64,000 nucleotides of DNA from Oikopleura dioica. Taxonomy: Eukaryota; Animalia; Chordata. Shown piece after piece: positions 1-64,000 of the stretch; the stretch's first letter is position 1, and every line of letters begins with the position of its first letter. The position numbers were made by a program, and so were the translations under genes. The notes below the pieces were generated by a model, which saw nothing but the letters and a program-made list of their open reading frames with translations, had not been told where the DNA came from and made no database searches. The stretch is taken from positions 2,418,001 to 2,482,000 of the forward strand of contig OU015569.1 in the NCBI GenBank assembly GCA_907165135.1, read 5' to 3'.

Positions 1-1
1 A

Positions 2-2068
2 GCAAACAGCTGCGGAGCGGCTGTGTACCACTGTGCCAAGACGTTGTCCATGGCCATAGCTCCACAATTTGTGGATCATTGCGGCAGACAATTAGAGGAA
101 GTAGTAGGAGGTATGGTCCTCATCGATGCCGCCAATGCGTTTGGCACGGTGGCTCATCCTCTGCTGATGAGCCTCCTGGGCCAATTCTGCTCGGATCTGT
201 TCCTAGGATTCATTGAATCATTTTTGATCAGGTCCTTTAAAGTATGCATAAGGGGTTTCCTTAGCGAGGAAAAAGAACTAGAGGCTTTTGGGTTGCCTCA
301 AGGCTCATCCTTGTCACCCATTGCATACAGCGTATTCAGCGCGGGCTTTCTTAAAAACCTCCGTTTAGATCCCGCTGAAGATAACTCTACCTGCGCCGAT
401 GGGGCACAAACGATGTGCAACTGCGATCATCATCCGGGTGGACGAACGAGCTGCCTCGAAAACGGTTTGATCCTTGGCGAAAGAAAGGACGACAATGACA
501 TTAGCGTTATAGCCGGACAGAAAGCCGCCTTCGCGGACGATCTGGCTGCATTGATCATCGCGCCAAACTCAACGGAAGCCGCCGTATCCCTGACATCCAC
601 GATCAGCCGAGCTACTAAGGAGATCAATGAAAAAGGGCTCAAGGTCGCTGAAACGAAGACAGAATGCTTCTTTGTCAGTAAGTCTAAGATCCCCGAGGAA
701 ATAACCTTTAACTCAACCACCATCAAAGCAAGTGAAAGCGTCAAGTACTTAGGAATTACCCTATCGGCAGAAAGAGGCAAAATATCCTATAGAATGCATG
801 ACATGAACGTCATGAGGAGGATGAGGGCGAATCATCATAAACTCATGACTCTTAAAGGAACGATATCACCAGTAGCAAATGCCAATATGGCAAGAGCTCT
901 GGACATCGGAGTCATTAACCACGGAGCGGACTACAAGCCACTACCTTGCATCTCTATCACCAAGAGTTGGCAAAAGATTTATTGTTATACCCTGGCTAGG
1001 GTCTCGCCAAGGCCATGGTATATTGTGGAAATGGAAAGAAAGCTAATCCTTGAGGGAGGAAACCTATCCTCAATAATGAGAACGCACGAACCTCTCTGGG
1101 TTTCACTGAATTATCAGAGACTTGTAGTAGGAAAGCCCAGAGCGGACGAAGGGCTCGAAACGCTGGACAGATTCCGGCAGCCAACAATCTTTGATAACCT
1201 GATCTGCATGGCTATCAACAATATGCATAAGGTATTCAGATTGCGCACACCGGACACAGCGTGGAAAGCTCTGAGAGGTTGTCTCATCATGGTCAATGAA
1301 AGAGGAGAAAGCATTGGTCCGTTATTCGATTTCGGACGATGTGACAGATACACCGAACACCTTAGTGAGGAAACTAGATTTAGTGATGTTAGAAAATATG
1401 GGTTGTTCACATCGAAAGAACACAGTCACATAACTAAACTACGTTTGAATAGAGCCAGATTTAGGGCACTCTTCAATGCACAGGCTGTGACAGTGCGGTT
1501 CACCCTACCTAGGTCTCAGGATAACGGTCTGAGAATTGACAGGACGCAATGGCCCTACAACATGATGGCTCATTTTAACGATCTGCCTGCAAGTGTAAGG
1601 GCGGACTTTGTGCAAGATTGGTTTCCGAGCAGTCTAAAGAGATTTATGAAAGACAAACATAAACACTGGAAACGAAAAATTTGGTGTGAAAAATGTAGAT
1701 ATAGTTCCCCGTTCTATAACTATGATCTGCAAGTCGAGCTAGGAGACGCTCATCAAGTTACTAGAAGCGCGAAAAGAACGTATAGCACAAAGGAGGACAT
1801 AAAAAGAGACAAGGAATACGATAAGTTATATGCAGAAATGCAGAATAACCAGGAAGACGCAAGCAAAATCCTGTCCATGCTCATTTGGTGGAGGCCATAC
1901 AGGCTCAATAATGTAGCATTCAAGGACTTCGAGGCTATAATGCAAGTCATTCGATACCTGATGGCATATAAAGGATCAGGCACAGATATCATGCGCTTGC
2001 TAGCAGAAAATGAGGTCTGTCGGGACAAGTTCGCCAGGAGCTGCGTCAAAACCCTGAAGTTTCTCTGA
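2..2068 (+). CDS. Reverse transcriptase, non-LTR retrotransposon type (5'-truncated by window edge)
   Basis: Frame open from base 2. RT motifs LIDAANAFGTV (D at 125), GLPQGSSLSP (~293-319), FADD (530-541) and KYLGITLS; C-terminal WCEKC. Intronless. Confidence 0.93.
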   Translation, partial: ANSCGAAVYHCAKTLSMAIAPQFVDHCGRQLEEVVGGMVLIDAANAFGTVAHPLLMSLLGQFCSDLFLGFIESFLIRSFKVCIRGFLSEEKELEAFGLPQGSSLSPIAYSVFSAGFLKNLRLDPAEDNSTCADGAQTMCNCDHHPGGRTSCLENGLILGERKDDNDISVIAGQKAAFADDLAALIIAPNSTEAAVSLTSTISRATKEINEKGLKVAETKTECFFVSKSKIPEEITFNSTTIKASESVKYLGITLSAERGKISYRMHDMNVMRRMRANHHKLMTLKGTISPVANANMARALDIGVINHGADYKPLPCISITKSWQKIYCYTLARVSPRPWYIVEMERKLILEGGNLSSIMRTHEPLWVSLNYQRLVVGKPRADEGLETLDRFRQPTIFDNLICMAINNMHKVFRLRTPDTAWKALRGCLIMVNERGESIGPLFDFGRCDRYTEHLSEETRFSDVRKYGLFTSKEHSHITKLRLNRARFRALFNAQAVTVRFTLPRSQDNGLRIDRTQWPYNMMAHFNDLPASVRADFVQDWFPSSLKRFMKDKHKHWKRKIWCEKCRYSSPFYNYDLQVELGDAHQVTRSAKRTYSTKEDIKRDKEYDKLYAEMQNNQEDASKILSMLIWWRPYRLNNVAFKDFEAIMQVIRYLMAYKGSGTDIMRLLAENEVCRDKFARSCVKTLKFL

Positions 2069-2130
2069 AACCTTTTCACTTAACTTAATTATGTTGTTCA
2101 GAAATAATCAAGCTGGACCAGCGATTGGAA

Positions 2131-4320
2131 ATGGTGAAGGCCATGACGAAACCGGACTATGCCCATGACTATGCAGTATTCTACCCCAGCTCCGGCAAAG
2201 TGAAAACGATCTCTCAGGCCATGATTAGGTCAGAAGGGTTAATCGAGAGGATGAACATCAAGCATGCTCTTCCTACCTTTTGGGGCGACGATGCTGAGCG
2301 AAGAAACCGCGTTATTAATGACTATAAGATGCCTGGCCACCTGATGGGACTATGCAACAAGTACTTCGCGGCATACGCGTCTCACTTCGGCAACTCCAAA
2401 GCCCAATTCAGGGCGTGGATGGGATTGAGTGCGCCGGTGCTTGGAGAAGATGCCCGTAGAAAGCGAATTGCGGTTCAAACTGCCTGGGAAAGAATCGCGA
2501 GTAAAGACAAATCCTCGTGGGGTCTAACATCCATCAACCTAATGGAGACCAGTGATCTACTCCGAAGCGACGAAGATAGGATGGCGAGACGATTGTTTGG
2601 CTCCTACTCGCTCGGCGGTGCAAACAGCCAAGAAACGAGCGCTGGCTTGGACCGCAAGCTGGAATCGGTTGCTGCTAGAGCGATTTTCTTTGAATATTTC
2701 CTACTACCGGGATGTGCCAGCATCATCCTCAACGATGTCAACGGACAAGCTGGCGCATGGACTGCAGCCAGAATGTCTGAATTAGCCCTGAGAAACAGGG
2801 ACAGTATCCTCACCAACCCGGCAACTGTGGAGAAGCTCAATAAAGTCCTGGAAGTAGCCAATGTCCTCAATGAAGCGGACATACGAACGACGATCGGGGA
2901 AAGGCACCACCTCGCGGGTATCGCCGTGAGTCTAGTCAACCACCCGAGCAAATTTGAAATTGAAGCGCTGAAGTCCGAAATTCCCAGAATCATTGCGAAG
3001 TTCAGCCAAGGTGATGATCATGAAGCCCTGCTCAACTTCGCGAATAACAGTGACGTCGGCGGAGCGATCATCGAACTCAACGGCAATCTGGAGAAAGTTT
3101 GCTTTGGTCTTGGAACGGAAACGATGAATGAAGCACGCAAGGTAGTGAGGTCCTCTTTTGGGGCTACGATGACGATGATGCTGAATGACCTTGCTCTACA
3201 CGCCATCAGCTCATTCTGCGAATTCTGCTCGTGCAAGAAAGACCAGAGTACGACAGCGAAGGCGAAGCTACAGGATAGAGTCGAAAACTGCTCGGATCTA
3301 CTCAGACGGTTCGTCACAATCGCGACTGAAGTTGGAAACAAACGTAAGTCAGGCCATAGCAGGATGGACACCAGAGCATTCATGGAAGGACTGATGCGAT
3401 TAGATCCAATCACCATCAGGCAACGCAGCGTATACGATCATTTCCAATGCATCATCAAGAGCAGAGGCTTCCATAGACTTAGACCCAGATGCCCGGCACC
3501 GCATATCATGTGGAGAAACAGGGCCTTTGGCAGCCTGATCCATCTAGAATTTTGCGAAGCCCTGCTGGTGCTTACGCAGCTTCTCTGCAAAAGCACTGGT
3601 CCGGGCTCTCTTTCCATTGTGGACCGGACGCAGAGAACAAGCTGCCTGCTATTTGCTGCAATAATAGGACAGATAAACGACATCATCTGCAGCATGACAA
3701 CCGCGCTCGGGACGCAGAATCTAACAGTGGACTTCTACGAAATGTCCATGACTGCCGGAAAAATGGCAGAAATTACGAATCTTAAAGCCAGAGACGAAAT
3801 TGTACTTGCAGGGAGCAGAACAACGCTCATGCACAGTGGTTTCTTCACTTGCGAGATCAGAAATATGGAAGAAAGGGAAAAACGGGAGATCTCCTCGCTC
3901 ATGGCAAGGCAGGAACGAGCACTCTCAGCGTTGAGGGCAAATGCGGTGGCGCAAGCTGAATTTGTTAACACTAATTTTGAAGGACACACACCGCAGCTCA
4001 TCTCCAACTTTGACTCCGATCACAAGCAATGTCCGATGATCTCCATGGTTCGCATAAACGAAACAAACCCAGGAGAGGGCATCGAATACACACTGCGCGA
4101 ATCAATCCACGCTGCCAGGATCCGAGCAATAATCAACTGTCGCAAGCGAAGGGGCGAACATATCCCACTCCCAGTAAGAGTCTGGGCTCACGAAAACGAA
4201 ACCACTGAAGAAGAAGAGGTGGAAATGCCTCAATTGTCATTAATCGACGACGAGGATGTGACTCGATCATCGTCAATGCTAAAAGTAACTATAAGACAGG
4301 GAAAAGAATATTTACGATAA
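2131..4320 (+). CDS. Intronless ~730-aa protein of unknown function directly downstream of the RT ORF
   Basis: Long uninterrupted ORF, ATG 62 nt after the RT stop, acidic C-terminal patch; no domain I can recognise. Confidence 0.85.
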   Translation: MVKAMTKPDYAHDYAVFYPSSGKVKTISQAMIRSEGLIERMNIKHALPTFWGDDAERRNRVINDYKMPGHLMGLCNKYFAAYASHFGNSKAQFRAWMGLSAPVLGEDARRKRIAVQTAWERIASKDKSSWGLTSINLMETSDLLRSDEDRMARRLFGSYSLGGANSQETSAGLDRKLESVAARAIFFEYFLLPGCASIILNDVNGQAGAWTAARMSELALRNRDSILTNPATVEKLNKVLEVANVLNEADIRTTIGERHHLAGIAVSLVNHPSKFEIEALKSEIPRIIAKFSQGDDHEALLNFANNSDVGGAIIELNGNLEKVCFGLGTETMNEARKVVRSSFGATMTMMLNDLALHAISSFCEFCSCKKDQSTTAKAKLQDRVENCSDLLRRFVTIATEVGNKRKSGHSRMDTRAFMEGLMRLDPITIRQRSVYDHFQCIIKSRGFHRLRPRCPAPHIMWRNRAFGSLIHLEFCEALLVLTQLLCKSTGPGSLSIVDRTQRTSCLLFAAIIGQINDIICSMTTALGTQNLTVDFYEMSMTAGKMAEITNLKARDEIVLAGSRTTLMHSGFFTCEIRNMEEREKREISSLMARQERALSALRANAVAQAEFVNTNFEGHTPQLISNFDSDHKQCPMISMVRINETNPGEGIEYTLRESIHAARIRAIINCRKRRGEHIPLPVRVWAHENETTEEEEVEMPQLSLIDDEDVTRSSSMLKVTIRQGKEYLR

Positions 4321-5140
4321 ATCCTCATTTTAGGGTCCGATTTGCCGACGTGACAGCAAAGCCGGACGAGGATAAGAAACCGTCAACAAAAACTCGGCGA
4401 TATTGATGTACGAAGCCGAGCCAGCGTACGCAGAAAAAGTTTTAAACTCCTTGTATCTCGTATATTACTTGTTCTTTTATTCTTTGAGAGTGATGGTGCC
4501 CCTACCCCCGTTAACTGTACCCCTTGAACCTCTATCCAAGTTCTCTCCTAGCCATGGGTCTGTGTAGTTCGGAATAGACAACTACATTTAGCAATCATAT
4601 AGCACCTTGTGCATATTTCATATTTCATCTGTCTAAAGAATACATAGATCTACTTGTACATGGGGCAGCACTTGTTTAAATATATTTCATAGTTACTGTA
4701 GTTACTTACATCCTCTCACATGTCAAATCCTTAACCATACATGTTGCCACATATCCCGCCGTAACCTATACATTAGCAATTATATATGCTTACATCATAC
4801 ACTTAGGCCCATCTAACCACGTGCATATTATGCTGCCCTCTCTATAAACAAGAAAAACATATATATCAATGACATATCCATAGGGACCCTCCAAACCAAA
4901 AAGAGATAGGAGGGCCCTCTTGCATCCTCGTAATGGTGTCTGTTGTTTATTCCAAAGCAAGTATACAGTAGGTTTTGTCACAGCAGATCGAGCGGTAAGC
5001 ACATTAGGTCATGCAAATAAAGCCAAAAACTCGCGATGAGGCAGTACGAGGATCACATCTGTAAGAAAAAGCACTACTGCAAGGACGGGACAGCAGAAGC
5101 ATTGTGAAGAAAAATGTAGGCTGGTTAACAGCGGGGCAGG

Positions 5141-5845
5141 CTAAGGCTGGTAGCGATTGACGGAAAGGCGAAGTCGTGCGGAGCGGCGAGTGCCGGAAGC
5201 AGTTACAGTAGGACGAGTCGAGGAAGTAGATGCATCAGAAACATCCTCGGATACAAAAGCAGCAGCTACGGTAGCGGGTGCAACTGTATCTAGGAAAGAT
5301 GGTGTTGGATTATGATGAGATAATTCATAATGATAAATTCTCTAAAAAAGGGTACAGACAGTACCTGTAGGTGTATAAGTAGCCAATGCATGACATGTAG
5401 GGCGATCTTGAGAGCTGAAGGACGCCTCGGCTGCTATGGCACTGCCAACAACGTTGGAGCCCGATGGAGACGCAACACCCTCTGCAAAGGCGTCATCATC
5501 ATCCTCAGCATCCCCGTCTTCGCTGGATGAGGAAGAGTCATCGTCCAGCTGCGAGGCAGAATGATCACTTTTCGCGACGATAGGAGTAGACGGACCATGA
5601 TCAGGGAAAACAATTCCCCTTACGTCGAAAGTCGCGGAACGCAAGCAGGTAGCATCAGGGCATGTAAGAATAGGATAAGCCGGTCGTGGAGTATCGGTAA
5701 CGTCGATGCCAGATCCCAAGAAACAACGCAAACAACCGGCATGTCGACAACGAACGTTCACAATTTCCTGCCGATAGGGAAACTTATAAGGACGACGACA
5801 GAATCGGCAGATTGAGCCAGGAGGAGTCTTGGTCTTGGACGACAT
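5141..5845 (-). CDS. C3HC4 RING-finger protein (~209 aa, 2 exons) with acidic linker and C-terminal RRSARLR motif
   Basis: CRFC...CRHAGCLRC...CPDATC. A GT-AG intron at 5364-5290 (75 nt) joins in frame to DTVAPAT...TRRSARLRLSVNRYQP*. Confidence 0.8.
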
Positions 5846-6042
5846 CAACAGCTCCTATGCACGCAACGAAGTCTAAAGAAACAACCTCTCAGACAAGATA
5901 ACGATAAGACTCAAGAGGAATTATTCTTATATTTCTGTATCATGTACAGTTTAAAATTATATTCAAAAGACATTTTCTGTGACAGAGAGGATACATGCCT
6001 GCACAGAGGATGAGAATTAGTCATTGTCATACAATGTTGGAG

Positions 6043-9000
6043 TTAAACAGTTGGTACAAGACTAAAATACATTGGGTTGAGACTCATGGGCAATGGCACC
6101 CGTAGGGAGACGAGCATCTTCTCGACAGGATCGTAGAAGGCCATGGGAGTCAAGAGAGGCACGGTCGTGGGTGATCGTCGAGTTTTGGAAGGAACGCGGT
6201 AAACACCGTAGACCCGTCTCATGTTCGCAGTCAGAAGAGCGTGGACGTCGTCAAGAACCCATCCTTTGCGCTCGCAGAGGTAACGACCAAGCGGACTCAA
6301 TCGGTTGGCACCCAAGGGGATCGGCCAACTGGAACGGACGACTGGAGCTCTTTAAAACAAGGATTGAAAAGGGCACAGGGCACGTGAAGAATTAATTACC
6401 TTGGTTAGTGGCCTCGACGACTGAAGAGGGCAGAAATTTCTGATGACGAGCCTCTCGATCGCCAACATAGGTACATTCCTTGAGCTTGGGAGAGACCTGC
6501 TCGAGGGGGCGGTAAGACCGCAGGTCGCGGATGAGGCGGATCCATCCTGCTGTGTTCGAAGGGCAATCCTTGCTGATGCAAAACTTGGATTTGCAGCGAC
6601 GAGCAGGCGCCAGCTCAGCGTGGAAAGCGGGAAAGACAGAGGTCAACATCCCGGACAAAGGGTTGGTGACATCGTGCAAGCTGGTGAGAACGCGATTCAG
6701 ACGCTCGAGAGTCTCGACTGGTCGCAATCCGTGGCGAAAAGGGTTATCGGCCCCAAGGCGAGTTCTTAGAAATTAAAATTAAAATCAAATCTAAATTTAA
6801 ATCTGAAACAAAAAGGAAGAGGACGATGGCCCATTATCATACCTCAAATCCAAAGCAGAGCGCTGAAAAGTGCCGGTCGGGTCACGCAAGGCGAGTAACT
6901 CAGCCGATGACTGGATGTAGGTCTGGTAGGTTGAAGCCAAAGCCAGGTAGTCACTAGTGAAGATAGGTTTACAGTCTGATAATAAAGACCGATTATATGC
7001 TTACCGCTCAAGGAAGCGGGGATTTCCACAGAAGCCCTCCATTCCTTCGGGGAGGAGAACAGAAGGAAAAGGCAATCGCGGGAACGAATCTGGCACGGGA
7101 GTATCATGATACCCGTTCGAACGATGCTGAGGATCGGCCATGAGAAGATAGCGGACATAAAGGCGGAAGGAATCCACGCGATTCGGAGTAAGATGATCAC
7201 AATCCACCAACAAATCGCCAGTGGACTTTCTTATGGAGCAGTTGAATCCGAAGAGGCGCAGAAGACATTGCAAGGAGGATGACTCTGCAAGATAGTCCTC
7301 GTAATCCTTAACGAAAAGTTTAAGAGCGAAGCTGAGAAACTTAGAGGACAAATGGGTAAAAGGTTACCTGGTGTGTTGGCTGCTTCATCTCGTCGGGGAA
7401 AAATAAACGGAGAAAAACGCCGGGCGAGGCAAAGTGGCAATCGGCCAGAGTCCGCTGGTGGTTACTTTGTCCAATCGAAGTCAAGGACGGGGCAGGAGGA
7501 TACACGACAACGTTTACGTCGAGAGGCGATCGCAGGTAGGTCGATTGCTCGCGCTGGCTTACGCAGCCATCCGTTACATCCCGAAGTTCGAAGAGGGGCC
7601 TGCATTGTCCATAGCGACAGATGGAGACGAAGAACTCGGACAAGAAATGAAGCGTCACCAAGCTAAAATAGTTAATCTTTCTTTGCAAATAGGTGTACGT
7701 GGTGGCTCAGAATAAAAGACTTACAGGGTACGACGCCCAACAGATAAGAGGAGGAGGCGAGAAGGCAGCCGCCTGAAGTCAAGCAAGTCTTGTCAAGACA
7801 AGTCAATAGACGAGGTCCGGCTCGGTGGTTTTGCAGTGGTGCGGTGCAGAAAGTTCTCGGAACATTTCGATTCATCAGATGCTGCAACAAGGAAGGTTGG
7901 AACCGCGTTTCGGGAGACAGGAAATAGACATAATCGCACTTCTGAAAGAACTCGGTTACTTCCGGTAGAGGACGATGTAGCAGCTTAATCAAGACAGTAA
8001 GTACTTACAGCACGTAGCAAAGCCAAAGATTGGGCGTGATTTCGAGCATGATCACGTGCCAGCGTCACTTCCATAGAGGTAGCACTTGCCTCGAACCGAC
8101 CAGAAGCGCCCTCGAGGAACTTGTCATTGATGAACTCTGGCCACATCAAGAAGCCCCGCTGGTCGTCGGCAGAAAGGGTTGGTAGAATCTGACGAAGGAA
8201 GTGCACAAGACGATCTAAATGTTAATGTGGTTAACTTTCAGTGGACTGGAAGCTCACACACAAGGATGATGTATAACCATCATCCTCTTAAAATAGAGCT
8301 CGATAGACTCACCTAGATCAGAGAGATTCAGGTCTCGCAAGTAGGCTGCCACGCGATCTGACACTCGAGCAGCTGGATTCTGGCTGAAAGAGCGGAGAGT
8401 AGCAACCATGCATTCGGAAGCGGCACGGCGGGACAGGGGCTTGCCGGCCACTTGTCGGGCAGCCAAGTTCAGCTGCAGAGCGCGAGAAAAGGGCGAAAGT
8501 TGTGAAGAATCCAGGGTTGTCAAGGTTGGCGGAGTAGTCCCATGCGTTCCGTAGCGTCTATCGCGAACACGTCGGTGAGAACTACCTCTGGTGCGGGCAG
8601 AGGTGGTAGCAGAGCTGGTAGACGCGGTGCCAGAAGGAGTCGATGAAGAAGTAGAACCAGTTGCAGCGTGAGACGCAGTACCTTGTGCAGCGTTACTGGC
8701 GCCGGTAGCGCGAGTGACGCGAGTCGTCGAAGTAGATGGCGCGGCGGTCTCATGCTCACCTGTTGTCGGAGTAACAGGGTTAGACGAGCTGGCCCCAACC
8801 TCGCCTGGACCCGAAGAAGTAAGGGTTGAATCGGAAACTGCAGGAGCAGGAGGTGAGGAGTTCTGACCGTCAGCTGCTGAGGGGGACGATGCAGGAGGAT
8901 CCTCGACGGGAGTCTCGACTCTAGTACCATTCAGGTCGCCATCTATATCATCAGGAACGTCGAGATCGATGAAGTCATTATGAGACACATCTTCATGACC

Positions 9001-9255
9001 CTCAGGAGATGGAGGAGACGCTGGTGACGAAGGTGGGGTGTGCCTTTGTGGAGTAGGTGACCTGGACTGAGCAGGAGCCGGGGAAGTCTCGGGTGCTGCG
9101 GTCGCGCTGGGAACGTCAGTGTCCGCAGCACTCGTTTGTGTGTCCATGGGCGTCGCAGCTGGAGGAGTGGACGCTGTAGAAACGGGAGATGTTGGTGGTG
9201 GCGAAGGTTGAGCACTCGTTGTTGCAACGTTCGGTGTATGAACGGGAGCGCCCAT
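6043..9255 (-). CDS. Multi-exon orphan protein(s): long Ser/Thr/Pro/Ala-rich N-terminus followed by a Cys/His-containing globular region
   Basis: Consecutive minus-strand ORFs join in frame via GT-AG introns at 7004-6954, 6842-6765 and 6399-6348, plus less certain introns near 8255-8210, 8008-7940, 7724-7660 and 7366-7305. The junction near 7720 is ambiguous, so this could be two genes. Confidence 0.68.
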
Positions 9256-9352
9256 CGTGGCCCTCACTTGCGCGGTAGCGAGCAAATGCTCTTCGGGTCC
9301 TAAAGAATAGTATTTGTCAAGACTGGACTTAATAATTAGCAGGTACCTGCAT

Positions 9353-10775
9353 CTACCAAGACTGAGACTTTATATCCGCCGGTTCCGTCCCCCTCCACTA
9401 AATAACGAGCGTTCAAATAGGAGGGTGGTGTGGCATCATCCTCATCGTCGCTTGGCAGAGGTGACCGCTGACGCATGGGGACAGTGTACTTGTGCAGCAC
9501 GTCAGTGAGAGTCGTCAGAGAGGGGCCAACATGAGTTAGGTCAGAAGTTTGGTAACTTTCAAGAGGACGGTCTACAGAAAATCAGCTAAGTGATCTGAAA
9601 ACAACTGAGGCCTTAATACCTGATTCAAACGAAGTCAACTCATACAGCGCCAAACGCACGCGATGTTCGGCATAGATGGTGTAATGCTGCATGTCTGTAG
9701 AATCAGGCAAGACACTGTGATCAGGAGAGATGACTCGACAGAACATCAGCAAGTACTTGGCATCTGACCCTAACGAAGAGATACGAGATCGGTAATCATT
9801 CCCGAACGAGGACCATACACCAGCCTTGAAATTGAAATTAAAATAATGATAAGAATAAAGCGGTGAGCAGTTGGGTAGCAGGCTGTATCTAGTGTACTCA
9901 CGTTAAACATGTTTTGGAGAAGCCGGCAAGTAGTGGCGGTAGGGCGCACCTCCTGCAGAAGAGTAGGAAGATGACTCATCATCCTCGACAGCACGTGAGC
10001 AGGCGCAGAGACACGACGAAGAAAGTAGTTGACGCTGAAGAATGAAAATTTATGCTCCAAACTACAGATAACTCAAACATACCTCTCGTGCAGCAGATTG
10101 TAGGTAGGCAAGTGCGGGATTAGTCGGCTTTGGGAGACTTCCAAAGTCGTCTGATGGCGGATGTGATCCGAAAAAATCTCGAACAGGTCCACCAGTCGTA
10201 CCACTAGTGCTCGGAGCTTTTGAATCTTCATCCGGCGATTAGAAAGATGATTCAGGGCCGGGTTGAGAAGGTAAGTGACCATATCCGAGCGTAAGGGTGC
10301 TAGGTAGATCACGAGCTGCCGGTCAAGTTGCTCACAAGCATGATGGCCGAGACTCGTGAGTTGTTGGCGTGATAAATCCCTGGAGAGTACGTCGCGGAGA
10401 CTCTGTGTCACTACCTAAAAACATGCTTACAACGAACAGTCGACCTGCCAAAACACTGTACCTCGTCAGTTATCTCTGCGGAGACGCGAGTAAAATGGTA
10501 AAGCGCCGTGGAATACTCGATGTTATCGGGTCGGATCGTTGAAGTCGAGGTTAAAGTAGACTCCAACAACTCCCCTGGGCATTAATCGAGACGAAGGAGG
10601 AAGTGGGAAAGCTTGCGGAAGATGTTGAGGGCTGGTCAAGATCCTCAGGAAGTCGTACAGGCGGCTCCTCGGAACGCCGCTTTTTCTTGCTGGGGCCTTC
10701 ATCAGTGGGAGAAGCGGGACGACCGCCTGACACAGATGGTGCATCACCATCGCAGGGGGCAACATTAGAAGGTTC
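9353..10775 (-). CDS. Multi-exon orphan protein with NLS-like PSKKKRR
   Basis: In-frame exon chain through introns at 10616-10570 (GC-AG, 47 nt), 10461-10415 (47), 10082-10035 (48), 9901-9825 (77) and 9619-9572 (48). Ends at ...KSQSW* (9353) or splices onward. Start exon lies upstream of 10775. Confidence 0.68.
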
Positions 10776-10942
10776 CTACAAAAATGTTAATGAAATGTGA
10801 AAATGTGGCCAACACCCACAATGATCCAACCCTAGAATAGGACCTTAAATAGGACACGAGGATGATGTCTCACCATCCTTTATTTTAAGAAATTCTATCA
10901 CACGGGAGACAAGTCAATTTATCGTCAAAATAGGGCAATCTC

Positions 10943-11492
10943 TTACACACTCCATAAATCTGGCTCTAATAGAAGGCGCAGCTCAAAAATGACTGAAGGA
11001 TCGGCAATAAAGTCCAGCTGAAATCTAAAGCTTAAAAACTTAAATTGAAAAACCCGTAATTCTCTAGACCTAACTTTGTTTTTGTGAGCATATGGACGAG
11101 GATGCTCGAGCGTCCTGTAAGAATTGCGGTGATATATCATCAACGGTCAGGAAAGTCGAAGGGTTAGCGTAAAAGTAAACCCGGATATATCCCATTTCTC
11201 ACCAAGGCCCACGGGGGCAAGACTCGATAAGTCGGTAATCTGCAATACTAGTAGATCTAACCTGTTCGGGGAGCTCGGACAAGCGAGCTGTGTAGAGGCG
11301 CACGGGAGTCGCAGGAAAATCGCCAAAGGATATCATCCCAAATATTTTCTCGGAGTCAGGAGACATGACGGAGTCACGGGGAAAAACGAATTGGCGGCGA
11401 GCTTGAACTAATTCGTATAAGATGCTGCCTTCAGGTGACCGAAAGCGCAAATGACGGAAAGAGTGGCGCGAAGCCCTCACAACAACACACAT
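10943..11492 (-). CDS. First exons of the antisense cassette (MCVVVRASRH...), unknown function
   Basis: ATG directly preceded by TTTTCTAG; GTGAG donor near 11201 joins in frame to ...TLEHPRPY; the link to the 10775 exon was not resolved. Confidence 0.5.
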
Positions 11493-12986
11493 TCTAGAAA
11501 ATTTTCAGCTAAATCTGGGGAAAATTTCCGCCAGGAATTCCTGGAAAAGTCGATTCCAAGAACACATAAGCAAAAATAATAAGGGGTTCTAGAAGATCAC
11601 TGCGTTACATATTCATCGTCGAGAGCCCCATTTTTCTTCACAATTTTCGCTCCTCTACTATTTCTTCTTCTCTTATCATTATCACTCTCACTGCATACAG
11701 CAGTGGGTTTCAGTAAACAGTTTACTAGGATATGGTAAGTTCGCTGTGTGCACACCTGCTTATTACAGGCAGGAAAGAGAGACGCCGCTTTCAGGAGGAT
11801 GATCTCTCTTCATGATCGGGCAGCTGCCAGATGGCATGATTGAAATCTAGAGGTCAAGGGCGGTCAAGCCCATGACGGACGCGTGAGCGTGATTCGCCAC
11901 GACGAATGACGCATCGCCACCACGCAGTCGCATGACGCGAGAAGTGATCTCACCCGTTTATTACGACCCAGAGGAACTACGCCAATAATACGACTACATG
12001 CACGGACTACAAGTTAAATGATTGCGTAGAAGTGGGGGTCAAGGAAGAGGATGTCATGTCATCATCCTCGGTGCCCATACGCAGAACAGCTTCAATAGGA
12101 TGATGCTAGGGCACAATAGTCAACGATACATCCACCGATTCCTGCAACTAATGATGATGAGGTCCCAGTACTCCTCCACCGCTAATTTCCTGCCAATTCT
12201 CCCCAAGAAGATCAAGAAGAAAAACACTTATGTACAACCTTCCTACTCTCCTCTACCCATTCCCCCCATGTTTCATCTTATCACCCTTTGTAACACCCTG
12301 TGTACCTATCACTACCCAACTATATAGTGCTATTTATTACTACTCATATTTAACACGTCCTGCGACTGTCTCACCTTAGTCATGCTGCCATTCCCACTTT
12401 TCTATCCATGATAGACGTACACTTTGCATTTGCCTATTCCTTGAACTTCTGTTTGCTAACCTCTTATTCTACATATCACACTCGTCTTGTATAACTAGGA
12501 TGATGATGGTGCATCATCCTAGTTTATTATATATAAACTATTATCAGCAACTGCAATAAGTCAGTTCATTTATTTCACATATATTCAATTGTTTGTACAG
12601 GAGTTGGCCTGCTTGTCAGGTAAACTGCCACCTTACTTGTCAGAATCTGCTTCCAATAAATATAAAAAAGCGGGCCAGCCGTGTTTACTGAGTTGAAATT
12701 TCGTAAACACTATTCAAGCTAACGAAATTACAGACTCCTCCTTAGTAATATCCCTGTTTCCAAACAAACATCAAAAACGCAGGTCTACATTTATTTCACT
12801 CTTACAAGCAGAATGACTGTATTTTAGCTGTACTTGACCAGCGGATCGACGGATATCCGAAAGAAAAAAGCCTGATTTTTAAAACGTGGATCTGCTCAAG
12901 TTGGAAATCAAACAATGCAAACTGCGGCTTTTGCATTTCGACCACCAGCTCAGATAACCAAATGCCCTGCTGAGTTTTTATTTTAT

Positions 12987-13810
12987 CTATTTTTGCATTC
13001 TATTATCTTCTTGATCAGACAATCGTGCAGATTTTCGAATCTTTCGACGAGTTGCTCGTCCTGGGGTGCTGTCTGCAGCAACGACGTTGGCCATTTCTTG
13101 AAGCTAAAATAATCAAATTACATCAACTGATGCAGAATTATCATAGGAATTAGTAAGAGAAAAGACTTCTCTCGGACTTACCACTTCATCCCGTCCGGCT
13201 TGCTTCGCGGTTTTTTTCGACTCTTCCATTTCCCTCTTCATAACTTTGCGGCAATTTCCAACCTACAAGTAGCGTTTCTTTTTCGAAAATTAAACCCATA
13301 GCGACGTACCGCTTCATCCACGAGAGCCTGAATCGCCACTTGAATATCCTCTTCTTTGGACGATGTCGTTTGAGTTGAAACATCGCGAGTGGGCCTAAAT
13401 AAAAATAATTAGTAATATTAAAAAAGAAATGATTCTTACGGCTTTTTCTTCGAGGCTTCTATCTCTTTCTTCAAATTTTCATTCTCTTCCTTCAAATCAT
13501 CAATCTCTTTCTTCTGATCTTCCTTCTTTTTCTTCAAAACTTTATTTTTCTTCTTGAATTCCTCGGCCTGCTCAACCCACTGTCTTTTTCTGAGCTCGGA
13601 TCCTTCTAGTTCTTCAATTTTTTGTTTGTAAGCTCCCTAAATGAATCAGAATATGTGTGGAAATAAACGAAAATTCGAATGGGAAAAAGAAATCATACAT
13701 ACCTGAAGGGTTTGAACTTTCGAAAAATAGTCGTCGCACTTTTGATTGAGCTCCGTTTTCTCTTTTTCGTGTTCAGCCTCTACTTGATAGAGGAGTTCCC
13801 GTAAACCCAT
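12987..13810 (-). CDS. Multi-exon coiled-coil protein, unknown function
   Basis: Exons MGLRELLYQVEAEHEKEK..., GAYKQKIEELEG...EIEASKKK and ...RKSARLSDQEDNRMQK* with GT-AG introns; E/K-rich heptads. Confidence 0.55.
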
Positions 13811-14030
13811 CGTACAATTTTGAATCCTCTAGCTGGAAAGAAACTTTTAGAAACTTGATTTTGAAAATGAGTGAGTCCAGATTGCTCCGCGCCGATTCTC
13901 GAAATGAAAATCAGCGCGTAAGCAAAATCAAGAAACGAAACGCCGCGCCACATTTCCTTTTGAGAACCGATAAAGGCATTTCGCCCAACTGAGCGTTTAT
14001 CATTGTGATAAATTCAATAACCCTTTGTTA

Positions 14031-15024
14031 TGGGCGACCCTTTGTTACTCGATAAAACGCTGGCGCTTTTGGGTTAGTTACTCAATAAAACGATGGCGCA
14101 GCAAAAAAAAATTTAATCGGTAAAACGATGGCACCCTTGTTAATCGAGGCGCGGGGCTCTCTTGCATGACGTCATCAGAGGACTCTTGCTGAAAAAAATA
14201 ATGGAAAAGGGGATTCGAGCTCGCGCCCGCCACTCACTTTAGTTACCCCTTAAGGGGTAGCACTAACCACTCAGCTAGACTAATATGTTGAAAGACCCAC
14301 ATTTACAAGGGTTTATTGTTACATTTTCTCACATGGGAGCTCAAATGGTTCTCTCAGAAAATCATTGAATTGAGCTGAGCTGAGCAGGACATTTCAGAAA
14401 TCACTGACGTGAGCTCTTGGCTCGGCAAACTGAGCTGTGCTGGGCTCGGCATCCTGACCTGTCTAAAAACCTTAGACAGGACCTGTTTCCTGTTTTTTGG
14501 CCCTGTCCTGTGTAGCTGTCCAAAATTGGGATTAAAATCTCGAAACCCTGTTTCTGTCCCTGACTAAAGACATGCCGGTTTACTTAACCAATTCTATTTT
14601 AATAAAGTGAAAGTGATGCTTTTAGGTTATTACTACTTACTTACTTTTAACCCATATGTTACGAAGTCACTTTTACTCATTATATACCTTAAGATTTGAA
14701 GTCAAGAATCAATTGCCAAGAAAATCAATCAGCCCAATAGCCTATCTCCCCAAGAGCTTCATGTCCCCAGCCTGGGCTAGGAGCATTTCCGTGTATTCAA
14801 AGTGCATGTCTTCAACTTATCTATCTTCCTGCAAGAGAGTCCTCCGATGACGTCACGCCAGAGAGCCCCGCGCCTCGATTAACAAGGGTGCCATCGTTTT
14901 ATCGATTAAATTTTTTTTCGCCGCGCCATCGTTTTACCGATTAACAGAGGGCCGCCCGCCACAGTTTTATTGAGTAACTAGTTAAAAAGCGCCAGCGTTT
15001 TATCGAGTAACAAAGGGTCGCCCA
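14031..15024. mobile_element. Non-autonomous DNA transposon with ~160-190 bp TIRs
   Basis: 14031-~14190 is the reverse complement of ~14830-15024. TGGGCG...CGCCCA ends; reiterated GATAAAACGATGGC subterminal motif; TGTTA on both flanks (possible 5-bp TSD). Confidence 0.75.
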
Positions 15025-16762
15025 TGTTATGAATCATTTTATGATCATGGCCGGTCTTTTCAACCCTGTAAATTTTCCCTAGATAATCAATGTTTGTAAA
15101 TTAGAAGAAAAGTTCATCGAAATCATTAATTCTAGCTTCTCAATTTCGACAGAGCTAGATTTATGCAGACACCGCGCCCGAATCATCCTTAGCATATTTT
15201 TTTGATTTCACAAAAAACCAGAATCTCAGCATTGCGAACCGGTTGTTTATTATTTTTCCTGCGAATGGGATAATTGACTAACTCGGTTTGACTGAGTGGC
15301 GAATATTCAACTAGGAAACGTGAGCTCAGCTGGAGGAGCAGATGCGCCGTCCGTTGACACTTTCTCACTCTTGGGCCAATGTTCCTGCTCCGCGCTTCTT
15401 TAGAGCGGCAAGTTTAGATCTTCAATGTTTTCACTCTCGTTTCGACTCCTCAGACGCGCCCTGAGAATGTTAAATTAAAAGCAAAAAGTTGCGCGAGGCG
15501 GCATTCTCGCCAAAACAACTGTTAGCTGTCCAGCACTCACTTAGTTGCGGTTCCACTTAAAACGACGTTCTTCTGCTTCATTAGAAAATTTCCCTCTTTT
15601 TTCCGAATCGAATCGATGACTACAGCTACACCAAACAACATCCTTCAGCCGCGTGTTTCTTGCTTCTTCCCATGGAACCTCAATTCGAACTCAAATTCTT
15701 CAAGGCAACCACGTCTTTTTTCTCGAGTGCATGATTACTAAAATCTACTATCATAAAATTCGATTTGCAAAACGTTTGATAGAATGCGTGTACTTAGAAG
15801 CGATCAGAATCATCCAACGCTGCGAGGATTGCAAATCGGCCGCAGATTTGGCTTCTTCCGACAATTGAATCATTTTAGCCTGGCCAGCCTAAGCCGAGGC
15901 CCAAATCGAACAGATTTGCGGGCAATTAATACCTTTTTTTCTGTATTTGAAATTTTATTACCTAAGTCACGTTTAAGTCTATTTGACTGACGGAAAGTCT
16001 TTTTGATTTTAGAACAATATCGGTACGTAAATCGTTAGTTCTAACATAGAACTTCTATATAGGCAGAAGAAAACCTTTTGAACCTTTTGAGGCTTTGAAC
16101 CTTTTTTTTACCAAAGCAAAAATAGTCATAATACTTGTAGAAGGCAGTTAGAAAGCCTTGATAATCTGATATTGTCTTTTGACTAATTGAAAATTTAGGC
16201 TTTCAAGAAAAAAAAATAAAGAAAGAAGATCGTCTTTCTTTCGAAAAATTAAAATAAGTATTTCCTCCGTCACAAAAGTGCCCATTTCTTTATTGATAGG
16301 TTTTGAAGAACATTGAAAAAAAACCGATTTTATAGTAGATTTTCAATAATTATCGCTTGATAAAGATGACCTATTGACTTTTGTGATTATTTAATTGAAC
16401 TACTTTGGTATGATTATATATTTTCAAAACAAAGCACTTTCAAAAGAAGCTCAAGTTTGATCCACCAACAACTTGCTTGCGAAAAGTTGGTTACCTAACT
16501 GACTGCTGAAAGAATAAGCGCAGCGACATTCTAGCGCGGGCAAAACAGCGCCACCTTTTACGCGCCGCGGCTTCGTTAAAACGCGCCCTGCTCGGACAAG
16601 GCGGATTAATTTGCAAAAAGTAAAATTTGAGAAAACCGACTCGAATTGAGAATTTTTTTTGTGAATTTTTGTTGAAAGCATTTTCGAAAATCAGTTGAGC
16701 GCGATTCCTGAGATCAAGGAAGAAACAGCAGCTTCAGAATAAGAAAAGAAAGAGGAAGAAAA

Positions 16763-18131
16763 ATGAAGGTTCTAGCATCGATTATTTCCACCGCTTTCTG
16801 CCAGAATATTGCGACTAATGTTAGAGGTATGTATTCAGTTGTTTCTATTGCAAGTTTTGAATCTAGACTTTTTAGCTGTAATTTATGGGGTCTCTTCCAA
16901 TTCTTTTGAATTCAAAATAAAACGGCTTCTTTTGAATTCGTGAATTTTATTTAAAAAAAATTTGATCATTGTGGCCCAATTTTCTGTTAATTATAAATAC
17001 AATTCTCCATTTTTAATTCTTTGTAAGAAAAATCTAAAAATAGAAACCAAAAATAATCGGCTTTTTTCAAGAGCAGTTACACCTTTTGCCGTTTTTCTGT
17101 CTAATTTGATTAGATGACATAGATTATTTTATTTGCTGTGAAAATACTTGGTCTTGGAACGTGAAGTAATCTTTTGGAGCAATTGTGATTGGAGTAAATA
17201 CTTCATCGCCGACACTTTACTCGCCGTTTGATAGTAATTCCTTTTCGTGTAAAAATTGTTCAATCAAAATTAGTGTTTACAGAAAATACTGAGAACTAGA
17301 ACGCGCGATGTCCAATCGCTGCCATCAGAGAGATACATAGTGATAAGAGCCTGCGTAAACATGGATTTCGATGTAAAAATTACCTGATTCGGATGCCCGT
17401 TACATTTTCGCTAGCAAAGATAATATTTAGAGATGATGTCCGCTATCAACCCGGCGATGGAGCAAGTGGCCTACGAGAACTACGGCTGCGTCGCGCGCGG
17501 CTTCTTCGATCCTATCTCCAAGAACCTTGGCGAGCCTGTCGATGCCGTCGACAGGGCTTTCAACAGGTGGAAGAACTGCAGACGATGTGCCAAGAATGCG
17601 TTTGAAAAGACAGAACCAATGATCCTTCCTTATTCATACGACCTTTCAGCTCAAAAATGCCGTAAGTTTAAACTTTAAAGCTACTTTTCATTCTTTACTG
17701 AAGTTAAATTCAACTGAATATTTTATAACTTAGATGCCATATTAAGTTTAGAATCTGTGTTTGAATCTAATTGTAAATTTAAGTCGACGAGTTGAATTCT
17801 GTGGAAAGATCAGTCTGCGAGTGTGACCTTGAGTTCGCACTGAGACTCGACTCTGTTCCGTTGGATCCATCGCTGGCAGACTATGATGAAGGCAATTGCG
17901 CTTTTCTTAAAAACAGGAACGTTTTTCTCAATCAATTGCTTTTTGACAATCTTTGGTTGATAATCTATCGGCCGAACATTGATTCAATTCGTGGTTGAGA
18001 AAAACCGTGCCAGATCTAAACCCAACCACGGTTGCTGCGCGAAATCAAGCGGCTCCTTCCAATGGTACAATGCAGATCTGATGTGCTGCGATCGCTCAGG
18101 AGGGCTAAAGGCGATAGGCGAGTGTCTATAA
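16763..18131 (+). CDS. Secreted phospholipase A2-like domain protein, catalytic His/Asp absent
   Basis: Signal-like MKVLASIISTAFC; YENYGC, PVDAVDRAFNRWKNCRRC and VCECDLEFA motifs; Cys-rich C-terminal tail; multi-exon. Confidence 0.75.
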
Positions 18132-18530
18132 TTCTCTCTAAAAAAATTGAGAATGTTGAATATCAATTTTGCACGATTCTAAATTCCAAACAGCCAAACG
18201 GACCTCATCAAAAAAACGCCTTTAGCCTGTATTTTATTTCTCCCGTCGGAGTGAAAGTCTCGCTCCAGTAAATTTAAATTTAACTTACTTTAAAAAAAAA
18301 CACTCAAGATTATTTAAAATACGTCCGAGCGAGGCGCCGACGGGAAGCAAGACTGACCCTGAAAATATGCTCAAAACTGACGTGATAACTGTCTCTGATA
18401 TCACAACTATTTCCATTTTAACAATTCGACGAATCCTGAGAAGTTAAAAAATCGACAGGACTATCTGAGAAGAATATCGTTTACAAAACTGTACATAATA
18501 AAACAAATGTTCACTTTCAAATCGTTTTGC

Positions 18531-18765
18531 CCTGGGCTCGGTAACTTGAGTAGAAAACCTGAGTCAGGGTCTGAAAGAGCAAAAATGAAAAGCCGCGTAG
18601 CGGCTTTTTTTAGAAACGAAGCCGCAAAGCGGCTTCGCCAGAATTTAAATATAAGATGGAATAATCATCTTGCGAAGCCGCTTCGCGGCTTCGTTTCTAA
18701 AAAAGCCGCTACGCGGCTTTTCATTTTTGCTCTTTCAGACCCTGACTCAGGCTGCCGAGCCCAGG
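18531..18765. mobile_element. MITE family copy 1 (long TIRs with AAGCCGC-NNN-GCGGCTT internal hairpins)
   Basis: CCTGGGCTCGG...CCGAGCCCAGG ends with ~90 bp inverted arms; related copies elsewhere in the window. Confidence 0.85.
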
Positions 18766-19298
18766 TTTTTCCTCGATTCTTGATTCTAGAGCAGCTAGAG
18801 GCTTTACAGGGAATTGTAACGCAGCTAATCTCGAGCTCCATATACACTCCAATAATCAAATCCGCTCAACAAAACCGAACTACTATTTTGCATCAAATAA
18901 ATTAGCCGCTTTCGATTAGTATTTTTCCCGTTACATTTCGTGATTTTCCGTGTTTTGGGGGCAAAGAAAGTGTGACGCAAAGACTTAAGAAAGGAGCGCT
19001 GAAATGCTCACTTAATTCAACAAGGCTAGGGTCAACATACAACAAGCTCGCCCGCTAGAATCAGAAAAGCCAAATCGAGCAGATTAGATTGATTTCATTG
19101 ATAACGAAGTTGAATTGAAAGAGTCTAAGCGCTTCCGCAGCCCTTGTCACGGGAAGGCTTCGGCGGGAATGTAACAAATAACTAAATTCCTGGCCCTACC
19201 CCAGAAACCGGACGGCTCCTTGAGATTACACATTGAATGGGGGGAATATTTTAATTCGTTCCTTCGTCAACAATTTATTCGTAAAATTAGAGTTGAAA

Positions 19299-21257
19299 TT
19301 ATTTTTGCTTCTGAGCTGCTCGTTCTTCGTTGAGCTGTTTTTCCACCTCGAGGTATTTGTAGCTCTTGGTGTTCCAGAGCAAATCCATCAAATCGAAGTG
19401 AGTAGCGTAGTTGATCGCCTCGCCTACTTTGGTGATGTGGTTGTGATGCAGCCAGTGCATTCCGGGATGGCTTACTCCGGGCACTCGCCAGCCCGAATGG
19501 ACTGTAGTCGCGTACAAGATGTTCAAATAGATCTGATCAAAGAAATGTTTGTTTCAAAAAGAAGACTGTTTCAAAACGCTAGAATCTTACTCCGTGAATA
19601 ACTGCGGTAGAAGAGCTCCTAAAGAAGATGGTCGGGAGCAACTGCATCATCATCGGGATCGGTCCTTCTCCAAAGTAGTCAATAACCGTCATGTAATAGC
19701 CGCTGTCAGTAAAACACGTTAGATAAGTTTCTAGGCGAGTTAAATTGTCACCTGAGAGCGATATCTGCCTTCGTCGTGTGGTGAAGCAGATGGCAATTTC
19801 TGTACACAGAAGGAAACATGTGTTCTGAAAGAGCAGTTACCGAATAGTAGCCCGAATAGAGAACAAGGCTCTATTATCACACTTCTTTCCGTAGATTTTC
19901 CGTCGCGCCCGCCGGATCTACTCCTCATGTCCGAGCTCGATCCAAATCCGAATTGAACGGATTTATTCTTGCCCAAGTATTTTAGAACGCGCGCTATTTT
20001 TTAAAGCACATCTCTTATCGCGAAATCAATGTATAATCGTGTTTTGGTTGATCAGCACTCTTCCTTCTCTTTTAGGGTTATCGCTGGGAATCCATCAGAT
20101 TACATCAGTTTCGACATAAATTTTAAGCCTAACAACGATTAAATTAAATAAAAGTTTGGTGGCATCACATCTTTGAAAATTTAATTTAGCCTTTATTTCG
20201 TGCTACTGGGTTATCGAATTTTATATATGGAAAAAAATTATGACTAAAACCAGCTGTGATAGGCACTCCACTCTTCATATCCCGCTAAGAATTCTCCCAC
20301 AATCACGCCCTCCTTTGGACGCTAAATGAGATTAAAATCACGAAATTTTCGAAGCCGATCATTTTTATTAAATGAACATCATAGAGATCTAAACCAATGA
20401 AATCTTCAATAGCGTCGAAATATTGTTTCGAATGACTCAATAAAATGTGTCTGTAACCACATCAACCCTGTTCATTTCACTGTTATATTTGAATATGTTT
20501 AGTTCCTGTTAATAATGTTTCCTAATGTTTCCTAATGTAATGTTTCCTAGTTAATAAATGAAAAAGAACACAATACTTATATCCAAGTAAATATATTTTT
20601 GATAATCTATCATTCTTATACTGACCTAAGTAGTGACAGAAGAAGAAAGTCACTTCGAAAGCAAGGCCACACAACACGCAAGAAATGAAGATGTTAATGA
20701 AAGTTTCTTCTCCTGGAGCCCGTGGTTCGATTTGTGCCCAGTCGAAGAGCTTTACAGTTAGAAAAGGACAGATGGCGAGGTGTAGAAAATGATTCCGAAG
20801 GAGGATGGGAAGCATTTTTCTGACAGGTACAGTTGTCCGTTGCTTATTTTTTTGTTTAGCTTAGAATTTTTGATTGATTTGAGAACACCTTGTACAGTTT
20901 TCCTTCTTCTTTAGTGAAGTAGTCGAGAGCTAAAAAGGCGAATCCGAAGAACCAAAAGCCTACCGCGATGATTGAAAATTAACTGTTCAACGAACTTGCT
21001 TTCGTTTCGTTTCAATCGCTTCCTACTAGCCCCGGCACCCAACAGGCGATCGAAAATGCCCATTTTTCTGAAATTCCGAACGCTTGCCTGTTGTCGTAAA
21101 AGTACTTATGGGAATAGTAAGAGAGTGCAATGAGCAAGATCGAAACGGGCTCGTAGATCCATTTGAAGTGATTCGCCGTCAGCCCGGTCCAGACAGACTC
21201 CTTCGTCGGCCATTTCAAACCTTCCAATTTCGGCAATTTCACTTTCTCTCTTGCCAT
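19299..21257 (-). CDS. Fatty acid hydroxylase / sterol desaturase superfamily protein
   Basis: Spliced His boxes CHYLEH, HLLHH, HSG and HWLHH...NYATHFDLMDLLWNT; N-terminal TM segments; ~790-nt intron at ~20627-19836. Confidence 0.85.
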
Positions 21258-24200
21258 TTTTGAAAATTTGGTAAGGTGACTTTGTTTGAGCTGGAATCGA
21301 GAAGCCGCCCTGGCAATTCAAATTTGTGCTCTCATGATATCGACGGGCGAATCTTCTAGCCAACGTTATACAACTCAGAATTGAATTTTGCTACGTTTTT
21401 GTTTTCAATTACGTTTTAGGAATTTAACTCTTATTCGTTTAATTAGCGCTACACCCTTTTTTTCATCGAAATTCAGGAAGGACCGATTATTTCTCCTTTT
21501 CGCAGCGTGTATTTTTGCGGCTTGACATGGCTCCATAAAAAGAATGAATCCCTGCAAAAAGCAACAATCAAACCCGTGGATCCTCGCATGTCAAAAGTCG
21601 CCAGACTGTTTCCGATTTCTTGTTAGTTCTAAAACTCGGGCCCGCTGTAGCCGTGATCCCATAGCAATTAGCTCTAGGAATTCAGGGGCCGACCTGACGA
21701 TTTGTATAATTTCTATAGAAGGTGCTTGTTCTAGTGTCAACTGGCCAGAATTTTTAGATGCAGCAGGTGAGCTAACGATGGCCCTCGAGAACTGGCAAAT
21801 AGCACCTCTTCAATCGCCGCGTAAATCAAAAATTCGCCATCGCTAGTTAATTATTTTAATGTTTTTCAATGTGCGCCAATTGGATTTATTCGAACGTGAA
21901 GACTAAACAATCTCTAGTGCGCGAAGCTGGCGTACTTCAGAATGTTTGCGATTTGTTTCGCGAATTTCGGATAAACATCGTCTCAGCGTCTTCCTCAAAA
22001 AATAATGTATAACATGTTTAAAGTGGTTAACTAGTAAAATTATAGCGAAATTAGCAGGCTAACTAGGGCCATTTAACGTAGTAATTTTCAATCAGCCACG
22101 GCCGTAAACGGTGCTTAAAATATTTATTCGACAAAGGGCGGCTATAAATCTTCAATCCCTTGGTGATACTCAGCTCTTCCGCTCTTTCAAGTAGCCGACC
22201 TCCCATACGTCAGGTTGACGGCTCGATTTACATAAGGAAATTCCTTTCTGATCAGCTCAACTTTCGTGAGTTGGAAATTCGGCGCATTTGAATGTCGGCC
22301 GTTTTTAAATTTAAAATTGTATGGGCGCAGGCTTGGCTCCCGACAGTCGAGCATTTTATAGTTTCATTTACTCAACTGAAGCGAATTCCGCTTTTGTGAG
22401 CTTGCCTCACGGCGCGTTTGCATTTTACGTGTGCCCAAGTGCTGAGAGGAGCGCGGCCGAGTGGCTCCGCTCAAAAGAAGCTCAAAGAGCTCAAAAGACA
22501 GCTCCCAGATGAATCATCAAACCCGCTATTTTTTTTTTCTTATTCTCGGATGCGGAGATGCTCGGCCAGAGATGAACTTTTTTTCTGTAGAGAGACGAAA
22601 ACGGGGATCGAAGTTGAAGGAAAAGGAGCATTCTAATTTCAGTAATGTCGGCGACTTATGACGGCATGGTCTTTATTTAGAAGGCACTTATGGGCCGACG
22701 ATTAGCCGATACCTGGAATGCATGAGGTATCAGATCTTTGGCCACTCAAGATTGTTTAGAGCCAGGGTCGTTTTGTGACGCGATCGAGGCGAAAGCCATT
22801 TCGTTTTTGATCGTGCCTGTAATTACATCTTCTAAATGGGCGCGCGTGTGTTTTTACGCATTTGTGGAATTGCGTATAATTGCCAAGATGAACAGGCGGC
22901 ATCAAATATTTATCAAAACGCAGTGCAAACTGATTGATATCGCCCTGTTGTGTGCCCAACTGCCAGAATTTATACGCTGAGTAAACGTTAAAACCACTGC
23001 GCGACCAAAAATTTTCCCGACATCTGTGGAGCATCAAGCGCACTCCAAATCTTCACTTGTCAGAAAAATTTTTTTTCAATTTTTTTTTTTGCTCTTACAA
23101 AAAAAAATGTAAGATCGACAGTAAAAAGTGGCCATTCGAGAAAATTTTTCAACAAAAAAAACAGCTTGAAAATCGATTAATTAGAGTTCATACTTTCATG
23201 ATATGAAGACTACTGTTAGAGTTAGCCCAAAATACAGTTTAAAACCGCGAAGAAAATGCCGGAGAATATTTATTAAATGAACATCGAGGTATTTCTTGGC
23301 ATCATTTTTTTTTGTTTGAGATTTGGAAAAAGAGAGAGAGAGGCTCTCTCGTGGAGATTATCTTTGTGAGTCTAATTTGGCTACATAAATATTTTGATAA
23401 AAGTGGATATCTGTTGAGTTGGCGGAGAAGAGGTGCCCTTTGTGGCTCTTTTAGCGAGTACGGAAAGTGCACCTGTCCCGGTGATCAGAGTCCTCTTAAA
23501 TCTTCATCTGCAGCGAGCACGTCTTACAAAGGTCAAGTCCTTTACAACGACATAGCCGAATACTTAAACGAAAAACATAAAGCCGACCGTAAGAAAGCCT
23601 ACCAACAAAGAGATTAGAGCCACATGCGCCTAGGCGACGTGAGAATTGAAGAAATCAAGAAAAAAAAATACCCACTTTTCGAAAGATAAATTGAACACTC
23701 ACCAAGGCAACAATTTAATTACTAATAGTAAGCAATCAATTAAATTTTCGCGCTAGAAACGCGCCATTTTATCGTTTCTTTTTGTGAAATTTAATAGCCC
23801 ATCCGTTGAATGTTCAGTGATAATGTTTCTGAATTCGTAAGGTTCAATGTCAATTCAGTAAGCAATTTGCTAAGCACTTTTTATTTGGCGGCAAAGCGAC
23901 AATACGTAGTTTGAGCAATTAGCGCCGACCAACCGGACGATTTGAGAGGTTAATTTCACCGTCTCGCCGAGTCACGAATAGATTCATTTTCCGCCATTTC
24001 ATATATCACATAGAGCTCAACATCTGCCGCCACTGGACCAGGTCCAAAGACAACTAGCAAAAAAATAGAGGGAAATAGAAATTCCCACAATTCCCAGCAT
24101 TGTTGAAAAATGAAAAAAAAATTGTCTAGACGAAAAGATGGCAAAATTATTCATGAATTTCTTTTCATCGAAAAAGTTTAGAGAAACAATTAGAACTTGA

Positions 24201-24484
24201 AATTCCTTTTTTTCGCAAAGGAAAATTTTTAATAAATCTTTAGTTTTTGGACAGTAAAAGTGCTAGTAAGAAGATTGCGGGAGAAAAAGAGTCGCGGTAC
24301 AGCTTGAGAGAGGCCCTTTGTTTGAGAAAAGGAGAATAATTTCTCAAATATTAGAAAAAAGCAAATATACGGCACTGTTCGACCATAAATACTCTTACAC
24401 TGCTTGAGAATCACCGCGCCAATTTTCCGCCGAAAAGATCCTTTCTTTTTAGACAGTTAGTGAATTTTAAAAAACTCGTTCGAA

Positions 24485-26824
24485 ATGGAGACTATCAAGA
24501 AGAAGATCAACGCGCTCAAAGAGGACAACGAAATCAAGCAGGATGAAATCGACAGACTCACAGTAAGATCTTACGAAATTGTTAAAAAAGCTAGCTCCAA
24601 CCAAATGTTAGTTACCTAGTTTTACGCACGTTTTATTGGGATTGTGTTTTGCGTGAAAATAAGTCACTTGTTTTGTTTGATAGCTTATCTGGGCTGTGGG
24701 CTTATTGAGGCTTGCTTGGATCATTTTTCCGCGGCTCGATTACGTCTTTTTTTTAGAGCGAGCTGAAGAAGGAACAGGACGAGCGAGAACGCGTCGAGCA
24801 AGAGCTCCATGCTTTGAACAGCAAGGTCAGTGGAACTGAGAATTATTGCGATGAAAAATATGCTTCCTAGAACAACATGCTCGAAGACGACCTCGAGCGA
24901 GCCGAGGAGAAACTTCAAAGTATCACTTCGCGACTTTCCACCGCTGAAACCGAGAAAGACGAAGCCGACCGCGCAGTTCAAAGGTTACACAAATCAAGAA
25001 CTTGCCAATAAAGCTGTATTTAGCCTTTCAATTTCCGAAGGAAACGCATCCGATAAGCTCATGGATCTCGAACAGCAGCTCAAAGAAGCGAAGATCTTAG
25101 CCGAAGAATCTGACAGGTAATTTTTGAATTGTTTTCCACTTGGCAGGTTGAACTTTTTTTAACCATTTATGATGAACTTGCGGTGCGAGACAAAATGTCG
25201 GATGTCATTTCTTGCCATGTGACATTAAACGTGGACAGTGCTGTTTTTGATCTAACGTATACATGATGAGGCGTAACCAAAATCAAGTTTACGAAAATTC
25301 AATAACATCGCCACGATGCGGCTTCGATTAGGAATTATCGACCAAAGTTGATAAATTGCTGAAAGAGACTTATTTCTTTTTTCAGAAAATACGAAGAGGT
25401 CCAGCGAAAACTCGTCGCCGTCGAAGGCGATTTGGAGCGAGCGGAAGACAAGGCCGACGAGTTCCAGCGTAAATTTAATGCCAAGGGTTTTACATTTTCT
25501 GTTACATATCTTCGCATACTAGAGGAGGTTGACTAGCCGTTTCGATAAACTGGGCTCGGCAACCTGAGTAGAAAACCTGAGTCAGGGTTCTAAAAGAGTA
25601 AACTGAAAAGCCGCGTAGCGGCTTTTTTTTAATGAAGCCGCAAAGCGGCTTCGCTAGTTACAATAACTCATTGAGTTGATAACTTTGGCGAAGCCGCTTT
25701 GCGGCTTCGTTTTTAGAAAAAGCCGCTACGCGGCTTCTCATTTTACTCTTTTAAAACCCTGACTCAGGTTTTTTTCTCAGGCTGCCGACTCGGCAGTGCC
25801 GAGCCAAGTCGATAAAAGCCCGAAAGGGAGTCAAAGTTGTCCCTTTTTCGCGAGAACCTCTGGTAGAGTGAATGTAAAACCGCCACTACAGATGTGCAGA
25901 GCGAGGTTCGGGACCTAGATACTAGTTTGAAAAGTGCGCAAGCACTCGAAGTAAATGCATCTGAGCGCGAAGAAGAGCTAGAGCAAAAAATCGCCAAGGT
26001 TTTTTTTTAAATTCTCTCAGTAATTGTCGATTTCTTTTTCGTTCTATCATTTTGAGAGCGATTGATAGAGCTTGTTGTTTTTTGTTTCTAGTTTTCTAAC
26101 ATAGTTGTTAGAAGGTTGTTAGGCCAACTATAGTAAGGCAAATCGTCAGGGTGCGTACTAAGTAAATACACGGGGTCTGATACAAACGCATGTTCACTGC
26201 GTTCTAGAGAGAAAGAACCCACTTCGCATGGCAGAGCACAGCGCCATTTCCATCTGATTCGATTCCATGCGAAATCAAGGAAGACTCACTAAAGTGTTTT
26301 TCTTTGTGCGTGGCGCGCAACCCATCTAGAACAACAGTAAACGTAGCTCAGCGAGACTCTTAGAGTACCAGTGCCCGTCCTTGTGATTCGGTTACGTAAT
26401 TAATTACGACGTTGATTTGCGATTGTTGAACAAAATTGAACAAAAAATGGAAGCGAATGTTTTTTCGGTGATTTTCGTGATTTCGTCCCTTCGGGTGCCA
26501 AAGTGCAGTGTATTTTGTATTAGTTGAATGAATCTCTCCGCGAGTTGGACAGAACAAACGAGACGCTGGGCAAGGAGAACACCAGGCTGCTCAAGGACAA
26601 CGAAGATCTAGAGGCCGAAATCGAAAGCATCAAGCTCGAGGAACAGTTCACAAATGAAATTTCGCATTTCGCTTTTTCGTATTTCCATTCCCCTGTTTTG
26701 ACATCAAACGAACTCGGGGTGAGAATTCGTATTTTGGGATTTTTAATTTTGATGGAACTGAAAAAAGCGAGACCAAATTAAGGAGGAACTGGCGCAAACC
26801 ATTCGCGAGCTGGGCGAAATCTAA
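24485..26824 (+). CDS. tpm: Tropomyosin (short-type N-terminus, divergent C-terminal half)
   Basis: METIKKKINALKED..., [49 protein letters not shown], ...LAQTIRELGEI*; multi-exon. Confidence 0.85.
25550..25808. mobile_element. MITE family copy 2, in a tropomyosin intron
   Basis: Same TIR/hairpin architecture as 18531-18765. Confidence 0.85.
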
Positions 26825-27079
26825 GCAAGAAGACAACTGACCCTCCACCTCTCCGCATCCTTCGAGTGCCTTCAGCATCTGTGAAAATCCTTGTAATATC
26901 CTCTTTCGCTCACCAAAACCTAAAATCACGGTGTTACTTCGACAATCACAAATTTGCCTTCTTCTCATTTCATAGACAACACACAACCCACCCACGACCA
27001 TGTAAACAACAGTATTGACAATTTTTACGACTACGACATTCTCAATTATTTGAATAAATAAATTAATAAAGCCAGTTTC

Positions 27080-27855
27080 CTACGAAAGAGTGTATTCGGC
27101 GGTCAAAGATACAGCAGTCGCATCAAAAAAGCCCATCGAAGCGTACTCGAACTCAAACCACAGTTCATCGTAGTTGACGACTTGCAGATTCTCCAATCGA
27201 AAGGAGGCCCCGTTGCCAGATGGGGGCCACACGGAAACCCGACTGTCGGAAACTCTGAGGCTCTGTACTCGCTCTGGAAAAAGCAAATCCACGTGGGTCG
27301 TATTTTCCCATGAAGTGGCCGGTCGGAGAGCTGTTCGAACGTTTTTCTTCAAGAGATTATTTGGAAATGAAAATATAAAAATTCCGTCTTTATTGTGTTC
27401 AATAAAAACCCATATCATTATATAACGGAGAATTTTTAAGGAACTTTCCTGGGTTTTTCTCCCGACAAGTGATAGAAATATCATTAATCGAGAAGCCTTC
27501 AACTGACGAAGGGTGAAAATAAACAATGCCCTCTAAGTTGTCTCCTTTCCAATTTTGTGGGAAGGTCACGTGATAGCGCTGCGTTGAATACTCTGACAAC
27601 TGTGGGAGGATGAAGCCAGTGAAAGGTTGAAAGACCGAAATTGCCTCTGGAAATTTGAACTCGCAAGTGGCATTTTTCGGGTCAGCAGGAAAACTGATGA
27701 TTGAAAAGATAAATCCGCCTGAATACGATTATAGCATGCAGCATGGATCGCTATTTACCAGGATGTTGAGGATTCCAAGGCCACTCGGTATTTATAGACA
27801 CGTTGATTGGTATCTCTGAAGCTTGAAAACAGCTCAAAAATAGAAAAAATAGCAT
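27080..27855 (-). CDS. Secreted protein of unknown function (two beta-rich repeats)
   Basis: Hydrophobic start MLFFLFLSCFQA and three exons joined by GT-AG introns; no family recognised with confidence. Confidence 0.55.
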
Positions 27856-28499
27856 TTTCTCCGCTGCTCTGCCTGCTGCTTACAATGTTCGGCTAGTGCT
27901 CCACCGGATTAGAGATAACCATAAATAAAGAATTTCGCCAAATCTGGCCCATGGCGCTGGAATTTCGGGAATCGTGTCTCGGCGGATCATGCTGAGCTCG
28001 ACGTAATACAAGGGATGCAATTTATTCGATCGTTAAAATAACGACGAGTCGCCCAGCGCGCTAAGACTGGCTTATTTGGTGACAAAATTGTGTTGACGAT
28101 TAGTAGGGTGGCTCTAAAATTGTCTCTAATTGGATCAGCTCCCCTTCGAGGGGCTCATCCATTTGCCTCATCTCATATTGACTCATCAGGACGCGGGGTT
28201 CATCGCTCACTGCTAGAATTCTAGCAACTGCTACCTGTAGTAGCTCTGAAATCTTATGTTTTCGCCATTTGGGAGAGATGCGAGCCTGATCGGAAGAGAG
28301 CCAGAGCAAAATAGAAACTACTGGCGAGCAGCAATTGGTAATTAACGCCTCGAAAATTTGAGAAAAATAATAACTTCTTGAAGACATTTGCGATGGCAAG
28401 GAAAGACCGGAAAAAGTCAACATTTCTATTGACAAATCGAAGGGAACAATAACCGCCAGGAAAGGTTGTCAATTATCGTGATAATCAAAAATATTTTAA

Positions 28500-31439
28500 A
28501 AAGAAGTTTTTGCTTAATAACCTTGCGCAGTGGCGAGCTGCCTTTGTCGGGAACGACATTCAAAAAAGTAGTCTCTTTTCCGAATAATGTTCGATCGGAA
28601 ACAATTCAAAGCACACTCCAGGGAAAAACGTTGACTTTGAGTGGAGAAACGGATCCTACCAAGACTGATGGATTTTTATCTGGGGGCTTTGGACGTGGAG
28701 GCTTTTCTGATCCCTTCGAAAGCAACGCTTCTAAGGTTAGTTCGAATATTTAAAATTGTCGTGGAGGTTTTATTTTCGCAGAGTTTTAACGATATGGCGA
28801 AGAATTTCTTTGGAAGCTCGTGGAAAGACTTTGACACGTCGTTTGAAAATCAAGCTGGTCTAATGGAACGACCCTCAAGATTGGTTCTTTTTAATTCCTT
28901 TCCTTTTTCGAAGAAATTCGTTAATTGAAATCAAATCGTGAAACCAAATTTGCTTTTTTGTTTGTGTAACTTTGCAGGTCGCTGACCTTAAAATGACATA
29001 AACCGGGAACCAGAAAAAAGCCAAACTCGAATTCGAACTTCTGAACTTCCTGGATTACGAGACGGTCGATCTTCAGTCGAATCTCCTTCTTTGCGCGAAC
29101 GGACTCGCAGTCCCTATTCTATGAGAAGCTCGCCTTCGATGGAACCGATTGCCATCCCGCTTTCAGTGCAAACAGTAAGACTTCAAAAGAAACAGAGATT
29201 TCACTGCTAATATTTCAGGAGCCGATTTTGACAACAAACTGCAACGACAACGTTCGCTGGGAAGTTCAACTCAAGACCGAGGAGAAAATTCTCCCACAGC
29301 AAATAAAAATCACCGTCTTTGGCAACACGTAAGTTCTGCCGAAATATCCACAAACAAGTCACCGTTGTATAGAATCAAAATCACGGGCGAGTTTGAGAAG
29401 TCGATCGAAATACCCAGCGATGTCGAAATATCGAAAATACGGACTTGGATCAAGGACAAATCTCTTTTCATTTCTGGTGCAAAGAAACAAGCTAAACCGG
29501 TTCAAGCAGCATCTAAAATGAGCGCGCCGACGAATAGACTCATTACGAACTCGGCCGACAAATGGGAGCTGCATGTGGATTTGGGAGAAAATTGTCCTGA
29601 TCCTAATGATTTGTCGATTATCGTTAAGCAGAACTTTTTGTGTATTTACATTGGAAGAGTAAGACAATACTGAATTGAATTTACAAACGATAATTTCAGG
29701 GCGACGCCGAGAAAATCCTGCACGACCGAGTAGCTATTCCAGCGAATGTCAAACCAAAGAACATTCAAACTGCGATCAAAGGCAAAGTCCTTGTCGTTTC
29801 TGCTCCCAAAGGACTTTCAAAGTACAACCGACTTTTTTCTCAAATACTTCATCGTTGTTTAGGCCAACAATGTTTAATTCTACAGCTGATATTGACCTGT
29901 TTCCCGGCGGCTTTCAGATAATAAGTGGTGGCTGATGTAGATAAACTGATATAACCAGAAAGAACATCTATTTGCATCTGTTTAGATTTCCCAGCTTATC
30001 AGCCCTAAATAGTCCAATCGCGGAGATTTGCCAACATCTTTCTCAAAAATGCAATCAACAAAGACTCCAATTTCATCCACATTCGGAATGGACAGCACTT
30101 TTCCAGATTACAGTGGTTTGGGCAATTCTGCTGGTTCTTATGAAGTCATTGAAAACAGCCCTAAAAGATATCGCGTTCGAGTGCCAGTTACTTCTGGTAA
30201 ATTCTGCCGAAAATTACCGTATTCTTCCGGCTAATTGAGAAATTTAGACTTATTTTCATCCTCTGCGAATATCATCATCAAAGTCAACGGGCAAAAAGTA
30301 ACGGTTGAAGCAAAGATCGAAGCTACAGATGCTTATGGAAACAAGAAGATCTCCAAAATCTGCAAAGACGTTACACTTCCAGCTGACTGCAACATGAAAA
30401 CTTTGAAAACTCAAGAAGAAAACAACGCCGTCATCATTTCTGTCGACAAAAATGAAATATCACAGCCTGATTTTGTTCCTCTAAAGGTTGGCTTGAAGAT
30501 TCTAGAAGAGACCATGGTTTTTTTAGGAGCGACAAGCGTACGAAGGGCGGGGAGTCAACTCTCCTTGGACGTTGACGGGATCGAGCCCAAGTCCTCGGCC
30601 ATCTTCTCAGACAGATGCTTTTCCGCAGCCTCCAACTCAAGATGAAGTTTTTCCCGAAGCACGTGCTGAGTCGAGAACCAGAAAACATTCAAAGAACGTT
30701 AGATTCAGTGAAGAGCCCCCTAAAGTTACTCAAGTCGATACAGATGAGCCTCCATCACCCCAAGTTGCGCAAAACAAGGCAAACCAACCGACCCCGAAGA
30801 AAAAAGGTATCATGAAATGAATGATTCTATTTGAAAATTTCAAAGGAATCGGTCGGATGGACAGCAATGACTTTATTATGGCGGAAGAAGAGGACGTTGC
30901 AGCTTCTCTCAGAAGCCTGACTCTTCCAGTTCTAGAAGAAAGGCCTGCTTCAATTCCTCCAGATGAGCCGATTGAAGACTTGGGTGTTTTTGGTGGCTCG
31001 ACTCCGCAAATAGAAAAGCCGAATCCGTTTATCCGCCCTATTCTACAAAAGCCACAGGACTTTATCGCTACAAACGAGCCTGATCCAAGGAAGGTTTTCT
31101 AGTGCAATTATCATCCAGAGCAGTGATTTTCTATTGCCAGAAAAAGCCTTTGAAAGCATTGTTCCGCTCAAGGTTGTCAACGATCCGCCGCAGCGGCAGA
31201 TGGCCACTAAATTTCCAAATTATAACACAGATCCCATCACGAGAACAGCGCCAAGCCCTTACTGTCCCTTCCCAACTGACAACGCGGGCTTTCCGCCACC
31301 TCCTCCTTGCGTGACGGGTGCAGGCTCAGCAACTACAACATTTGGAACACCTCTTATGCCTCCGCCTGCCTACTACGATTCGACCACCACCCGCCGTGCC
31401 TCCGTAGACATTCCAGTAGAACACGTGGACGATGCATGA
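28500..31439 (+). CDS. Protein with several tandem alpha-crystallin/HSP20-like domains and a Pro/acidic disordered tail
   Basis: Repeated F-x-K-x-(V/I)-x-(L/I/F)-P-x-x-V...L-x-(I/L/V)-S-(G/A) segments near 28560-28660, 29390-29480, 29710-29815 and 30350-30450; start codon not located. Confidence 0.7.
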
Positions 31440-31989
31440 TTTTTTTTAACTTTCTTATTCGCTGAATTAAATAACCCTTACTTGCTTTCAAATACAACCT
31501 GCAAAGACACAACAAACACAAAGAAGTTTTTCAGGTTTAAAATTTGAATTTTGATTCAATTATTGAATCCGAAAAACTTCTCAAAGTTTTGAAAGTCAAA
31601 ATTGATTTTATTCAGGAATGAATCTCCGAAGTTTTCTGAAGCCCCGAAATTCTGATTCAAGACCTAGACGTAAGAAGATATGATTAGATTTCCATTTTTT
31701 CGGAAAGTGGAAATACAACCAGTTTAATCTCTTCACACTTGTGTTAGTTGATCTTCATTATCGCGGTGTAATGGCCTCAAAGTCGACATCAATTGTGACA
31801 AGAGCAGGTCAAATTTTTCAATCGGCCAGATAAATTCCCGACCGTTCGGCGAGCGAATAATTTTTTGAAAGTTATGCGCAGGAGTTGAGCTTTTAAATGA
31901 ATTTCAAATTATTTTTTCTTGCAAAAAGTTTTTTCCTTTTAATTTGAGAGCTCTTAAAAGAGGAAGATCAGTAGTTGGATATTTTTTCA

Positions 31990-33778
31990 GTTACTCGCTA
32001 TGCAATCTGAGAGATAATAACTACGGAGAAGTTTGCCCTGCAGTAGAGCATCACGAAACATGGGCAGGTCCGAATCCGATAAAGCATCAGTCCTGTCCTG
32101 GGTATCGATGCTGTGATGGCACGAATCTCTGGTGCCTCGGATGTAACCCGGTTCTTCTGAATATGGGCGTTCCTTGCGAAGAGCAAAGTACAGAATCCAC
32201 AGGAGTATGGAAAAGAGACTGCTTTTGTGATGTTTCGTGCATTGAGTTCCAAGACTGCTGCAGAGGAAAGGTTCTGGAAGCTTACTTTCAAAATAAAGGA
32301 GAAAAAAATATTGAACCTTTTTAAGACCACGAAGAGATATGCGAGCCAGTTTTGCTAACAACACCCGGTAATGCAACCTAGTTTCGAGATTTTATAATCC
32401 TTTTTTAGCATCAACCACTTTTACATACGAAACGACGGAATCAACAGAGCCAAGTCGGGAAGGAGCATCCTGCGCGAGTCGATCTTCTTCTGAATCTCTT
32501 TGTCCTTCAGGGCCAGTCGACAATATTAACGTTAGTTTAAGAAAAATCAAAATTTAACTGAAAAAAGGATCGCCTGATTGTGATGATCATCTGTGCTGCC
32601 TGGAGATGGGAAGTGATTGCTACGGATGTGTTCCTGAACTGGTCGAAATCGGTATTCCTTGTTACCGTCAGCCGACGATCAACAAGGCAGAATGGACTTC
32701 GAGCATTACTGACGGCTACGGGAAACGAGACTGCTTCTGTGATCAAGCGTGCGAGAGCTTTGGTGACTGTTGTTTCGATCACAAAGAAGTTTGCAAACCG
32801 CTCTTCGAAGAAAAGGGCACATCAACAGACTCAACCGACGTTGCTGTGCGACGATGTTCGCCCAAATGCCATCGCCAGGAATTCATCTCGTCCTTGACGA
32901 ATCTTGGAAATCCTCAGTACAAACTGGACGCAGAATGTCAACCGGATGGCTTGTTTGATATTTGGACTGTAATTTGCACGGATCCAGAGGGAATACTGCC
33001 GGAAATTCGCCAAGAGGGGTTGAAATATTATTTTACAACTTTAGTTTCAAAGTTGTAGTATTTCGAACCTTTTGTAGTCCTCCGAGCATAAGGCTCAAAA
33101 CTGAGAAAATCGCGACATTATGTCTCGCTGACCGCACAATTCAGGAATCAAAATGCCAAAGTTAATTGTATATTAATTGGATTTAGTGCGGGGAAAGAAC
33201 TCAAGAGCCAGAAGTTGTCGAGTGCAATTGCGATGAGTCAGCACTTCGAGAGCAAATGGGCCAAAACGTAGGACAGGATTTTAATAAGAGACTGACTGAC
33301 AATCAATCACATTCCATTAAATTATTGATGATCAGTATAAAATCTTGATAAAGAACTTGCTTGCTCAGAAGTCATCAACTTCAAGAAAGAAAAATGGTAC
33401 GCCAATTGTCCAGGAGAAACACCTAAGCTTATGACCTTCAAAATGTGCAAAGCATCATCATTAGGCTGCGAGAGTGATCAAACTGAGAGCGAAGAAAATG
33501 ACTGCGTGCTCAAGGAAAATCAGATTCTCCCATATGTCTCTATAGAAGGTAGGCTAGAGCTCATTCTCGAGCTGCATTATTGGCAATAATTTATTGTAGG
33601 AACGCGAGTGGACGTAAACGCTATTTGTGATGGTGTTTCTGACGGATTAGACAAGTGGACACTCTACTGTGATGCAAATTCGAACGGTGAGCTTGATGAT
33701 GACGAGTCTCGACAGAGCTACAAACTCAAGCAAAACCCTGCGAAGATTCGCAAGAAAGGCGTCAAGATTAACTGTTAA
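31990..33778 (+). CDS. Cys-rich extracellular protein with two somatomedin-B-like domains
   Basis: CC...C...RDCFCDVSCIEFQDCC and RDCFCDQACESFGDCCFDHKEVC; further Cys-rich exons to ...KINC*; 5' end uncertain. Confidence 0.7.
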
Positions 33779-34283
33779 TTATGTCACATTTAATAAATCA
33801 AAATACAAGAAGAAATTTTCTCATGATCATTTTTTTTTATTTTCAACGTTCTCTATTTTTACTCACTCAAAGAATCGATGATAATAATACAGTCTGTATG
33901 ATAACTTTTATGCCGATGTTTTAATGCTACGAATAATTGATCACTATTTGAATCATCACTGCAGTCAGGAATGTGGATCCGCAGCGCAAAATCCGCAAAA
34001 CAGCGCAAAATGCGGGATTTTTCATTCTGCAGCGCAAAACAGCGCAAAATCAGCCCCAAAAATTTCCGTAAAATTTCCGGAAAATTGCGCGCAAAAGCGT
34101 TTTTTGCGCGAAAATTCCACAAAATCTCAATACATTTGCAGTCCGCTAGTAGCAAGGAACACGCGTCCGGCTCGAAATACCAACCGCTTGCGCTCAAGCA
34201 TAAGTTTTTTCTAAATGTTTTTCAATCTTCAATTTCTTTTTTCAGGAAAGTGTTTTTTTATTTATTATCGAGAGACTTTTAGA

Positions 34284-34990
34284 ATGTCAAAGAATTTTGA
34301 GTGCGACCTCTGTGGATTTTATGCACAAAGTAATGATCCTCTTGGCAGACATCGGGGCGGAAGGGATTGCAAGACCCGACAATTATATAACAAGCTTGAA
34401 TCCCAAGAAGGTAAGCTATCTTTTCAGCAAACAGATAATAAATACAATAACCATGGTTTATTGTATCTATTGATTGCAAATTTCAAGTTTTGTAAAAATC
34501 AAAAATGAAATTTTTCTTCAGAAATCCCCGAAAATAGCTGCCATAAATGTAGGGGAACCTTCGCCTCGAAAGACAGCTGGATCTTTCACAAGACTAGTAC
34601 AAAGTGTGGACTGGAAGAACGTGCCTATCGTGAATACGTCAATCAAGCCAAGGCGAGGAAAACTGGTGCGGTTCCGGCATCCGAAAAGATCAAGGACAGC
34701 ACGCCGAAGTGCTCGAAAAGTAACTTACTATTTCAAAACGGTATTAATTATTACCGGTGAAAGCAGACTCAAATCCGGGGTTACGCCGCCACTACAAGTC
34801 TCGAAACTTGTGATTGGCTAGTGCCAAAAGATTGTCGCCATATATGGCGACAATCTTATTATCCAGGCTAAAGGCCTGCTTTCATCGGTATTCAGGGCAT
34901 CGTCGACAAAACAAAGGCGAAGGTCTCGATGGAAACGACTTTCTTCACGGAGGAAAATAGAAAATGGCCACAACTTCGGTTGAAGGTAAA
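34284..34990 (+). CDS. Small multi-exon protein with two CxxC-x12-H-x5-C zinc fingers
   Basis: CDLCGFYAQSNDPLGRHRGGRDC and CHKCRGTFASKDSWIFHKTSTKC in successive exons; 3' end uncertain. Confidence 0.6.
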
Positions 34991-35319
34991 ATATTTTTTG
35001 GTAAGCTGTTGAATCTTACAGGATGTATATATTTGAGTTTTTCTAGCATATAAATTTCGATCCCTTTCGCTACCTTTTGCAGCAGTATCAAACTAGGGTA
35101 ATAAGGAACAGGAAATTCAAATTGGGTTTGAAAATTGAAAACATGGAAGAACCTGAAAACTAGCTCAAAACACTTCAGCTCCCTTTTTAGGGAGTGGCTG
35201 AGGGGGCTTTTTTGCGTTTGGTCAGTTGATTTTTCGAATCAAAAATTGATTCGAATTTGGGACTGATATTTTCAGGCGTAAGAATTTCTCGTGGCGTTTA
35301 GTTAGTTTTTTGTGACGCT

Positions 35320-35870
35320 AGCGCGGAGCAAGCGTCCGGCTCAAAAAACCAGCCGCTTGCGCTCAAGCATAAGTTTTTTCTTCTCAATTTTTTCAATCTT
35401 GAATTTCCTTTTTAGAAAAATGATTTTTTTAGGAATAATTCAGAGAGTTTTTTAGAATTTCAACGAAAGAATATATTTGCGACCTGTGCGGATATGAAAT
35501 CCAGTGGAGTAGTAACATCGGGGCACATCGAGGCGGAAGGGATTGCAAGCTTCGGCAGTCGTACAACAGTAAGCTATCATTTCTATTTTGCAAACGAATA
35601 ATTAATACAATTTACAGGGTTTATTGTACCAATTGGTTTTGTAATTAAAAAATTTTGTTGAAATCAAAAATTATAATTTTCTTTAGAAATCCCGGAATAA
35701 AGCTGCCATGAATGTCGTCGAACCTTTGCCTTCAAAGATAACTGGCTCAGTCACAAGCAACGTACAAAATGTGGACTGGGAGAACGTGCTTTTCGTGAAC
35801 GCGTCAATCAAGCCAAGGCGAGGAAAACTTTTGCAGTAGTAATACTGCTGAGCAGTATCAAACTAATGTC
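35320..35870 (+). pseudogene. Tandem duplicate of the zinc-finger gene with an in-frame stop
   Basis: Aligns to ~34150-34670 including upstream and intron sequence. AAT is replaced by TAA before CHECRRTF..., and no ATG sits at the equivalent position. Confidence 0.65.
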
Positions 35871-36159
35871 TGCCTTCTCTTTTTTCATTTCGGAAGCGAG
35901 CGAATTGTTTTTCACCGTCATAAATCAAAGTATAATTTTAAACGTGTTTTTCTTGTTTCTGGTTGCGAGTTTGGGGGCTCCTTTCTTTTTTTCAAACTTG
36001 GCCTAATCATCTCTTTTCTCTTTTCATAAATTTTATTAATTAATAAAGTTTATTGAAAGTATTTTTGAAAGATTCGGAGTAGAGTTTTGAATCTTCTGAA
36101 GTCTCTCCGCCACTCTGCAATTATGAGACTTGCAAAAATAAACGTTTTCATCAGAAATT

Positions 36160-37075
36160 TTAAAGACACCATTTCCAGTGCGAAATCATTTCCTTTCCAA
36201 CAGGACTTTCCATGATAAGATTGTCAATGAAGCTATTGTGTTTTGCAGACTTGTTCAAGTGCTGAAATTGATCACGATTTCGAGTAGGGTTTTCAACGAC
36301 TTACAGGGATAGGAGAGTCTGGAACAGGTTTATCAAGAAATTTGCAAAGTGGTTCCCAACCATCTTTGATGTTCCAAACAAGAAGTCGTTTTTCTGGAAC
36401 TATTTCCTTGACCCGTCGAATGTGCGCTTCATAAACATCTTCCATAGCTTCCCAGTAAGGGATCACGAGTTCGTTTTGCTTCTGCCAAGTGAACACATGC
36501 CAATCTGCTGGGTACAGTGCGACGTTACAGTTTCGCAGGAGTTTTTTCTTCATGACATACTAAAACGTGAAAAAACGCGGTTGGATGTATCTTTACTTCA
36601 TTAATTCTACAAATCTTGTTCATCCTCGGCCCCGACCAGCCCATTGCCGCCATCCGATTGAGCAGCCAGAAGCCAGGATTGCCAAAACGACGAGTGTCTT
36701 GTTCGAAGAAATGAATTAAACTCCGCTTCCATTCCTCGGTGCTGTCTCTTACAGTAAGAATAACCTTTGCATTCGGAGATGCATGAAAGAGCTCTTCCCA
36801 GTAAGCATGGCCGGGAAAGTCTTGATTTGCTTGAAAACCGTGCTTTTTGTACTCATCGATCACTTTTCGAATTGAGCAGCGGCCATTAATGTACTCGAAC
36901 CAAACATCTGATAGAAATTCCATCGTCTCGGTGATGTCCGCTACTTTGTACCCAAGCGTTCTTAATCAGGGGATCAGTCTTATTTTGAGTTCCTATAAAA
37001 TTTATGAAGGAACCTTAGGCAGCTGGTGCAACTTTTGGTCGATGTCTTCGGATACCCTGCGCAGATGATTTCCAT
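36160..37075 (-). CDS. P-loop sulfotransferase, Sulfotransfer_4-like family
   Basis: MEIICAGYPKTSTKS, DFPGHAYWEEL...PNAKVILTVRD and LLVWNIKDGWEPLCKFLDKPVP motifs; 3' end approximate. Confidence 0.85.
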
Positions 37076-37281
37076 TCTCTCGCTCTTTTTATTATGAAAG
37101 CAAATGCTGATGATACTCTGGCCCAAAGGCAGTACGGTACAGTCTGCAGTGGCCATATGTGATCCTTAGGAAAACGGACCCACCCGAATGAAGGAAATAA
37201 GATAAGAAAGCAGTTGGTTTTCGATATTTTTATTTGAGAATTTGCAGTTTTAGATGAATGTTGTTAAGGGGAAAATGTTGT

Positions 37282-37809
37282 TCAGTAGAGCTTGATAATC
37301 TGATCGTTGGTGAAAGCCTTTTGGCAAATCGGACAGGAAGAAAGACGGTTCAAACAATCATTGCAAAAGCGATGGTCACAGAGAAGAGTGCATTCTTGAC
37401 AATCGTTGCCATCATAGACTTCAAAACAAATTGGGCAAGAAGAAGAATGGTGTTGTGTTTCTTCCCTCAGAGTATGATACTTATTCTTCCGAAATTGAGC
37501 TTTGAGGTACAGTCGTCTTCGCTCTGATAGAAATCGGTCTCTCTCTTCTGCACGAAGTCTTTTTTCTCGTGCTAGTTTTGTAGATTGTTCGTCAAGAGCC
37601 TGATATGCTTCTTTACAACTTCTTGAATCCCGTGATTTTTTCCGCCGATCTCCTTTGCAACTGTTGACCAGTTTGAAGAAAGTGAAAACTGCAAAGGGAG
37701 CTCCGCACATTCGCACAAAAAACTTTGTCATGGTAAAAGTTTTGCTATTTTTATTTTGATTGCTTTTTTTCTGAATTTCCTTATATTTACGAATGCTCTT
37801 GAGCACCAT
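37282..37809 (-). CDS. Intronless C-terminal RING-finger protein (175 aa)
   Basis: CPIC...CDHRFCNDC...CPIC; hydrophobic segment plus charged coiled coil. Confidence 0.85.
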   Translation of the reverse strand: MVLKSIRKYKEIQKKSNQNKNSKTFTMTKFFVRMCGAPFAVFTFFKLVNSCKGDRRKKSRDSRSCKEAYQALDEQSTKLAREKRLRAEERDRFLSERRRLYLKAQFRKNKYHTLREETQHHSSSCPICFEVYDGNDCQECTLLCDHRFCNDCLNRLSSCPICQKAFTNDQIIKLY

Positions 37810-38200
37810 CTGGTCATGATATTTCGGAGCTGATTGCTGTAATTCTTGATTTTCAACGAAAATCAGTGAAAAATTATCCCTGTTATCGATTGATGATGAT
37901 CTAATTCCATGCTTTCCTATTTATCTTTTTTTGTCTAAAAATTTTAATATGGGACGAAAACTTTAAAAAACGAAGAAAGGCAAAACAACCAATTGATTAT
38001 AAATTTTAAATAATTCATTATTGAGTCGAGCGGATGGAAGCGATGAGCTCCACTCAGCTGAGCGCGAGTGTGACTGCCCGTTGTGCCCTCTGGCTGCCCT
38101 CATCCCAAACCGTTTCAATCGACCGTGGTCGATTCTTGATCCATGACAAACCGCCGTTGACCGGTAGCATGTCGTTAGAGAAGAATGATCACATAAAAGC

Positions 38201-39743
38201 ATGATCGCCAAGAACACGCAAGAGAAGTTTAAAGTCACCTTGACCTTGGTGTCAATGACGCTGATGCTCATCTACATCGAGAGCGTTTCCCTGCACTCGG
38301 ACACAACTAAACAACCAAAAGCTAGTTCTCAAGAAAAGCTACTAGTAAATTCTAAAGCAGTCAAAAAACCTCACCCATCGCCCACTCCACTTCCAGGAAA
38401 ATATTTTCAATAAAAGATCGATAAGAGATCTAGCATCGGCAACCTGTGTAGAAATCCTGAGTCAGGTTCTGAAGCGGCTTCGCAAATTTCCCAGTTCAAT
38501 CTTTTTTGAAATTCTGGCTGCTTTTTAATTTCAGCTTTTTGAGAACCTGACTCAGCCAGTTTTTCTACACAGCTTGCCAAGTCCAGATTCAAAAACGAAA
38601 ATTTGAAAACATCGAAAAAAGTGATCACCAACGAAAAGGACAACTGCAAGAAAACAAACCAGATCGTTTTCGTGAAGACGCACAAAACTGCTTCATCGAC
38701 CGTGCAAAATATTTTGCTCCGCTTTGCCGACACTCATAATATCCCAGTTGGACTACCAGCGAATTCCGGCAGTCGTTTCTTCTATCCTCGCAAGTTTCTG
38801 AAAGCAATGACGAAGCCTCTTCTGGACGGTTCTTCGCCCGCAATAATCGCTCATCATCTAAGAGGTAAAATATCAATTACAACCGGTTATTTATCTATAT
38901 CTTTTTATAGCTAGCGATCAGCTGTTCAATACATATCCCGATTCCAAGTTTATAACAATTTTACGCTCAATTCCTTCACTCTACGAAAGCACCTTCTCTT
39001 ACTTCAAAACAGAAACAGCCCCTTACCGAGATGCCGCGAATTTAACAGAGTTCTACAATGAGCCGGAGAAATTCGTAGATTCAAAGGATCAAGTCGGTCC
39101 CAATGGCGGCCGCGTTTTCGCCAAAAACCACATGACATTTGACTTGGGCTTTGATCATTTGTCCGCGTCGGAGGAGGAAATAGAAGAGGCGATCAAGAGC
39201 ATGGAAGAAAGATACGAATTGGTGATGATTTCGGACTACTTCGTCGAATCGATGGTCTTGCTAAAACACGCCTTTTGCTGGAACTGGGAAGACGTGGCAT
39301 TTTTCGCTTCCAACGCTAGGGCCAGCAACTCAGAAGATCAATTAGACGAAGAGCTTTCCCGGAAAATGGAGGAGTGGAACCACTTTGACTTCAGGATATT
39401 TAGCCATTTTAATAACACCTTGTGGAAAAAAATTGACGAATTGGAATCATTTGATGAGGATAAAAAGACTCTTGAAGCGCTTCTGGAAGAGTTGAAAGAA
39501 CACTGCCTGGATTCCGAAGTCATTTGTAGAAAGGTGAGCTTTACTTCTACCAAAGGCGCAGAAAATATTGTCTCTTAGGGAATGAGCTGTGGGAAGGCGA
39601 CAAAAGTAGCAATCAAGAAAAACACCCTTTCTGAAAGTGGCGCAGCTGACGAACGATGCAAGCAAATGGTCCTCAATGAGTTAGAGTTCACCAAGAATAT
39701 TTACAAAAAACAGTGGCCAAATTGGACGAATTTTTACGGCTGA
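38201..39743 (+). CDS. gal3st: Galactose-3-O-sulfotransferase family protein
   Basis: Type II TM start; FVKTHKTASSTVQNIL, NHMTFDLG, YELVMISDYFVESMVLLKHAFCW and WNHFD motifs. Confidence 0.9.
38436..38586. mobile_element. MITE family, degenerate copy in the first intron of the Gal3ST gene
   Basis: CGGCAACCTG.GTAGAAA.CCTGAGTCAGG...CCTGACTCAG...TTTTCTACACAG. Confidence 0.65.
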
Positions 39744-40066
39744 AATTTTGCTAAATTATCAATTTTCCTGCCTAAAACCCAATAAAATAAAGCACAACTT
39801 GTACTTGTTTCAAAAGAAATAATTCTATCAGCAATGTCCGATATCAAGCCATTCATTTCGTAAAAAGCATGTGATTGGAAAATATCATATGTTACATTTG
39901 TCATCATTATCACTCGCTTAAAGGGATAATTTTTCATAAATTTTCGTTGGAAATCGAGAATTTGAGCAATCAGCTCAGAAATATCAAAACCAGATGGTGC
40001 TCAAGAGCTCTTTTGAGTATAAAATGAAATCAGAAATTTAAAAGTATCATAAGAGCACTTTTCATC

Positions 40067-40699
40067 ATGAGTTACTATGGCCGTGATCCCATGCTCAGTG
40101 ACAATGAAGCCTATTTACTTTGTATACTTTTGGTTTGCGGAACTATCGTCGGCTGCGGCTTCGGATTAGTGAAATTGAGTGATGACGAGATATCTTTTTA
40201 TGCACTTTTGGGCTGCGTGGCTTTTATTGCTTGTGTCTTTGGATTGTTGAAATGCTTCCCAATGTGCATACCTCTAATACAGGACTGCAGAAGAGATCGG
40301 CAAGCAAACAAACAACGGCGCGATGCAAGACGGCGGGATGCAAGAATGTATGAAGAAGCAATGCGGACTATCAACGAACAAGCCGCACGAGTTCGAGCGG
40401 AACTGGAACAACAACAAAATGAAGCACAGACTCGGGTACAAGAAGAAGTAGCAATCAAAATAGAGAAACAAAAACAAATGAAAACAACCAGCCTCTATCC
40501 CAGCCTGAAAAAGCCATCGAAATCACAAAAGCCTCCATCCTCCTGCCCGATCTGCGCAAATGTCTACAATGGCAACGATTTCCAAGAATGCAGCCTCCTC
40601 TGTGGCCATCGTTGTTGCAACGATTGTTTGAACCGTCTTTCTTCCTGCCCGATTTGTCGAAAACCATTCACTGCCGACCAGATCATCAAGCTTTATTGA
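40067..40699 (+). CDS. Intronless protein with 2 TM helices, coiled coil and C-terminal RING (210 aa); paralogue of 37282-37809
   Basis: C-terminal 50 aa nearly identical to the 37.3-kb RING, ending DQIIKLY. Confidence 0.88.
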   Translation: MSYYGRDPMLSDNEAYLLCILLVCGTIVGCGFGLVKLSDDEISFYALLGCVAFIACVFGLLKCFPMCIPLIQDCRRDRQANKQRRDARRRDARMYEEAMRTINEQAARVRAELEQQQNEAQTRVQEEVAIKIEKQKQMKTTSLYPSLKKPSKSQKPPSSCPICANVYNGNDFQECSLLCGHRCCNDCLNRLSSCPICRKPFTADQIIKLY

Positions 40700-41185
40700 A
40701 CATCACTTTCCCATTTTTCTCATCAAATTTCTATGGTTAAAATCTAGCTAAATTATCATTTTTTCCTGCCCAAAAACCAATAAAATCATCACAACTTGCA
40801 GTTTTTTTTTTGTTCAAAAGAAGTTATATGCAAAAATGCGCAAACAAATTGTAAATGCCCGATTTCAGAACATGTATAACGTAAAAAGCATGGAATCGCC
40901 TGCCAGTATGTCTCTAGAACAGGCCCGGCGGAGCGCGTTGTTATTCAGTTGACGCTCACTTTTCGAAGTTGGAAAGTCCGCGCCGCATCGCTTTCAGGTA
41001 AATTTGTATTTTTATTAATTAATCAATTAATTTAATTATCAAATATTTTAATTAATAAAAATAATTCAGAAGCCCCAGATCATCAGGCCGTCAGCCTGGT
41101 GAAATCTGCTCAATTTGCTTGGGAAGTGGAGTTTGTCGAAGCAAAAATTCCACAAGGTCGTGGATGAAAACATGACTGCTAAAAA

Positions 41186-44100
41186 CAGGGTGGGGAAAGG
41201 TCTACGGCACGGCACGGCACGGCACTGCGGCACGGACACGGCACGGCACGTGCCGTGCCGTGCCGCTCCATTCAGAGAATTTCAGTTTGGACACGGCACG
41301 GTGCCGCGGCACTGGGGTTAGGGTAAGGCGCTGCCCCGTTCCTTGATTTTTAAATTTAAGGGGCTTGACGGCCCTTCGGGCCGTTTCAGCCCCGTTCCTT
41401 GATTTTTAAATTTAAGGGGCTTGACGGCCCTTCGGGCCGTTTCAGCCCCGTTCCTTGATTTTTAAATTTACGGGGCTTGACGGCCCTTCGGGCCGTTTCA
41501 GCCCCGTTCCTTGATTTTTAAATTTAAGGGGCTTGACGGCCCTTCGGGCCGTTTCAGCCCCGTTCCTTGATTTTTAAATTTAAGGGGCTTGACGGCCCTT
41601 CGGGCCGTTTCAGCCCCGTTCCTTGATTTTTAAATTTAAGGGGCTTGACGGCCCTTCGGGCCGTTTCAGCCCCGTTCCTTGATTTTTAAATTTACGGGGC
41701 TTGACGGCCCTTCGGGCCGTTTCAGCCCCGTTCCTTGATTTTTAAATTTAAGGGCTTGACGGCCCTTCGGGCCGTTTCAGCCCCGTTCCTTGATTTTTAA
41801 ATTTAAGGGCTTGACGGCCCTTCGGGCCGTTCCAGCCCCGTTCCTTGATTTTTAAATTTAAGGGCTTGACGGCCCTTCGGGCCGTTTCAGCCCCGTTCCT
41901 TGATTTTAAATTTAAGGGCTTGACGGCCCTTCGGGCCGTTTCAGCCCCGTTCCTTGATTTTTAAATTTAAGGGCTTGACGGCCCTTCGGGCCGTTTCAGC
42001 CCCGTTCCTTGATTTTTAAATTTAAGGGCTTGACGGCCCTTCGGGCCGTTTCAGCCCCGTTCCTTGATTTTAAATTTAAGGGGCTTGACGGCCCTTCGGG
42101 CCGTTTCAGCCCCGTTCCTTGATTTTTAAATTTAAGGGCTTGACGGCCCTTCGGGCCGTTTCAGCCCCGTTCCTTGATTTTTAAATTTAAGGGCTTGACG
42201 GCCCTTCGGGCCGTTTCAGCCCCGTTCCTTGATTTTAAATTTAAGGGGCTTGACGGCCCTTCGGGCCGTTTCAGCCCCGTTCCTTGATTTTTAAATTTAA
42301 GGGGCTTGACGGCCCTTCGGGCCGTTTCAGCCCCGTTCCTTCATTTTTAAATTTAAGGGCTTGACGGCCCTTCGGGCCGTTTCAGCCCCGTTCCTTGATT
42401 TTTAAATTTACGGGGCTTGACGGCCCTTCGGGCCGTTTCAGCCCCGTTCCTTGATTTTTAAATTTAAGGGCTTGACGGCCCTTCGGGCCGTTTCAGCCCC
42501 GTTCCTTGATTTTTAAATTTAAGGGGCTTGACGGCCCTTCGGGCCGTTTCAGCCCCGTTCCTTGATTTTTAAATTTAAGGGGCTTGACGGCCCTTCGGGC
42601 CGTTTCAGCCCCGTTCCTTGATTTTTAAATTTAAGGGCTTGACGGCCCTTCGGGCCGTTTCAGCCCCGTTCCTTGATTTTTAAATTTAAGGGCTTGACGG
42701 CCCTTCGGGCCGTTTCAGCCCCGTTCCTTGATTTTTAAATTTAAGGGGCTTGACGGCCCTTCGGGCCGTTTCAGCCCCGTTCCTTGATTTTAAATTTAAG
42801 GGGCTTGACGGCCCTTCGGGCCGTTTCAGCCCCGTTCCTTGATTTTTAAATTTAAGGGGCTTGACGGCCCTTCGGGCCGTTTCAGCCCCGTTCCTTGATT
42901 TTAAATTTAAGGGCTTGACGGCCCTTCGGGCCGTTTCAGCCCCGTTCCTTGATTTTTAAATTTAAGGGGCTTGACGGCCCTTCGGGCCGTTTCAGCCCCG
43001 TTCCTTGATTTTTAAATTTAAGGGGCTTGACGGCCCTTCGGGCCGTTTCAGCCCCGTTCCTTGATTTTTAAATTTAAGGGGCTTGACGGCCCTTCGGGCC
43101 GTTTCAGCCCCGTTCCTTGATTTTAAATTTAAGGGGCTTGACGGCCCTTCGGGCCGTTTCAGCCCCGTTCCTTGATTTTTAAATTTAAGGGGCTTGACGG
43201 CCCTTCGGGCCGTTTCAGCCCCGTTCCTTGATTTTTAAATTTAAGGGCTTGACGGCCCTTCGGGCCGTTTCAGCCCCGTTCCTTGATTTTTAAATTTAAG
43301 GGCTTGACGGCCCTTCGGGCCGTTTCAGCCCCGTTCCTTGATTTTTAAATTTAAGGGGCTTGACGGCCCTTCGGGCCGTTTCAGCCCCGTTCCTTGATTT
43401 TAAATTTAAGGGCTTGACGGCCCTTCGGGCCGTTTCAGCCCCGTTCCTTGATTTTTAAATTTAAGGGCTTGACGGCCCTTCGGGCCGTTTCAGCCCCGTT
43501 CCTTGATTTTTAAATTTAAGGGGCTTGACGGCCCTTCGGGCCGTTTCAGCCCCGTTCCTTGATTTTTAAATTTAAGGGGCTTGACGGCCCTTCGGGCCGT
43601 TTCAGCCCCGTTCCTTGATTTTTAAATTTAAGGGCTTGACGGCCCTTCGGGCCGTTTCAGCCCCGTTCCTTGATTTTTAAATTTAAGGGGCTTGACGGCC
43701 CTTCGGGCCGTTTCAGCCCCGTTCCTTGATTTTAAATTTAAGGGCTTGACGGCCCTTCGGGCCGTTTCAGCCCCGTTCCTTGATTTTAAATTTAAGGGGC
43801 TTGACGGCCCTTCGGGCCGTTTCAGCCCCGTTCCTTGATTTTTAAATTTAAGGGGCTTGACGGCCCTTCGGGCCGTTTCAGCCCCGTTCCTTGATTTTTA
43901 AATTTAAGGGGCTTGACGGCCCTTCGGGCCGTTTCAGCCCCGTTCCTTGATTTTTAAATTTAAGGGGCTTGACGGCCCTTCGGGCCGTTTCAGCCCCGTT
44001 CCTTGATTTTTAAATTTAAGGGCTTGACGGCCCTTCGGGCCGTTTCAGCCCCGTTCCTTGATTTTTAAATTTAAGGGGCTTGACGGCCCTTCGGGCCGTT

Positions 44101-44993
44101 TCAGCCCCGTTCCTTGATTTTTAAATTTAAGGGGCTTGACGGCCCTTCGGGCCGTTTCAGCCCCGTTCCTTGATTTTTAAATTTAAGGGGCTTGACGGCC
44201 CTTCGGGCCGTTTCAGCCCCGTTCCTTGATTTTTAAATTTAAGGGGCTTGACGGCCCTTCGGGCCGTTTCAGCCCCGTTCCTTGATTTTTAAATTTAAGG
44301 GGCTTGACGGCCCTTCGGGCCGTTTCAGCCCCGTTCCTTGATTTTTAAATTTAAGGGGCTTGACGGCCCTTCGGGCCGTTTCAGCCCCGTTCCTTGATTT
44401 TTAAATTTAAGGGGCTTGACGGCCCTTCGGGCCGTTTCAGCCCCGTTCCTTGATTTTTAAATTTAAGGGCTTGACGGCCCTTCGGGCCGTTTCAGCCCCG
44501 TTCCTTGATTTTTAAATTTAAGGGCTTGACGGCCCTTCGGGCCGTTTCAGCCCCGTTCCTTGATTTTTAAATTTAAGGGGCTTGACAATGGCAGGGAACT
44601 CTGAGGTGATCAATTTCAGTTACTTCCCAAACCCCACCCACCCCCATTAACTGTTAAAATACAATCTATCCAGGTTTTAATTCAAATTATGGTTTTTATT
44701 CAGATTTCAAAAAAAAAAAATTCAAAATTTTTCGAAAATAATTTTTCACGAAATTTCTCGGCCGATACCTACGTTGCAGACGAATTTATTAAATAAAATT
44801 ATATTCAAATATTTTCGAGTGTTTTTTACGAGAAAAAAAGGAAAAAACTGTGCCGTGCCGTGCTGTGCCGTGTCCCGGCACGCGTTCTTTAATTTTTTGC
44901 CGTGCCGTGCCGTGCCGTGCCGCGGCACAGGAATTTTTGGTGTGCCGTGCCGTGCCGGTGCCGTTGAATTTTCTTAAGACATTCCCCACTCTG
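41186..44993. mobile_element. Non-autonomous hAT-like DNA transposon carrying an internal tandem array
   Basis: TIRs CAG(G/A)GTGGGGAA; exact 8-bp TSD GCTAAAAA at 41178-41185 and 44994-45001; inverted subterminal GGCAC/GTGCC pentamer runs. Confidence 0.9.
41333..44586. repeat. Tandem satellite, 55-56 bp unit, about 58 copies
   Basis: Unit GCCCCGTTCCTTGATTTTTAAATTTAAGGGGCTTGACGGCCCTTCGGGCCGTTTCA; variation is almost only in homopolymer length. Confidence 0.98.
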
Positions 44994-45819
44994 GCTAAAA
45001 ACCAAGCAGACGACCACCTTGCCTAGTAAAGGCTTGTCTCTTTAACTGTAACCTGAATAAAATCAATTTCCGTAAATTCTATCTACAAAAGATGCTCACG
45101 TTCTTGAATGGGCGGATTAACGCCAGCTTTGCCGTGATCATCTCTCTCATTTTGTATTCTTGATTTTCTGCAGGTTATTGTAAACCGATTTTACTAGATA
45201 TGCATATATTGCAGTGACTACAGGTTGCAGGGGGTTACGTGATCGTCGCCGTCGTCGGTGGTCGGTGGTTTCAACGAATTCCTTTATCTCGGTATATCAT
45301 TTACAGCGCATCATATACTGTGTAATTACCCACGAGAGCGACGGTAATCTGCGTAAAAAAAAGCTATCTAGGACAACTTATGTTAGATGAGCTAAGAATA
45401 AAAGATCAGAAACAATGTCATACAACTTAAAAATTTAATCTCTCAATCTGTCAGTAGGAACATTAGGGTAAATTATTCACACGATTGGCCATATAAACTA
45501 AAGTTTAAAAGTCAGTTGAACCGTTTATAGACAAAAACTTTGATGCTTGCCCGTTTTGTTCTTTTTTTCGGGACTTTGTCAAACGCTCTTTATTTTCCTT
45601 ACTTCGAGAATTCCAGAATAAGAAATGCAGGTACCGAATTCACGGGAAAGGATGAAGAATATATATTAATGCTTTTTAAGTTAAAATGGCAAAAGTGAGA
45701 AGAGCAGACCAGAATCCACCAAAGTCTTGGAGTGACGCATTGAGAGGAAAACTTTTTTATGGAATTATCCGATAAGGGTGTCAATGACACCGTGTCATGA
45801 ATACCTGTGTGTTGAATAC

Positions 45820-46960
45820 CTGACTCAGGTTCAGAAGAGCTTGAAGGAAAAGCTGCGTTACGGTTTGTTTTAGAAATGAAGCCGAAAAGCGTCTTCGAGA
45901 GAAATTCAAAATTATTGATAAGTAATACTTAGGGGAAATCACTAATAATTTGACTTTCTTTAGGGCTTAGTAGGGTAGGCATATAATACAGTTTTAGAAA
46001 GCCCAGAAGCTGGGAAACATTTTGACTATTGATCTTTGGGGGTGATCTCGTACCCTGAGGGCATTTAGGTACGTCCAAAGTCCCAAAATCTGGCCAATTC
46101 CAGAAATTGGAATTTTTAAGGTAATAACTCGACCTTTCAGAAGGTGTTCCCTATCCCAGATTGTAACCCAGGTTCTGAGGGTCATTTTGAGATATAGAAA
46201 AGTACTGAGACCCGGGGGTTCCTGAGGAGCTAGAGGCTCTTGAAGTTGGGGAATTCGACAAAAATTGAGTACTTTTTCACAAAAAGTACACCATTTGTGT
46301 CACAAATGCCTCCCAAACACTTTTTATCTATGTTTTTTCATTTAAAAATATTTAAGATGTCATTTGGGGTCATCTGAGGTCACTCTAGGTCAAAAATTAT
46401 GAAAAATTTAGAAAACTCTCATGAGTGACCCGATCTGACCTCAGATGACCCCAAATGACTTCTTAAACATTTTTAAATGAAAAACATAGATAAAAAGTGT
46501 TTGGGAGGCATTTGTGACACAAATGGTGTACTTTTGTGAAAAAGTACTCAATTTTTGTCGAATTCCCAACTTCAAGAGCCTCTAGCTCCTCAGGAACCCC
46601 GGGTCTCAGTACTTTTCTATATCTCAAAATGACCCTCAGATCCTGGGCAACAATCTGGAATATGGGGCACCTTCTGAAAGGTCGAGTTATTGCCTCAAAA
46701 ATTCCAATTTCTGGAATTGCCCAGATTTTGGGACTTTGGACGTACCTAAATGCCCTCAGGGTACAATATCAGCCCCAAGTATCAATAGTCAAAATGTTTC
46801 CCAGCTTCTGGGCTTTCTAAAACTGTATTATAAGCCCACCCTACTAAACCCTAAAAAAAGTCAAATTATTAGTGATTTCCCCTAGTAATACTGCAAAGCC
46901 GCCTTGCGGCTTCGTTTCTAAAAAACCCCGCTACGCGGCTTTTCATTTAACCTTTTCAGA
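45820..46960. mobile_element. MITE family copy split by a nested insertion
   Basis: Left-arm motifs at 45820-45900 and right-arm motifs at 46893-46960 flank the foldback element. Confidence 0.7.
45930..46884. mobile_element. Foldback (almost fully palindromic) hAT-like non-autonomous element, 955 bp
   Basis: ~450-bp inverted arms with a ~50-bp spacer; TAGGGG...CCCCTA ends; exact 8-bp TSD GTAATACT at 45922-45929 and 46885-46892. Confidence 0.9.
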
Positions 46961-47699
46961 ACATAGCTTAGTTTTATGAAAGTAGATAATGGCCACAACA
47001 GTTCGTGTTGACTGTTGCAGGAGTTAAGATCCCATTTCTTTCGAGGACGTGAAATTTAAAGTTCAAATTTCCATGCGCGCGAAGAGCAGTTTTTCCGTTC
47101 ATGCGTCCCTCCACCTGTCGCATCCAGCCCAATTCTCACTCGCGGCGTTTCTTCAAGATCGACTTGGCGATGAACAGACGTTATGGGACTAGAAGCATCT
47201 CCTACGTTTGTTTCCGGCTGCATATTCTCAATAAATCACAATTATAAAATGTTAAAATGACTGAAAATGTGTTTGAACTTTACCGTAAATTTTCGCGGAA
47301 AACACAAAAACCGTTTCTTTTGAAAATTTCAAAAACACAGCTTTTGCAAACGGCCGCGCCTGAACCTTCCGAGCAGCGCCAAAAATACGGAATCAAGATT
47401 TTCAGTTCGGCGCTGGTTCAAAACTCCAAATTCCCGGTCGGACCACGGAGCCAATTCTATTTTTCAACAGATAGCCGATACCGAACAAGAGAAACAATCG
47501 TTATCAAAGAGCATGCACTCTAGTAGACGTAATGCTCCTGTGGCGCAAGACACTAAGAAAAAGGAACAGTGGCTTGTAAAACTATCGAAATTTCTTCTAT
47601 TCACTATTTTAGGTTTAAAAACAAGGGTCTTTATTAACGTTAATTAGTAATTTATCCAGATGACAAATTTTAAAAAGTCTTAAAAAGTCCGGGAATAAA

Positions 47700-49990
47700 A
47701 TCGACGAGCACGTACTCAAGAGCGGCATCGATGAGCTCTCCGAGTTTATTGACCCCACTACTAACGTCATCTACACGAAAATCCGCGCCCTTGGCAAAGG
47801 AGGCTTCGCCAAAGTCTATCAGTGCAAGCGCGGGCACCCGTTCCCCGAAGACTACGCAGACGTCGCGCTCAAAATCGTTCCTAAATCGCGCGTCGCCAAG
47901 CCCAGCCAGTTGGAAAAGATTAAGGGCGAAATTAGTATCCAGAGCACGCTAGAACATCCCAACATTGTCAAGCTGCTCACGAGCTTCGAAGACCCGACTA
48001 AAATTTGCATCGCCGTCGAGCTTTGCCACCGCAAGAGTCTCACTAGCTTGGTCAAGCAAAAGAACCAGGTCTGAATATTTTTCCTTCAATTGAAAGATTA
48101 AATCCTAATCAAGGTGCCGCAACAAGAAGTGGCGCGAATCGGGACCGCGATCGTGCAAGCTCTGCATTACATCCACTCGCGCGGGATCGTTCACCGCGAT
48201 CTCAAACTCGGCAACATTCTGCTCACGAGCGATGGCACCCCCAAGCTCGCCGACTTCGGCCTCGCCATGTACTACGAACACGCAAAGCCAGGGAACATCT
48301 GTGGCACGCCTAACTTCATTTCTCCCGAAGTTCTCAATGAGCATCCTCATCGCCCTCCATCTGACATTTGGGCTTTAGGTAATTACTTATTAGCAATTAT
48401 CAGTATTCAACATTTCTTTAACTAACCTAGGCTGCGTTCTCTGCACCCTGCTCTCTGGAAAGTCATGTTTCGACTACACGAACATGAAAGAGACGTATCA
48501 AAGAATCCTGAAGCTGCAGTACAATCTGCCCGACTGGCTATCGGAAGAGGCGAAAGATCTCATCCGCAAAATCCTCGTGCCTGATCCGAACACGCGGCTC
48601 AATCACGAGCAAATCCTCGCCCACCCAATGATGCAGAATACACCGATGACAGGTGTTCTTTCGGAGCGCAGAGACAGGTGATTTCGCTGTTGACTATTAA
48701 AAAATAACGATATTTTCTCTTTTAGCGAGAAAAACGTTCTCACTCACAACGCGCTCAAAAGACGATACAGCGAGGGCTTCGGAAACCAGGGACAACGATC
48801 CAACTCGAACAAGAACGTCGCCCCTGCACTTCTCTCTCCGATGCACCAAGATCCAGGAAGAAGTTCTGCTTTTGTGGGTTACAACACGAACCAGTACACC
48901 TTCAACCCACCGCCAAGGGTAAACAATTTTGATTAACAACGATTTTCTCAACAGGTTAATTTCAGCTTGCGATCAACAATGAGACGATCATTCCGCCGGA
49001 GCAGCCTGTATGCAAGACGCTCCCATCTCCCAAGGAAGGTGCAAATAATATTAAAAGCAATTAAAATTATAAAACTTATAATTTATGCCAAAAAAGCATA
49101 ATCCAACGACTCGACTCCTCGAAGAAAACCGAGTTGTTTGGATCTCGAAATGGGTCGATTACACGAACAAGTAAGACTCACAACCAAAAAATCAAGGAAG
49201 AAAACTAACTTTTTTTTTCAGGCTTGGATTTGGGTACAAACTATCCGACGGCAAAATTGGAGCGAACATGCCCTCGCCGAGCAAATCGTTCATCATCCTC
49301 CGACGAAACGGCTTCATGGCGGACGACTATTCAGAATATAGACAGTCGAGAACGACGTAAGCATTTTTCTTTTTGATGATTTTCTGATGACTCTCTTTTA
49401 GGTTTATGTTCAACGGGCAGATCGGGCCGGAGCACAGCCGCCACAAGAAGATACTTGACTATTTCATCAAGTACATGAGGGAGAACCTGACCAGCGGCGC
49501 CGAAAATCTCATGCTTCTGAGCAGAGAGGCGTCCAACGACACCATCGATGTTCGACTCGTTCGCCATCAAAATTCCGAATTCGTAAGTGAATCAAGTCAA
49601 AAGTCGTCCATATTCATCCATCTCTTGTGTTCAGGAAGGAAGGCAAGCGATAGCGATGGAGTTGTCGAACGGGACCCTTCAGGTGAACTTTTCCGGATCG
49701 CGTAAATTCGTGATCCACAAGCCGCGCTCACTGACAAACGCTGTCATCCTGATCATCGACAGCCAGAGACAAGGACAGGTACGCCAAAACTCTTCAAATA
49801 ATGTATAATAACCCTTTCCTAGGCCTTCGACTGTTCGAACATGATGACAATCCCGCACGAGGAAAACAAGAACCTCGAGCACGTGCACAGGATTTTCCAC
49901 AAAATGCACGGTGACAGCGTCCACTGTTGGACCGCCACCGGATGGGGCTCCATCCTCTGCAGGTTGACCAATGCTGTTGGTCATGTATAG
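47700..49990 (+). CDS. plk: Polo-like kinase
   Basis: LGKGGFAKVY, VALKIVPK, HRDLKLGN, DFGLA and CGTPNFISPE; polo box WISKWVDYTNK.GFGYKLSDG; start codon not located. Confidence 0.92.
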
Positions 49991-51204
49991 GCTCGGATCA
50001 AAAGTGAAAGTAGCAAACTTAGCTTTCTCATTGCTTGAAGCACAACTCGATCCAATTTAAAGACATCCGTGTATATACTCTTCTCATTTATTGACCCCAT
50101 ACATTCCGCAAGTTCTCAAGCCGCAGTTTTCTTTCGAAATGGACCCGTCTTCATTCATTCTTCCTATATTCCAAGAGGGCCGTTTCGAGCGACTGTTCAA
50201 TTCATTCAAGTTCATTCTTATTCTAATTTCCATCATTCCTATCTACATTTCTGTGCAGTTCCATTTCCATTATTCCATTCGTTTCATACGCTTACTGCAA
50301 ATATTAAGCAAAATAAATCAATTCGAGAAAATTAATTATTGGAAGAATATTTATTATCCAATATTGCTGCAGTTCGAAAGTAAGGAAATGAAAATCGTAG
50401 CTGAGAAATAAAGCCGTGTATCGCAGTTTCTTCACAAAGTGACGGTAAAATCTAAACGAGCCAACCAAAACGGGCGGTGCGTTTTCTCGCGTAGGCGCAG
50501 CGTAGGAGGCGGCACCGCGTTTTAATTGGTCGACTACACAAGAAACGTGGTAAAAGAACAAAACGAACGAGCTAAAGAAGGGTATCGAAAGAGACGATAA
50601 GGGCACATTGTATAGGCATGTTTGCGCTGAAATTGAAAAAGTCTCGATTTTGGGTCACCCAATCACATGACGTCATCAATTTATCACGTGATACAGCTTC
50701 GAGGTGAAAAAGGCGCAACCTCGCTGTATCTAATTAAATTAATAATAAAGAGGGAATAGTATTTACATTGGGCATGCGCGCGCGGCACTTTCCAAGCGCG
50801 TTTTGCCCGCTGGCGAGAGCCGCGAGAAACACGCTTGCAAATGCGCTGAAGTGCGCTTTGGTGAGGCATTTGTGCTTGCGCAAAAAATGAGAAGCGCAAA
50901 GGCCTCGTCGCTTTTCCTCGATCAGGATTCGAATGGCGCAAAATCTTTGGCTGCTTGGCATAGAACGCTACCTAGTGGTGATGGAGATGGTAAAAAATCC
51001 GACCTTTTTTCGGCTCCCAAGAGATTAATTTTCTCAAGGGAGCATCATCCCCACCACCAGCCGGTAAGCTATTTGAAAATATAAATTTACAGTGAATTAT
51101 TATTAAAAACATATATTATACTTGACATGCGAAATGTGGATTATAATATATTCCGTTTTGAGTAATAATCAATAATCATCCTCGGTGTGGTGTTTTTCGG
51201 CAAT

Positions 51205-54200
51205 TTACGCACAGGTAATAGAATCGTGCTCCCATCGGAACTTCTTGTTGCAAGTGGCAACGGCGATGCTTGGGCTTCCACCGTTCAGGCAGACGACCTC
51301 GCATTCAACGTTCTAGACACAAGTTTTAACCATTCTTATTTATCTTCAAAACATACCTTGCCACCAGCACAGTTGGTGAAGGCAACATCAGGACCGAATG
51401 CAGTGGTGTCACAGCCAGTATCGGCTTCAACAAGAACTCGCTGAGCAACTTCTTCGACTGGTGCCTCACTAACTGGGGCTTCCTCTGGAGCAGATTCCTC
51501 GGAAACTGCCTCGGTGGAGGTTGTCGAAGTGGTTGAGGCTGCGGCTGTGGACTTACCCTTTGACTTTTTGTCCTTTTTGCCAGCTTTGCCTGCTTTGGCT
51601 GGTTTACCACTGCTGGTTGTAGTTGCACTCTTGGCACCTCCACAGGAGATGGTCTCCTTCTTCGAGATGTCCCAGTTGCACTTGCCCTTCTTGCATTTAC
51701 ACTTGACAGTATCCTTTGATGGCTCGCTGTTACCATCCGCACAAGTAAAGCTGCACTGTTTGGCGCTGCATTGAGCCAAAACTCCACCTTCCATCTTCTC
51801 GAAAGAGCCGCAGCCACCCTCTTCGGTTCCACTGTCACCACCATCAGAGCATTGGATGCCCTTCTTTTGATATTCTTTTCAATGATCCACTTTCCTCCCT
51901 TGCAGTCGAGCTTGGAAGCAGTTGGATCGCCACCGTTGGAGCAGCTGTAATCACATCGGTTACCGCTGCAATCTTCGACGACATTGTCTCCAAGTTTGAC
52001 CTGAAAATAAATTTATTTATTTGCAATAAAGCGATAACTTACATTTGGACTGCCGCAATCATCTTCTGGTTCTTCGACTTCACCACCGTTTCCGGCCTTT
52101 TCACATCGGATCTGTCCAGGGTAGTTTGGTGACCATCCCTCGTCAATGGCAGCGAGGCAGATGACGTTAGTTGGGGCACCCTTGTTCAATTTGTAACCAG
52201 GGTCGCACTTGAAACCACAATTGGTATCAGTACATCGAACCTGCATGTTATCCTCGTCAATGTTGTAGGTCTCTCGGACTGGTCCACAGCTCTTGACTGG
52301 TGGCTGAGTTGGGGCTTCGCCAGCTTCACAGATAATTGTTCGGACACCTTCACCCTCGATCTTCTTGTAGATTGGGACACCGTATGGGCTAGCGTAAACA
52401 GCTCGCCAGAAACCTTCCATGGCACCTGGCTTGTAGCACTGAACCTTTCGCAATTCCTGGCCGGTCTCCTTGACTCGTGGTGGCACGAAGGTACCATCTT
52501 CGTTTCGGAGTCGGCAGATCAAGTGGCAGTACTGGTCCATCTCTCCTGGGGTGTACTCTGGGCACTCAATCTCAAGGAGTGGATCGCTGGTGATATAGCC
52601 AGTCTCTGGTCCGAAATCGTCGCAGCCAGACAAGCATTTGACAGATGTCTGGAAACCGTTCAAGAACTCTCCAGTGAGGGTCTGGCAAATAAGTTCGTCC
52701 ATAGTTGGAGCGACAGAAGAACCCTCTTCGGCATCGCAAGAGAAGTAGCAGATGTCGGCATCGGAACATTCATGAATGACACCTTCTCCGATGGAAAGAA
52801 CATCAGATGGGTCACCGCAAGTGGTGGCAGAGCACGCAACGGAAGCTTCAGGATCAACAAGATCAAAATTACCAGAAGTGGCGAGACAGGCAATAGCGGT
52901 ATGTCCCTTGAGGCCAGAGATGACGGTGCCGTTGCATCCGAGCATGATCTTGCCATAACCATCAGCATCAAGCATGCTGAGATCGATCTGGACATCTTCG
53001 CTGAACTGGCCGGCAATGCTGCTGACGTCACCGCACATGGTTTCGCCACAAGTAGATTCCATAGTGGATGATTCAGAGATATGAAGATTGGCAGCGTAGT
53101 CAACATTGACAACACCTTCGATCACAGTGCAAGTAGCAGTGGTGACACCATGGAGGAAGTCAGTGGCATCTTCGCAAGTGTACTCGCAAGTGTTGTTGGC
53201 GCAAGCCTTGATTGAGTTTCCAGTGGTTTCGATGTTACCACAAGCAGTATCGTATCCGGGGTAGCATCCGATGGTGCCGCCAACGTTGGGGTAGTAGTTT
53301 CCGTTGGCCAAACATTCGACTCGTGGAATTGGGTTGTAGTGAGTTGGGTCGGCGCACTCGAAGTAGCAAATTCCAGTGGTTTCATCGCAGATTGCCTTGC
53401 CAGCGCTATCAAGAAGGTTGTACTGATCGGACACATATCCACAGTCAGTCTCTGGTGGAGGAATGCACTCAATGTGCTGACCGACTTGTGTGAGGAACTG
53501 CTTGGTGGACTGGATACATTCGATCTTGTCGATTGGGTATGGCTTCTCATCTGGGCTAGCGCAGGTAAGAGTACACACATCAAGGTCGACGTTTCGGGCA
53601 TTCTTGAAGTACTCGCAAGTGTAGGAGACATCATCATCGAATGTGAAGCTATCTTCAAGATCACCACAAGTAACATCGTAGAGGTTACAGTTGAATTCTT
53701 GGTCGAAGGGGTAGTTGAATTGCTCAGTGCTGACATCGCAGGTAATAAGTTCGATGTTTGGCTGGTGGTTTTCGTACATGACCTGGTCGCAGATGACCTG
53801 ACAGGTGGCAGTATCCCAATCGCAGTTGATAACAGTATCGTTCAACAAATTAGTGAAGTCAGCAGCATTACCGCATGGAGTATCATCTCGGACTTCACAC
53901 TTGATGACTGGGTTGGTAACTGGGCTGGCACTAGAAAAAAATGCTTTCTTGAACAATTATGAGGTCCTGTTTTACCTGTCTGGCCAGAGAACGACATCCT
54001 CGAAGGTTCGAGTGGCAACGTCACAAGTGATAGAGGAAACAAATGGTTGCTCAGCAGCATCTTCGCAAGAGAATTCGCATCCAGACTAAGATATTCGAGT
54101 GATATCTTTTTTAAAAAGTTTAGAGTTTACCTCAGTGCAGGTAGCGACAACTCCAGCTTCGACAGTCCACTTATCAGAAAGGTCACCGCACATGGTGTCC

Positions 54201-57200
54201 TTGCACATGATATCAGTAAGAGTATTGGTGAAAGCATTAGCTTCACAAGTGATCTCGGCGTCGGTAACAAGGACCTTGTTAGTGTCGACACACGATGGTG
54301 CACAAACATGTGGGGTGGTCTTAAAATAATAGATAAATTCAAGAATAACTAAAGATTCCCAACCTGATAGACAGAGACAAAGGCTTCACAGCCGAGGTCG
54401 ATGGCGGCGGGATCGTAAGTGAAAGTATCGGCGAGATTTCCACATGGAGAATCTTGTTTTGGAATACAAGTAAGAGCGTTGCTCTCACTTCCGAAAACAT
54501 GAGTGTATGATGTTCCGTCGCAAGCAGCGTTGAAGTAGCTTGGCATCTGAGCAGGATCAGCACAGCTGAAGTCACAGTAGGTAGCGTTGCAGCTGGCATC
54601 GACGGAGAAACCAACGAACTCGGTAGCGAGCTGGCCACAAGGAGTTTCGGCACAGACGATTTCGACAGATCCGCTCTCGGGCATCAGTGTTCCGGTGTTA
54701 TCACAGATAACTTCGGCAAAGGGGTTCTTGGCGGTATCGATGACGAAACCGGCGTTAGCACCAAAGGCACATGTAAGAGAACACTTAGTAGCATCAGCCT
54801 GGACGTCACAAGAGACATCGATGTCCTTGAATCCAGCTCCGTAGTCGAAGTTCTTTGGATCACCACATCGAGTTTCTTCACAGGTAACGTTGACACCAGT
54901 GTTTTCAACAAAAAGCTCAGTATCAATGTCACATCGGATGACCTCATATGGGTAGGCAAAAAGGGAGGCATCAGAGCAAGTCATAGTACAAACATCCAAG
55001 TTTTGTCGAGCTTCGCCGAATTTAACACAGGTGGAAACGACTCCAGCGCCGATTCCAAAGAAGTCTTCGAGATTACCGCATGTAACATCGTAGAGAGAGC
55101 ATTCCATCTCAATATCAGCAGCCTCAACAAAAAGTCCAGTAGATGGATTACAGGAAATCTTGACGGGGTCAGCCTGAACAGCATCGCCGTAAACAGCTGT
55201 GTCACAGATGATGTTGCACTCCTGGCTAGCTTCGACGCAAGAGAAGGTAGAGTCGGCGGGCAAGTTGACAAAGAAAGCAGTTGGATCACCACAAACAGTG
55301 TGCTCGATTGGAGCGGCACAGCTGATGCTTGTTGGGGTAACTGGCGCGACGGAATCTGGGTAGAGGACAACGGCAGCGAAGCTAAGGTCAGCTTGGCAAG
55401 TAGCGGTATCGAAGGTTGGCACGAGAGAAGCATCGGTACAGGTGAAGGTGCAAACATCATCGACGCACTCGTATTCAACACCAGCTTCGACAGTCCAGGT
55501 AGAAGAAACATCGCCACAGTTGGTGTCCATGCATGTGATAGCGGCACCAGCGCCAGTGTAAGCAGAGTTTTCGCAGGTAACGCTTGTTGGTCCAGTTTGA
55601 ACGTTGTTTGCGTTGGCGCAAGTGACATCGCAGGAGACAGCGGTTGTCTGGTAAAAGGATTCAAGACCAGTACAGGTGATTGTGAAGTCATCTCTGACCA
55701 TGGTGAAAGAGTCCTCAACTTGTCCGCATGGAGTATCGTACTCGGCGACGCAAGCAACCTGTTGGGTCTCGGAGCTATGAGCGTGCTGGTAAGCTCGGTT
55801 GGCAGAGTCACAGGCAAGAGTCAAGTAAGTGGACATCTGTCCAGCAGCACAAGTAAGATCGCAGGAATCGGCGGTGCAGGAAGTGGTCAAGCCAGTGGCA
55901 TCGACATTGTAGAAGTCACCGAGAAGACCACATGGGGTTTCGGCACAATAGATATCGTTTCCAGATGCTGGGGTAAGAGTTCGGTCAATGCATGTAACTT
56001 CATCAACGGGGTATGAGAATGCCTTGGTAGCGTCTCCGTCACAAGAGAGAGCACAAGTGTTGGCGTCGCTGCAAGTAGCAGTAACCTCGGACCAACCAGC
56101 TCCGTAGTTAAAGTTAGCTGGATCACCACATCCGGTGATTTCGCAAGTGACAGCTCCTGCTGGGCTGATAGCGCCATTATCACAGCTAACACCATCGGCT
56201 GGGTAGGGAACAAGGGTAGCATCGGTACACTCGGCAGTACAGAAATCAGCAGTAGAGTTGCAGTTGTAAGTTCCATCAGCAAAATCGCCAGAGAAAGAGT
56301 CCTGATCACCGCAGCTGAGCTCTTGGCAAGAAACGGCGGTAACACTGTCTTTGTTATCACAAGTAATGGCGGCGACACTTGGATGAAGATCACCGGGACA
56401 TTCGACAGCGCACTGTCCTCCGGCACAGTTCAAAGTAGCGCCTTCGGTTTTAGTGATAGTAGTTGGATCAAAAGCAGCATCGCAAGCGAGGATCTGGCAC
56501 TGAACACCGGCACCGCTCCATGCGCTCAAGTCCCATGCGGAAGCACCACATGTGACAGCATCAGTCTTTTCAGCGGCGTTTTCGACAGCAATCATAGTGG
56601 CATCGCTGCAAGAGATGTTACAGGAAGTAGCATCGCAAGCGGCTTCAAGACCCAAAGAGGCAAGTCCAGTCCAGAGATCGTCATCTTCGACAAGACCACA
56701 AGCAGATTCTGTGCATTTGGCAAGCTTGTTGGTAAGGAAAGCCTCGTTAGCGAGGAAATTAGTGCAATCAATGGAAGCAGCTGGCTGAGGGAAGTGAGTA
56801 TCATCGAGACAATTGATAGCACAAGCACCGGCATCACAGACGACATCAGCAGTAGTGGCATCATGAGCGGGGAAATCAACAATTTCAGCCCCGGCGCCAT
56901 CATCACAAGGAAGATCTTGGCACATGAAATTAATTACTTCAGCTGGATTAAGTTCGAATTCTGGTGGTGCAGCGGCTTCGTTACAATGGATTTGTCCATC
57001 CCAAGCAGTGGTGACATCTGAAGCGTCTGGATATGCGGTACTCTTTCCATCAGCGCAAGAAACAGTGCAATAGTCGTTGTGTTTACACTCGACAGTGGCT
57101 TTTGCAGCGATGGCAGGATACCAAGGGTAAGCATTAGAGTCGGTAATGTCACCACATGAGTAAGTACATTCATCTGTGTTGCAGGCGGCTTCCTCTGTGC

Positions 57201-57830
57201 CCAATCCGTCGCAGACGAGATCTGCTCGTCCGGACATGATAAGGAGAAGCTCCTGGTAGTAGGTTCGGTGTTTTCGAGCATTGGTACAATCTCGTTCTCT
57301 TGTAGTGGTACCACCACCGCACTCGGCTGTGCAGTCAGACCAGGGTCCCCACTCACCCCATGATGGGCACTTAGCAAGACCACAGTTTACTTCCTGAGTG
57401 GCTTCGCCAGGTGGACAAAGAGCAGCATCGACGACAACGTCGCCAACCAAACAATCTCTTGTCTGGATCTTGGTAGCGTTGACACCACAAGTGACAGGAC
57501 AACCAGAATCGGTCCACTCTCCCCAAGTTGGGCACGGATCGTTGTCTGGGCAGTTGTCAACCTTCTCAAGGAGCTGGCCGTCAGCATCACTCTCGCAAAC
57601 AATATCATATTCATCACCAATTTGCTTATTAAATTCATCCGCATATGGATCGTCAATCCAAGCGTTCAACTCGTCCTCGCCTGAAAAGTAATTGTCTTTT
57701 TCTTGGCCAAATCAAGAAGGACGCTACCTGATCCGTGTCTAGAATCGACACACTCTCGGACACATGTTCGTGTTCCTTCGTAGCCGCATGATTCTGTGCA
57801 GTTTCCACATTCCCATTCGGTAAAGTTACC
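51205..57830 (-). CDS. Very large (>2000 aa) Cys-rich extracellular protein: N-terminal TSP1 repeats plus many ~55-65 aa six-Cys modules (oikosin/house-protein-like)
   Basis: WGEW...C...CG...R.R.C TSP1 motifs; long ORFs 57669-54349 and 53956-52013 plus small exons down to stop at 51205; first exon not found. Confidence 0.85.
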
Positions 57831-58659
57831 GGTAATTACGATTACGGCTCTAGCTGCTCTCTGGCTTCGCCGACTCGCCTGCGCGCAGCCCGCTTTTTAC
57901 TGGTTGAATATTTTTAATTTTATATTATTTTGACTTGATTTTCGAATGATGTCTATATTGTTAAGTATTTTTATAATAATTGCTTAGTTACTGTTTGTTG
58001 CCACGTGTTTCTGTTCGGTAGAAAGCTTACAGGTCTCTTATTTTATCGTTATTCTCTTCTATGTCTCCAAAAATATAAAGTATTGAACCAGCTCCTAAAA
58101 GGGCAAATATTAAGCCCGAGCGGATCATCCGGGCGGGCTCAGATGAAAAATGGAATTCGGAAGTCGCACGAGTAAATCCAATTTTATTCTTGCTTCCTCA
58201 GATTATAACCGCACTGATAAGAGCATGATAACCAGCCGGTTCATGCTCCGGCGTTGCCGCCGAAATCGGACGCATCGAAGTCGGAGATTTTTGCGGAGAT
58301 CAGTCAGATATTTTTCTTCGCTAGTTGATCAAAACCATAATAATTCAGCTGATTTAGAATACCCCAGAATGGAGAAGAAACTTTCTCATTATGCGAACCT
58401 TCCTGGACTAATAGACAAAACCCAAAAGGACCCATTTTACAAATTCTCGAATAAAAACTCAACTACGATTTTGAAATACGGGAAAATCTTTATTGATAAG
58501 AAAGGGGGAAATCGCTGATTTTCGCGATTATGGACCGAGACAAGATCGGAGAAACTCAGAACGTGCAAACCGCTTTACTCTACTGAGTTTTAATTCAATA
58601 AATCTTGCCCTGAAGAATCTATTCGGGCGATTCTATGTGTTTTCATTTTTGTCAAAAAT

Positions 58660-59114
58660 TTTATAAGATTTGTAAAGAAGATGCTTGTTTTCAACCAGCA
58701 TCCGGAGGACCTCCTCAACCGGAGCGTCATGGTCAAACTTTTGGTGTATGCTACTAATGATGAACGAGGGCAAGAATAAATGTATTTTAGCGTCCAACTC
58801 GTGAGGGAGAGGAAACGATGGCAGCGTATCGATACGCAGTTCAACAGGTAATTGAATTACCGTAATGCATTAATTTTATATTCATTTAAATGTCTCTAAT
58901 ACTTTTTAAGGGGAACCAACCCTGCAAATGGTTCCGTAAGAATTGCAACTTGAGAGAGTCGCAAAAGAAGGTCTGCGAGACTCAGCCGGTCAAGAGTGGC
59001 TACTTCTTTCTTCCTCGCTGCCTGAAATGGGGCTTCGTTTGCCGGGCTCACAAGTTGTCCCAGCAAATGAAGGACAACCTCGGACCTGACAATGTTAGTT
59101 TCTGTATTGGCTAA
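58660..59114 (+). CDS. Possible small multi-exon gene, unknown function
   Basis: Three short open segments bounded by plausible splice sites; no domain recognised. Confidence 0.3.
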
Positions 59115-59539
59115 TAATTGATTCTGAATAAACAACGACACCGGACTAGTATGAATTTTTATGGACGTTATGCAAATAAGTTCCGACATTAAAGTCATTT
59201 GATTTCACTTGTTCACAATGTCATCAAAATAAATTAGCTTGGCGAGAAGTATATTTAATTTTAAGACAGAGCCAAGTGCTCCTGAATAATAAACCAGACA
59301 GTAGCAAGGAGACGTCCTGCGCGAAAAACCTAACTCAAAAGATGAACAAGATCTTTCGCAGTGAAAACCTATGGGATGAGAAATTAACTAGGTAAAAGTA
59401 GAACATATCGAAGAAAAAAGAGAAAGAATTCTTATCCCCGAACGCAGTTTTGATCCCGATGTGGATGTTGCCAGATCCCCAGCAAATAAAACAAGAACGA
59501 GAACGGTATCGTCGCTCTTTTAGGGCGCATTTTTTAACT

Positions 59540-60636
59540 TGTTTTAGATCGCATTAGTGATGACAGCCTTTATCCTCCTCAACGTAATAATGATCTACAG
59601 AATCTGCTCGCGCGATTTTATTCACATCAAGTTTACTTTTTTGCTCAAAATTATCCTAGGTAAATCGCAAAAGCCTTACCCTGACCATTTATATGCTGAT
59701 TTCTTATTGTAGAAAACCTGAGTCAGCTTTTAAAAGAGTTTTGATATAAGCCGCGAAGCGGCTTTCTTAAAAACAAAGCCGCAAAGCGGCTTCCCTAGTG
59801 CTTTTAAATAGATTATGGACCATAATTTAAGGTGGTTTTTGAAGCAGCCCTTTCATAACCCTGACTCAGGTGTTCTGCACAGGTTCCCGAGCCTAGCTTG
59901 AGATGTTTCTTTTAGACTCTAAAAATTAGAAAATTCTAAATTTAGAGCATTACTTGCTCAGCACATCTATAATTTTCGGCTGCACTGGTGCGGTCCTCTG
60001 TATCTACCAGTTCTTCGGAATCATGACGGACAATTGGGCGCATTTTTTCAAGTTTGACCACAATACAGGAATGAGTTACAGTTCCGGCCAGACTGCAACT
60101 TGCAGACAAAGATCAAGCATACCAAGGGGAACCTATTAAACTCAAATTAAGCGGTGAATATTTCCGAGTACGAAGATTGCCAAAAATCGCACGAAGGTAA
60201 GCAAGTTTCAGCCGTTCTGGACAGCCGCTGTTTAAAAATTTAGAGGGGATAGCGACAGAAGTGATTGCCAGCCTTTACGCCAGCCATAAGACATCCATTG
60301 CACTCAGAGAGGTTCTACAAGGGCTAATAATAGTAGCCAGAATAATCAAAATAGAACCAGCATAAGTTCGAGGAGAACGACGGGTCTTTATGAGTCGAGA
60401 CTAAGGTGACTTCTGAATTATTTATGCCCGGAAATTGCTCACTCTCTTTCTTTTCAGCGACATCTTTAGCGATCGAAGTAGTCGACTCTGACCCTTTGCT
60501 GCTGACCCTGTTCTTGTTCATTATTAAGCAACTGCCTCAAAACATTGCCGCAATACATCATCCTAGTGTTTTCAATGCTCTGATCGATTTCTATTTTGAA
60601 AGTGATAAGCCAATTAAACAGGAAGAGGTTTACTAA
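59540..60636 (+). CDS. Possible small membrane protein, multi-exon
   Basis: Hydrophobic open segments (IALVMTAFILLNVIMIY; STSIIFGCTGAVLCIYQFFG) between splice-like sites; the gene model was not resolved. Confidence 0.3.
59700..59897. mobile_element. MITE family, degenerate copy
   Basis: GTAGAAAACCTGAGTCAG, AAGCCGCGAAGCGGCTT, AAGCCGCAAAGCGGCTT ... CCCTGACTCAGG ... CCGAGCCTAG. Confidence 0.75.
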
Positions 60637-62286
60637 AAAACGTTTATCGCGTGACCAGTTCAAGAAATAAAAACCAAAAGGCTTCCTCCACGTTGCTGCT
60701 TACACGAGTGTCATTTTTAAAAACAGAAGCACTCGTAATTGGCAATTAGTTTATTTTATAAGCACAGTTAGTACGTGATTAAATGCTTCTGTTTAAAATA
60801 TATTCAACACACAATACATGTTTTTACCATATATTTCTGTAAATAAGTATACTGGAACATTGGTGCACGGCATTGTAATATTTTAGTTTTTCATTTTATG
60901 ACTGTCCCAAAAAATGTTTCCTTCTTATGTCGAGAAAGATCCAAAAGAGGGCGCAAAGAGTAGAAAATCAAACCAAGAGCACATCTCCTGCTGAGCGCTA
61001 TCGATATAAATCTTGGATTTGTAGTACAAAAGATTAAAATCTCTAACTAAAAAAAAACCTAGAAACTGACTATATCTTTTGTCTTTATTTCTAAAGTTAG
61101 AAAATTCTGTCAAAAGCTCGACTGAAGTAAGATATGGACAATCCTCAGATTTACGATCGGGAGATTACGATGCTCATATTTCGAAAAATAGCCGCGTTGT
61201 TCAAACTCGAGAGAAACGGTTTCGGTGGAGCAGAGATTTCACGCCGCTTCATAATTAGTATGCAAATGCGCCCAAACGATAATTAATACGCAAATGCTTT
61301 GTTCAGCTCGATGAATTTGTTGGAGTGTTGCTAATCAGTGCGGCGGTTCCATTTAGCGACAATTAGCAATGCACATAATTGCTTGGCGCCTGGCTCTCTT
61401 TTTTCGTAACTTGAAGGGCTAATTCTGGGGTGTGAGCTGAATACTAGATCGTAAACCGATTGCAGCTAATAAACTTGGCGATAAGCGTCTTTGTGAATAT
61501 CGAATCGGCGAGAGAAACTCGTCTGAATAATTTTCGCGGGGCCTTCGATTCTGGAGCCGAGATCTATCCTGCCTCTGGAATTCGGGAAGGCCAATTGCTG
61601 ATAGAAGGTGTACATGCTTTGGCTACCACCTGCTGCTGCCTGGGGCGACCGCAACCGTCAGCGGTGCCGACCGGTTTGCAGCGCGCCGCCGACGCTTTCC
61701 ACAAATTGAACCACAAACACCGATACCGACTATTTACTGGTACACCCTTCAACAAAGAAAACGGCCAAAATTGAGATTTACAAGAAGAACAGAAGCGCCA
61801 ACCGACTGGTCCAGTACCGCACACAGCCCAGGATGGGAGCGAGGTAACACATTACCGGACATGACACAATCAGCGCGCCGCCAACTGTCATCACTAATTT
61901 TCATTTAACCACCGCGCACGTCACAATTCAAAATCTCTAATATTCTCTTCTGACTTTCTTGAAATCTCTTCAATTGAACTTTTCATAGTCACGTTGACGG
62001 TCGCTTGTAATTTTCATTGATCACGTTGAAATTCATCAATTGAATTCGCATAGTACAATAAACCCGACCAAGTGCGGTAATTATTCGCGATTGCGGACGG
62101 AATTACGATTATTGCCAAGACAAATAAACTAAACTTTTTTCCTTACTTTCATCATTTTTTTTTCTCTGTGAAAAAGGGCCTTTTAAATCCGACGTGCTGG
62201 GATTGATGAGATGCTGGGAAAAGAAAAAGAATAAAAACGAATTCAGGAGTCGTCGAATTAAATCTTGGGTGCGGACAAAATGGGAA

Positions 62287-64000
62287 ATGGTGCTGATATT
62301 TTTGCTAATAGTCGTTGTGGTCCCCCAGATCCAGACGGTTTTCAAGCAACACCGCAAGCTACGGTTCAAAATGTCAATTTCTATATCCACTCGTTTTTCC
62401 CCAAGCAAGAGCCCAAACTTGAACCGTGAAAAAAGAGAAACAAGCATAAACACAACTCTCCCACTGTCGAACCTTTGGTCCAAAAAACAAAAGTCGTTGT
62501 CGTCGAACATGAGCGCGAAAAACAGCCTGATTACAGCCCAGATATAGTGAATGTAGTCGAGGAAGAAAAACACTGGGAAAAGGTCGATGAAAATATCAAG
62601 AAAGAAAAAGATGATGATCTTAGCTCCGGATTTCACACTGTAAAATTTTTCTTGCAACATTGACATTTGTGAATCCAATCAAAGCCAAATTCTGGTGCCA
62701 AGTTCAAATGTCCAAGAGGACTATCCGAGGCCAGAAGAACTGAGCGAAGAAGAGCACACAACGCAGCTTCCTCCGACTGAGAAACCTTTTATCCCAGAGG
62801 CCGCAGAAGCTGGAACGGAAAAACAAGAGGAGCACGCTGCTGAGAAGACAAACATCCTTCGTGGCAGCGCTGATGTCTGGACACCAGAGACGGTTAAAAG
62901 CGACGATGAACTGTTCGAAGCCGCCCTTGGAATGAACATGGGAGCACTGCCCAACCCCGATTTCGTCTATCACAACAAACTGCCTAAGTGCGGCTCGACA
63001 ACGATGCACGCAATCCTCGGCGTACTCAGTAGATGGAACAGCTTTCGATATTTGAAGCTAGAGCCCTCGTTGGTGAAATTCTTCGACGGCGAGAAAATGA
63101 GCAAGCTTATCAACACACTAGTGGAGAATAAAAAAGTCTCGAAGGAAAGCGGTGGTCCAGGGAATCTCCTATCTCTTTCGGGGTTATCTCGAAAATGCGA
63201 GAGTGTTGTAATGAAATTAGCATAGACCATCGAAAAGCCCTTTTTCATTTTCAAACATCATTACTACTTCAATGCGAGCATGTACGAGCTTGAGACGCCG
63301 ACCTGGATTAATGTCATTCGCGATCCGCTCAGGCGAGGTTTTGGACCAGCTTTACTATTGAGTTTTACTACTAGTAGCATCCAGTTAAAAAACCTTTCAA
63401 AAGCTGGTTCGAATCGAACTTTTACTTCAAACGCTTTGGCTGGGAAAGACAACCAGGAAGCCGGAGAAGAGAGGATCAAGATCTGACGATTGATAAATGC
63501 GTTGAAACGGGACATGAAGATTGCAAAAAAGTCAAGGTACTGCTTCTAGAAATCAGCGTTTCTCCTTGATTATTATTTGACCAAATATTCAACGTTCGTC
63601 TCAGTGGAAGTACAATCAATTCTTGTGCGGCAATGCCCCTGTATGTACAGGCCACTCGCCTGCTGAGAAACAGAAGGCGGCTGAAATCGCCAAGCACAAC
63701 ATCGCCAACAACTTTTTCCTCGTCGGCATTCTGGAGCAGTTTATTGACACCCTTCACGTCTTTGAGAAACTGATGCCGTCTTACTACAGCAGGTGAGGTG
63801 TTAACCTTTCTAATGTGGCCGAGTTAATACATAATCGTAAATCCGCCTTCAGAGCTGTCGAAGCTCTAAACTCACAAAGCGTGCAGCAGATTATCAATGC
63901 GACGAAAACGCAACACAAGACGCCCATGTCAGACGCGAGCAAAAACTACTTCAGGTGCAGTTTGTCTCGTTTCCATTGAAATTTCAGCTAAAAATAACGC
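62287..64000 (+). CDS. Heparan/uronyl 2-O-sulfotransferase-like protein (Sulfotransfer_2 type), 3'-truncated by window edge
   Basis: Type II TM start, long stem, HNKLPKCGSTT, WINVIRDPL, QFLCG and AKHNIANNFFLVGILEQF motifs. Confidence 0.88.

What the first reader, a model, noticed from the sequence alone, without database searches (positions are those of the whole stretch)
1..12670. Candidate giant LINE-like retroelement carrying an antisense, intron-containing gene cassette
Seen: an intronless non-LTR RT ORF and an intronless orphan ORF on +. Facing them is ~6.3 kb of minus-strand coding sequence with at least 12 short spliceosomal introns. A hairpin motif runs through that cassette to 12524, followed by AATAAA-TATAAAAAA at 12655-12669, where T-run-rich host sequence resumes. 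Established: retroelements lose sense-strand introns, but introns antisense to the element RNA are not spliced and survive reverse transcription. Inference: this orientation is what a >12-kb retroelement needs to carry spliced accessory genes. I know of no LINE clade with this layout. Alternative: the element ends near the + strand AATAAA at 5016-5021 and the minus-strand genes are host genes.
Basis: partly seen in the sequence, partly recalled or inferred. Interest (0 to 1): 0.85.

Follow-up and report, generated by a model that had tools for sequence, protein, structure and literature searches.

The report
Giant LINE carrying antisense spliced gene
The window opens inside a roughly 19-kb jumping gene (a LINE retrotransposon) of the tunicate Oikopleura dioica that carries a conserved, many-intron gene on the opposite strand, a layout that lets introns survive copying through RNA and that I could not find described for this class of element.

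Summary
The window is Oikopleura dioica OKI2018_I69, chromosome XSR. It starts 6.2 kb inside an 18.9-kb element.

On the + strand lie an intact, intronless 2623-aa ORF1 (APE endonuclease and reverse transcriptase) and an intact orphan ORF2. Two minus-strand genes with short GT-AG introns follow. A + strand AATAAA and A-run at 12655-12669 end the unit.

- **Same layout elsewhere:** six other, highly diverged O. dioica loci (sense ORFs 24-40% identical, unrelated flanks, two populations) show the same order: ORF1, ORF2, collinear minus-strand homologues of the window's exons (26-36% identity), then AATAAA and poly(A) of 11-18 A beyond the antisense gene.
- **Shared introns:** intron positions and phases are shared between families.
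- **Ends of the unit:** in two loci a 7-8-bp target-site duplication brackets the whole unit, next to a shared 5' terminus TTCTTTCA.

The function of the antisense protein is unknown: it has no Pfam or PDB match and the AlphaFold models were unusable. No transcript data were available. The hairpin motif is real but not confined to the cassette, and it remains unexplained. I could not check the original description of the Odin clade.

The parts
1..2068 (+). C-terminal 689 codons of ORF1, the element's APE-RT polyprotein. The full ORF is 2623 aa and starts 5.8 kb upstream of the window, at L001 9738. It has no intron.
   Evidence: RVT_1 E=2.6e-11. The whole ORF carries Exo_endo_phos at aa 1384-1577 and RVT_1 at aa 1888-2189. 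It is 22-46% identical to ORF1 of the other loci.
2125..4320 (+). ORF2, a 731-aa orphan protein. It is intronless and conserved in position in all related elements.
   Evidence: No Pfam match and no word-index homologue. It is 29-35% identical to L002 17696-19754 and 23% to L004/L007. It lies at the same position in 8 loci. dN/dS is 0.11 between two copies of the L007 family. The AF2 model is unusable, pLDDT 41.
4321..5140 (.). Convergent spacer between the sense genes and the antisense genes. It holds a + strand AATAAA at 5016-5021 and minus-strand AATAAA signals at 4951-4946 and 4481-4476.
   Evidence: Sequence read directly and hexamer positions. No poly(A) tract occurs here in any locus.
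5141..5845 (-). Antisense gene A: 209 aa in two exons with one 75-nt intron at 5364-5290. It has a RING-like Cys/His pattern and an acidic/Ser tail. It is seen only in this family.
   Evidence: Public gene model at L001 20682-21386. The 168-aa ORF is, the intron consensus cagGTACTG..TTTCCTAG. No Pfam match and no homologue in the other loci.
6043..11492 (-). Antisense gene B: a multi-exon gene with at least 11 well-supported short introns. Its product would be over 1000 aa. It includes a 340-aa Ser/Thr/Pro-rich exon (9299-8262), an NLS-like PSKKKRRSEEP (exon 10775-10554) and a conserved H..C-x4-C-x4-C motif (exon 6764-6400). The 5' limit is uncertain.
   Evidence: Stop-free segments. Collinear homologues in L002, L003, L005, L006, L008 and L010. 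Alignments A3-A5. The public model at L001 21584-29351 runs on into the host flank and is probably over-extended.
6342..6399 (-). Intron between the last two conserved exons, phase 1 (aagGTAATT..CTCCAG).
   Evidence: Same position and phase, 12 residues after a conserved [FLY]FP, in L001, L002, L003 and L005.
7307..7367 (-). Intron, phase 0 (cagGTAACC..GTTAAG).
   Evidence: Same position and phase in L002, after the conserved FFPDEMK..HQ / VFSDEVK..HK.
7663..7720 (-). Intron, phase 2.
   Evidence: Matching phase-2 donors after the homologous peptide in L002 and L003.
9572..9619 (-). Intron, phase 1 (cagGTATTA..TCTGTAG).
   Evidence: Same junction and phase in L002.
8215..8312 (-). Intron of 98 nt, or 47 nt if the donor at 8261 is used. 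It contains a perfect 9-bp copy of the hairpin motif at 8263-8286.
12151..12185 (.). The 35-nt block best conserved at DNA level with L002 outside the RT core. It is a candidate cis element: a 3' UTR signal of the + RNA, or the antisense promoter or leader.
   Evidence: 91% identity over 35 nt to L002 27305-27339, while the surroundings do not align. Only 21-32-codon + ORFs end here.
12493..12525 (.). Terminal 13-bp perfect hairpin of the GGATGATG/CATCATCC motif, about 140 nt from the 3' end. A minus-strand TATATATAA at 12535-12527 lies just outside it.
   Evidence: -19 kcal/mol, z=-5.0 on the + strand and z=-7.9 on the minus strand. A TATA box in the same relative place occurs in L002.
12655..12669 (+). 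3' end of the element: AATAAA, then TAT, then A6.
   Evidence: Read directly. The equivalent AATAAA-N3-17-A11-18 ends six other loci beyond their antisense genes.
12670..12677 (.). 3' copy of the putative target-site duplication, GCGGGCCA.
   Evidence: The 5' copy GCGGCCA lies at L001 9345-9351, immediately before the 5' terminus TTTCTTTCA. L002 has a perfect CGCCCTT pair in the same two places.

Best explanation
Window 1-12669 is the 3' two-thirds of a single, apparently intact 18.9-kb non-LTR (LINE) retrotransposon of Oikopleura dioica. It spans L001 9352-28210 and probably belongs to the clade called Odin. The element codes on both strands.

**Shown.** The + strand carries an intronless 2623-aa APE-RT polyprotein and an intronless orphan ORF2. 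The 3' 7.5 kb carries, on the minus strand, two intron-bearing genes. The larger one is conserved in every close family examined. The unit ends with a + strand AATAAA and an A-run.

**Inferred mechanism.**
- A full-length + RNA is transcribed from the 5' UTR through the cassette and polyadenylated at the far AATAAA.
- ORF1p nicks the target with its APE domain and reverse-transcribes that RNA from its poly(A) tail (target-primed reverse transcription), which leaves short target-site duplications.
- In the + RNA the cassette's introns read CU..AC, not GU..AG. The spliceosome therefore does not remove them, and they are copied into each new insertion.
- The antisense genes are transcribed inward from a promoter in the element's 3' end (a TATA box at 12535-12527 on the minus strand), spliced normally, and end in the convergent spacer at 4.4-5.0 kb.

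**Probable origin.** An ancient 3' transduction of flanking DNA before the families diverged, followed by retention under purifying selection. That would mean the protein serves the element; a nuclear, zinc-binding regulator or cofactor is my guess.
For: **1. Identity and completeness**
- The window is 100% identical to OU015569.1, and the upstream ORF1 is intact.

**2. Conserved linkage**
- L002, L003, L005, L006, L007/L010 and L008 each show ORF1(+), ORF2(+), then collinear minus-strand homologues of window exons 6046-10414.
- Similarity between loci is confined to the elements; the flanks do not match.
- Sense ORFs are 24-40% identical and antisense exons 26-36%.

**3. 3' ends**
- AATAAA plus A11-A18 lies on the + strand beyond the antisense gene in six loci, 8.5-10.6 kb past the ORF1 stop in five of them (3.5 kb in the internally deleted L007). 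None has a poly(A) tract at the junction of ORF2 and the cassette.

**4. Boundaries**
- A perfect 7-bp duplication in L002 and a 7/8-bp duplication in L001 sit immediately outside the poly(A) tail and immediately before the same 8-mer TTCTTTCA.
- The 5' boundary is independently defined in the L007 family, where a 96.6%-identical metagenome copy has a different 5' flank.
- There are no LTRs or TIRs and no ribozyme or other Rfam family.

**5. Introns**
- The sense ORFs have none.
- Antisense introns sit at the same residue and phase in 2-4 families.

**6. Selection between two L007-family copies**
- dS is 0.09-0.12 for ORF1, ORF2 and the antisense exon alike.
- dN/dS is 0.075, 0.11 and 0.30, against 0.65 and 1.15 for off-frame controls.
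- Invariant His/Cys residues occur in exon alignment A4.

**7. Element decay**
- L002 and L005 have broken sense ORFs, as expected of dead transposon copies.
Against: - No RNA evidence of any kind: neither the 19-kb + transcript nor the spliced antisense mRNA was seen.
- The window's own tail is only A6, and its duplication has a 1-nt indel. No duplication was found for L003, L005 or L007.
- No second copy of the window's own family was available, so insertion polymorphism is untested.
- The reference L007 copy has lost all but the last antisense exon and still carries a 3' end. The cassette is therefore not needed for a copy to persist in the genome.
- Two more distant O. dioica RT loci (L012, L013; 22-24% RT identity) show extra + ORFs and no detectable homologue of the antisense gene.
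- The antisense proteins have no recognisable domain, so the claim that they serve the element is inference.
- The dN/dS for the antisense exon rests on only 20 substitutions.
Confidence: 0.85

Rival explanations
1. The LINE ends at the + strand AATAAA near 5016-5021, and the minus-strand genes are ordinary host genes that happen to lie next to it.
For: - An AATAAA followed by a short A-rich stretch exists at 5016-5029.
- The public annotation treats the cassette as host genes, and its model even runs on into the flank.
- The cassette proteins have no transposon-related domain.
Against: - The same antisense gene follows the RT and ORF2 in six other diverged loci with unrelated flanks.
- Poly(A) tails lie beyond it, never before it.
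- Target-site duplications bracket the composite.
- High G+C extends through the cassette and drops only after about 12 kb.
Confidence: 0.02
2. Two independent mobile or multicopy units. The cassette is a separate element or gene family, and the LINE is site-specific for a target beside it, as Tx1L is for Tx1D or R1/R2 for rDNA. The association recurs without co-transposition.
For: - Site-specific LINEs exist (established knowledge).
- A weakly similar ..GATTTGAAAT.. lies 15-30 nt past the poly(A) in several loci, which hints at some target preference.
- Only about 8 loci were sampled.
Against: - The LINE's own poly(A) tail and AATAAA are on the far side of the cassette, so the cassette lies inside the reverse-transcribed unit.
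- The duplications in L001 and L002 enclose both parts.
- dS is equal for ORF1, ORF2 and the antisense exon in the L007 family.
- No cassette without an RT appeared among the loci fetched.
Confidence: 0.06
3. A domesticated, immobile gene cluster. An RT-derived host gene and its convergent neighbour were multiplied by DNA-level duplication rather than by retrotransposition.
For: - Each family seems to be single-copy in the protein collection; the 90% clusters hold 1-2 members.
- Strong purifying selection acts on ORF1.
Against: - Poly(A) tails of variable length abut unrelated DNA.
- Short duplications flank the unit.
- The L007 family shows a sharp 5' boundary with different flanks.
- Some copies have frameshifted ORFs.
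- The APE and RT domains are retained.
- Low copy number per family is typical of O. dioica transposons (from memory of the published TE surveys; not stated in PMC4402516).
Confidence: 0.03
4. The unit is one retroelement, but the antisense region is not a protein-coding gene. It acts as spliced antisense RNA, for example in regulation or piRNA production, as proposed for the Drosophila telomeric LINEs.
For: - HeT-A and TART have antisense promoters and conserved spliced antisense transcripts (PMC5537684).
- Convergent transcription would make double-stranded RNA.
- No domain is recognisable.
Against: - Conservation is at the protein level only: 26-48% amino-acid identity with non-alignable DNA.
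- There are invariant Cys/His residues and long stop-free exons of up to 371 codons.
- dN/dS is 0.30 in frame against 0.65-1.15 out of frame.
- Intron phases are conserved.
Confidence: 0.04

Closest known systems
Odin, the non-LTR retrotransposon clade reported from Oikopleura dioica (Volff et al. 2004, cited from memory; named in PMC8008620)
   Same: - Same host.
- It is a LINE-type RT.
- All of the roughly 20 best relatives of this RT among 1.84 billion proteins are O. dioica proteins or unnamed marine-metagenome and sequencing-run contigs. That fits a larvacean-specific clade.
   Different: - I could not obtain an Odin reference sequence or the original paper, so membership and the published structure are unverified.
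- PMC8008620 states that Odin is almost absent from this very assembly. Yet intact and decayed elements are present there, annotated as genes (g13921, g11947).
- I know of no description of an antisense multi-exon gene in Odin.
Drosophila telomeric LINEs HeT-A, TART and TAHRE
   Same: - They are non-LTR elements with unusually long 3' UTRs.
- They have antisense promoters in the UTRs.
- They produce antisense transcripts with conserved splice variants (PMC5537684).
   Different: - No conserved antisense protein-coding gene of over 1000 aa with a dozen introns is known there.
- They target chromosome ends and lack this ORF2.
- The element here sits in ordinary chromosomal sites and has an APE domain.
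Primate LINE-1 ORF0
   Same: An antisense ORF inside a LINE, driven by an internal antisense promoter (established knowledge; the reviews listed).
   Different: - ORF0 is about 70 codons, lies in the 5' UTR, is primate-specific and has no internal introns; it splices outward to host exons.
- Here the antisense genes fill 7.5 kb at the 3' end and are conserved across deeply diverged families.
Antisense genes of LTR elements and retroviruses: HTLV-1 HBZ, and the antisense ORFs of plant Tat-lineage Ty3/gypsy elements such as Grande and RIRE2 (from memory)
   Same: The logic is the same. A gene antisense to the genomic RNA has its own promoter in the 3' part, and in the case of spliced HBZ it has an intron that survives reverse transcription because it is antisense.
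   Different: - Those are LTR elements or retroviruses with one intron or none.
- This element has no LTRs, uses APE and target-primed reverse transcription, and has about 12-16 introns.
Terminons and other bdelloid retroelements that capture extra ORFs (PMC5408684; Arkhipova et al. 2017, from memory)
   Same: Giant, expandable retroelements that accumulate accessory ORFs beyond the RT.
   Different: - Terminons use Penelope-like Athena RTs, have mostly co-oriented ORFs, carry hammerhead ribozyme motifs and attach to telomeres.
- Here there is an APE-LINE RT, no Rfam ribozyme and an opposite-strand cassette.

Membership tests
Non-LTR (LINE) retrotransposon, APE type | Reverse transcriptase domain of the non-LTR type | tested here: met
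   RVT_1 at E=3.9e-14 in ORF1. The best outside relative carries Exo_endo_phos plus RVT_1.
Non-LTR (LINE) retrotransposon, APE type | Apurinic/apyrimidinic-like endonuclease N-terminal to the RT | tested here: met
   Exo_endo_phos E=4.4e-7 and Exo_endo_phos_2 at aa 1384-1598, upstream of the RT at aa 1888-2189.
Non-LTR (LINE) retrotransposon, APE type | No terminal repeats (LTR or TIR) | tested here: met
   No direct or inverted repeat of 30 nt or more in L001 9000-28600.
Non-LTR (LINE) retrotransposon, APE type | 3' end with a polyadenylation signal and an A-tail abutting the flank | tested here: met
   A6 in the window. A11-A18 in L002, L003, L005, L006, L007 and L008.
Non-LTR (LINE) retrotransposon, APE type | Target-site duplication around the whole insertion | tested here: inconclusive
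   A perfect 7-bp pair in L002 and a 7/8-bp pair in L001, both beside the shared 5' terminus TTCTTTCA. None was found in L003, L005 or L007.
Non-LTR (LINE) retrotransposon, APE type | 5'-truncated copies that share the 3' end | not testable with these tools
   This needs a whole-assembly nucleotide search; no O. dioica genome collection can be searched by DNA here.
Odin clade | RT groups with published Odin sequences in a phylogeny | not testable with these tools
   No Odin reference sequence is available and the paper is not held. Only host and clade specificity agree.
Penelope-like elements / Terminons | PLE-type RT with GIY-YIG or no endonuclease, hammerhead ribozyme motifs, telomeric repeats at the 3' end | tested here: not met
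   An APE endonuclease is present. There is no Rfam hammerhead or other family. The 3' end is AATAAA plus poly(A).
LTR retrotransposons and retroviruses with an antisense gene | Long terminal repeats; integrase, protease and RNase H | tested here: not met
   No LTRs. Pfam finds only APE and RT.

The most novel reading that the evidence does not exclude
A larvacean LINE clade codes on both strands as a rule. Alongside its sense-strand genes it maintains an ancient, intron-rich antisense gene for a nuclear, zinc-binding protein. That gene is passed on through reverse transcription with its introns intact, because they are antisense to the template RNA, and it is needed for the element's own propagation or for evading host control. 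This would be the first non-LTR retrotransposon with an obligatory spliced accessory gene, and a natural counterpart of the antisense-intron trick used in engineered retrotransposition reporters.
Probability: 0.55. Interest if true: 0.85.

Novelty: new variant of a known kind. Interest (0 to 1): 0.8.

Why it matters
LINEs are regarded as compact, one- or two-ORF, intron-free elements, because everything they carry passes through a spliced RNA stage. This element shows a route by which a non-LTR retrotransposon can triple its size and carry a normal spliced eukaryotic gene: the gene is placed antisense.

- **A natural test case.** It allows study of how introns behave in retrotransposed DNA, how a 19-kb LINE RNA is made and copied, and what accessory function is worth that cost in the most compact animal genome known.
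- **Consequences for annotation.** In the Okinawa assembly these elements are listed as host protein-coding genes, while the genome paper reports the LINE clade as almost absent (PMC8008620). Gene counts and repeat estimates for larvacean genomes are affected.
- **Gene movement.** Conserved antisense cargo may also be a way of moving genes within and between genomes.

Tried and rejected
- **Strand-skew argument.** The + strand is purine-rich through both the sense and antisense parts of L001, which looked like a replication signature. L002 does not show it, so I dropped the argument.
- **Depletion of poly(A)-signal hexamers on the + strand.** None was found in four loci. Uninformative.
- **Home-made splice-aware dynamic-programming gene finder.** It also threads the + strand and over-calls introns. 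I used it only to list candidates. Only introns with good consensus or cross-locus support are reported.
- **Hairpin as a sequestered 5' splice site.** This fits 2 of 6 copies only. Rejected.
- **Hairpin as a peptide motif.** On either strand it reads DDDE.PSS or RMM..HHP, and all loops are multiples of 3. Conservation is at the nucleotide level and some copies lie in non-coding DNA. Left unexplained.
- **Function of the proteins.**
  - Pfam on 24 pieces gave nothing beyond APE and RT.
  - PDB profile searches with A3-A6 and with the two halves of ORF1 gave nothing.
  - AF2 of exon alignment A4 reached pLDDT 50.7, and of ORF2 alignment A6 pLDDT 41. Both are too poor for a fold search, so none was run.
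- **Word-indexed protein searches.**
  - The RT found only 2 distant hits, because its relatives are 2500-2900 aa and outside the length window.
  - ORF2 and exon 6395-6772 found nothing.
  - No transcript-derived fragments were recovered.
- **Metagenome scan with exon alignment A3.** The scan with L007 ORF2 gave L009 and L010.
- **Target-site duplications in L003, L005 and L007.** Not found.
- **Internal paralogy and second copies in the window.** None.
- **L011, L012 and L013.** No secure homologue of the antisense gene.
- **Joined exons.** All searches were made exon by exon, by reference.

Full report
**Where the window comes from**

An exhaustive HMMER search with the window's RT frame found very long relatives (2500-2900 aa) that the length-limited word search had missed. 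One of them, P0006, is gene model g13921 of Oikopleura dioica OKI2018_I69, chromosome XSR. Its locus L001 (OU015569.1:2402460-2432375) is 100% identical to window 1-14375, with window base 1 equal to L001 15542. Host exons elsewhere in the window (TSP1, somatomedin B, galactose-3-O-sulfotransferase, RING) fit an animal genome. None of the sequence is human.

**Checking the observation**

- **Sense ORFs.** The + frame is open from base 2 to 2068 and carries RVT_1. ORF2 (2125-4320) is an uninterrupted orphan.
- **ORF1 upstream of the window.** The RT frame continues as a single 2623-aa ORF (L001 9738-17609), with an APE endonuclease at aa 1384-1598 and the RT at aa 1888-2189.
- **Minus-strand coding.** The minus strand of 5345-11500 holds twelve stop-free segments of at least 100 codons, against three on the + strand.
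- **Introns.** There are many short GT..AG intervals with good consensus and low G+C.
- **3' signals.**
- **Composition.** G+C is 45-56% from L001 9500 to about window 12000 and 33-42% outside that range.
- **Hairpin motif.** It has six good copies between 8264 and 12519 and none in the remaining 51 kb. Two copies are very stable: 13 bp at -19 kcal/mol with z=-5.0, and 9 bp with z=-5.4.

**The decisive comparison**

Contigs encoding other relatives of the RT were fetched. They come from the Okinawa assembly (L002, chromosome PAR), the two Bergen assemblies (L003, L005, L006, L007, L008) and marine metagenomes (L004/L009, L010, L011).

- **Divergence.** Their sense ORFs are only 24-40% identical to each other.
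- **Flanks.** Similarity between L001 and L002 is confined to the elements; their flanks do not match.
- **Shared order.** In every one of the six O. dioica families, ORF1 and an ORF2 homologue are followed by minus-strand homologues of the window's exons. These lie in the same order and at 26-48% amino-acid identity. Window 6046-10414 matches L002 20898-25692 in nine segments. Fewer segments match in L003, L005, L006 and L008.
- **The L007 exception.** The reference L007 copy keeps only the last exon. A 95%-identical metagenome contig of the same family (L010) has five collinear exon homologues, so L007 is an internally deleted copy.

**Ends of the unit**

| Locus | 3' end on the + strand, beyond the antisense gene |
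|---|---|
| L002 | AATAAAATACC-A15 |
| L003 | AATAAATAAATAT-A15 |
| L005 | AATAAATGATTCATATAC-A11 |
| L006 | AATAAATTTCAATAT-A18 |
| L007 | AATAAATTTTAACAGT-A14 |
| L008 | AATAAACAATCAAT-A12 |
| Window | AATAAATAT-A6 |

- These ends lie 8.5-10.6 kb past the ORF1 stop in five of the six other loci and in the window; in the internally deleted L007 the distance is 3.5 kb. None of the loci has a poly(A) tract at the junction of ORF2 and the cassette.
- In L002 the 7-mer CGCCCTT that follows the tail recurs at 9565, directly before TCTTTCA.
- In L001 the flank GCGGGCCA recurs as GCGGCCA at 9345, directly before TTTCTTTCA.
- The L007 family's 5' end is defined independently. A 96.6%-identical copy has a different upstream flank and begins TTCTATTTTTCA.
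- The window's element therefore spans L001 9352-28210 (18,859 bp). L002's spans 9572-27704 (18,133 bp).
- There are no LTRs or TIRs and no Rfam family.

**Introns**

The sense ORFs have none. In the antisense gene the intron before the last exon lies 12 residues after a conserved [FLY]FP, in phase 1, in L001, L002, L003 and L005. Three more junctions share position and phase in two or three families. These proteins are about 30% identical, so the introns predate the split of the families. They have been inherited along transposon lineages that show poly(A) tails and target duplications. That is what the antisense orientation allows.

**Is the antisense region a protein gene?**

- Conservation is visible only at the protein level. 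The DNA of L001 and L002 aligns nowhere in the cassette.
- Exon alignments show invariant His/Cys (H..C-x4-C-x4-C) and other invariant columns.
- Between two L007-family copies, dS is alike for ORF1 (0.124), ORF2 (0.093) and the antisense exon (0.113).
- The matching dN/dS values are 0.075, 0.11 and 0.30, against 0.65 and 1.15 for the two wrong frames. The antisense figure rests on only 20 substitutions.
- The window's protein also has an NLS-like KKKRR and a 340-aa Ser/Thr/Pro-rich exon.

**Function**

Function remains open. Pfam, PDB sequence and profile searches and two AlphaFold runs gave nothing usable. All searches were made exon by exon, by reference.

**State of the copies**

| Locus | ORF1 | ORF2 |
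|---|---|---|
| L001 | intact | intact |
| L007 | intact | intact |
| L003 | one break | intact |
| L002 | in pieces | in pieces |
| L005 | in pieces | intact |

This is the usual mix of live-looking and decaying transposon copies.

**Cis features**

- The only non-coding block conserved between L001 and L002 is 35 nt at window 12151-12185 (91% identity).
- Both elements have a minus-strand TATATATAA 90-145 nt inside the 3' end. This is a plausible antisense promoter, but that is inference.
- No AATAAA or ATTAAA separates gene B from gene A on the minus strand. The two may form one transcription unit. O. dioica resolves operons by trans-splicing (from memory), but this was not tested.

**The hairpin motif**

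- Its half-sites are enriched over the whole element.
- A 35-nt version recurs at non-homologous places: in ORF1 of L001 and at the end of ORF2 in L002.
- L003 has none.
- I cannot say what it does.

**Limits**

- No RNA data were available.
- No second copy of the window's own family was found.
- Target duplications were seen in only two loci.
- More distant RT loci (L011, L012, L013) have extra ORFs but no secure homologue of the antisense gene.
- The original Odin description could not be read, so prior knowledge of this layout cannot be excluded.

**Literature**

- The Okinawa genome paper says Odin LINEs are almost absent from this assembly (PMC8008620).
- The nearest published parallels I found are the antisense, spliced transcripts of the Drosophila telomeric LINEs (PMC5537684) and the antisense ORF0 of primate L1.
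- Searches for 'ambisense' or antisense-intron retrotransposons found nothing comparable.

**Verdict**

The element is best described as a new structural variant of a LINE that carries genes on both strands. What remains unproven is expression and the role of the antisense protein.

Noticed in passing
window 41333-44586: A 56-nt tandem array of 58.7 copies at 98% identity. Its unit contains a GC-rich hairpin (GGCCCTTCGGGCC). It is flanked by short ACGGC/TGCCG microsatellites at 41204-41250 and 44898-44922.
   Followed up: no
window 18532-18751 and 25550-25788: Two copies (about 85% identical) of a roughly 220-240-nt palindromic, MITE-like unit. Each has 53-77-nt inverted arms and internal AAAGCCGC..GCGGCTTT hairpins. 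They lie 7.0 kb apart.
   Followed up: partly
window 14030-14186 and 14836-15025: 110-nt inverted arms (92% complementary) built of 33-35-nt subrepeats GCCATCGTTTTATCGATTAA, 1.4 kb beyond the element's 3' end. This looks like a foldback or MITE-like structure.
   Followed up: no
window 37285-37809 (-) and 40067-40696 (+): Two RING-finger ORFs in inverted orientation with mutually similar neighbouring sequence, suggesting a local inverted duplication. A galactose-3-O-sulfotransferase exon at 39132-39578 lies between them.
   Followed up: no
L001 28211-28260, L002 27705-27745, L003 27162-27190, L006 13936-13975: The DNA just after the poly(A) starts G+C-rich. At 15-30 nt further on it reads ..GATTTGAAAT.. 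or a close variant in several unrelated insertion sites. This may be a target-site preference.
   Followed up: partly
L003 1826-4711 (minus strand): A second, inverted RT-like stretch (21-23% identical to ORF1) lies 5 kb upstream of the L003 element. It is another LINE remnant at the same locus.
   Followed up: no
L011 (ENA metagenome ERZ508537, 18.9-kb contig), 5312-18331: A distant relative with RT 20-24% identical.
- It has a 2123-aa ORF1 and a 657-aa ORF2, followed by 3.7 kb of minus-strand exon-like ORFs and a possible AATAAA-A8 end.
- The minus-strand ORFs do not align to the O. dioica antisense gene. The one exception is a weak hit of the last-exon profile, E=0.023, in the expected place.
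   Followed up: partly
L012 4872-20951 and L013 7575-20013: More distant O. dioica RT loci carry three to five co-oriented + ORFs around the RT. They show no detectable antisense-gene homologue and no long poly(A). This is a different architecture within the same host.
   Followed up: partly
L001 10001-19916 and 21584-29351; L002 10001-19940: The public annotation of OKI2018_I69 lists the element's ORFs as host genes. Models g13921 and g11947 splice ORF1 to ORF2. The annotation also extends the antisense gene 1.1 kb past the element's end into the neighbouring host gene.
   Followed up: partly
window 4326-4345 and L003 27170-27185: The 12-mer GGGTCCGATTTG occurs just after the ORF2 stop in the window and again in the 3' flank of the L003 insertion. 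This may be chance.
   Followed up: no
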